Counted from the stretch's first letter, positions 1 to 44,329 are shown. The stretch is DNA of 44,329 bases from a virus (IMGVR_UViG_3300012267_000007:1-44329); one strand, 5' to 3'. Notes: generated from the letters alone by a model not told the origin. Translations and numbers: made by a program.

Positions 1-150
1 CCCCTCAGTTGTATTTTCATACATTTGAATGTGTGTTTTATCTTCTTCTTCCCAATCCGGATAACTATATTCAAACATAGGAATATAATTTCCATTGTTA
101 TTTGTTGGGTGTTCCCAATTTTCGGGCACTCTTCTTACTTCTCTTCCCAT
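1..150 (-). CDS. conserved phage hypothetical protein, runs off window start
   Basis: Manual translation MGREVRRVPENWEHP...PDWEEEDKTHIQMYENTTEG, open to position 1; not in the ORF track. Confidence 0.75.
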   Translation of the reverse strand, partial: MGREVRRVPENWEHPTNNNGNYIPMFEYSYPDWEEEDKTHIQMYENTTEG

Positions 151-178
151 GATTACATATTTATTAAAATTAAATGAT

Positions 179-256
179 TGGTACCCTATCCCAGCGATGC
201 TCTGAGTACTCCACCTTGAAAGGGTGACGAGATAACTAATCGTTCTTCAATAGGGC
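179..256 (-). tRNA. tRNA-Glu(TTC), encoded CCA, atypical T-loop AGCATCG
   Basis: Acceptor GCCCTAT/ATAGGGT, anticodon arm TCACC-CTTTCAA-GGTGG, T-stem CTCAG/CTGGG. Confidence 0.85.
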
Positions 257-366
257 ATTAAAAACCGGAGTTGTTGATGTGCAACAAACACTCTCCGGTT
301 ACCATTGCTGTAGTCACTTTTTCTATATCACAACAATATAGAACGAATTTTCAGTTGGATTTCTCG

Positions 367-440
367 AAGCGATGATCGGATTTGAACCGACGAATAATGG
401 TTTTGCAGACCACCCCCTTGAGCCACTTGGGTACATCGCT
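367..440 (-). tRNA. tRNA-Cys(GCA)
   Basis: Acceptor AGCGATG/CATCGCT, U73, anticodon arm GTGGT-CTGCAAA-ACCAT, GGTTCAAATCC. Confidence 0.95.
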
Positions 441-483
441 GTATTATTATAATTTGCAATTCGCAAATCACGAATTATTATTG

Positions 484-573
484 CTGTTCCGGTAGGACTC
501 GAACCTACATACCGTTCTGGACGGAATACGAAACGGTAACAGCGTTTTCTCTTCCCAATTAGAGTACGGAACA
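484..573 (-). tRNA. tRNA-Asn(GTT) with long variable region
   Basis: Acceptor TGTTCCG/CGGAACA, G73, AAACG-CTGTTAC-CGTTT, 22-nt variable region with a CCGT/ACGG hairpin. Confidence 0.85.
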
Positions 574-581
574 AATTAGTG

Positions 582-654
582 TGCGGGTAGTGGGGATCGA
601 ACCCACAACTTTCAGCTTGGAAGGCTAACACTCTGCCAATTGAGTTACACCCGC
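582..654 (-). tRNA. tRNA-Gly(TCC)
   Basis: Canonical cloverleaf, TTAGC-CTTCCAA-GCTGA. Confidence 0.95.
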
Positions 655-759
655 ATGTATCACATATATTGATATAATTAGGTATGTTGCACTATTTGTG
701 ATACATTATACCTGTATATGTGTTATTTATAAAATACGTCAACGAATAATTCAATTAAG

Positions 760-825
760 TGCCACAGATGGGATTCGAACCCATACCTTTTATCTATATC
801 AAATAAACGTTCTCAGTTACTAAAT
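760..825 (-). pseudogene. degenerate tRNA (intact T-arm and 3' acceptor strand, GAT-containing loop, no matching 5' acceptor strand)
   Basis: ATGGG-TTCGAAT-CCCAT-CTGTGGC-A; the upstream sequence does not pair with CTGTGGC. Confidence 0.55.
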
Positions 826-964
826 AATAAGAATACTTAATGTTTATGATCACTCAACACTTTTCTTCCTGTTACCATAGGGTTAGCTATTACCTACGCA
901 ACTATTACTGTTCACCTCGCCAGTTATTACTACCGGAACTTATTATATTATTAAAGAACTTTTT

Positions 965-995
965 AAATATACAATCAATTTTTATCAATGTCAAA
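965..995 (-). promoter_or_regulatory. promoter-like motif inside tRNA array 1
   Basis: TTGACA-N17-TATATT, also readable as Bacteroidota-type TTTG-N20-TATATTTA; followed by boxA-like AGTTCTTTAA. Confidence 0.4.
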
Positions 996-1004
996 TATAT
1001 TTTG

Positions 1005-1081
1005 TAGACACGGAAGGAATTGAACCTACATGTAACCGATTATCCTTTCTACTACATATCAGGCAGAGGGAATACGTGTCC
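1005..1081 (-). ncRNA. non-canonical tRNA-Ile(GAT)-like RNA lacking a D-arm at the normal position
   Basis: Acceptor GGACACG/CGTGTCT-A73, CTGC-CTGATAT-GTAG arm only about 8 nt after the acceptor, long variable region, GTAGG-TTCAATT-CCTTC T-arm. Confidence 0.65.
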
Positions 1082-1182
1082 ATTTTATTTTATATCATAA
1101 GCACCTCAATGTTTATTTGCATTTATAGCAATTGATATTGTGTATGAATACATAATACAACATCTATTTTTAATATGCAAAT

Positions 1183-1219
1183 AAAAAAAGGTTTGAACCC
1201 TTCCGAATTCAAACCTTTT
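1183..1219 (-). terminator. intrinsic terminator (attenuator 1)
   Basis: AAAAGGTTTGAATTC-GGAA-GGGTTCAAACC followed by T7. Confidence 0.85.
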
Positions 1220-1234
1220 ATGATAGTGTTATAA

Positions 1235-1244
1235 TGAATTCGGA
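1235..1244 (-). promoter_or_regulatory. antiterminator strand of attenuator 1
   Basis: TCCGAATTCA immediately after the leader stop is the exact complement of TGAATTCGGA in the terminator 5' arm and loop. Confidence 0.7.
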
Positions 1245-1331
1245 TTACATATTGAGCGTATTTTTACCATTCCCAATCTCAAAAGATTCGGTCACGCCAC
1301 AATTCGTAATTTCTATAATTCTTGAACTCAT
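1245..1331 (-). CDS. leader peptide 1 (28 aa) MSSRIIEITNCGVTESFEIGNGKNTLNM
   Basis: ATG..TAA ORF directly upstream of antiterminator, terminator and tRNA array 1; rich in Ile, Glu, Asn and Gly, with one Cys. Confidence 0.7.
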   Translation of the reverse strand: MSSRIIEITNCGVTESFEIGNGKNTLNM

Positions 1332-1375
1332 TATTTCTTATATTGTTTGCTTATACCATTAAATATGACATAAAA

Positions 1376-1486
1376 TTATTTTTTATCAGATTTTTTATCT
1401 TTTTTTCCAAATATTTTATCCATCTTCTTATCAAACTCCTTTTTGGATATTGATAATGGTCTGGGTTTACTTCCTTTTCCGTTCAT
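1376..1486 (-). CDS. small basic protein MNGKGSKPRPLSISKKEFDKKMDKIFGKK
   Basis: Internal ATG 2 nt after the upstream stop; GKGSKPRP..IF-type small phage peptide. Confidence 0.65.
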   Translation of the reverse strand: MNGKGSKPRPLSISKKEFDKKMDKIFGKKDKKSDKK

Positions 1487-1488
1487 AT

Positions 1489-1770
1489 CTATCCCAATAA
1501 AATGAATAATAATAGGGTAGTAGTGGAATATAACATGGGATAAATCAATCCATGCCAATCCATAAAACCCAATTTTTCAAGATCTCTAATCTCTCTGCCA
1601 ATATAAAACCCCATACCTAATCCGTATCCGGCAAGTAATCCATCAAACGGAAATGGTAATGATATAAGTATCACCACTAACATAATAGCTACTGATACAA
1701 TACCATGCCAGTGATAATAAGCTATTGGAAATTTAGATTTATAATCATTAAGTTTATCGAAGAACTTCAT
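1489..1770 (-). CDS. membrane protein
   Basis: 93 aa, three hydrophobic segments, tightly packed in the operon. Confidence 0.7.
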   Translation of the reverse strand: MKFFDKLNDYKSKFPIAYYHWHGIVSVAIMLVVILISLPFPFDGLLAGYGLGMGFYIGREIRDLEKLGFMDWHGLIYPMLYSTTTLLLFILLG

Positions 1771-1771
1771 A

Positions 1772-2113
1772 TTAATTTATTTTATTTATTAAGTATGTAA
1801 ATCTATATGATAATATAATTGAAATGGTTTGAACAATAAATATTGCCCATGCTCCAACTCCACCATATACAGATATAACTATAATGGAATACACTATTTT
1901 CCACCATGTAATTCTAATTCCACCCGAATCTTTAAATGTATATGGGTTATTGTTATACATTATCAATCCACCAACTATCATTAATAACATTATTGAAACA
2001 AAAATCAATCCGGCAGTTTGTACCCATTCAATATTTTCAATAAATCCAAAATAAACAATTATAAAATTGAGTATAAAAGATGATACGTATGATTTAATTT
2101 CTTTAGTAGTCAT
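1772..2113 (-). CDS. membrane protein
   Basis: 113 aa, about 4 TM segments. Confidence 0.7.
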   Translation of the reverse strand: MTTKEIKSYVSSFILNFIIVYFGFIENIEWVQTAGLIFVSIMLLMIVGGLIMYNNNPYTFKDSGGIRITWWKIVYSIIVISVYGGVGAWAIFIVQTISIILSYRFTYLINKIN

Positions 2114-2115
2114 AT

Positions 2116-2490
2116 TTATTTATATTTATTTATTAAATTAAATATAGTAGAATTTATTACCGTCACACCTAACATTAAATTGGCTACCATCCAAGCACCA
2201 CAAAACGCAAACGCCAATATCATCAGTACATCGATAAATCATTTAATATTAAATGATTTATCGAATATTTGATCTAATAAATCTTTTAAATCTTTGGATT
2301 CATGTTGCGATAATATATTATAATCAAATTTATAATATCCCATAACTATTAAAGAAAATATCGAAGACAAAAATAAAAGACTATAATACACGATGCCACT
2401 ATAATACAACCAATTTATATCGTTGATATATCCTACTATCACAGATACCGTAAATATTATTTCAATAATATTATTTATATATTTTTTCAT
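2116..2490 (-). CDS. membrane protein, paralog of 1772-2113; TGA(2239-2241)=Trp
   Basis: Readthrough adds WFIDVLMILAFAFCGAWMVA...LINKYK, matching GAW...LINKIN of the neighbour, and fills the gap to the next ATG. Confidence 0.7.
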
Positions 2491-2494
2491 ATTT

Positions 2495-2704
2495 CTAAAA
2501 TAAAAGGGTTGATGATATTATAAATGCTCCAACCAAACATATAATGCGTGAAACATTATACCAGAGAGTCATATTTTCTATATGGTCAGTGTATGATCTT
2601 AACGCTTCCAATATCGAAAAGAATACTACATATAATACAGCATAAAAGAATCCGGTAAGGACTATTATTGCTATAAAATTTTCTACAAACTGTGATCCAT
2701 CCAT
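2495..2704 (-). CDS. small membrane protein
   Basis: 69 aa, two TM segments. Confidence 0.6.
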   Translation of the reverse strand: MDGSQFVENFIAIIVLTGFFYAVLYVVFFSILEALRSYTDHIENMTLWYNVSRIICLVGAFIISSTLLF

Positions 2705-3001
2705 TTATTTATCCATTAATTTTAAAGTATTTTCTGTTTGTACACCCATCATCCTATCAATTTCTTTTCCATTTTCATCAATAAGAATGGTTGTGGGTAT
2801 TGACCGGACACCGAATTGAATAGCTAATTGTCTATTCTCTTCAATATCTACGTCATAAAAATTATATTCATTATTATTTTCTGCAAATTTCTCAAAGTTT
2901 TTTGCATAGACTTTACACGGTTGGCACCAGTTAGCCGAAAATTTGATGAAAGACTTCTTTGAACCAGTCGGCAATTGATCTTTTATTACTTCTGTTATCA
3001 T
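2705..3001 (-). CDS. trxA: thioredoxin
   Basis: FSANWCQPCK active site, GVRSIPT cis-Pro motif. Confidence 0.9.
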   Translation of the reverse strand: MITEVIKDQLPTGSKKSFIKFSANWCQPCKVYAKNFEKFAENNNEYNFYDVDIEENRQLAIQFGVRSIPTTILIDENGKEIDRMMGVQTENTLKLMDK

Positions 3002-3551
3002 TATTATTAGTTATTTTATTTATAATTTCGTTTAGTTTATATACATATATCTTTTCAACATTTTGTGAACGAAGATTTGTAATATATGTATCAACTTCTG
3101 AATTTTCTACAAATTTTGTTATTGAGTCAGCAATGACAATAGTAACATTTTCCAAATCCACATCATTATCCGTTACCACTTTCTCTTCTTCCCACTTAAA
3201 ATCCAATAAATCAATCTCTTCACCGGAATAAGAATCATGATATATTAATGAAGCTAACGAATTATCAAATTTTTGATTAGTGACATCATCTTTATCTTCA
3301 ACTTCAACATAAGATAAAGATTTATTTTCTAAACCTTTAATTAAACCAATATCAAAATAAATCCTTCTACCTTTCTTTACTACTGCATGGCGTAATTCAA
3401 CACCACAGCATTCATAACCTTGATGAACGGATTGGTATACATTTTTATCCGTTGTATCCAATAATGCCGCCACTTCCTTAACAGTTTTTAAATCACGATT
3501 AGCTTCCAGATTATTCTTTTTATATCCAATTTCTATTACATCATTGTCCAT
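2931..3551 (-). CDS. hypothetical protein
   Basis: 206 aa ORF in operon. Confidence 0.65.
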   Translation of the reverse strand: MDNDVIEIGYKKNNLEANRDLKTVKEVAALLDTTDKNVYQSVHQGYECCGVELRHAVVKKGRRIYFDIGLIKGLENKSLSYVEVEDKDDVTNQKFDNSLASLIYHDSYSGEEIDLLDFKWEEEKVVTDNDVDLENVTIVIADSITKFVENSEVDTYITNLRSQNVEKIYVYKLNEIINKITNNNDNRSNKRSIADWFKEVFHQIFG

Positions 3552-3932
3552 TTATTGACCTTTAATTTTTTTAATAACTTCTGTTAATTTGAATTCATCC
3601 TCTTCTTCGCCCTTAATAATTGAAAAAGCACGTAATAAAATGATCTCCGTCATATCAATGCGACTTGTAATACCTTTAGATTCAAAAAAAAGTATTATTT
3701 CTTCATCATCAGACCATAAATTCCACGCATTTCGAATTTCAGATCCCAAATTGGAGTATGCAGCCGGATCTGTTTGATCAGATCTTATTTTTACTTTATC
3801 GTCTTTAGAGAAAAAACAAGCTAATACTTCACTGGCTTGTTCTAAATTTTTTGGTATAAGATTAATATTTAACCATTCCGGATCTCTATTTTCATTTCCT
3901 TCATCATCATACATATCTATCATATCTATCAT
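3552..3932 (-). CDS. conserved hypothetical protein (DUF6794-like)
   Basis: IPKNLE...IRNAWNLW...FFESKGI...DM..IIL pattern, recognised from memory. Confidence 0.5.
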   Translation of the reverse strand: MIDMIDMYDDEGNENRDPEWLNINLIPKNLEQASEVLACFFSKDDKVKIRSDQTDPAAYSNLGSEIRNAWNLWSDDEEIILFFESKGITSRIDMTEIILLRAFSIIKGEEEDEFKLTEVIKKIKGQ

Positions 3933-3934
3933 AA

Positions 3935-4333
3935 CTAATCTCTTATTTGAATTCCGTTTTGTTTTCTATATTTCAATTCTTCTTGAAATGTTTCACGGTA
4001 ATGTACGGGTATTCTTGGAATTTCCAAAACATTTTTTATATGATCATCGCTCATTTCAGCAATAGATTTCCATTGTAACGGCTTATCTCCATCTTTCCCA
4101 CGTGTGCCCCAACACATCACTCTACGACGTTCTAAATGGTCAACATCCTCGTAATATACGTCTTTAACAATCTCATCACCATGAGCAGATCTTCTGATGT
4201 ATTCGTTGCCACCATCAACCATATATTCTTTACCATTAGCATCTTTGTATAGAACAAAATCATGCCCGTGATATGATCTCAAAAAAGTACCATCTGGTGT
4301 AATAATGGCGTTTTGTATTAGTTTTTTATTCAT
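3935..4333 (-). CDS. conserved phage hypothetical protein
   Basis: NAIITPDGT.L.S.H.HD..VDGG..YIRR and WGTRGKDG motifs; ATG start at MNKKLIQ. Confidence 0.75.
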   Translation of the reverse strand: MNKKLIQNAIITPDGTFLRSYHGHDFVLYKDANGKEYMVDGGNEYIRRSAHGDEIVKDVYYEDVDHLERRRVMCWGTRGKDGDKPLQWKSIAEMSDDHIKNVLEIPRIPVHYRETFQEELKYRKQNGIQIRD

Positions 4334-4334
4334 A

Positions 4335-4799
4335 TTATTTGTCCCCATACATATTAGTTCTCATTTCATCGATCATTTCATCGACCATTTCATCTATAAA
4401 TTTATCTCCTACAAAAAAATATTTAATTTCAAATACAACATTATACCACCAAAATTTAATATCTAATAATATTTTATCAATTTTATTTTTCAGTGTTGGA
4501 GCATCTTCATCTTTTAATGGAATATATAAAGAATATAATAAATATTCATCATAATCATCATCACATATATCTTTAATATAATCTATACGTTGAGCAATAA
4601 AATATTCCCTTCCCCAATAATCATCTTCTGTTACTGATGCCACTGAACCTTTAAACCATTCATATGCTTCAGTAGCTTCTTCTTCAGTTTCAAAAAGCCA
4701 ACACGACTCACACCATGAATGTGCATAACCAACCGGAGAAAATCCAGCAATAACTAATTCTTTATGACCTTGTTCAATTGATTTAAATACTCTATTCAT
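4335..4799 (-). CDS. hypothetical protein
   Basis: 154 aa ORF in operon. Confidence 0.65.
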   Translation of the reverse strand: MNRVFKSIEQGHKELVIAGFSPVGYAHSWCESCWLFETEEEATEAYEWFKGSVASVTEDDYWGREYFIAQRIDYIKDICDDDYDEYLLYSLYIPLKDEDAPTLKNKIDKILLDIKFWWYNVVFEIKYFFVGDKFIDEMVDEMIDEMRTNMYGDK

Positions 4800-5121
4800 A
4801 GAAATCTTGTGTTATAAAGTTACCTTCTTCATCAAAATCGACACTGGATTCAAAACCATAATATCCACCAAACTGATCATCATCAGCCGATAATAGAATT
4901 TGAAATATGTTTCTGGATTCTGATACGTTTGGAGAACTAAACCTTCTTACAGTTTTTTGTTCAACCACCAATTCGATACCAAACAATTTATACAATTCTA
5001 CAAACTTTTCCAAATCTGTTTTTGCTGTATGATTGCACGTATCCAGTATATCGTGATAATTAACGATTGATTTCAACTTGATCAATTCAGACATACTGAA
5101 ATCGTATGATCCTTTAACCAT
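4792..5121 (-). CDS. hypothetical protein (5' end possibly frameshifted from the ATG at 5198)
   Basis: 109 aa ORF; GGYYGF..FDEEGNF C-terminus. Confidence 0.55.
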   Translation of the reverse strand: MVKGSYDFSMSELIKLKSIVNYHDILDTCNHTAKTDLEKFVELYKLFGIELVVEQKTVRRFSSPNVSESRNIFQILLSADDDQFGGYYGFESSVDFDEEGNFITQDFYE

Positions 5122-5212
5122 TTTTTTAATGCGTTCATTACAATAATTGTTAAGTTGTGAACTACTTAACGCATATCGTATTCATTGTATAGATTCATAT
5201 TATTTTAATTAT

Positions 5213-5428
5213 TTAATCGTTACTTAAAGTCACAGATCCGGAAAACAATTCAAATTCATCCTCAGACCAATAAATTGTATGATATCCAATAGGATAATAT
5301 TCAGTTTCATTTAAAATTGACCCCCCCCCTCCGATATTAAAAAATACCACAAATCCTTTTGGGTGTTTACCAATATATGGATATTGACGTACATCCGGCT
5401 CTGAGTGTTCTTTTACTTCAAACTTCAT
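5213..5428 (-). CDS. small phage hypothetical protein
   Basis: 71 aa, ends W.E..FE.F.GSVTLSND. Confidence 0.7.
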   Translation of the reverse strand: MKFEVKEHSEPDVRQYPYIGKHPKGFVVFFNIGGGGSILNETEYYPIGYHTIYWSEDEFELFSGSVTLSND

Positions 5429-5453
5429 AATATTTAGTATTTAGTATTTATTC

Positions 5454-5660
5454 TTAAATTCCGTAATCTTTAATATAATATGAAATTTTAGACTGATAAT
5501 CTAATTGAATTTCTTCGTCTATAATTTCTTCTTTTTCTTGATATGTAAGTTCATCCCACTCTTGATCACTCATATAATCTCGTGTATTAATAATGGTTTG
5601 TTATGGTCTACTTTTTCCAGCATACCCATCTTCTACTTCCCAGTTGGTTTTAATTAACAT
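5454..5660 (-). pseudogene. small phage protein gene with in-frame TAA at 5601-5603
   Basis: MLIKTNWEVEDGYAGKSRP*QTIINTRDYMSDQEWDEL...IKDYGI; the frame stays open after the TAA. Confidence 0.6.
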
Positions 5661-5728
5661 AATTCTTTAAATTGGTTATAAATTCGTTTCACTAAATATA
5701 AATATAAATAGTGAATAATACAAAAAAA

Positions 5729-5810
5729 AGTGTAGACGTTCTGCCAATTAAACTAATATCATACCTTGTATCGGTATCTATATGGGATTCGAACCCATGC
5801 CTTCTACTCT
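5729..5810 (-). ncRNA. circularly permuted tRNA-like RNA (YrlA/Y-RNA-like topology)
   Basis: 5'->3': GTAGA, T-arm ATGGG-TTCGAAT-CCCAT, closed acceptor-like stem ATACC-GATACAA-GGTAT, D-arm TAGTTTAATTGGCAGAAC, TCTAC, then a T run. Confidence 0.7.
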
Positions 5811-5886
5811 GGGTGAATGATGGGGATCGAACCCACAGCCTTCAGGGTCACGACCTGACGATATATCCAATTGAGCTATATACTCC
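5811..5886 (-). pseudogene. degenerate tRNA-His(GTG)
   Basis: Intact anticodon arm TCAGG-TCGTGAC-CCTGA and T-arm; acceptor and D stems mispaired. Confidence 0.6.
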
Positions 5887-5896
5887 ATATATTAAA

Positions 5897-5970
5897 TGGG
5901 GTGAGAATGGGGATTCAAACCCCAACCAACAGGGACACAACCTGCCGTGCTATCATTACACCATTCTCAC
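5897..5970 (-). tRNA. tRNA-His(GTG), encoded CCA
   Basis: GTGAGAA/TTCTCAC, C73, GCAGG-TTGTGTC-CCTGT; no encoded G-1. Confidence 0.9.
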
Positions 5971-5975
5971 GTGTG

Positions 5976-6068
5976 CGGAAGGGGTGGGATTCGAACCCGA
6001 CACGTCTTTTACAACAAACAACGTTCAAAATTGTCTCCGCTACCCAGAATCTTTCGGATAACCCTTCC
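5976..6068 (-). tRNA. tRNA-Ser(TGA anticodon)
   Basis: GGAAGGG/CCCTTCC, G73, ACAAT-TTTGAAC-GTTGT, long variable region, enlarged D-loop, bulged T-stem. Confidence 0.8.
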
Positions 6069-6144
6069 ATATTCTCCCAATTTAAATTTAGAGGTTAACA
6101 TAAATTTAAGTTTTAAATGCTTTTCGGTATAGGGAGTAGTTTTG

Positions 6145-6217
6145 TACCCACGTGAGAATTCGAATCCCAATTTCTTAGTTCGTAGCCAAGTGTTCTGTCC
6201 GGTTGAACTACGTGGGC
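6145..6217 (-). tRNA. tRNA-Arg(ACG)
   Basis: GCCCACG/CGTGGGT, CTTGG-CTACGAA-CTAAG. Confidence 0.9.
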
Positions 6218-6233
6218 ATTATTTAATTTATTG

Positions 6234-6319
6234 TTGCCCCATTAGGATTCGAACCTAAAATGGAATAGTATTCCTCTGGATTCAAAGTCCAGTGACTTTG
6301 CCAATTCGTCTACAGGGCA
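6234..6319 (-). tRNA. tRNA-Gln(TTG) with long variable arm
   Basis: U1-A72 acceptor TGCCCTG/TGGGGCA, CTGGA-CTTTGAA-TCCAG, extra arm GGAAT-ACT-ATTCC. Confidence 0.85.
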
Positions 6320-6333
6320 TTATATTATTTATG

Positions 6334-6408
6334 TACTCAGAGTGGGATTCCAACCCACAGGCATCATATTCTAAGTATGATAGGTATAGCTATTCCCTTC
6401 ATCTGAGC
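6334..6408 (-). tRNA. tRNA-Leu(TAG) with short variable loop
   Basis: GCTCAGA/TCTGAGT, A73, TCATA-CTTAGAA-TATGA, T-loop TTGGAAT. Confidence 0.85.
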
Positions 6409-6441
6409 GTTATTTATAACTTAAATAATAACAGTTATTTA

Positions 6442-6519
6442 TGGTCAAGAGTACAGGCTTCGCTCCTGTGATCTCCTACGTCCAAGGTAGGCGGGATGGC
6501 TGGACTTCCCCAACTCTTG
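6442..6519 (-). tRNA. tRNA-Pro(TGG), encoded CCA, atypical T-loop AGCGAAG
   Basis: CAAGAGT/ACTCTTG, CCTAC-CTTGGAC-GTAGG. Confidence 0.9.
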
Positions 6520-6532
6520 TTATATTTTATTG

Positions 6533-6606
6533 TACGCTTAGAGGGATTCAAACCCCCAACCCTACGGATAGAAGCCGTATGCTCTGTTCAGTTGAGCTAT
6601 AAGCGC
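6533..6606 (-). tRNA. tRNA-Arg(TCT)
   Basis: GCGCTTA/TAAGCGT, TACGG-CTTCTAT-CCGTA. Confidence 0.93.
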
Positions 6607-6619
6607 ATATATTATTTAG

Positions 6620-6694
6620 TATCCATGGTGGGATTCCAACCCACAACACTCAGGATTTAAATCTGATACCTCTTAGCTATTGGGTTACATGGAC
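6620..6694 (-). tRNA. tRNA-Leu(TAA) with short variable loop
   Basis: GTCCATG/CATGGAT, A73, TCAGA-TTTAAAT-CCTGA, T-loop TTGGAAT. Confidence 0.85.
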
Positions 6695-6696
6695 AT

Positions 6697-7089
6697 TTAT
6701 TTCATTTTTATATTATATTTTTCTATTAATTGGTTACACCTTTTATAATTAGCCCCCTTTGCTGCTATTCCAACTTCCAATAATGCCTGTCTTATTGATT
6801 TATTGTTTTTTAATGCTTTAATCATTTTATCTTCCGGTATGGACGGCATTCCCGTATTTATATTTCTACCCCTTCAAGTTTTAGTTTGAGTATGACAATT
6901 TGGACATAACAATCTTAAATTTTTTCTTTTGTTATTAGTATTATCACCATTTATATGATCCAATTCTAATACTAAGGGTTTATTATTTCACTTATTTAAT
7001 TTACAATGTAAACATTTATTGTCTTGTTGTTCCAATTGTAATTTTCTTCCAAGATTTTCAAATAATGATCACAAAATTTCATCATTCAT
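6697..7089 (-). CDS. HNH endonuclease (130 aa), three TGA=Trp
   Basis: CLHC..K*NNKPLVLELDHINGDNTNN...NLRLLCPNCHTQTKT*RGRN; TGA at 7069, 6988 and 6874, the last two at typical Trp positions. Confidence 0.9.
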
Positions 7090-7096
7090 TTACATG

Positions 7097-7184
7097 AGGA
7101 AGACAGCGGTAACGATCCGCAACCGGATTAACCGATTCAATTGTTTAGCAAACAGTGACCAACACCATGATGGCAATATCTTCC
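7097..7184 (-). tRNA. tRNA-Ser(GCT), 8/4 cloverleaf
   Basis: 8-bp acceptor GGAAGATA/TGTCTTCC, 4-bp T-stem GCGG/CCGC, ACTGT-TTGCTAA-ACAAT, long V-arm AATCGG/CCGGTT. Confidence 0.85.
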
Positions 7185-7255
7185 AAATTATTTCAATACG
7201 TCAAAGATCAACAATTATTTGTTAAACAGTATATATTTATTCATATCATATAAAT

Positions 7256-7291
7256 AAAAAAAGCCGAATCTTTTTATGGATCCGGCTTTTT
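7256..7291 (-). terminator. intrinsic terminator (attenuator 2)
   Basis: AAAAAGCCGGATC-CATAAAAA-GATTCGGC followed by T7. Confidence 0.85.
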
Positions 7292-7314
7292 AGTTTAATG
7301 AAAAGATTTTTCTT

Positions 7315-7398
7315 TTACAAACTTCCAAACATACCGAATCCATTCCATCTCGGATGGCGCTGTAAACTCGATTGTGATAAGAGGTTTGTTGTATACAT
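7315..7398 (-). CDS. leader peptide 2 (27 aa) MYTTNLLSQSSLQRHPRWNGFGMFGSL
   Basis: ATG..TAA ORF upstream of the terminator and tRNA array 2; codons 6-17 are all cognate to array tRNAs. Confidence 0.8.
   Translation of the reverse strand: MYTTNLLSQSSLQRHPRWNGFGMFGSL
7333..7343 (-). promoter_or_regulatory. antiterminator strand of attenuator 2
   Basis: ATGGATTCGGT pairs (11 bp, 2 G-U) with GCCGGATCCAT at 7286-7276, the terminator 5' arm and loop. Confidence 0.7.
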
Positions 7399-7420
7399 AA
7401 TTGTATTATTTTTATATGAT

Positions 7421-7453
7421 TAAATATAAGGAAAAATATTTTTTTAAAACAAA
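7421..7453 (-). promoter_or_regulatory. putative promoter for leader 2
   Basis: TTTG-N21-TATATTTA, resembling Bacteroidota TTTG-N19-21-TAnnTTTG; weak evidence in AT-rich DNA. Confidence 0.4.
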
Positions 7454-7459
7454 TTAATT

Positions 7460-7873
7460 TTAAAATCTAAATCCATTTTTTAATGAATCTACAAAGTCTT
7501 CATCAAAAATACTGGTTAAATCATCAATACCGGATACTGAAAGCACTTCAAACATCAATTTATTATGCATAATACCTTCAATATTCGATGCCAAATATTC
7601 CATATTTTGACGAACTTGTTCTTCACTTTCAAATTTAACGCCAGATAATTTGGCTTTATTAATTACTGAATGAAGAATATCTTCTTGAATTGTTCTGTAC
7701 TGTTTTGATAGTTTAGCGGATACGGGGAGATCTTCTTCCTCAATTTCTTCCATTTGATCCTCTAAAGATTTAATTTCATCGAGTGTTTCCTGACTCATTT
7801 GATCAGTCTCTTCAGATTCATTTAAATCACTATCATCCCCTACCAAAGTAAGGTTACTTTTTTTCTCTTCCAT
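7460..7873 (-). CDS. acidic hypothetical protein
   Basis: 137 aa ORF. Confidence 0.7.
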   Translation of the reverse strand: MEEKKSNLTLVGDDSDLNESEETDQMSQETLDEIKSLEDQMEEIEEEDLPVSAKLSKQYRTIQEDILHSVINKAKLSGVKFESEEQVRQNMEYLASNIEGIMHNKLMFEVLSVSGIDDLTSIFDEDFVDSLKNGFRF

Positions 7874-7894
7874 AAATATATGTATTGTTTTGAG

Positions 7895-8662
7895 TTATAA
7901 TTGTTGTGCTAAACAAACTACTGCCAGCACTTCTATTTGATTATCTTCTAAAATACGCAAAGCGTTGGAGATATATTCCCCATTTTTATAAAAATCTGTC
8001 ACTAAAACGGCTGTCGTACCTTCATGACTTTTAAGTTTTTCATAATCCACATCTACTAAACCGTCAACATAAGATAAAAGTTCAGCATCAATATTCACAT
8101 CATCAAAAGTGTAATTTCTATCTTCCCGATGCAATTGAGAAAATATATCGTTTAAATGTTTTTTAATATCTTTTGGTGCTTTCTCGGTAACGGCTAATTC
8201 ATCAATATTAAGGGACTCTTTTGCATATAAAATGTCATCATATCTCTTTTCAGTATATACTGTTAGCTTAGAAAAAAATCTATGAAATACATCATCGCCA
8301 CTATTCAATCCGAAATGGCAAATATCTTTCATATTTCTATGCAGGATTGATGACATTTGTTTAGACATCTCTTCAGCCCCAATATCTACCCAATTTTCTA
8401 CATATTCATTAACTTCTACCTGAGAGTTGACAGCTTCAATAAATTCACGAGATGATTTGAAATTTGTTGGTAAATCATCTTTTGATACTTTGTAAATATA
8501 AAACACCGGAGTTAGGTTATGTAAACTATCAACGTATGGCTGAAATGTTTTTGTACCCCCACCAACTTTCGTAATAAGAGTAGAATCATTGCCGACTTCG
8601 ATATAAATATCTCCATCTTCTAATGTGTCAATTACCGATCTTCCTTCCTGATTACTACTCAT
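7895..8662 (-). CDS. hypothetical protein with degenerate phosphoribosyltransferase-like C-terminus
   Basis: AVLVTDFYKNGEYISNALRIL...VLAVVCL resembles hhhDDhhTTG.T of PRTases. Confidence 0.45.
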   Translation of the reverse strand: MSSNQEGRSVIDTLEDGDIYIEVGNDSTLITKVGGGTKTFQPYVDSLHNLTPVFYIYKVSKDDLPTNFKSSREFIEAVNSQVEVNEYVENWVDIGAEEMSKQMSSILHRNMKDICHFGLNSGDDVFHRFFSKLTVYTEKRYDDILYAKESLNIDELAVTEKAPKDIKKHLNDIFSQLHREDRNYTFDDVNIDAELLSYVDGLVDVDYEKLKSHEGTTAVLVTDFYKNGEYISNALRILEDNQIEVLAVVCLAQQL

Positions 8663-8945
8663 TGTTTGAATCTTTTAATACTAATTCACCATCAGAATTA
8701 TAACGGTAAACATTATTACTGGTTTTCTCTTCATGGATACGTTTGCCATTCTTAATATTTCGATAAACAACTTTAGAATATCCATCACCGGATAACTTTT
8801 GCTTACGAATAATATATTCCCGATCCAATTTTTTCTTTTCCTTTTTGGTCATGGATCTATATTGTTTGCGAAACATCAAAATGTCCTTATCACTCAATTC
8901 TCGATCTTCTTCTAAAATATTAATGTATTGATTTTCCGTAAGCAT
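8655..8945 (-). CDS. hypothetical protein
   Basis: 96 aa ORF coupled by TAATG to the upstream gene. Confidence 0.7.
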   Translation of the reverse strand: MLTENQYINILEEDRELSDKDILMFRKQYRSMTKKEKKKLDREYIIRKQKLSGDGYSKVVYRNIKNGKRIHEEKTSNNVYRYNSDGELVLKDSNNE

Positions 8946-9283
8946 TATTCACCTCAATCTGCTAATCGTGTATATCTAAAATAATTTCTAATTCTCTTCC
9001 AAAACTCTTTACCATGTGATGGCGCATTTAATAATAATATAAATACCCTCTCCGGCACCCTATAATATTCATATTCTGTTCCGTATGTACCTTCTTCACC
9101 CTTTACCTTATTATCCGATTTAAACCGGACACGTAATGTTTTATCTTTGGGATCATATCAAACAGCATGTAAATTCGAAGACTCAACTTCAACGTACTGC
9201 CTGTATAAGTCTTTCACGTTTCGATTATTTATTCTAACCGATACAGACTCATTTATGTAACTTCGTAATTTTCTTTTAAGCAT
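8945..9283 (-). CDS. KTSC-domain protein (112 aa), two TGA=Trp
   Basis: VESSNLHAV*YDPKDKTLRVRF...YEYYRVP...LLNAPSHGKEFWKRIR; TGA at 9158 and 8954; the final TAA overlaps the next ATG. Confidence 0.85.
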
Positions 9284-9312
9284 TTCGGAATATTTTAACT
9301 ATACACTTTGTA

Positions 9313-9984
9313 TTAATTATCATTATTATCATTTTTATTAAAATATTCCAAACCTTTATCCTCTATGGTTTGTAATAGTTCCACACATTCCTTCAGATCA
9401 TTTACAATATGAATATCAATGCCATAGTCGTATCGGACATTTTCTACCGACAGCGTTCGATTATGGGGCGCTCTCATGAGTATAAGAACTGATGCTTGCC
9501 TACAATCATGAAGATTATTAATTTTATCATCTATTACAACATCAGCCGGATAAGTAGATTTTGGTTCACCCGTTAAAATCAGCTTATCAGCTACATCTTC
9601 ATTCATATACTTCTTCAACCAACCAGTCTTCTGAAGTAAAACAGATTCATAATTTTCCATTGCTTTTCCAGTAAAATGAGAAACAATACGATAAGTAAAT
9701 TTCATAGTATTGTTTTCTACAAATTGTAATACTTTAGACAATCCATCTTTTGGTGGACAATTTTCGAAAAAATCGTGTAAACCAAAATAATCATAAATTT
9801 GGTACCCAAAATCAGATATTTCATGAAGATTCCACTGTGTAAAATCCAGATCTTCGCCCGTGGCATCGTGGTGTACTTTTCTCCAATGATTGGTTAAATC
9901 ATTAAGCACATCATCAAAATCAAAATTTATTACTATTCTCTGATCTTCTGATCCTATATTTGTTTCTTTCTCTTTGCCTTCCAT
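9313..9984 (-). CDS. 5'(3')-deoxyribonucleotidase, HAD family
   Basis: FDFDDVL, K..WL, K...ADVVIDDK, APHN motifs. Confidence 0.85.
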   Translation of the reverse strand: MEGKEKETNIGSEDQRIVINFDFDDVLNDLTNHWRKVHHDATGEDLDFTQWNLHEISDFGYQIYDYFGLHDFFENCPPKDGLSKVLQFVENNTMKFTYRIVSHFTGKAMENYESVLLQKTGWLKKYMNEDVADKLILTGEPKSTYPADVVIDDKINNLHDCRQASVLILMRAPHNRTLSVENVRYDYGIDIHIVNDLKECVELLQTIEDKGLEYFNKNDNNDN

Positions 9985-10364
9985 GTATTAAATTTTAATT
10001 TATATTTTAAGAATTTGTGTACTAAATAATCGAAATAGTTATGAAAATACATATTCATTATCCATAGATAACTATCATCGTCTTGTTTTTTTATAATATG
10101 TAATATCCAAGAATCCGTTAACATGTTATGATCCGGTAAGTCTTCAATCTCCATATACTGTATGTAATCTTTGAATCTCGATATCTTACTTACCACTGTT
10201 GGCTCCATAAATGGTCTGTAAATTTTCAATCCGTTATCTAAATGACCACCAGATGTTATAGGTGCATCTTTATCATAATTATAAACACGGGATAATAATT
10301 TCCCGTGTTCAAATTGAAATTGATCCAAATTAGTAAAATTTAATCGTAAATGAATTATATGCAT
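9954..10364 (-). CDS. hypothetical protein
   Basis: 136 aa ORF. Confidence 0.6.
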   Translation of the reverse strand: MHIIHLRLNFTNLDQFQFEHGKLLSRVYNYDKDAPITSGGHLDNGLKIYRPFMEPTVVSKISRFKDYIQYMEIEDLPDHNMLTDSWILHIIKKQDDDSYLWIMNMYFHNYFDYLVHKFLKYKLKFNTWKAKRKKQI

Positions 10365-10457
10365 TATGAATAAATAGGATAAAATTTAACGGAGGTATAG
10401 CATTTTCGTTTAGTTGTAGAGCTTTCGCCCACAACATCTGTTAATGTTATGGCACAC

Positions 10458-10741
10458 GTTATGCCTCATTTCTTTAGGTTTACTTCAACAATACCTATTT
10501 TACAATCTAATTGTTTAGCCAGTGCAGCTATCGTCCGCCCACCTTTGCCAATTAATAAACCCGGTCTTCTAAGGTGTACTATAAGCTCATTATCTTTGTA
10601 TTCAAGCTTGCAAACCCCCATCGCGAATGTGTTATGGGTGTTTGGTTCAGGGTCTATACCATAACACCCATCAAAATAGGTAATGAATAAACTTTTAAGC
10701 CTTTTGCTATTCTCACATTCAGGAGAAAAACGAGGCATAAC
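10458..10741 (-). mobile_element. integron-cassette-like segment bounded by core/inverse-core-like sites
   Basis: GTTATGCCTC (10741-10732) and its exact complement GAGGCATAAC (10467-10458) directly at the stop codon. Confidence 0.5.
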
Positions 10742-10813
10742 AATAGATAAAATCCATTGCTTAAATTGTGCTAATTTGCTGGATTTTTGTTTCATATAAA
10801 TATTTGTTTTCAT
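10466..10813 (-). CDS. KH type II domain protein (ribosomal protein S3-like KH)
   Basis: VHLRRPGLLIGKGGRTIAAL GxxG motif; ends in TGA. Confidence 0.7.
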   Translation of the reverse strand: MKTNIYMKQKSSKLAQFKQWILSIVMPRFSPECENSKRLKSLFITYFDGCYGIDPEPNTHNTFAMGVCKLEYKDNELIVHLRRPGLLIGKGGRTIAALAKQLDCKIGIVEVNLKK

Positions 10814-10846
10814 ATAAATATTCGTTTAAGTTTTAAAATTCGTATT

Positions 10847-11119
10847 TTAAATCGCAACGTATCTTATCTGAGCCGTTCCATCAGTGAAATACCAAACACT
10901 ACCATGTTTTGCTTGAATAGTTTTAATAGTTGATTCTTCGAATTGATATATTAATTCACCATCCAGTGTTTCTTATTTAGCAAAAATACAACATCTCAAT
11001 TTCATTTTAGAGTTACTATCTAAATGGCTAAGAACTGACTTACGGTATCGGTTATTATCTTCTATATCTTTAGTATAACTGCCACACATTGTATATCCAA
11101 ATTCTAATGTGTATTTCAT
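10847..11119 (-). pseudogene. small ORF interrupted by in-frame TAA at 10973-10975
   Basis: MKYTLEFGYTMCG...CIFAK*ETLDGELIYQFEE...QIRYVAI. Confidence 0.4.
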
Positions 11120-11125
11120 ATTCTA

Positions 11126-11671
11126 TTATTCAAATGAAAGTTTGTTTAATTCCTGCACAGTCAATTTAAACATTTTTTGGTTGGTAGGCAACATTTTTCT
11201 CAAAGATTCTTTAATAACCGTTTTTTCTCGTTTATTAGTTTCTTTATATGTAGCCTCTACCAGTACTGTTTCTTCTATCACTTTACCTTTTAGATAAATA
11301 TCTTTGGTTTCCGGATGCTGTTGTACACCATGAGTTAATGTAACGTTTGGATTTTTTCGTCTTGTAGAACCTTCATTAATAGATGTTAATGATTTTCGGG
11401 TAGAATCTTTTTGTTCTTCCAAAGCTTCTTTCACCTTATCAGATGTAGATTTCAATTTTTTTGCCAGTGCTAACTGATCTGTTCGAGAAAAATTGGACAA
11501 TACACGTAATGATTCTTTTAATTGATTCTCGTATGTATCAGTATCTATCTCCAATACTACATTTGAAACCCCTTTGGTCAGACGTGTCCGGTTAGGCATT
11601 TTTTCGTAACGATTAATTTTTATCGTTATATTCCCGTTTTCTATTCCTTCTACTAATTCTTCTATAGTCAT
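11126..11671 (-). CDS. hypothetical protein
   Basis: 181 aa ORF. Confidence 0.7.
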   Translation of the reverse strand: MTIEELVEGIENGNITIKINRYEKMPNRTRLTKGVSNVVLEIDTDTYENQLKESLRVLSNFSRTDQLALAKKLKSTSDKVKEALEEQKDSTRKSLTSINEGSTRRKNPNVTLTHGVQQHPETKDIYLKGKVIEETVLVEATYKETNKREKTVIKESLRKMLPTNQKMFKLTVQELNKLSFE

Positions 11672-11681
11672 AATGTTTATT

Positions 11682-13016
11682 TTATTTTAATTTAATATTT
11701 ACCATATGTGTAGCACGTGTTACACCCACATAAATTAATTGATTACGTTCTTTAATATTTTTGTTCCACTGAATGTTAGGAAGATCCAGAAATACATTCT
11801 GGAATGAAGATCCCTGTGATTTATGAACTGTCAGTGCATGACTATATGTTACGTCGTGAAACCATTTATTTTCAGAATAAAATTTTCTCCAATCCTTTTT
11901 GTGTGCATGTTTTTGAAGATTTATTCTATGTTTTTTCTGAGAATCGTGATGTAACACCCTCAATTCTAAATGACCCAGAGTATCTACATTTTTGCAACTA
12001 AGTAGCCAATATTTAATATCCTTTTTAGATTTTATGTTGGCACTGGTTACAATAACCTCTTCAGAATTTTTCAAAATAATATTATCTTCTCCTTCAACAC
12101 AGGCTTCTTTTGCTACCAATCTATCCCCAACTACAAATTGCGGCAAATCTTCTCCCATAATGTAGCCACGAATAATATTGTTCCAATAATGAACTCTATC
12201 ATTAGTGTACGCAAGTACTCGTGAAAATTCTGGATTTTTTTCATAAATTGTATCTGTAAAAATTTCCTTAATATGATTTTTAAATTTAGTGGGTGAATAT
12301 GTAACTACACCCTGACCATTCTCACCAACTTCATTAACGGATGGTATAACTAAATTCTTATCCTGATTTTTTCTAATAAATGTAGCAAATTTATTTATTG
12401 TATTACCATATCGTATTACATCAGTCAATTCATATTGAGATTTTGTATCAAACGATGGACTATGGGTTTCATTAACAGGTGGTAACTGAGCCGGATCCCC
12501 AACATACAATACTTTAATCTTCAAATCCATCAATTCTTCTTGGATAATCTTGATCAAATTTTTATTGACCATTGAAGCTTCATCAATAACCACAAAATTG
12601 TAATCCATTATTGACTTGTCTAACCATTTATCCGGCTTATATTCTTCTTCACCCGTATCATTATTAATGAATGGGCGAATAGCTAATAGTTTGTGAATAG
12701 TTGCGGCTGGTGTCCGTACATCTGCATTGTCCAATTTACCTTGTAATACCTTCACAGCCTTATTAGTTGGGGCTGAGACAATCATATCTGGTATAAATGT
12801 CCCATACACCCTTACACCTCTTTTGCGGATGTTCTGAGCGATATATGAGATTATTGTAGTTTTACCCGTTCCGGCATATCCTTTCAAAACATAAAACTGA
12901 CGATCTTTATCATTTAAAAATTTAAAGATGTCATCAACCGCATCTTTTTGTTCACCTATTAACCGGACTTCGGTAGGATCTAATAATTCCTTTCCTTTTT
13001 CTAAAACTTTGTTCAT
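11682..13016 (-). CDS. dda: Dda/RecD-like SF1B DNA helicase
   Basis: GYAGTGKTT, APTNKA, TIHKLL, IDEASM, GDPAQLPPV, ALTVHKSQGS, YVGVTRA. Confidence 0.92.
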   Translation of the reverse strand: MNKVLEKGKELLDPTEVRLIGEQKDAVDDIFKFLNDKDRQFYVLKGYAGTGKTTIISYIAQNIRKRGVRVYGTFIPDMIVSAPTNKAVKVLQGKLDNADVRTPAATIHKLLAIRPFINNDTGEEEYKPDKWLDKSIMDYNFVVIDEASMVNKNLIKIIQEELMDLKIKVLYVGDPAQLPPVNETHSPSFDTKSQYELTDVIRYGNTINKFATFIRKNQDKNLVIPSVNEVGENGQGVVTYSPTKFKNHIKEIFTDTIYEKNPEFSRVLAYTNDRVHYWNNIIRGYIMGEDLPQFVVGDRLVAKEACVEGEDNIILKNSEEVIVTSANIKSKKDIKYWLLSCKNVDTLGHLELRVLHHDSQKKHRINLQKHAHKKDWRKFYSENKWFHDVTYSHALTVHKSQGSSFQNVFLDLPNIQWNKNIKERNQLIYVGVTRATHMVNIKLK

Positions 13017-13055
13017 AAAATAATACTGTTTATTTATCCAAATTTGTGTGTAATA

Positions 13056-13250
13056 CTACTTTAATACCCATTCAAGAAGTTCTATTCTTCTTTTACAACA
13101 GCTTTCTTTTTCTTGTAAATCTCCATACCTTGAAGAGCCTGCTATTTTTTCAAGTTCAGTCCAGTGGCAATTACTCATTATTTCTTTGTAATGTTCTTGT
13201 TCTTTTCTAATTTTTTGTATTTTAACAAGTATGTCTTTTGGTTCTTGCAT
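13056..13250 (-). CDS. small hypothetical protein
   Basis: 64 aa, ends RIELLEWVL. Confidence 0.6.
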   Translation of the reverse strand: MQEPKDILVKIQKIRKEQEHYKEIMSNCHWTELEKIAGSSRYGDLQEKESCCKRRIELLEWVLK

Positions 13251-13277
13251 TTTAATAAAGTTTGTGGCTTAAATTCC

Positions 13278-13377
13278 GCACTACACACAACAATGTATAT
13301 AGTTTATAAGCCTAATTAATATTCGTTTTTAATTGTAAATTTCTGCTATGGCTTACAAAACCATATACTAAACGATA
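13278..13377. repeat. attC-like imperfect palindrome of the type seen in Bacteroidota cassette arrays
   Basis: CACACAAC-AATGTATATAGTTTATAAGCC ... GGCTTACAAAACCATATAC-TAAACG. Confidence 0.5.
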
Positions 13378-13633
13378 ATTCTAATGCTATTATTATTCCC
13401 AGTTTCACACTACCAACTTTATCTATTAAATCCCATAAATAATCACCTAACCGTTCGCAATCCCCACAAATATATAAATTGGGATCTTGTTCTAACACTT
13501 CCAATACATTATCTATATGTATTTTATTATTTTCCTGTATTTGATATTTTAATTCTCTATTGTCAATAATATAAATTGTTTCTAAAAATAATATTGATAA
13601 GCCAATTGACTTATAATGATTGATGATAAGCAA
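13346..13633 (-). CDS. hypothetical protein
   Basis: 95 aa ORF running into the palindrome. Confidence 0.45.
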   Translation of the reverse strand: MLIINHYKSIGLSILFLETIYIIDNRELKYQIQENNKIHIDNVLEVLEQDPNLYICGDCERLGDYLWDLIDKVGSVKLGIIIALELSFSIWFCKP

Positions 13634-13639
13634 TATAGC

Positions 13640-14041
13640 TTATTTTCTTGACATAATCAAGGAAGTAAGACGCAAACGTATTTTTGATATACGTTCGTGG
13701 ATGTCTTTCTCTCTAAATCTAATCAATTTAAATTTATTATCCAAGGCTAATCCATCTTTTTCTTTATCATTATGCCTATTTTTCTTTTGCATCGACGATA
13801 ATATCCTTCCATTTTTACCATGCCAGTAATCACCATCCACTTCTATGAGTATTTTATACTGTGGATATGCAAAATCGTATGACTTCCCTTTAACTTTAAA
13901 TTGTTTTTCATAATCAAAACCCAATTTTTTCATTACTTCTTTCTCGAATTTCTTTTCAAGCTTTGAAGTTGTGGGTTTCATTTTGTATAATGCAAAATCA
14001 TTATAATTACTTATAGGAAGTTTTTTTCTTTTTCGACTCAT
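13640..14041 (-). CDS. DUF559/Vsr-like PD-(D/E)xK endonuclease
   Basis: YDFAYP..KILIEVDGDYWHG, D..KD..A....KLIRF; ATG start at MSRKRKK. Confidence 0.85.
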   Translation of the reverse strand: MSRKRKKLPISNYNDFALYKMKPTTSKLEKKFEKEVMKKLGFDYEKQFKVKGKSYDFAYPQYKILIEVDGDYWHGKNGRILSSMQKKNRHNDKEKDGLALDNKFKLIRFREKDIHERISKIRLRLTSLIMSRK

Positions 14042-14071
14042 AGTATAAATAAATATAACAAAAATGCAATT

Positions 14072-14353
14072 ATGAAAACACACAAACGATTTATTGACCG
14101 ATTAACTGCTCGGAAGGATCCAATAGAACCATTAAAAATAGAAGAATCACTGAGAAACAGAAGATCAGATGAAGAATCACAAAGTAAAAAGGAATTTAAA
14201 GAAGGTATAAAAGATGTTGCCGATTCTATTAATTTAGATGATATTTCTAAATACGATTTAATTGAAGAGAATTTAACATTATCTATTGAGAATGAACAAC
14301 TCAAGGGTCAAATGAAGGTATTAGAAAAAACCATCACTGAGCTAAAAAAATAA
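14072..14353 (+). CDS. coiled-coil hypothetical protein
   Basis: 93 aa ORF, first gene of the + strand block. Confidence 0.65.
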   Translation: MKTHKRFIDRLTARKDPIEPLKIEESLRNRRSDEESQSKKEFKEGIKDVADSINLDDISKYDLIEENLTLSIENEQLKGQMKVLEKTITELKK

Positions 14354-14403
14354 TTCATGTTATAATTAATATAACATAACCTACATTTAAAAAAAAAAGA
14401 AAC

Positions 14404-14805
14404 ATGGGAAAGTTAGAAACAACTATTAAGAAAATTATTAAAGAAGAATTGTCAATGGCGTATGACGTTGTTGATCGTCTTCCTATAGAAAAAGACAAAT
14501 TCGATAAATACTCAGCATCCATACCAACACTTGATGAATTTGGTGTAATCATACCACTAACAGATTCACGTAGAGTACACTGTGTAATTGTCGATTTTGG
14601 CAATGGTGTTAGATATGGATCAGTCACCGATGGTGGTGGAGATTTCAATGTATTTGACATTTCAAGTGTAAAATCAAACGGACATTTATTTAATAAATTC
14701 AAAAAAGAAATTGAAAAACATTTCGATACACCAATTATGGATGTAGAGGATTGTAGAAAACGTTTCAAAACATATACAGAAAAACGTTTCGTAAATAAAG
14801 ACTAA
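14404..14805 (+). CDS. hypothetical (possibly virion) protein
   Basis: 133 aa, L...IKKIIKEEL N-terminal motif common in such phages. Confidence 0.65.
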   Translation: MGKLETTIKKIIKEELSMAYDVVDRLPIEKDKFDKYSASIPTLDEFGVIIPLTDSRRVHCVIVDFGNGVRYGSVTDGGGDFNVFDISSVKSNGHLFNKFKKEIEKHFDTPIMDVEDCRKRFKTYTEKRFVNKD

Positions 14806-14818
14806 ATAAATAATATTC

Positions 14819-15982
14819 ATGGCAGATTTTCCAGTAGAAATTGTTAATTATTGGTCTGGGTCGGCAAGTCCGGTATCTGGTTCCACTTCTTTTGGCTATT
14901 TCGATAATGATCCAAAATTTCAAACAGACGCACCAAAATTGGCTAATCATATAGCTACACAATTGGGGTGACCCGTAAATGATATTGAAATCACGGATAA
15001 TGAAATATATGATTGTATAGAATTAGCCATGATGGAATTTAGTTATTTAATTAACGAATTTCGAACTGAAGAAGAATTCTTTGAATTACTTGGTCAGCCA
15101 TCCGGATCAGATTTTTCTAATAAATTAATTTTCCCATCTATTAAAAGTGTTATTAGATTATCAGAGGGATATAATATTGAAGCTGGTGTTCCAAGTGAAA
15201 TTACAATGTATACCGGATCCATAGATGTAGTTAAGGGTCAACAAAATTACAACTTACAGGAAGAATATTTTGATGTGGTACACCCATCAGAACACTCTTT
15301 CTCTATTCAACGTGTATTTCATTATCGTACACCTGCGGCTCGTGCATTTCTTAATTCACAATTCAACTATCCTATTAATGGTGTAGGCAACGTAACAGTT
15401 GCCGATGGATACTTCTACACATTAATGCCGTTTGCATGAGATGTATCCCGTATGCAATCGATTAATACTCATAGGGATTTGCGCCTGTCCAATTACGCCT
15501 TTGAAATACATGGGAATAATATACGACTATTTCCGGTTCCGGCTGTACCATTCAAATTAAATTTCCATTACACATTGGGTTCAGAAGAGCAAGGAGTAAT
15601 GCCGAATGATCTGAATAGTATTTATAATCAGGACGATCTAATTGTCAAGCCGTCCGATATTAATTTTGGAATGATTTCATGGCAACATATTAATAGTCAT
15701 TACCGAACATGAGTTATTAAATATTCCACGGAAATGGCAAAAAAGAAAATGGGTATCAACCGGAGAAAGTATAATAATATTGATTATGCTGGTGGTTCAA
15801 TAGCTTTGGATGGGGATCAGTTAATATCTGAGGCTTCAACAAAAATGGATGCTATGGAACAAGATATAAAGGAATCATTATCAAAAATTAGTAAAGATCA
15901 AGGTTTAACAAATAAAGCCAATATGATCCAAAACCAAAAACAAATTCTTAATGGTACACCATTGGGTATTTATAGAGTGTAA
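14819..15982 (+). CDS. neck/head-completion protein (T4 gp13-like, 387 aa), three TGA=Trp
   Basis: Single frame joins three track ORFs: LG*PVNDIEI (14969), PFA*DV (15437), YRT*VIKYS.EMAK..MG..R.KY (15710), LDGDQL. Confidence 0.85.
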
Positions 15983-15988
15983 TAATAT

Positions 15989-16693
15989 ATGGAAACCCCA
16001 GATACAACTATTAAATTAATTGATATAGATGAAGCTATCTATGATTATATAGAACATAATATAGCTTTTGATTTTGAAGATGTCAGTAAAAAATTGGTTA
16101 AAGTTGGCGTAGATTATAAAAATAGAGAAAGATATTTATCTACATTTCAACAAAAAACCAAAAAAACTAAAACTGAAGAAGTATACCAATTACCTGTTAT
16201 CTTACTGAAAAGGGATAATATTCGTATTATAAAAAATGAACGTCCACATTGGGCACCAGAAGATATATTATTAGATCATATAACTACACGATCAGTTCCA
16301 ACAATTAATAAAGAAGGTGAATACGAATATATTTATCAACGTATGCCCGTAAAAATTGAATCTTCGTATAGTGTAGATATTATATCATCTTATAAATATC
16401 ATGCTGATCATATAATCGAACAATACATTTTACATGAGAATAAATTTTGAAATTCTTCTTGGTATGCGTTTCGTGTATCGTTTGATGATTTTTCTAATGG
16501 TTCCACTCCACCCCAAAATGGACAAGAACGTATTATTCGCCACACATCTAATATGACAGTTGAAGGTTATATTTTACCGGAAAGAAATAACTTGAAAAAA
16601 ATATCTACAAAAGTTATTCCAAGTGTAAGTAATGTTATTGTAGGAGAGAGTGAAATGACTTTGAGTGAATTTAGAAAGAAATATAATATGTAA
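15989..16693 (+). CDS. tail completion/sheath stabiliser protein (T4 gp15-like, 234 aa), TGA=Trp
   Basis: DIDEAI, QLPVI..KR; after TGA 16448 continues NSSWYAFRVSFDDF...ERIIR...VEGYILP to TAA 16693. Confidence 0.75.
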
Positions 16694-16828
16694 TTATCAA
16701 TCTAATTCGATAGTTCCGTCCATTATACCTATTTTTAATTCATCTATTAAATCATTAGCAACATCATAATTTCCTTCCACGATGTTTTCTTGTATTCTGT
16801 TTAAATATTCTATTGTATTTTCTTCCAT
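16694..16828 (-). CDS. small acidic protein ending TGA-TAA
   Basis: MEENTIEYLNRIQENIVEGNYDVANDLIDELKIGIMDGTIELD(W). Confidence 0.5.
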
Positions 16829-16849
16829 TTGTTTATTTATTTTTAATAT

Positions 16850-16892
16850 AAAAAAGCCTTATAGTCATGAGTAACTATAAGGCTTTCGTTTT
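16850..16892. terminator. hairpin terminator downstream of groEL, probably bidirectional
   Basis: AAAGCCTTATAGT-N8-ACTATAAGGCTTT with T runs on both strands. Confidence 0.8.
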
Positions 16893-16947
16893 TTTGTTCA
16901 CTATTTTTTAACGTTCACGTTACGTGAACATTCTTTATTTATGAACA

Positions 16948-19572
16948 CTACATTTGCGGTGGCATTGCCACGTATTGAACATTTTCATCATCATCTTCGT
17001 TAATACTAATCATACCTTCTGTTGTAAGAAGTAGGGAAGAAATGGATGATGCATTTTGTAACGCCAATCTAATTACTTTTGTTGGATCAATAATACCGGA
17101 ATCTAATAGATCTTCTATTTGACCCGTTTTAACATTAAATCCATATGGTATTCCTTTTTTGAGAATATCATATTTGTATTTAGAAATATTATCATTTTCG
17201 AATCCGGCATTAATCAATATTTGATTAAACGGTTCTCGGATAGCACCCAAAATAATCGACTTTCCTTTTTCCTGATCTTCATTTTCCAATTTAAAATCAC
17301 TTGATGTAATTAATTCCGAAATATGTAATAAAGCAGATCCACCACCAATAGTATAACCCTCATCAATAGCCGCTTTTGTAGCATATAGAGCATCTTCTAT
17401 CCGATCCTTTTTCTCCTGTATTTCAACTTCAGATGATCCACCCACTTTAATTACAGCAACACCATTAGTTAATGAGCTATACCGTTCTACAACTCTTTCA
17501 CGCTCATAATCACTTAATGATTCATTTTTAATTTCAGATTCTAACAGTTCAATCCGGTTTTGTAATTCATCCGGATCCGACTTACCATCAATAATTACAG
17601 TAGCATCTCTATGAATTTTTACTTTCTTAGCAACACCCAGATCCTTTTTAGTAACTGAATCTAATTTTCTACCCGTATCTGTTGTGATTAGTGTACCTCC
17701 GGTGAGCGCACACATATCTTTCATCATTTCCAATCGCCTATCACCAAATGCTGGTGATTTTACAGCCGCACATTTCACCATACCCTGCATTTTATTGACA
17801 ACCATGGTAGATAGTGCTTGCCCCTCAACATTCTCAGCAATAATAAGTATTGGTCGTTCCAAATCTACAGCAATATTTAATACGTGTGCTACAGATTTCA
17901 CATTTGCCACTTTACCATCAAAAAATAGAATTAAACAATTCTCAAATTCCACAGTATGTTCTTTCGAATTAGTAACAAAATAAGGGGATAAATAACCCGA
18001 TTCAAATTGTACACCCTCTACAAATTCAAGATAAGTATCCATTGTAGATGAATTATCAATAGATACATATCCATCCCGACCAACTTTTTTGACGGAATCT
18101 TTAATCAAATTTGCAATATAATCATCCCCGTTTGCAGAGATTCGTGCAATCCTTTCTATCTGTTCATCTGAATCAATTTCCTGACTCATGTTTTGTAAGT
18201 CATCAACAATCTGTGATACCGTCTTGTCGATCCCACGTTTGATCGATACGGCGTTCGAACCCTTTGACACAAGGTCTAACCCTTTGTTTAATATTGCTTG
18301 TGATAGAACCGTCGAGGTTGAAGTATTATGGGTAAGAATATATCCATCGGTAACGTATAAACTATCTTCATTGCTAACTTTAATACATCTCATTGGAACG
18401 TGTTTTCCGGTAGGAGTTATACTAACAATTTTATGACCATATTTATATCCCTTTAATTGATTAAATCTGTAAATAGATGTATCGGAATATGAATCGGGAT
18501 CATTACTTCTATTATGTAGTCTATAATATAATGGAATACCCATACTGTAACATAACTCCCTGAAATCTTCAGCCAATTTATCACTAATAGTGATAAATTC
18601 AAATAATCCCTTATTATTTATATGTCCATCCGTATCCAATAATCCTTGAAGTAATTGTTCTCTGTTTTCTCTGGAATTATACAAATAAACCTTTGGTATG
18701 AATTTTTCAGAACTCTTCATATTATCTAATCCTGTTTCTTTAACAGCATCTAATAATTGTTGCCCATAAAATCGCAAACGAATGCAATTTTTCTTTGGTA
18801 TATCCTCTGTTGTCATATTTACATTTTCGGGCATTACCAATTTATCAATAATGTGCTTTTTATTGTAACCGATAGTAACTTCTATCGCCCGTTCCTCAGT
18901 TTTTAAATAACCATCTCCAATTAAAACGCCAACTGTATATGGGTCAAGTGGAACCTCTTGTTCATTAAATTCGACTTCATTTTTTCTAACATAATATCCA
19001 TGTTGTACATCACTATTAGAATATTGAAACTTTATTTTTTTAGATTCTAATAGTTCTTTAACAGACAATGTTTTTTTAGAACCGTAGTGAGTAATTATTG
19101 ACCATAAATGTGTATCATCACATTCTACAACTCTACCATCAGAAAATTTAACTTCATGTAGTTCAAGATTACCTTTTTCATGCACTTCTTCTACTACTTG
19201 TATACTATTATCTGATCCATTGATAATATCACCCTTTTTAATATCTCCCATAGTAGTCCACCCATTAGGTGTTGATATTTTACTATGATACGGTTGACAA
19301 CCATCTCCCGTTTCTTTAGCTGTCTTTGATGCTACGGATTTTACCAGATCAGCACCCAATCTTTCTTTAGGATCTTTCAAATTTATATGATTAGCTACCG
19401 TCACACCATCCTTTGTAATGAGTGGTTCATCACCATCCCTTTGAATGATTATGTTTCGACCACTCGCACCAAGAGTTGTTTTTACTACATTGGCTACCTT
19501 ATTCACGCCCGAAGCTAATGTTGCACGTGCTGAATAACCATGGTCAATATTATTATATTCTTTGTTCATCAT
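16948..19572 (-). CDS. groEL: chaperonin GroEL interrupted by an intein (549 aa after splicing)
   Basis: ITKDGVTVA, GDG|intein|TSTSTVL, GYLSPYF, AVKSPAFGDRR, EKKDRIEDAL, GIIDPTKV. Confidence 0.95.
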   Translation of the reverse strand: MMNKEYNNIDHGYSARATLASGVNKVANVVKTTLGASGRNIIIQRDGDEPLITKDGVTVANHINLKDPKERLGADLVKSVASKTAKETGDGCQPYHSKISTPNGWTTMGDIKKGDIINGSDNSIQVVEEVHEKGNLELHEVKFSDGRVVECDDTHLWSIITHYGSKKTLSVKELLESKKIKFQYSNSDVQHGYYVRKNEVEFNEQEVPLDPYTVGVLIGDGYLKTEERAIEVTIGYNKKHIIDKLVMPENVNMTTEDIPKKNCIRLRFYGQQLLDAVKETGLDNMKSSEKFIPKVYLYNSRENREQLLQGLLDTDGHINNKGLFEFITISDKLAEDFRELCYSMGIPLYYRLHNRSNDPDSYSDTSIYRFNQLKGYKYGHKIVSITPTGKHVPMRCIKVSNEDSLYVTDGYILTHNTSTSTVLSQAILNKGLDLVSKGSNAVSIKRGIDKTVSQIVDDLQNMSQEIDSDEQIERIARISANGDDYIANLIKDSVKKVGRDGYVSIDNSSTMDTYLEFVEGVQFESGYLSPYFVTNSKEHTVEFENCLILFFDGKVANVKSVAHVLNIAVDLERPILIIAENVEGQALSTMVVNKMQGMVKCAAVKSPAFGDRRLEMMKDMCALTGGTLITTDTGRKLDSVTKKDLGVAKKVKIHRDATVIIDGKSDPDELQNRIELLESEIKNESLSDYERERVVERYSSLTNGVAVIKVGGSSEVEIQEKKDRIEDALYATKAAIDEGYTIGGGSALLHISELITSSDFKLENEDQEKGKSIILGAIREPFNQILINAGFENDNISKYKYDILKKGIPYGFNVKTGQIEDLLDSGIIDPTKVIRLALQNASSISSLLLTTEGMISINEDDDENVQYVAMPPQM
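18325..19299 (-). mobile_element. intein (325 aa) with LAGLIDADG homing endonuclease
   Basis: N-terminal CQPYHSKISTPNGW, block B CDDTHLW, GVLIGDG and LQGLLDTDG, C-terminal YILTHN followed by Thr. Confidence 0.95.
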
Positions 19573-19597
19573 ATTATTTTATGTTGTTTTATTTAAA

Positions 19598-20308
19598 TTA
19601 AATTTCAAATCCGTATAATACAGTATTGTTTAGATCACGCCCCTTCATAAAAATACCATCCCCCTCTCGTGATCCGGCAACATTAGTATTACCTTCTATT
19701 GTTACTACTTTGTTCTGTTTTGAATTTACTATTGATTTAAAAGGATCTACAAAATATACGTGTCCATAACCCGATTCTTTTACCCATCCACCAATATATA
19801 CATTATTTCTTCTTAACTGTTTAATATCTGTTATTTGATTGTTATCCGAACGGGTAGAAGCATATGTTATCCATTCCCGTGCCAATGCAGATTTAAATTC
19901 AAAATTGGTGTACGTTTTTTCCATGCACCACGAAATAAAACAGGCACACCAAGCATATCCTTTCTTTTCTTTATCATCAAAATCAAATGATGGGAAACAT
20001 ACCTTAATAAATTCATCTACTAATAATCCCCTATTATCAGAAGATCCATCCCCATCAACATCCAATTCAACCGCTTCTCCCACTAAACTATTAGCCAATT
20101 TAATATGTGGTAATTCCTTTTCCATGATGGTTGGTTTAATAGTAGAATCCATCATATCCTTATTCATTATTCCGGTAGTGGGTAATTGATTAAGTTCCTG
20201 CCATGCTTTAATTGCAGATTCAGTATTATCCCCAAAAATTCCATCTGCGTGAATATTTAAAAAATATTGTACAATTCTAACGTTTTTACTTATTTCGCCC
20301 TTTTGCAT
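19598..20308 (-). CDS. lysin-like protein: peptidoglycan-binding domain plus CHAP amidase
   Basis: ADGIFGDNTESAIKAWQ..TG; AWCACFISW, GHV, TIEGNT...SREG. Confidence 0.85.
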   Translation of the reverse strand: MQKGEISKNVRIVQYFLNIHADGIFGDNTESAIKAWQELNQLPTTGIMNKDMMDSTIKPTIMEKELPHIKLANSLVGEAVELDVDGDGSSDNRGLLVDEFIKVCFPSFDFDDKEKKGYAWCACFISWCMEKTYTNFEFKSALAREWITYASTRSDNNQITDIKQLRRNNVYIGGWVKESGYGHVYFVDPFKSIVNSKQNKVVTIEGNTNVAGSREGDGIFMKGRDLNNTVLYGFEI

Positions 20309-20310
20309 TA

Positions 20311-20907
20311 TTATAATTTTATTGGTTCTGATTTTTGTAATTGTGATCTATAAATATCTTTTTGACCCATTATGTCATAAATATCATCGAAAGAATACGG
20401 TTCACCCTGAAATTTTCCATCCACTGAAACATCAAATATGCGCTCATCTGGTGCCGAAAAATAATTATATCTAACTGCACCATGTAAATGTCAAGCTCCC
20501 TGATCCATACGATTTCATACCCGTTGTGGGTGGTGATTCATTGTTACAGGAATATTATTAATAAAAATATCTAACTTGTAATATACAGAAGCTAATTCTT
20601 TTTTACAAGATAAAATGTTGTCGTGTGTATCATCGGTACCAACTATTAGATTGATTCTACCATTTAAATTTTTCAATACATCTTTTACTTCTTTTTGATT
20701 CCCAACCGAGAAATTACCTAAATGGAAAACTATATCTCTGGGTTGTACTTTTTGATTTCATTTAATAATAAAATCATCTTTCATTGCTTGATGAGAAGGA
20801 TAACCCCTCTCTATAGCTGTTGTATTGTCAAAAAAACGGTGATCAGATATATAATGTATATCTTCTCTAACTTTGCTGATCCCCGACAGTCCTTTCAGGT
20901 AATTCAT
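20311..20907 (-). CDS. calcineurin-like phosphoesterase homolog (198 aa), three TGA=Trp, degenerate metal ligands
   Basis: YISDHRFF...IK*NQKVQPRDIVFHLGNFS...LNGRINLIVGTDD...HHPQRV*NRMDQGA*HLHGAV...FDVSVD; TGA at 20758, 20515, 20491. Confidence 0.85.
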
Positions 20908-21334
20908 TCATTTTTGATTTTATGTCTTTGATTCGTTTAATTTCTTGTCGTTTACGTTTAATATTTTCTTTAATGGCATCGATTTTTTCATTCTCTTCAT
21001 CGATCTCATTTTCTAAACGATCTCTTAATTTTTTGTCTGATGTGTTTGTATTTGAAAAAAAGTATATCGGAAATTTGTAATTAGAATCCCGTATTAAACA
21101 AAAAAAGTAATAAAATATATCCTTGTCCATTTTTCCATTATTGATATGATCATGATAGTATACTAATTCTTCGACTGAATTAATTTCATATATCATTTCA
21201 CCTTCAATATTGGCAGATTTTAAGCCGGATACATTGTCATAATTGTTACGTGACTCTTCATATTTCTTACATTGATACTTAGAATCAAATTCAAAACCAT
21301 CATCGGAAATGAATTTGGTCTTCATATTATCCAA
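20867..21334 (-). CDS. hypothetical protein
   Basis: FISDDG.EF.SK..C..YE N-terminus plus coiled coil. Confidence 0.65.
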   Translation of the reverse strand: MDNMKTKFISDDGFEFDSKYQCKKYEESRNNYDNVSGLKSANIEGEMIYEINSVEELVYYHDHINNGKMDKDIFYYFFCLIRDSNYKFPIYFFSNTNTSDKKLRDRLENEIDEENEKIDAIKENIKRKRQEIKRIKDIKSKMNELPERTVGDQQS

Positions 21335-21557
21335 AAAGTAATTTGTTATTATTTAGTTGATTTGCCTCTGTTGTCGTGGCTTGACGTGTTTCCACAAAAT
21401 TCATTGGAATGTCTTGTAAAACATCTCCATCATCAAAGTAATAATTGTTACCATCATTATATTTTGTTTTGTACCATTTAGATACATAAATATTATTCTG
21501 AGTAGCAAACTTTGTAGCTTGTGGCTTATTTTCGTTAACTCGTATTAAAGTAACCAT
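21327..21557 (-). CDS. hypothetical protein
   Basis: 76 aa ORF in operon. Confidence 0.6.
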   Translation of the reverse strand: MVTLIRVNENKPQATKFATQNNIYVSKWYKTKYNDGNNYYFDDGDVLQDIPMNFVETRQATTTEANQLNNNKLLFG

Positions 21558-21558
21558 G

Positions 21559-21882
21559 TTAATTGTTTATATATGTGTTTGTATTATAAAAATCTAAAAG
21601 TAATTTTTCAATCTGGATAGACAAAAATTCAATATCCTTTGTATTAACTAAATATGTTCTTTTACCATTTTTATAAAAAAAATAATTACTATCTGATTTA
21701 TTCACAAAAATATTAACCGGATCTATAAATTCTAATGATAATAAAGATTTTAATGAGTTTTCTCTCAATATGTGCATATATATTTGATGGGATCTGCCCC
21801 TTAAATTATGGAAAAAGAAGTGGCAAAATGCCAGCTTCTTTTTCACATCCCCTTCCAATTTTATAGTATTAGTAAAATTCAT
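21559..21882 (-). CDS. hypothetical protein
   Basis: 107 aa ORF coupled by TAATG to phoH. Confidence 0.6.
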   Translation of the reverse strand: MNFTNTIKLEGDVKKKLAFCHFFFHNLRGRSHQIYMHILRENSLKSLLSLEFIDPVNIFVNKSDSNYFFYKNGKRTYLVNTKDIEFLSIQIEKLLLDFYNTNTYINN

Positions 21883-22559
21883 TAGGATTTAATTATTTTG
21901 TCCCCTTCCATGTAGTTTAATATCTTATCTACTACGGGGTGTCTATGATTTTCTTTTAATTCGAAAAATCCTATTTCATCTACGTATTTCTGCATTTCAT
22001 ATAACTTAGATAATCCGGAATCTTTCTTATATTGCAAATCGATCTGTTTTTGATCACCCGCAAACACCATTTGACTATATTTACCCAAACGTGTAAGCAA
22101 CATTTTTGTCTGCTCTACAGTTAAATTCTGACATTCATCTACAATTACAAATGATTTATTCATTGTAATACCTCGTGCAAATTGGAGTGGTAAAATTTCT
22201 ATACGGTTTTCGTCCTGTAACAATTTTAAACCTTCCGGTGCTACTAATTCTTTTATATTTTGATAGATAGGTTGCATTCAGGGTTCCATTTTATCATGCA
22301 TGGATCCTTTCAAAAATCCAATATCTTCAGTACCCACGGTAGGTCTAATGAAATATAATTTGCGAACTTCTTTTTGTATAATTTTTTCAATTCCTATAGC
22401 AACAGAAAGAAATGTTTTCCCACTTCCGGCTTTCCCAGTAATTATCGATACTGGTTTTTTTTCTATAAGTTCTTTTGCTTGATGTTGTTCTTCGTTGAGG
22501 TTAGCTTTGGCAATATTATAATTTAACTTCCTTGCCATCCGTGTTCCGCTTTTCGCCAT
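21882..22559 (-). CDS. phoH: PhoH-like ATPase (225 aa), TGA=Trp
   Basis: GKAGSGKT, RP, IGFLKG...KMEP*MQPI (PhoH PW motif, TGA 22278), RG.T, IVDECQN, LTRLG, GD..QID, HRHP. Confidence 0.93.
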
Positions 22560-23091
22560 GTGATTGTCGTTGGTTTATATTATTTGTTAGATAATTGTAT
22601 AAGAAATGCAAATAAACATCGTTTGATAGATGTTTTATATCTTCATACCCCGAAATCATATTTTTTGTATTAACTTCGAATCAGCTTCCATCTGTCGGTT
22701 TATCCATAACATTCATTGTTTGAACATTCACAATGTATAAGTGGCGTTTTCCAGTACACGATTTAGTAAAATTATATGCTCCCACAAAATCATATTTGGA
22801 ACTATCAGAAACATATATCCCTGTTTCTTCTTTTAATTCTCTAACAGCCGCTATAAAGGCATCTTCTCCATCATCTATTGTTCCGGTAACACACGTAATT
22901 TCCCTAATATTATCTGATCATAAAGAAATAGGCTCTATTAAAGTGATTATCCTCAACGTGCCATCAGAATCATAAAAATAAGGTAGTATGACAACCTTAT
23001 CATCCTCTTCAAAAAAATAATAATCTTCCCCATTGTGGTTTTGTTCACTTCACAGTGACAAATAACCTACAGATTTAATTAGCTTTTTCAT
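22516..23091 (-). CDS. Nudix hydrolase (191 aa), three TGA=Trp
   Basis: Nudix box GTIDDGEDAFIAAVRELKEETG in a frame broken only by TGA at 23050, 22918 and 22681. Confidence 0.88.
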
Positions 23092-23112
23092 ATAAAATAA
23101 TTTTTCTATTAA

Positions 23113-23739
23113 CTATAAGTAAACCATTAAATCCGAATCGAGATGTTTATTTATACTTACAAAATCATGTTCAAACATACCCGTATATATTGATGTAATA
23201 TGTTCTATTGGAATTGTCGTAAACTGTTTTCCCATATATATGTTACTGAACAATTCTTCATGGTTTTTATCATAATCGGTAGTATCTCTAATTTTTAATT
23301 TTTTTACACCATGATATATAATTTCTCTATATAATTCTTTAAATATTTTAATTAAGTTATGACCAATAATTTCTTTTGGATTAATTCCAGATTCCCAAAT
23401 ATATTTCGAAGCCACACGAATACACCGTTGGAAAGTATTAGATATTTCTGATGGAGTAATAATTCTTAAACGAACAATCCATACCATCTCCATACCATCT
23501 TTTTCAAATTTTATATCACAAATAATATAAGATTTACCAAAACCCGAATCATATATTAATTCTTTTATTTTTCCAATTTCTTTGATATTATTATCAAGCG
23601 TATCACCAACATTTATTATAATAGAAGTTTCTTTATGCAGAATTTTCCTGAAAGAATGTATATCATTGTGATAATTAGTCCAATCAATATTATTTTCAAT
23701 AAATTCTTTAGTATAATGAATTAAATCGTATTTATGCAT
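23113..23739 (-). CDS. hypothetical protein
   Basis: 208 aa ORF. Confidence 0.65.
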   Translation of the reverse strand: MHKYDLIHYTKEFIENNIDWTNYHNDIHSFRKILHKETSIIINVGDTLDNNIKEIGKIKELIYDSGFGKSYIICDIKFEKDGMEMVWIVRLRIITPSEISNTFQRCIRVASKYIWESGINPKEIIGHNLIKIFKELYREIIYHGVKKLKIRDTTDYDKNHEELFSNIYMGKQFTTIPIEHITSIYTGMFEHDFVSINKHLDSDLMVYL

Positions 23740-24316
23740 CTATATACCTTAATTTTTTAATTTTATTATTAATAATTTCTATTTGATTTGAATGTGGTAT
23801 CAGCCTATCATCCCATTTTGTAGTTTTTCTGGGTACATAATTATCAATATTTAATCCGAATACATCTTGGAATTTTTCTTTAGTTTGGTCATGAATTAAA
23901 TGATCCGTATTTATAATAATTAAATCGTATCCATATTTTTCTTTTGAAAAATTAGAAAAATTATCTATTTGGCGTTTTATTAGATTCAACCAATTAATAA
24001 TAGAAAAATCCAATTCTTCATCATATGGTAACAATTTATAAAAATTATTTTGTACTGCTCTATTTATTTGACTCGTAATAGATAAACCAACATCAGACAC
24101 TACACAATACACACACGTATCAATATTTAAATCTTTTATTGGTTTTATATAGTGGCACATTTTATATTCATATGCATAATTATACAATCTATATTTTTGT
24201 TCTAATATTGACCGGATATAATTAGATCTACACCCACCAAAAGAATTCAACCATAAATCTATAGGTTCTTTATTATTAACAACATCCCTCAAATAATCTT
24301 CACTAATCTTATACAT
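23732..24316 (-). CDS. sulfotransferase-like P-loop protein
   Basis: WLNSFGGCRSNYI resembles a PAPS-binding loop; follows the GT genes; weak. Confidence 0.4.
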   Translation of the reverse strand: MYKISEDYLRDVVNNKEPIDLWLNSFGGCRSNYIRSILEQKYRLYNYAYEYKMCHYIKPIKDLNIDTCVYCVVSDVGLSITSQINRAVQNNFYKLLPYDEELDFSIINWLNLIKRQIDNFSNFSKEKYGYDLIIINTDHLIHDQTKEKFQDVFGLNIDNYVPRKTTKWDDRLIPHSNQIEIINNKIKKLRYIDA

Positions 24317-25193
24317 TTTCTTCTTTTATTTTAATGGGCATTCCAAATTCATCATATTCCGGTAAACCGCCCCATTTTTCCTTAAATTTTTTGACATTTA
24401 CTGGCTCTGTTTTTTTCTGTCTGTCTGAAGAATCAGAAAAATCATCATCCGGAAAATGTGATCCCCTTGCACCAAAATGAAATATCATAGAATCATATAA
24501 TAATGCATATTTATAGCCTTCCTGTAACATGCGTAAATGAAGATCCATATCTTCCCATGATGTAGGATTAAATCTCTCATCATTACCACCAATATCCAAC
24601 CAATCCTTTGTTCGTATTAAATATCCACCAGCACCATGAATTTTTGGCACTTCGACCCCCCCATTTTGATATCTAAATTGTCGAACATATTTATGAAAGT
24701 TATCTTTTTTAAAATTTACATGTGTATAACCAAATACTTCTTTCTCTGCCACTAATGCACCATACGATTCAGCCCATATCTTGTCACTATTGGGGCTTTT
24801 CTTTTCAAATATATTTGGCTCTATCCGATGAGAGGAAACAATCATTGGTTCTTTTGTATGATTTACTATTCTATTATATAAATATAAATCAAAATCTTTA
24901 CCAACATACATATCTGAATGAAGAAATAATATATATTCCGTATCCACATTTTCAGCCAATACATTCATTCCACCGCCAATACCATTGGGTATGGGATTGT
25001 CTTCATGAATAATAAATGTTAAATCATACTCTTCTTTGTTATCTTCTAACCATTCATTTGTACCATCATCACAATTTTCAGCATAAACTAAAATTGGATT
25101 ATCATTATGAAAGGAATTTTCTCTTATTGATTGAATACATAATTCTAAATAATCAATATTATTGTGTGTATTTATTGCAAATGTTAAATCCAT
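24309..25193 (-). CDS. GT2 family glycosyltransferase
   Basis: DGTNEWL, FLHSDM, GGNDERF...WED.D, FHFG.RGS. Confidence 0.88.
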   Translation of the reverse strand: MDLTFAINTHNNIDYLELCIQSIRENSFHNDNPILVYAENCDDGTNEWLEDNKEEYDLTFIIHEDNPIPNGIGGGMNVLAENVDTEYILFLHSDMYVGKDFDLYLYNRIVNHTKEPMIVSSHRIEPNIFEKKSPNSDKIWAESYGALVAEKEVFGYTHVNFKKDNFHKYVRQFRYQNGGVEVPKIHGAGGYLIRTKDWLDIGGNDERFNPTSWEDMDLHLRMLQEGYKYALLYDSMIFHFGARGSHFPDDDFSDSSDRQKKTEPVNVKKFKEKWGGLPEYDEFGMPIKIKEENV

Positions 25194-26293
25194 AAATAAT
25201 CTTCCTCTCTACTATTTTCGTCCAATACTATTGTATGTATGCCGTTATTTTTTTGACTTGGGAAACTTGTAGTGAAATGTTTATCACTATCTTCTTCGCC
25301 CTCTATGACTCGTTCTACATAAAAATGAATCTTTCTCATAAATTCATTGCCAATGGGTTTGGTTATACCCAATACGACATTTAGATTGAAGTAATTTATC
25401 ACATCAATATTCGCTGATGGCGTTCCATCCAAAAAGATGAATTTATCTGATAAATCAAATCTTGAATATTGTTCAGACTTCAACCGGATATTTTCTATTT
25501 TTTTTCTGGTTTTTTGAGTTGCACCATGAATAAAAATAACATCGAAAAATGGTTCCCAGTTAAATATATTTTGTATAAGAAATGGGTATTTGCTAACATT
25601 TAAAAATAAACCTTTGGTGTATTTTTTCATGGGTTTATTCCAATAACCGTGTGAAAACCCCCATTTTCTTATAAAATCGGCTTGAGATTTACGTTCAATC
25701 TCTGCATAATTACCCAAACGGGATGTTTTACTCACAAAATGATATACCATTGCCGGACTTACCATTTTCTCAAAACCCAATATAGCATATCTCATGTGCA
25801 TATCGCTATCTTCACAGAATTTTTCGAAAAAATCACCATCCAATCCGATATAATCTTCCTTATAACAACCAAAAAACATCAAATTGCCACCCTTTTGTAA
25901 TTTATCCGGTATAGAATATTCATCAAATTTTTGTCGATCAAAATTTGAAATATCATTGCCACAGTCTAATAATTTTTTACCAATAGCTGGATCTTTATAT
26001 ATAGGTGGCTCTACACGGGTATAGGTTGTTATTCTACCCTTTTTAATGTCACGTACTACTTTATCAACAAAATCATTAGCCAGTGCCACATCATTATGTA
26101 ATAATATAATGACCTCACCCTTAGCCTTCCCCACAGCATTGTTATAATTGATGCCCAATGTGACATCATCATTGATCTCCAATACCAATTCTAACTCATG
26201 TGATGTTAATTTTTGTATACGTTCAAACTCCCGAACTATATGTTTATTATAATCGGGAGTTTGAGATGTCGATGCAACTACTAAAGATACCAT
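25184..26293 (-). CDS. GT2 family glycosyltransferase
   Basis: YNNAV, LLHND, FCEDSD, VYHFVSKTSR, F.RKWG. Confidence 0.88.
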   Translation of the reverse strand: MVSLVVASTSQTPDYNKHIVREFERIQKLTSHELELVLEINDDVTLGINYNNAVGKAKGEVIILLHNDVALANDFVDKVVRDIKKGRITTYTRVEPPIYKDPAIGKKLLDCGNDISNFDRQKFDEYSIPDKLQKGGNLMFFGCYKEDYIGLDGDFFEKFCEDSDMHMRYAILGFEKMVSPAMVYHFVSKTSRLGNYAEIERKSQADFIRKWGFSHGYWNKPMKKYTKGLFLNVSKYPFLIQNIFNWEPFFDVIFIHGATQKTRKKIENIRLKSEQYSRFDLSDKFIFLDGTPSANIDVINYFNLNVVLGITKPIGNEFMRKIHFYVERVIEGEEDSDKHFTTSFPSQKNNGIHTIVLDENSREEDYLWI

Positions 26294-26976
26294 TACAAAT
26301 TATTATATAGTTCATTTTGTTTTTTCTGTTTTTCAAACGTTTTTAAGTGAATCAAACGAAGTTCCTGTTTGTCCGTGTAAGCTACGTTATTAACTCCTTC
26401 CACCCGTTCATGTACCTTACCCTTCCACATCTCGTCTCTGAGTAATTTATACACTCTACCTTGGTAATCTGGGTAATTAACCAGACCATCTTTGTCCAAT
26501 ACCCATCCCATTTTCTTGATATATTCATCTGTAATTCCATCTACAATATTTTCACGTGCAAGAAATATTAAATCTACATCATTATCCCCTAAAACGGGAA
26601 TTAATTCGTACGTAAAATCCGAATCTATATCTTCATCAGCATCTATCTGTACAACATATTCACCTTTTGTAATAGATTTATGAACCTCATTTTTGAAATC
26701 AGCAAAATTACCTTTAAATTCAACTGGTTCAATATATATTTTAGAAAATAATGTTTCAAATTCCTTCTCATCGTCTCCACTAATATCATAACATGTATCT
26801 TCGATATAACTGACCATCTCATCATAAAATTCAGAGTTCGGTTTAATTTTCGAAGAATCCATTACAATATATAAAGAAGATATATCATCAATATTTTCAG
26901 CCATTTGGTATACCAATTCATATACCAATTCAAACGTATGTTCTTCTCCACATGTAGTAACTACATAATTAAGCAT
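26293..26976 (-). CDS. GT2 family glycosyltransferase (SPINDLY/WaaE-like)
   Basis: FADFKN, QIDADE, YPDYQGR, WKGKVHE. Confidence 0.88.
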   Translation of the reverse strand: MLNYVVTTCGEEHTFELVYELVYQMAENIDDISSLYIVMDSSKIKPNSEFYDEMVSYIEDTCYDISGDDEKEFETLFSKIYIEPVEFKGNFADFKNEVHKSITKGEYVVQIDADEDIDSDFTYELIPVLGDNDVDLIFLARENIVDGITDEYIKKMGWVLDKDGLVNYPDYQGRVYKLLRDEMWKGKVHERVEGVNNVAYTDKQELRLIHLKTFEKQKKQNELYNNL

Positions 26977-27434
26977 TACTTAGCCCCCGTAGATCCAAAT
27001 CCACCTTCACCCCTAACAGTTGAATTAATCATATCAACTTCTTTATGATCAACTTCAAAACGAAAACCATAAACAGCTTGTGCGATTTTATCACCCCGTT
27101 CAATAACTAAATCTGAACCCGAATCATTTTTAATAAGTACTTTAACTTCACCTCTATAATCCGAATCAATAGTAGCTGGTGAATTGGCAATTAAAATATT
27201 ACGGCTACCAAAACTCGAACGTGGACGTAAATCCATTTTAACATTATTCGGCAATTCAAATGCTAATCCGGTTTCTACCTTCGCTACCTGACCCGTAGCT
27301 ATTTTAATAGATTTGGATGCAAATAAATCATACCCAACCGAACCAGATGTTCCCTGCACTGGTTGTTTAGCATGTTCTGATAATTTTTTATATTTGACTG
27401 TTCCCAAATTGGGAACATTAGTTGTTAGTTCCAT
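26976..27434 (-). CDS. dut: trimeric dUTPase
   Basis: GYDL, RPRSS, TIDSDYRGE, GDKIAQ, RGEGGFGSTG. Confidence 0.95.
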   Translation of the reverse strand: MELTTNVPNLGTVKYKKLSEHAKQPVQGTSGSVGYDLFASKSIKIATGQVAKVETGLAFELPNNVKMDLRPRSSFGSRNILIANSPATIDSDYRGEVKVLIKNDSGSDLVIERGDKIAQAVYGFRFEVDHKEVDMINSTVRGEGGFGSTGAK

Positions 27435-28735
27435 TATTTCTTTCTTGGAATTTTAAGTTTTGGTTTTTTATTTGTTGGTGTGTTTAGACTTACCATTTTG
27501 GTATAATTATCTGCGATGTATTCTTTAATCTGTGTTTTAATAGATTCTATAGAATAATCAGATTTTAATTCATCAATGTCTTTCTGTACTTCCTCTTCAT
27601 TCAGGGGATCCTCATTACTTCTATGTAATGATTTTAATATACCCATAATTTCTTCTTTCTGTATCTCATACCATTTACTTTGTGGGATGAGTATTTTGCC
27701 CATAGAAGCTGATGGTGGAATTTGTTGGAATGTACCATTAAGAAACGTAGATATGCTCTCAGGGACGAAATCTCGAAACGCACCGACCTCTGGTATTACT
27801 AATCTATTACCAGATAGAGATGCCTCTAAAATCATTCTACCAAATCCTTCTCCACGTGTGGGGTAAATATTTGCCAAATTGTTTTCATGTTTCATTAATG
27901 CAAAAATGACATTGGAGGATAAATGTCCATTAATCAATAATACTTCAGCTTTGTTATCATAATCCTCTTGGGATTTAGAATTAGCCAGTTTAATATCATT
28001 AAATACAGATTTATATTCTTGGACACTAATTTCAGAATCATCCACTGAGTTAATTTTCAATACCAATTTAACATTGTCTTTCTTGTCAAACATCTTCCAA
28101 AAAGCAGAAAGTAGTGGTTGTATTCCCTTTCTATCAGCATCCAAAAGCATTTTCTCCGGTATTACTTGACCAGAAGTAAAGAAAAATTTCGAATCACCCA
28201 AACCATCTTCAATTTTGGATAGTTCTTTTGTTTCATTAACACCTAATTTATTAAAAACATTGGGATTATAACTTTCCGGTATTACATGTATTTCCTGATG
28301 CAGTTTTATTTCTCTCTTCTGCCCATCTTTTTCTGCTACATATGAAGTATTCATCATAACATCCTTGACAAAATTAGATGGTACAACTATTTTCAAATTA
28401 TCAACACTATTTAACCCCTGAATCCATTCTGGTGAAATAATGTTAGTCTCTACCCCCGAAGTAAATAATATATTTCTAACTCCGTGTGGTTTAAAATCAT
28501 CCGGTATACCTACATGAATATGAAGATCCGGTTGACGGGTAAGATTTGATGCTTCCTGAATATTCCTTAAATCTTTATTTTCAGGTTTATCCAGTTCATC
28601 ATTGGGATTACTTCCCCAAACCGTGGGAGCAACGTATAACTGATCGTGATATTCTTCGTTTAACGCTTTAAGAATTTCTCTGGATTTAAATCCGTACCCA
28701 GATTGAGATTTATATGGTGCTGTAAATAATATCAT
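27434..28735 (-). CDS. GT-B (GT4-like) glycosyltransferase
   Basis: AP..SQSGYG..SR, VPSNF, DRKG, PTRGEGFG..ILEA. Confidence 0.88.
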   Translation of the reverse strand: MILFTAPYKSQSGYGFKSREILKALNEEYHDQLYVAPTVWGSNPNDELDKPENKDLRNIQEASNLTRQPDLHIHVGIPDDFKPHGVRNILFTSGVETNIISPEWIQGLNSVDNLKIVVPSNFVKDVMMNTSYVAEKDGQKREIKLHQEIHVIPESYNPNVFNKLGVNETKELSKIEDGLGDSKFFFTSGQVIPEKMLLDADRKGIQPLLSAFWKMFDKKDNVKLVLKINSVDDSEISVQEYKSVFNDIKLANSKSQEDYDNKAEVLLINGHLSSNVIFALMKHENNLANIYPTRGEGFGRMILEASLSGNRLVIPEVGAFRDFVPESISTFLNGTFQQIPPSASMGKILIPQSKWYEIQKEEIMGILKSLHRSNEDPLNEEEVQKDIDELKSDYSIESIKTQIKEYIADNYTKMVSLNTPTNKKPKLKIPRKK

Positions 28736-29092
28736 TTATTCTGTATATTTTAAAAATTGTCCTTCTTTTAATTTCCCATATTCACGATTATTGATTTCTA
28801 TGTATTGATCATTTACTTTTGTGATTACTTGTAAGTCATTTCCATGATATGACGTAAAAACGAAATCCCCCGATTTTACGTCATCAAGTTTAGATGACGG
28901 ATTTAAGAACCACTCAAGAAATTCAAATGTATAATCAGTATTCCACTCATCGAATCGTTTAGCCGGATTAGTAGCTTTTTCCTTTTTTGTCTTCCTACCC
29001 AATGCTTTATTCATATAACTGCGTTCTACAAACTTCATATTGTTCATAGAATATTCGATGTCTTTATTTTTAACTCGTGTCCGATTAAACAT
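28736..29092 (-). CDS. hypothetical protein
   Basis: 118 aa ORF. Confidence 0.65.
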   Translation of the reverse strand: MFNRTRVKNKDIEYSMNNMKFVERSYMNKALGRKTKKEKATNPAKRFDEWNTDYTFEFLEWFLNPSSKLDDVKSGDFVFTSYHGNDLQVITKVNDQYIEINNREYGKLKEGQFLKYTE

Positions 29093-30491
29093 GTATAACT
29101 CTCACTTTTTCTTTAGGTTTAAAATTTCTAACCACTATATTAATATGGTTACTCAATTTTGTTGTCATGTGTTCTATTTCCATATCATTCTTCAATAAAT
29201 ATTCCCTGCCATGAGTAGATGCGTTCTTTTTTAACTCTTCAAATCTATCGTAAGCTTCCATTAGTGCAACAATCCACGAATAAATAGATACTGAATCTTC
29301 AAAGATATAGGGGGTTTGTGGTGCACCTATAAATGATGTGCCTGTTGGATATACTGGAATACTCCACTCTTTCCCCTTATATTCATCTGTATATCCTAAT
29401 TCAGTCTCATCATAATCGGGTACTTGTGTATTTAAATTTCTCGAAAATTCAGAAAGTTCGGAAAACTGTTCTTTATATGGAAATTGATCCTGAATTCCGC
29501 CAGTCATTGTATGAATAACACCCAAACCAGCACTTACAGCTTCAGCAACGGGCAATCCAAACCCCTCAGCATCGGAAGTATTAATAAAAATATCCCCAAA
29601 GTTGTATAATTCATTTAACTGTTCATCAGTAAGAGAGGAATTGGCAGTAATAATTATATTATCAGTCGATACTCCCAACTGTTGAGAGAAATCATCGATA
29701 CAGGCAATAAGATCTGTACCGGACTGACTTACCGGACTGGTATGCATAATCAATGCCGTATCTTTTTCAAAAGTAGGATTTTTTGAGCATACATACATAT
29801 AACTATAAATAATATCAGCCGGACGTTTTCGCCTCTGATTCTTCGCAACCCATAAAAACTTAGTTTTTTTGTTACGTAAAGCCTTAATCTTCATCTGATT
29901 CTTTCTATACTCAAATTCCGGCATAGCATTTTTGAATAATTTCTGTATATCCCTCATTTTAAAGGATTTCTGCAATGGTTTGAATGTTTCCATATCAACG
30001 CCATGTGGAATATAATCAACTACAGGATTATAATCAACCAGTGATTTAACCATCTCGGTAGTTTGTTTATTAATACAAGCCAACCCATCACAAGAATTAT
30101 AATATGCCTTATTATACAATGGCACCGGATAATTATCCCAAATATTGTAATAAATTATTGGTGCTGACTGTCGGATTTCATATTCCATTCTGAAATGTTG
30201 ATGGAAGTATCTGGGATCTGTCATCATGAATATAAAGTCTGGTTCTACCAATTTCATAACCTGTGATATTTCCATTCTATTACCATATCCTTCTTTTAGA
30301 GGATATATGGTACATATATCTTTATAATTGACTGCTTCTACATTATTTCGTTTAGAACCGCCACCCAATTGTGTCCATTCTATTTCTTCATGTGTATTAG
30401 ATACCAAACTATGTAACATTCGAGCCACACCCGTTTTAAATCTAATATCATCACCAAATAGTAAACCTTTAAGTTTTTTCTTATTACTCAT
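29085..30491 (-). CDS. GT-B (GT4-like) glycosyltransferase
   Basis: DDIR..TGVA, TDPRYF, YYNIWD, YIPHG, NQRRK, EGFGL..AEA, TGG.QDQ. Confidence 0.9.
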   Translation of the reverse strand: MSNKKKLKGLLFGDDIRFKTGVARMLHSLVSNTHEEIEWTQLGGGSKRNNVEAVNYKDICTIYPLKEGYGNRMEISQVMKLVEPDFIFMMTDPRYFHQHFRMEYEIRQSAPIIYYNIWDNYPVPLYNKAYYNSCDGLACINKQTTEMVKSLVDYNPVVDYIPHGVDMETFKPLQKSFKMRDIQKLFKNAMPEFEYRKNQMKIKALRNKKTKFLWVAKNQRRKRPADIIYSYMYVCSKNPTFEKDTALIMHTSPVSQSGTDLIACIDDFSQQLGVSTDNIIITANSSLTDEQLNELYNFGDIFINTSDAEGFGLPVAEAVSAGLGVIHTMTGGIQDQFPYKEQFSELSEFSRNLNTQVPDYDETELGYTDEYKGKEWSIPVYPTGTSFIGAPQTPYIFEDSVSIYSWIVALMEAYDRFEELKKNASTHGREYLLKNDMEIEHMTTKLSNHINIVVRNFKPKEKVRVIHV

Positions 30492-31158
30492 AATCGTATT
30501 TATTGTCGTCTAAAACGTGATCAAAATATTTTTGGAATCCCTGTTGAATATCAATAACATTTTTTTTGTGTAATTGTTTGTCCATCTGAGTATTACACCG
30601 ATTATAAAAAGTAGAATATTCTCCAACTAAATCTAAAAACATTGTCATGTCTGTTTCCATATTCATTATTTTCTCATACAAATTAACATCCTTCAGCATT
30701 TTCTGTTCATTAATTTTTTCGACTACTTCAGCATCATCAAAATCAACATCGTCGACCCTAACAATATCATGACCGTCAATTTCAAGTATCTTTTCACGAA
30801 TATAATCAAATGGTTCTTCTTCTAAACTATTGAATTGATCCACACCAAATAATATTTGACTTCTTTTCTTATTTTTTTCTAATTCATCAGCCAAATATGC
30901 ATAATAATCCATCAATTTTTCAATATTTACCCCCTCACCATTTTTATATCCATCAATTTCAATATTAAAAATTAATATTGTATCTTCAGAATAGATAGTA
31001 TCATCTTCTTTGAAGAATTGCATTGGGTTACTAATATCTACTACATTGTTTACTTCTACTACATCTAATATTTCAAATGTTTCATGAAGCCTGTCAATAA
31101 TCGCATCATTGATATTTTTATACCCTATAACAAATGTTACTCTTAGTTCTTTACTCAT
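30484..31158 (-). CDS. hypothetical protein
   Basis: 224 aa acidic ORF. Confidence 0.7.
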   Translation of the reverse strand: MSKELRVTFVIGYKNINDAIIDRLHETFEILDVVEVNNVVDISNPMQFFKEDDTIYSEDTILIFNIEIDGYKNGEGVNIEKLMDYYAYLADELEKNKKRSQILFGVDQFNSLEEEPFDYIREKILEIDGHDIVRVDDVDFDDAEVVEKINEQKMLKDVNLYEKIMNMETDMTMFLDLVGEYSTFYNRCNTQMDKQLHKKNVIDIQQGFQKYFDHVLDDNKYDYE

Positions 31159-31571
31159 AATATTTTTTTTATATTTTTTTCAGTCCAGCCCATTTCAAAT
31201 AATATTTTTTTGATCTGTTCTATTTTTAAAACAGATAAATATGTTTGGGCTTCTTTCGGTGTAATTTCAAAATAATTTTTGACAGTTTTAATAACATCCG
31301 GATACTGTTTAATTACCGGATTTCTGTCATATTTAACGTTCACCCTACCCGAATGGGAAAACAAAATATTAAATATTTTTAGTAAATTTGAATCGGGTAT
31401 ATTTTGTAAATACTTATTAATTTCATTTGCTTCTGCCGTGTGTTCTGAGTCGAATGACATTATTCGATTTATCATAAAGGACGAAAAACCCTTTTTAGAT
31501 TTTTCATCTAAATTTTCGTATGAAAGTTTCCCATCCCCTATGATTGAAAAGACGAAATCGTATGCATTCAT
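31155..31571 (-). CDS. clamp loader small subunit (T4 gp62-like)
   Basis: FS.FMINR.MS, ANEIN, YF......A..YL..L; near the large subunit; ends in TGA overlapping the next ATG. Confidence 0.75.
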   Translation of the reverse strand: MNAYDFVFSIIGDGKLSYENLDEKSKKGFSSFMINRIMSFDSEHTAEANEINKYLQNIPDSNLLKIFNILFSHSGRVNVKYDRNPVIKQYPDVIKTVKNYFEITPKEAQTYLSVLKIEQIKKILFEMGWTEKNIKKIL

Positions 31572-31577
31572 TTCATT

Positions 31578-32054
31578 TTAGTAATCAGTTGGAACTTCAG
31601 TTCTAAACAGATCTGGCTGTTCATCTCCTTTGTGATATACAGTTCCATACTTACTTACAAATTCTTTTTTACGATGCCATCCCCGTGGGTAAGCATCAGC
31701 GTCTTCTTCATCAGTGTAAACACCGGAAGAATCAGATTTCTCAGTAGATTCAGATGTATTTGTAACTTCCGGTTCTACTGCTTCAGTATTATTTTCTTCT
31801 TTTACCACTTCATCGGGTTCTTCAGATTGTACTAATTCTGTTTCACCGCCCAATTCTTCTAATACTTCGTCCACTGGTGACTTTTGAGACTTAACAGCGC
31901 CAATGAAATGTTTAGTTACCGGAAATCCACGAGCCGCTTCTTCAGTTTTTCTGAAATTCTCAGCCGCTTCTTCTCCACCCTCAAATGTCCGGTGAAATGA
32001 ATGATTAGGTTTTCCGTTTGATGCATATACTCTGAATTCAAATTCTACAAGCAT
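31578..32054 (-). CDS. hypothetical protein
   Basis: Acidic linker and PRGWH...EFV...G.VYHKG.EQP C-terminal motif. Confidence 0.7.
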   Translation of the reverse strand: MLVEFEFRVYASNGKPNHSFHRTFEGGEEAAENFRKTEEAARGFPVTKHFIGAVKSQKSPVDEVLEELGGETELVQSEEPDEVVKEENNTEAVEPEVTNTSESTEKSDSSGVYTDEEDADAYPRGWHRKKEFVSKYGTVYHKGDEQPDLFRTEVPTDY

Positions 32055-32059
32055 GGTTT

Positions 32060-32338
32060 TTATGATTTAGTTGATGTTTTTGTTGATTTAGATTTAGTTG
32101 GTGTACTCTTTTTGGTAGAAGTACTTTTTTTAGACGTTGATGTTTTTTTCTTGGTCGGGGGAGAAGTATCATACATTTTCAATACTACATATTCGTGTTT
32201 AGCCCCCGTGGTAAATTCCAATTCTTTCATCAAATCATCAAAATAATTGAAGATATCTTCTTGCTCTTTTCGACGTAATTCTTGAATGTCACCATTACTG
32301 AATCCTTTTCGTCTAACTTTGACTTTCGCTGATACCAT
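32060..32338 (-). CDS. hypothetical protein with Lys/Ser/Thr-rich tail
   Basis: 92 aa, KKTSTSKKSTSTKKSTPTKSKSTKTSTKS. Confidence 0.65.
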   Translation of the reverse strand: MVSAKVKVRRKGFSNGDIQELRRKEQEDIFNYFDDLMKELEFTTGAKHEYVVLKMYDTSPPTKKKTSTSKKSTSTKKSTPTKSKSTKTSTKS

Positions 32339-33263
32339 AATATGGTTGTTCTATAATATTTAAAAGTAATGTTGCTAAATTAACCTGTTTGTCCACAACC
32401 GTTGAATTTTTGAACATATATTCGGAAATTTTAAAATTAAAAAGAATATAATTCATATCATCAGATGTTATTTCATTGACATGATCAAAAAGATATGCAA
32501 AAGAAGCATCTATCTCGTTATCACTCATGTCATTTACGATTGCTCTGACCTTGTTATAAATAACTATAACATCTTTTTTATTTTTACAGGATTTTATTAG
32601 ATCAATTATTGCATCATATTTCTGCTCAAATCCTTTTACTGTATTTTGTGTATATTTCCCGTCAAACATGTTATGATCAATATCCATAACCATCGATCTT
32701 ATATCAGGGAAATACGTTTTAACAATCTCAATAATTTGTGGTTTAGAAATAGATATTTGTTCAGCTTTACAGATTTTTGATATATGTATCGCAACCTTTT
32801 TAGGATCATCCGGTACAATTTTATACGGTTTACATCTACCTTTCAATTCCGGAATAATCTTATTAATATTATTCACGGACATTATAAAAGTAGTATCATC
32901 ACTATTTTCCTCAATCACATCTTTCAGTGATTTTTGAGCGTCCGGTGTTAACTGATCAGCTTCACGTAAATCGAATACCTTTCTCTTAGAAAATGCAACT
33001 CTTTGACAAAATGGTTTAATAATTTCGTCCACTACACCAATACCTCTTGTTTCTCTTTCAGAAGCATTTATATAGTCGTAATCTACGTCTAATTGATTAC
33101 GTATGACGTTAATAATACTTGATTTACCCGTTCCTGTATGTCCATATAAAATCATATTGGGGATATCACCCGTTTCAATAATTTTATTTAGTACGGGTTG
33201 AAAAGATTCAGAAACTACTAAATCTTCAAGTTTTTTCGGTCTGTATTTTTCTACAAGTATCAT
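32313..33263 (-). CDS. clamp loader large subunit (T4 gp44/RFC-like)
   Basis: VEKYRP, G.TGTGKS, INAS, EADQLT..AQ.SL, PDIR. Confidence 0.93.
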   Translation of the reverse strand: MILVEKYRPKKLEDLVVSESFQPVLNKIIETGDIPNMILYGHTGTGKSSIINVIRNQLDVDYDYINASERETRGIGVVDEIIKPFCQRVAFSKRKVFDLREADQLTPDAQKSLKDVIEENSDDTTFIMSVNNINKIIPELKGRCKPYKIVPDDPKKVAIHISKICKAEQISISKPQIIEIVKTYFPDIRSMVMDIDHNMFDGKYTQNTVKGFEQKYDAIIDLIKSCKNKKDVIVIYNKVRAIVNDMSDNEIDASFAYLFDHVNEITSDDMNYILFNFKISEYMFKNSTVVDKQVNLATLLLNIIEQPYYGISESQS

Positions 33264-33264
33264 T

Positions 33265-34848
33265 CTATTTTCCTAAAACTATATCGTCTAATCCTATTTC
33301 TTTGTCAAAAATATAACTGGCTACTTTAGATTCTTTGAAATCATATGATTTAGTATGATGCCAAAAATCTGGTTTAGCCAATGAAGGTACAACAATATCC
33401 ATTACTCCCTCACTATCAGAAATATCAAATTTGTGTTGATGTCCTGAAAGGTAATAATAGTTATTTATGCCAGAAGTGTCAATACCAAATTGAGATGGCT
33501 CTCTGAGCATTAATTTCGAAATAGTAGATGCACGTTTAGAATTTTTACTTAATGGTAATTCCTCACCATGTGTAATACCAAACAATGAACGACCATATCT
33601 GCTATATTTTCTCATATATTTGGAAACATCAACGTCAACATGAGAATCATTTCTATAACGTTGTTTTAAAGCTTCTCCCAATGAAATAGATAATAAATGG
33701 TCATGATTACCGGATATAGTGGGGAATGATGTTTCAATGCCCAAATCCACAATAATATCATTCATACGATATGATAATTCCATTCCGGATGTAAACATAT
33801 CAACCGTACTAATTCCCATATTATTTGTTTGTGGAGTACCCTTCGTAGTGGTTTGACCCATATTATCTACATGAAAAAAATCAGAACCAACCGGAACAAT
33901 TAATTTTTCAAGTTTGAATCGAGTAACTTTTGACATTAAATGTTCAAACGATGCCATACAATCCTCCACGAACTGATCAATATTCAAATATTTATCACGG
34001 TAATGTAATTTACCGACATGAATATCAAAAATAGGAATAATAGCACATTTTGGCTCTTCCATAATAAGAGGGGAAATATTTATGTCTTTTTTGACATACG
34101 TTCCCATTTTATCTTCTACCCTATCCATTAACGGCTTTACTACTGATTGTTCCAAATCATAGAACTTTTCAGCGTCTCGTTTAATTTCCTGATAAGACTG
34201 CTGTTCAACTTTTAGTTTTAAATTGGCACGACGACGTTGTAATACTTCATCCACCAATACTTCATCATCCGGTTCATTTTCTATATCAAAATCGAGCCAC
34301 GGATCCGAAGAATGTGTCCAACCCAAAAGAGTTTTCAATTCAGTAAATACGGGACGTATAATACCGAAGTCTAAACATATTTCGTTAATGGTACTTTTGG
34401 AACCATCCCAATCACTGTATCTCTGTTTTAATAGACGTAGATCCCGTTCAGAAATTTTAACGGGCTTAGGCATGGATTTCAAATAGAAAACATATGAATT
34501 ACTATCTTCTAAATAATGATATCGATCATTCGTTTCTGAAATTACTTTATCATTTTTCATATAGAATTTTTTTGATCTACGAAAAGTTGACGGGTACCTT
34601 TCCATAAAATAATCACTAATAAATGATTTATATTCACCTTCCCCAATTTTTCCTGATTCTACTGCTTCAGGATAATAATTATTGGCAATGCGATATAATC
34701 TTTTGCGTATAGCATTCCTGCTAATATCATCTATTTCCAGCCATTCAGAATGTAAATCATCCCATATTGTTACTTGGTTACCACCATTAACTAAAATACT
34801 TAAAGCTTCAGTAGTTAATCGTACAAGTTTTCTTAATTGTTCATCCAT
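33265..34848 (-). CDS. calcineurin-like metallophosphoesterase/nuclease with long N-terminal region
   Basis: DIHVG, GSDFFH, GNHD, THG, GHQH motifs; ATG start at MDEQLRK preferred. Confidence 0.85.
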   Translation of the reverse strand: MDEQLRKLVRLTTEALSILVNGGNQVTIWDDLHSEWLEIDDISRNAIRKRLYRIANNYYPEAVESGKIGEGEYKSFISDYFMERYPSTFRRSKKFYMKNDKVISETNDRYHYLEDSNSYVFYLKSMPKPVKISERDLRLLKQRYSDWDGSKSTINEICLDFGIIRPVFTELKTLLGWTHSSDPWLDFDIENEPDDEVLVDEVLQRRRANLKLKVEQQSYQEIKRDAEKFYDLEQSVVKPLMDRVEDKMGTYVKKDINISPLIMEEPKCAIIPIFDIHVGKLHYRDKYLNIDQFVEDCMASFEHLMSKVTRFKLEKLIVPVGSDFFHVDNMGQTTTKGTPQTNNMGISTVDMFTSGMELSYRMNDIIVDLGIETSFPTISGNHDHLLSISLGEALKQRYRNDSHVDVDVSKYMRKYSRYGRSLFGITHGEELPLSKNSKRASTISKLMLREPSQFGIDTSGINNYYYLSGHQHKFDISDSEGVMDIVVPSLAKPDFWHHTKSYDFKESKVASYIFDKEIGLDDIVLGK

Positions 34849-34858
34849 GTTAATTGTT

Positions 34859-35815
34859 TTAGTTATAAATATATTCCACTTCTGAATTTGGTCTACCAAT
34901 CATAGAAACTGCGGTTACCTGTACGGGTTTGCCCGTTTCATTGTATTTTTCTACAGCTTTCTGGTATGCAGTATTAAATAATCGTGATGCCGGATGGTAA
35001 TATGCTTTACCATGTCCAGCTTCATTATTCGATGGTCTATGAGGTGAAGTGAACCCATAGAAATCATTTCCTCTTCCTACTGATCCACAATCATTATTGA
35101 ATACAGAAGATCCAAATTTATTCCAAAAGAAACCGAATTCTTCTTCATCTGCATTTACTATAACTTCATCAATGCCATGTGTATATGGTGCAATAAAATC
35201 ATAATAATTTTCTCTTAATTTTGTTTTGTGTTCATCCAGTTCTTGTGCCGAATTAAAAGTTTTAAGTTTTTCTACATCTTTTACAAAACACTGTGAAATT
35301 AATAGTGTAGATTTCCCATCCACCACTTTTAGTAATAATTTGAAATCAGATCCAATATGGGTACCATCTTGTTCTGATTCTTTGTTAAGAACGCCAGCCA
35401 ATTTAGTTACCACAGTTTCCCATGAATTCAACGGATAAAAAGCCGTTACGTAACTCGTATCACCCATCAATTCCTTTGTAGTGCTATACTCCAAATTGTT
35501 TCTATTGATGGCAAAATCAAGATTAAACTCAATAACCGCATTGTTAAATTTTTTCTTAAATTCAGAAATAACAGCACGTTTTGCACTATACATTGCCTTT
35601 GTTAAATGATCGTAAGGATTACTTTCAAAATCATACGATACATTCCCACCGAATGTCAATTTGGGAAAGTTTCCACTCTTCAGTGTTGAATTATCCGCAT
35701 TTACATGAATAGAACCGTCATATTTTTTAATTTCTTCAACAACAATGTCGGCATATTTATCTGCCAGTGTGTCCGGATGACCCGAACCTTTAACTTCCAT
35801 TACATAATTTTCCAT
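34859..35815 (-). CDS. mat: S-adenosylmethionine synthetase, archaeal-type, divergent
   Basis: EVKGSGHPDTLAD, IGSDFK, DCGSVGRGN..GF.SP.RP...EA..GK...H, S.IGRP. Confidence 0.75.
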   Translation of the reverse strand: MENYVMEVKGSGHPDTLADKYADIVVEEIKKYDGSIHVNADNSTLKSGNFPKLTFGGNVSYDFESNPYDHLTKAMYSAKRAVISEFKKKFNNAVIEFNLDFAINRNNLEYSTTKELMGDTSYVTAFYPLNSWETVVTKLAGVLNKESEQDGTHIGSDFKLLLKVVDGKSTLLISQCFVKDVEKLKTFNSAQELDEHKTKLRENYYDFIAPYTHGIDEVIVNADEEEFGFFWNKFGSSVFNNDCGSVGRGNDFYGFTSPHRPSNNEAGHGKAYYHPASRLFNTAYQKAVEKYNETGKPVQVTAVSMIGRPNSEVEYIYN

Positions 35816-35831
35816 TTTTCTACCTGTTTAG

Positions 35832-36557
35832 TTATTTTTTAATTTGTGATAATAGTAATTCTGATGTCATATTTTCTGATTTGTGATTCATAATCAATCC
35901 CTTATCAGAGTAACTTGATACACTTATAGTATCATAAGTATTGAATATAGAAATTATATCCTTAAAGTTCAACTTAATTAAACAATCATTCGTTAGAGAT
36001 GAATCTTTTTTAATTTCGATAGTAGAAGTATCAGTCTTCTTTTTCTGAATATCATCCGTCAAAATAATATCTATAACTCCTTTATTTACACGATAATATA
36101 GATATTTAGATTTGATAATTGCTCCGGCATTTTTGATATCTTTGATAATATCAGATGTTAATACTACTTCCGGAGAAAATTTAACTTCGGGAAATTCGGG
36201 ATCCTTTAAAACTGATCCTTTAGTCAACAAAAAATCTGTTTCTATCTTACCAAATTTGATATTGATAAATCTCGGAAATGATCCATACCCTTCGATTGAA
36301 CCATATTTTAATTCCAATGTTGTATCGCCATGTTTATTCATTTTCAACATGCGAATGATACGATCCACATCCATGAAAATTACACTCTCAGTAGCTTCAC
36401 CAAAATCATTACTAACAATATTTTTATTTACCACTACTCGTGAAAATATAGTTTTGTTAGCATTGTACGAAATTGTACTGGTCTTATTATTATTTATGAA
36501 TGTTTTTGATTTCTCAAATATTCCTTTACAATAAATTTTCTCAAAATAGTCTTTCAT
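35832..36557 (-). CDS. putative DNA sliding clamp (T4 gp45-like)
   Basis: 241 aa directly after polB and near the clamp loader; mostly size and context. Confidence 0.6.
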   Translation of the reverse strand: MKDYFEKIYCKGIFEKSKTFINNNKTSTISYNANKTIFSRVVVNKNIVSNDFGEATESVIFMDVDRIIRMLKMNKHGDTTLELKYGSIEGYGSFPRFINIKFGKIETDFLLTKGSVLKDPEFPEVKFSPEVVLTSDIIKDIKNAGAIIKSKYLYYRVNKGVIDIILTDDIQKKKTDTSTIEIKKDSSLTNDCLIKLNFKDIISIFNTYDTISVSSYSDKGLIMNHKSENMTSELLLSQIKK

Positions 36558-39283
36558 TATCCGAATATGTCTATAACTGATTTATTTGGTGATGGTAGAT
36601 GCCAGTCCATTGCATCATAATATGCTTGTACCTTTTTGTCTAATAATTTTTCAATGCTCTTGTCCAGATCCGCATTTTCACGGATAAAGGAATCGATTTT
36701 TGGATGGATATATTCATCTTGGGGTATCGCAATATTTTTAAACCCGAAATGATTTTTGTTCAAGTATATCCATCGGATCTTGTCCCCCTGAACTATTTCC
36801 TTAAACTTACGATTTAATTTTGTAAGATGCAAATATTTATTATAGTTCAATGCACCTTTAACGGCTATAGGAGTTCCCTTTTTGAAATTGAAATTCTCTA
36901 AACTCCAATCATCCATAGTATTTACCGATGATATTTTCATAACATTCGTATAATCTTTATGTGCCATTTCCTCAATATGATCATAAAAATTCAGAACAAA
37001 ATCGTCAATTTCATCATCTTTTTTGTCCAAAATGATATCTAATAAGTCTCCCATGAACTTTTGACAAATTTTTGGAAAATCTGATCTAACAATATCCAGA
37101 CCCTTTACATCCGTTTCCGGTTCTTCGAGAATAACGCCCTCTTTTAGTTTCAATCTATTCGCATATCGTTTTTTAACACCCGAATAGAAACCAGTAGTTG
37201 CTACCCATTCCTCTTTGAATTCCAGTTTGTTATTATCAGAATTGAGCCAGAATTTAGCGAATGTGTCCATACGCTTATTAATATACTTAGATATTTTTTT
37301 GGAAATATCGAGAGTAGTATTCAACAAAAATTCCTCATCCATTGTTTTCCAGTCATCACCAAATTTGTATTGAAGCATAGGTTCAGCCGTCATGATAACT
37401 GAATCTGTATCACCCGCTACAATTGGATCTTCAAACAATGATATCATCCTTTCATCCAATTCCGAAGCGTTCATGGATTCAAATAACGATTTATGAATTT
37501 GATATACCGTATCCATACCAGATTTATTCACATACTGTCCGGTCAGAGTAATGGATTGTGCATTATCCTTATCATAAAACCTGAAATATTTATTTGATAA
37601 TACACCATAGATCGAATTAATAACGATTTTCATTCTCCACTGTGAGTTATCATAATACTCATATTTCTCCATATCCCCCTCAGAAAGCGCCTTATTTCTG
37701 AGTTTTTTATACTCTACACGTTTATTGAAAATGTGCATAATAATCTTGGGGATCACGCCAATTTTGTCTTTGGAGTAGAATACCCCATTGGCTGATAGAG
37801 TCAAATTATAATCATCACAGAAAGAATATAATTGTCCCACAGTTTTTATTTTAAACCGTTTTTTAAGCGCAGAAGACTTAACTGTAATGTTTATTTCCTT
37901 ATCCAGATCTGGTACTTTAAGACTTGGATCGAAAATATGATAATTGATTCTATATCTGGTTTTATCTTTCTCTTTCCAAACATCAATATAATTTTCAATC
38001 ATACCCCATTTAGTTTCGGGGCTGATGTTTAAAGTCACTGTAATCATTGGATACAGTGAAATCAAATCCTCATCGTAAGTGTATTCAAATCTACCGTTTG
38101 TGGCAGGTTTTACAAACGCACCAACAATTTTATCAGATTTCTCTTTGTCTTTAAGAAATTCATTTTCTTCTTCCTCGATCACTTCGGTATCAATGAAGTA
38201 TCCATCAACACTATTTGAATTCTGATTCTCTTTAAAATCTTTGAATGTTGATGGTTTACATGGACATACAAGACCCATCTCTTTGGTTTGAGTAAGGAAT
38301 AACCCTTCAGTGGTTTGAACAGCAGATATGACATCCTCGTACGGCACATGAGCCATATGTGCCAGACCTCTGGCTTTATGGATATATTTTAGCTTATTCT
38401 CCAAATCCAAAATCAAATCAACATCAACCACGTTATATTCAACATATTTGTCAATGTCGGTATTGTATAAATCTTGTAATGACCCCTCATATACAATTTT
38501 ATTTTTGCCCAATTCAACTTCAGCAATAGCATCTAATCGGTATGATGAACGTGTTTTTTGAGTAAATTTCTTGTATAATTTGATATAATCCATACAAGAA
38601 ATTCCGGCAATTTTTACTCTATCGTTATTAATCGAATACCGACATTTTCCAATTGGTGAGAGGAAATTCTTAAATTTTTCATCACGATCATCAAAAAGAT
38701 TAGCTAACCTATTGTAAATATAAGGCATATCATATCCATCAATATTCCAACCCGTAACGATATCCGGTGATAAATTAAACCAATACCGGATGAATTCCTT
38801 CATCAATTCTTTTTCACTCTGAAATACTTCTACAAAATCATAATTCCTATTATTTTTGTATCTTTTAGATTCATCTAACAGAAATGTTTTTTTAGACTTA
38901 TCCCAAAAATTTATAAGAGAGATGGCAAGTATTTTATTTGGGGATTGGGAAATATTCAGGGCATCCTTTGGGCGTTCTGGAATAATTTCTACCTCAATAT
39001 CCAATGCCGTAATTTTTATGTTTTTGGAAATGGATTCTTCTGGATATTCATCGATAATGAATCGATGTTCCGGCTTTACATCACTTTCTAAGTATTTGTG
39101 TGGGTTGGGTTTATAATCCTGTAAGTATATTTCTTTAACGGGATCACCAAATATCGATTCTAAAACTCCATCTTCAGCTTTTTTATAACCCTTTTTCTGA
39201 TATGGTATTTTACCATATCCATTTTCATCATCCCAATGGTGAATTAGGTTACTTGCATACTCGTAAAAAACATTTTTATACAT
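36557..39283 (-). CDS. polB: family B DNA polymerase (T4 gp43-like)
   Basis: ExoI DIE, ExoII GWN..GYD, ExoIII YN..D, DLISLYP, K...NS.YG, GDTDS, KKRY, KG. Confidence 0.97.
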   Translation of the reverse strand: MYKNVFYEYASNLIHHWDDENGYGKIPYQKKGYKKAEDGVLESIFGDPVKEIYLQDYKPNPHKYLESDVKPEHRFIIDEYPEESISKNIKITALDIEVEIIPERPKDALNISQSPNKILAISLINFWDKSKKTFLLDESKRYKNNRNYDFVEVFQSEKELMKEFIRYWFNLSPDIVTGWNIDGYDMPYIYNRLANLFDDRDEKFKNFLSPIGKCRYSINNDRVKIAGISCMDYIKLYKKFTQKTRSSYRLDAIAEVELGKNKIVYEGSLQDLYNTDIDKYVEYNVVDVDLILDLENKLKYIHKARGLAHMAHVPYEDVISAVQTTEGLFLTQTKEMGLVCPCKPSTFKDFKENQNSNSVDGYFIDTEVIEEEENEFLKDKEKSDKIVGAFVKPATNGRFEYTYDEDLISLYPMITVTLNISPETKWGMIENYIDVWKEKDKTRYRINYHIFDPSLKVPDLDKEINITVKSSALKKRFKIKTVGQLYSFCDDYNLTLSANGVFYSKDKIGVIPKIIMHIFNKRVEYKKLRNKALSEGDMEKYEYYDNSQWRMKIVINSIYGVLSNKYFRFYDKDNAQSITLTGQYVNKSGMDTVYQIHKSLFESMNASELDERMISLFEDPIVAGDTDSVIMTAEPMLQYKFGDDWKTMDEEFLLNTTLDISKKISKYINKRMDTFAKFWLNSDNNKLEFKEEWVATTGFYSGVKKRYANRLKLKEGVILEEPETDVKGLDIVRSDFPKICQKFMGDLLDIILDKKDDEIDDFVLNFYDHIEEMAHKDYTNVMKISSVNTMDDWSLENFNFKKGTPIAVKGALNYNKYLHLTKLNRKFKEIVQGDKIRWIYLNKNHFGFKNIAIPQDEYIHPKIDSFIRENADLDKSIEKLLDKKVQAYYDAMDWHLPSPNKSVIDIFG

Positions 39284-39928
39284 ATATAAATAAATTCAAT
39301 ATAAATAATAACTTATAACATCTCAACGGCTCATTGTATTTAACGTGGCATTACTCCTGTGCTCATATGACCGTTGTAAAATATAAATATAATAAACCAA
39401 CAATTTAAAACCAAAAAAAAATTATTTGTACCTGAGTTAATAAAATTTAGTTCACCAATTAAAAGTATTAGAAAATTCTAATAAAACTTAATTTTATTTT
39501 TTCTAAGTTAAATATAAACAAATATAAAACTAAAAAATAAGTTGTTTACTTAATTCTTCTAAGATATATAAAAAATAAATACTTATCTAAATTTATATTA
39601 GCCAATAAAACTTAAAACCAATAAAAATTTATTTGACTTTTTTCTAAAAATTCCCTACGCACGTGCGATATAATTAATGACATTGATTAAATAATTTTGT
39701 ATAAGTAATATTAGTTAAAATAGTTTAATTTTTTATTTGGTTTTTTAAGTTTTATTTATATATTATATATATTAATATTTTTTTAATATAGATTGCGTGC
39801 GTGCGGGTGCGTATGTGCGTGCACACGTGTACGTGCGTATAACAAAATTATTTTTTAAAAACAAATTTATTTTAATTTATTTTACGCATAGTTAGAAAAC
39901 ACAACCAGAATTTATAAATAAAACTTTT
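39284..39928. other. AT-rich divergence region, candidate replication origin or divergent promoter region
   Basis: About 645 bp without a long ORF; direct and inverted copies of AATAAAACTTAAAACCAATAAAA; (RY)n tract. Confidence 0.45.
39794..39841. repeat. alternating purine-pyrimidine tract
   Basis: TGCGTGCGTGCGGGTGCGTATGTGCGTGCACACGTGTACGTGCGTATA, one break in the alternation. Confidence 0.85.
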
Positions 39929-40216
39929 ATGTTAGATTATTTTTTAGTATTTTCAGTTATATTAAATCTTGTATTAGGATATTACTTTGTTGTAACATTT
40001 TTTAAAATATTACCCAAATACGAAGAAAAATTAAAATTTATAGCAGAAGAATTTCAACGTGGATATCAACGTTTACGTCAAGCAGACCTTCAGGGTGCAT
40101 TTGAAAATGACGATTATGTAGGAGATGCTTTTACAAGAATAAAAAATATTTACTCAGATTTATCAAAATATTTAACAGACGAAAAATATGAAGAAAAGCA
40201 AAAAGAAGAAAAATAA
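39929..40216 (+). CDS. membrane-anchored hypothetical protein
   Basis: N-terminal TM segment, D.QGAFE.DD.VG.F motif. Confidence 0.75.
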   Translation: MLDYFLVFSVILNLVLGYYFVVTFFKILPKYEEKLKFIAEEFQRGYQRLRQADLQGAFENDDYVGDAFTRIKNIYSDLSKYLTDEKYEEKQKEEK

Positions 40217-40919
40217 TTATTTTCCAGAAGAAACTAAAAAAGCAGTCGTAGAGTTTATAAAAGCTGAAACGATAGATGAAAAAAATTATATTTATGAACA
40301 GAAGTTATATAAACCTCTGGACGAAATGATTAAAATTAATATTAATACTCATGGTTTTTTTCAGACCGGATTTGAAGTACAAAGTTTAGTACAACAAGTT
40401 CATATGTTTGTTATTGAACAATTAAGAGCCATGGATTTTATCGAAGGGGAAGGGTTTACAAAATTTGACCCAGATGAAGGTGATGCTTTTTCATATTGTA
40501 ACCGGATGATAAAAAACTATATGGTTCAGTTACAACAACAAAACCAGAGAAGACAACAAAAATTGGGTATGGAGAGTATTGATGAGGACGAAAATTATTA
40601 CATAGAAACTTATTATGAAGAAGATCCTCATTTCAAATTAGATGAATATTTTGTTGAATATATTGAATATATGGGAGAGAATATTGATATATATTTCGAA
40701 AAAGAAGATGAAAAAAAAATTGCACACGTATTCATGGAAATCATAAAGGATCCAAGAAACAATTTTTCAAACAAGAAAACACTCATGATATATTTTAAAA
40801 ATATCATGAACGAAAAAAACTATAAACTAAATAAGGTTCTAAATACATTTAAAGATATGTATTATGAACTTATAGATGAATATTCAGAAAAATTAGAATT
40901 AGAAGAAATTTATGACTAA
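40188..40919 (+). CDS. putative sigma-like (late) transcription factor
   Basis: NYF.EET..AV, KFDP..G.AFSY...MIKNY resembles sigma region 2 as in T4 gp55. Confidence 0.6.
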   Translation: MKKSKKKKNNYFPEETKKAVVEFIKAETIDEKNYIYEQKLYKPLDEMIKININTHGFFQTGFEVQSLVQQVHMFVIEQLRAMDFIEGEGFTKFDPDEGDAFSYCNRMIKNYMVQLQQQNQRRQQKLGMESIDEDENYYIETYYEEDPHFKLDEYFVEYIEYMGENIDIYFEKEDEKKIAHVFMEIIKDPRNNFSNKKTLMIYFKNIMNEKNYKLNKVLNTFKDMYYELIDEYSEKLELEEIYD

Positions 40920-41286
40920 AAAAGTAAAAGAACAACCAAAAACAGATTTTCTACTTAAGTTATTTATTAGATCATATCTACAACGAAAAAATGGTTTGAC
41001 ACAAAACATTAAGTTGTTAAAAAACTATTACGTAGATGATGAACATGGAGATCCGGAGGCTGATGCTTTTAACACCTCAGTGACCACTTCTATTCTGGAT
41101 GTGTATGAGACGCTGATGAAAAATGATGATTTACTCATTAAATTTACTGAAATGGTACACAAATATGATCCGGACTCAGTAGTAGATTCTGAAACTTCAG
41201 ATACAGTATTTGATATCGATGATAAATCAGTAGAAGATGATTTTGATATGGACAAAATTAAAAAAGAATTAGAAAATGTCGTATAA
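40912..41286 (+). CDS. hypothetical protein
   Basis: 124 aa ORF. Confidence 0.7.
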   Translation: MTKKVKEQPKTDFLLKLFIRSYLQRKNGLTQNIKLLKNYYVDDEHGDPEADAFNTSVTTSILDVYETLMKNDDLLIKFTEMVHKYDPDSVVDSETSDTVFDIDDKSVEDDFDMDKIKKELENVV

Positions 41287-42310
41287 ACTTCCATTTGTTG
41301 GTATTGTTGACCGAATCATTGATATAGAATCTGAAGAGAAACAAGTAAGTCCTAAAAACGATTTAGTCGATAATAGATATCGTGTTTGGGTTAAACCATT
41401 AGAAGACATGGGTATATTAACCAATGTAGAATGCTTTTTTAGTAATTATTCGTCTATGGATTTACCCCTTCCAAATGAAGCGGTACTCATCATTCCAACC
41501 AATATTGGGAATGTTATTGTTGATAAATTAACAACAAACGCCAGCAATTTAAATTTTGATCCAAAAACCCCATTGCTCGGTGGAACTCTAAGTAATATTA
41601 ATAATTTACAAACAATACCATTAGAAAAAAGACAAACCAAATATATAAATAAGGTTAGATTGGAAGATCAACCACCATTTATGTGTAAAGTGGGCGCAAA
41701 ATATGAGTTGGGTAGAAATGGACAATATTTAATTTTTGATTCTAAAAAACGAATTAACTCAACATTAGAATCTGAAGGTGATTTTGTCAAAGTAGGAATC
41801 AGAACCGATGAAAATGAAGAAGATTCATTCGAAGATAATCATATTTTTATAGCTAAAAATGAGAATATTAAACGATTCATGCAAGTAAGTATGGATAGTA
41901 AATATACCCCAAGTAATGAAGATATGGGTAATGGTGGCGTGGGTAGCGTGGGCGATAATATCATGCTTTATGGAAAGAGATTTATGGTATTATTTTCACG
42001 AGAAAATTTAATTCTCAGATCGTATAAAAAGATATTACTTCATGCTACAGAAGAAGTTAAGTTAGAATCTGATAGAATAAATATTGGTGATGGGGCTGAT
42101 ACTCCAATAGTGAGAGGCGAGGAATTGGTGAAAATGATAAATGATTTAATAAGTATTATAGAATCACTACAAACTGGAATAATCATCAATCCGGCAACTA
42201 TGACATCAAACGCTTTTACACCAAATATTCCAATCAAATTAGAATTATTAAAACGAAAATATTTAAACAATAAAAGTCCAATGTTGAGTAAAAAAGGATT
42301 TATTGAATAA
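41276..42310 (+). CDS. baseplate hub/spike protein (gp5/GpV-like)
   Basis: OB-fold-like N-terminus with PLPNEAV, GR.GQ, C-terminal INIG..A..P.VRGEEL; context. Confidence 0.6.
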   Translation: MSYKLPFVGIVDRIIDIESEEKQVSPKNDLVDNRYRVWVKPLEDMGILTNVECFFSNYSSMDLPLPNEAVLIIPTNIGNVIVDKLTTNASNLNFDPKTPLLGGTLSNINNLQTIPLEKRQTKYINKVRLEDQPPFMCKVGAKYELGRNGQYLIFDSKKRINSTLESEGDFVKVGIRTDENEEDSFEDNHIFIAKNENIKRFMQVSMDSKYTPSNEDMGNGGVGSVGDNIMLYGKRFMVLFSRENLILRSYKKILLHATEEVKLESDRINIGDGADTPIVRGEELVKMINDLISIIESLQTGIIINPATMTSNAFTPNIPIKLELLKRKYLNNKSPMLSKKGFIE

Positions 42311-42336
42311 TTAAATATAAATTAACAATTTAAATT

Positions 42337-42816
42337 ATGAATAATAAAGGTAAAAAAGTGGGAGACGACTCGGCTATATCTAAATTAATTGGCAAAATGG
42401 TTGATGCTAATCAATCAACATTAGAACAAATAATGGAAACTAAAATAAAACGTGTAATACGTGAGGAATTGGATTTCTATTTTGAAAAAATGAATCGCAG
42501 GATTGACGAAGCATTGAGATCTGGTGGAACAGTACCAGCCAGTGGTAGAGTAAATCAACCATCCAGTCAAAAAATACAAAATGAGACATTTGAGACTGAA
42601 GGTTTTGATGGCGATTTAGATTATAATATTGAGGAAATACGTAAAAGGATAGCGGAACAACATAATCCAATGAAACCCGCCAATACGGTGCCACAAACCT
42701 TACAGGGCAACGGTAATGCCAATAAGATAGCTGATGAACAGGGTAATATGATCGATGTACCAGAGAACCCAGAATTGGATAAGAAAATAAAACGTGATTA
42801 TTCTGACTTTATTTAA
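42337..42816 (+). CDS. hypothetical (possibly virion) protein
   Basis: IKRVIREEL and C-terminal RDYS motifs. Confidence 0.65.
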   Translation: MNNKGKKVGDDSAISKLIGKMVDANQSTLEQIMETKIKRVIREELDFYFEKMNRRIDEALRSGGTVPASGRVNQPSSQKIQNETFETEGFDGDLDYNIEEIRKRIAEQHNPMKPANTVPQTLQGNGNANKIADEQGNMIDVPENPELDKKIKRDYSDFI

Positions 42817-42819
42817 TAA

Positions 42820-43197
42820 ATGGCTAAATATCTAAAATATCCATTAACACCAAACAAAAGTAGTAATCTTAATTTGATAGAAGATGATTATACATTTTAT
42901 GATCAGAATATCAAATTATTTTTTATGACAAATAAAGGATCTCGCATTTGAGATAAAAGGAAGGGTACATCTATTAGAAAGTTTTTGGGAAGACCATTAA
43001 CGGACTCTTTAAAAAATATAGTAAAAACAACAATTCAGAAAGAATTTGTTCGAAATTTTTCGAATATAACATTGAAATCTGTCGATGTAACTAATATTAA
43101 AGAAAATGTCAATTCTTTTGTAATTAATATTAGTTACAATTTTAAAAAAGAAATCAACCCTTCAACATCACGTTCGGTGTCGATTAAAATACAATAA
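42820..43197 (+). CDS. baseplate wedge gp25-like protein (125 aa), TGA=Trp
   Basis: QNIKLFFMTNKGSRI*DKRKGTSIRKFL (T.KGER.....G motif); TGA 42949; joins track ORF 42985-43197. Confidence 0.8.
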
Positions 43198-43199
43198 GG

Positions 43200-44329
43200 A
43201 TGGCTAAAAGACAGATAAAATATACAAATAGGGATTTCAATTCTATATTGGATGACATTGGAAACTATGCCAAACAATACTTTCCGGATTATTTCAATAA
43301 ATTTAATTCTGAAGAATACTCTGTAGAAAAATTAATTTCTGAATTAGTTGCTTATCAATCAGATATATTGAATTATATGATTGATGATAGGTATAATGAA
43401 ATGTATATTCAATATGCCAACGAAAGCTCTTCAGTATTTAGAAATGCGAAAAGATTAGGTTATAAACCTTCTACGGTGTCTGTAGCTGTTGGAGATGTAG
43501 AATTTTCACAATTAGTACCCGCAATATCATCTGGTTCAACATACATACCGGATACCGGATCGGCTGGAATAATAAAAGAAGGCACCAAATTAGTAAATAA
43601 TTCTGGTGATAATGTATATTCGGTTGTTCAAAGATGTGATATGAAAAATTACACCAGTTCAGTGGTAGAACAGAAATCGGGTGACAATCCAACATATTTT
43701 AGAATTTCGAATACAACAAAAATAAGATCTGGTAAATTACAAAAGAAAACAGTTACCGTTGGGGATCCGGTATCATATCGAAAATTATTAGTAGATAGTA
43801 ATGTTGCATTTATAGAATCTGTTGTGGATGCTGAAGGCAATAAATGATATGAAGTTGATTATTTAGTACAAGATTATATTTTCGAAAAAGTATTGAATAA
43901 TGGTACAATAAGTGAATATGAGGAATTTTCTGATTCAAACCCGTATATTTTAAAAATTCGAAAAACATCACGTAGATTTGTAGTAGATCATACATCTGAT
44001 GGATTTTGTTATTTAAAATTCGGCTCCGGACGGGATACAATAAGCGATGATTTAGTCAAAATATCAGCATATGATATTTTGACTAATAATGAAATATCTA
44101 ATTTGAATATTTCTTCAAATATTGTTGGTGACAACTTTACCAATTCCGATTCTTACGGCTTATCTCCTTACGACACTACTCTTACTATTACCTATGTTAC
44201 TTCACAGGGTCAGCCGGAGAATGTGAAGCCAAACAACATCACTAACATCTCAAGGTTAGTGGTAGATATTGATAGTAATGACTCATCAGTTACCGAATCA
44301 TTTCAAGTAAGTAATAATACTCCCATCTC
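43200..44329 (+). CDS. baseplate wedge subunit (T4 gp6-like), TGA=Trp, runs off window end
   Basis: YTNRDF, YFPD, AY..DIL, LGYKP; GNK*YEVDYL (TGA 43845) then open to the end with RRFV and FGSG. Confidence 0.88.

Follow-up and report, generated by a model that had tools for sequence, protein, structure and literature searches.

The window analysed here is the whole virus record IMGVR_UViG_3300012267_000007, a 44-kb stretch of 44,329 nt from a large, AT-rich (31% GC), T4-like phage carried by lake and salt-lake metagenomes, with no RNA data set among those listed. Its gene products include a family B polymerase, clamp loaders, the Dda helicase, GroEL, PhoH and a baseplate wedge. TGA encodes Trp in this phage: under that reading, the ORF coverage of the window rises from 0.73 to 0.85, and PhoH, an HNH gene and several others become joined ORFs under table 4 (at 21882-22559, 14819-15982 and 6697-7089, among other loci). 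A Trp-TCA tRNA was not found in the contig. Most window genes lack a Shine-Dalgarno sequence, and initiation of this kind with A at -3 has been described (PMC6847099). Hence, the genes without Shine-Dalgarno sequences suggest a Bacteroidota-type host. The GroEL gene (874 aa, 16948-19572, minus strand) carries an insert, probably an intein, that matches profile regions of terminase and helicase-loader families.

Array 2 of the phage holds nine tRNA genes, five of which were called by ARAGORN and seven by Rfam, with both Ser genes called by neither. In the order of transcription, we found:

7095-7184, minus strand: tRNA-Ser(GCT) with an atypical T loop (anticodon read from the sequence)
6697-7089, minus strand: HNH endonuclease gene inside the array, with three TGA codons, open only with TGA as Trp (table 4 ORF)
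6620-6694, minus strand: tRNA-Leu(TAA) (Rfam; anticodon read from the sequence)
6532-6606, minus strand: tRNA-Arg(TCT) (ARAGORN and Rfam)
6442-6519, minus strand: tRNA-Pro(TGG) (ARAGORN)
6334-6408, minus strand: tRNA-Leu(TAG) (Rfam; anticodon read from the sequence)
6233-6319, minus strand: tRNA with a TTG (Gln) anticodon (ARAGORN and Rfam)
6144-6217, minus strand: tRNA-Arg(ACG) (ARAGORN and Rfam)
5974-6068, minus strand: tRNA-Ser(TGA), atypical (read from the sequence)
5897-5970, minus strand: tRNA-His(GTG) (ARAGORN and Rfam)
5812-5885, minus strand: degenerate second GTG tRNA-like gene (Rfam, 29.4 bits)
about 5722-5807, minus strand: circularly permuted tRNA-like element with the T arm first, a loop-closed acceptor-like stem and the D arm last (by eye)

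The HNH gene had been missed in the first-pass annotation. Among the two Ser genes only Ser-GCT folds into a cloverleaf; in other lake runs, homologues of Ser-TGA are about 80% similar to it. The tRNA with the TTG anticodon has a long variable arm, as in Leu/Ser/Tyr tRNAs, and its charging identity is uncertain; both Leu tRNAs have short variable arms and a TTGGAAT T loop. The permuted element, which gave no Rfam match, presumably recalls YrlA-type Y RNAs, and the T8 run past it is probably the end of the array.

Upstream of the array lie a short leader ORF and an RNA region with alternative folds:

7421-7452, minus strand: candidate host-type promoter, TTG-N21-TATATTTA (sequence match)
7315-7398, minus strand: leader ORF of 27 aa, MYTTNLLSQSSLQRHPRWNGFGMFGSL, ending in TAA, with A at -3 and no Shine-Dalgarno sequence
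7348-7383, minus strand: control block, codons 6-17 of the leader, LLSQSSLQRHPR, covering all nine array codon boxes
7363-7375, minus strand: segment 1, anti-antiterminator, predicted to pair with segment 2 if no ribosome covers segment 1 (computed fold)
7333-7343, minus strand: segment 2, 5' strand of the antiterminator, 4 nt past the last control codon (computed fold)
7276-7286, minus strand: segment 3, common to the antiterminator (2:3) and the terminator (3:4) (computed fold)
7256-7291, minus strand: intrinsic terminator hairpin and U tract (terminator search and fold)
7200-7209, minus strand: boxA-like motif

The promoter was scored against what we take to be the Bacteroidota-type consensus. 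Motifs similar to that at 7200-7209, all of which we take to be boxA-like, are found at 951-960 and before the first tRNA in L028, L074, L115 and L142; this recurrence between terminator or promoter and first tRNA suggests host Nus antitermination across the arrays.

The leader ORF and its codons 6-17 are exactly as first annotated, and the amino acids of the block are the six carried by the array (Leu, Ser, Arg, Pro, Gln and His). With the nine array anticodons, ordinary wobble and four-way reading for U34 family boxes, the cognate set is 25 codons. When all six frames of the window are read, the block, at 12 codons, exceeds every other array-cognate run, and no other run reaches nine boxes, the next best having seven. 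On the chance of such a run, a point raised with the first-pass annotation, 0 of 200,000 dinucleotide shuffles of 7290-7459 reached the block's match, compared with 4 of 200,000 for the ORF alone and 32 of 200,000 for the 36-nt block alone. The claim that all 12 codons can be read by array tRNAs, with all nine anticodons represented, stands for the run and the boxes, with the caveat that CTC is read by an assumed four-way wobble and that both Ser anticodons were read from the sequence. A Watson-Crick codon is present for only four of the nine anticodons (TTA, TCA, CAA and AGA), and four more are matched by ordinary wobble. The match between leader and array holds mainly at the amino-acid level.

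The pairing of 7343-7333 with 7286-7276 that had been proposed for the antiterminator (11 bp) was borne out by computed folds. As for its suggested extensions, AAAAGA/TCTTTT is part of the antiterminator minimum free energy fold; AGTTTG/TAAACT is compatible with the hairpin but was seen in the terminator-state fold. A further helix, 1:2 (7375-7363 with 7343-7333), which the first-pass annotation overlooked, completes a trp-type 1:2/2:3/3:4 layout. The computed region energies are -13.7 kcal/mol for 1:2, -21.4 kcal/mol for 2:3 and -16.1 kcal/mol for the 3:4 terminator, and the leader region folds with z=-7.2 relative to shuffles.

We then modelled the folds with the RNA under the ribosome masked and the U tract trimmed to 1-2 U, which describes equilibrium and not kinetics. 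In this model, the antiterminator was dominant only for A-site codons 6-17, 6-16, 6-16, 5-16 and 5-15 (footprints of 12-16 nt), and the terminator formed when the ribosome was absent, stalled at the first codons or past the block; with four U able to pair, the switch was partial only. Shuffled leaders switched in 1 of 150 cases, and in 0 of 150 over a window of at least 8 codons. The modelled read-through is confined to stalls at about codons 6-17; the structural window and the codon block, which were derived independently, coincide.

No cultured close relative was found (the best DNA polymerase match is 34%, in a record with one tRNA), single-protein scans based on two genes nearby gave no relatives, the scan with the gene directly upstream returned its own copy only, and further scans for close kin returned G001 and G002 only. 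A scan of IMG/VR by terminator pattern yielded 26 terminators, all of them unrelated.

G002, the closest relative found, is a syntenic orthologue, identified by an alignment-based scan, with 45% identity in the helicase, 57% in the DNA polymerase and the same upstream gene run. Its leader, MENKTYILSSLSLRRHSQPLLC, differs in sequence and has the same amino acids, with all nine boxes in another order, and the array behind it encodes Pro, Gln, Ser-TGA, Leu-TAA, Leu-TAG, Ser-GCT, Arg-TCT and a degenerate ACG gene (by eye). The 1:2, 2:3 and 3:4 helices are rebuilt there from unrelated sequence. The G002 code appears to be table 11 (coverage 0.754 vs 0.756), and its leader stops at a TGA just before segment 2, where the leader in the window has TGG. 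Hence, the longer leader in the window may, speculatively, be a by-product of recoding. In the mask model, the read-through window of G002_B covers only codons 14-18 of block 8-21, and G002_A hardly switches. The other array of G002 serves 16 amino acids, and 26 of 26 residues of its leader belong to this set, which is broad. The 51-aa ORF that lies past the G002_A terminator has no terminator after it and was therefore not accepted as a leader. We also noticed by eye a TROVE/Ro60-like gene in the G002 array region (L028, about 19026-20698).

Leader content was found to covary with array content in other phages, as the first-pass annotation had proposed to check. In the jumbo records G005 (374 kb) and G008 (482 kb), the tRNAs are split into the blocks NYQ, FPV, WH, IR, LS, KMGT and DACE, each preceded by a residue-matched leader and a terminator (for example, MRFNNNNQQQYQQNNYSG..., MKTTLSLSLSLSLSLSG... 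and MMNTVNITRIIRIRRRS...). Six G008 leaders were taken by a rule fixed before the DNA was read and the seventh by eye; an inner or second offered ORF was chosen as leader in two cases, and we placed the array boundaries and some of the start codons by eye. Over 19 leader/array pairs from six records (G000, G002, G005, G006, G007 and G008), a leader's own array ranks first in 15 of 19 (a tie being taken as first) and never lower than third, and none of 200,000 permutations matched the observed tracking of array tRNA sets by leader composition. Exact permutation gave 1/5040 within G005 and 1/720 within G008. G005, G006 and G008 are related and have one common partition; hence, the independent lineages number about four. 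The GenBank huge phages LR756501 and LR756502 add three pairs with other partitions, namely C/L, F/H/W/K and R/S, with 8/21, 13/27 and 10/23 matching leader residues, respectively.

We found no leader before the T4 tRNA array, the G003 cluster, the G002 Met/Cys cluster, the G005 Cys/Pyl, Asn and Leu/Pyl groups, or the G008 Cys/Pyl pair and single tRNAs; for Synechococcus B3, RHph_TM30 and XM05, the sequence covered did not reach the head of the array. Hence, the leader design as read from these sequences appears widespread but not universal. Leaderless groups of the jumbo phages G005 and G008 include tRNAs with CTA (amber) anticodons (L109 1378, L111 1188 and L119 1279).

The locus thus combines a 5' leader ORF, function-related control codons, a terminator and an antiterminator that exclude each other by computed folds, a 1:2 helix and, in the model, a stall window that masks segment 1 and leaves segment 2 free, and this architecture is kept in G002. 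The attenuator proposed in the first-pass annotation gains support from three independent lines, which are the three-helix layout with its matching modelled read-through window, the rebuilt syntenic orthologue and the covariation over several lineages. The attenuator is likely real. We consider it most likely that the element is a multivalent leader-peptide attenuator, coupled to the ribosome, that reads the decoding capacity for the array's amino acids and is subject to negative feedback via the tRNAs made.

RNA polymerase would start near 7415, and a ribosome would initiate at 7398. With ample charged Leu, Ser, Arg, Pro, Gln and His tRNAs, the ribosome would move onto segment 2, 3:4 would form and transcription would stop at about 7256. 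A ribosome waiting at codons 6-17 would mask segment 1 and leave segment 2 free, allowing 2:3 to form and the transcript to extend over the HNH gene and all nine tRNAs. Without translation, 1:2 and 3:4 would form and the array would be off. The tRNAs made in this way would in turn decode the leader, which gives a negative feedback loop. What the switch senses would be decoding capacity, however it is lowered (uncharged, scarce, cleaved or degraded tRNA), and amino-acid starvation, phage protein-synthesis demand, host tRNA decay and defence tRNases are alike candidate triggers of the stall.

The finer specificity first claimed for the switch fared less well. Isoacceptor-level matching found no specific support, as synonymous diversity over 20 leaders was 153 against an expectation of 147 (p=0.11). 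Leu, Ser and Arg are each represented by both of their codon boxes here (chance 0.15) and in G002 (chance 0.24). Anticodon nucleases as the trigger likewise gained no specific support. That exactly those tRNAs are supplied which are depleted was overstated, because any stall would turn the entire array on. Since leader and array correspond mainly in amino acids, the match does not separate tRNase sensing from starvation sensing.

A second leader and switch lie before array 1:

1245-1331, minus strand: second leader ORF of 28 aa, MSSRIIEITNCGVTESFEIGNGKNTLNM
1183-1244, minus strand: second switch, in which 1244-1235 is computed to pair with 1211-1202 in competition with the terminator at 1219-1183
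179-1081, minus strand: array 1, with Ile(GAT)-like, Gly(TCC), Asn(GTT), Cys(GCA) and Glu(TTC)-like tRNAs (ARAGORN/Rfam; Ile and Glu by eye)

The second ORF (1331-1245) ends directly on a 10-nt strand able to pair with the 5' arm of the terminator. Its residues come from the Ile/Gly/Asn/Cys/Glu set in 15 of 27 cases (two of these tRNAs being read by eye), and this leader is weaker than that before array 2. Array 1 may extend past the contig end. Leaders of this kind predict missing or unrecognised tRNAs, and leader 1 suggests Thr, Val, Phe, Ser and Lys tRNAs past the contig end. Two further features were noticed. Degenerate RNAs of tRNA-like form, whose D arms are reduced and whose anticodon loops read GAT and ACG, occur at 1005-1081 (minus strand) in the window and at about 1700-1762 (minus strand) in L107, as one type in both phages, and 760-940 (minus strand) is a structured non-coding stretch ending in a T arm, with a weak tmRNA-fragment match.

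The main rival to control by the attenuator is bypass by a downstream promoter, in which the attenuator is real but minor, array RNA comes mostly from promoters past the terminator, and the contribution of the leader is no more than a boost, or the leader is decaying in this lineage. The weak promoter-like match TTG-N21-TAATTT at 7185-7214, which overlaps the boxA-like motif, could drive the eight downstream tRNAs; however, it overlaps the first tRNA, inside which its transcript would start, and such matches arise by chance at 0.89 per kb. Array 1 contains promoter-like sites, clear ones lie past terminator 1 at about 1182 and 994, and others lie behind the G002_A terminator; hence, gating of array 1 may be incomplete. 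Several tRNAs in the window are degenerate as well. In contrast, the G002_B gap has no promoter-like match, leader and switch are intact here, and the jumbo arrays begin almost directly past the U tract, the first tRNA in G005 and G008 often being about 5-40 nt from it, which leaves little room for a promoter. On this balance, we regard a minor attenuator as unlikely.

It is quite improbable that the leader instead couples translation to the tRNA precursor in another way (RNA stability, processing or Rho-type polarity), with hairpins incidental to control. Such coupling would account for the 5 of 15 modelled leaders without an equilibrium switch, the other 10 having one. It would not be expected to leave U-tract terminators after nearly all leaders (our rule found one for 15 of 20 and none for 5 of 20), nor an antiterminator duplex that beats shuffles (≤10/200) in 11 of 15 leaders at a near-fixed distance from the block, the best partner of the terminator 5' arm starting -1 to 16 nt past the cognate block in 14 of 15.

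Chance, in the form of a GC-richer hairpin region that happens to hold C-rich codons, is hardly credible: the array codons are 25 of the 61 sense codons and the block sits in paired RNA, but composition-preserving shuffles, the reordering of the same amino acids in the orthologue and covariation with wholly different sets (NYQ, IR, DACE and FHWK) refute it unless leader selection was circular, against which stand the six G008 leaders chosen by the prior rule.

The multivalent attenuator reading places the phage element beside several known systems. trpL, hisL, leuL and pheL are leader-peptide attenuators of amino-acid operons, and thrL and ilvL are multivalent. The phage element resembles them in its short leader ORF, clustered control codons, 1:2/2:3/3:4 helices and intrinsic terminator, and in the termination predicted without translation. 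It differs in being viral, in controlling tRNAs and not biosynthetic enzymes, in polling six amino acids through nine boxes, each once or twice, and in that its product itself reads the sensor. In the E. coli pheST attenuator, too, charged tRNA acts through a leader peptide (pheM) on part of the translation machinery; however, that system is cellular and involves one amino acid and a synthetase target. T-box riboswitches also convert tRNA charging state into antitermination, binding uncharged tRNA directly and without translation, and T-box control of tRNA genes has been reported in Firmicutes. Positions 1-10000 of the window had no Rfam T-box match at E≤1, which ruled out a T-box identity. 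The attenuator of pheL is described in PMC3082878.

The Anabaena trn operon with TrcR, a spare tRNA array induced under impaired translation (PMC8421152, PMC10272220), is the nearest functional analogue that we found in print. It differs in that control is by repressor-binding repeats at the promoter (PMC8421152), and neither 'attenuat' nor 'leader' occurs in PMC8421152. Phage tRNAs offset tRNA-cleaving defences, as with T5 against PARIS/AriB, which provides a selective reason for a phage tRNA supply that responds to tRNA loss; the portion of PMC12409363 covered gives no sensing element for the T5 supply. The first-pass annotation knew of no such control for phage tRNA arrays, and our literature search, which covered titles and abstracts of openly available papers, likewise returned no description of leader-peptide control of tRNA genes; the main text of the huge-phage paper PMC7162821 has 0 occurrences of 'attenuat' or 'leader'.

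Why phages carry tRNAs is debated, with codon bias, host tRNA degradation and counter-defence as the candidate reasons. A built-in sensor would show which shortage each phage expects and opens this question to direct testing, and classical attenuation would extend to tRNA genes and to viruses, with a product that feeds back on its own sensor. Tentatively, and with the odds somewhat against us, we propose that several large-phage lineages keep their tRNA blocks each behind its own codon-listing attenuator as a self-reading sensor array; this might detect which host tRNAs an infection has drained or has exposed to cleavage, anticodon-nuclease defences being one example of a cause, and switch on the matching block only, as an inducible counter-defence that needs no protein.

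Variation among strains was seen around the leader. No changes inside the leader were found in the three runs that cover it wholly or partly; hence, there is no strain-level covariation. The promoter spacer is 1 nt shorter in runs X3, X5 and X12, and the X3 strain carries 7 additional nt in the leader 5' UTR and lacks 114 nt of the 3' part of the HNH gene (sites 6712-6827, 7411 and 7439).
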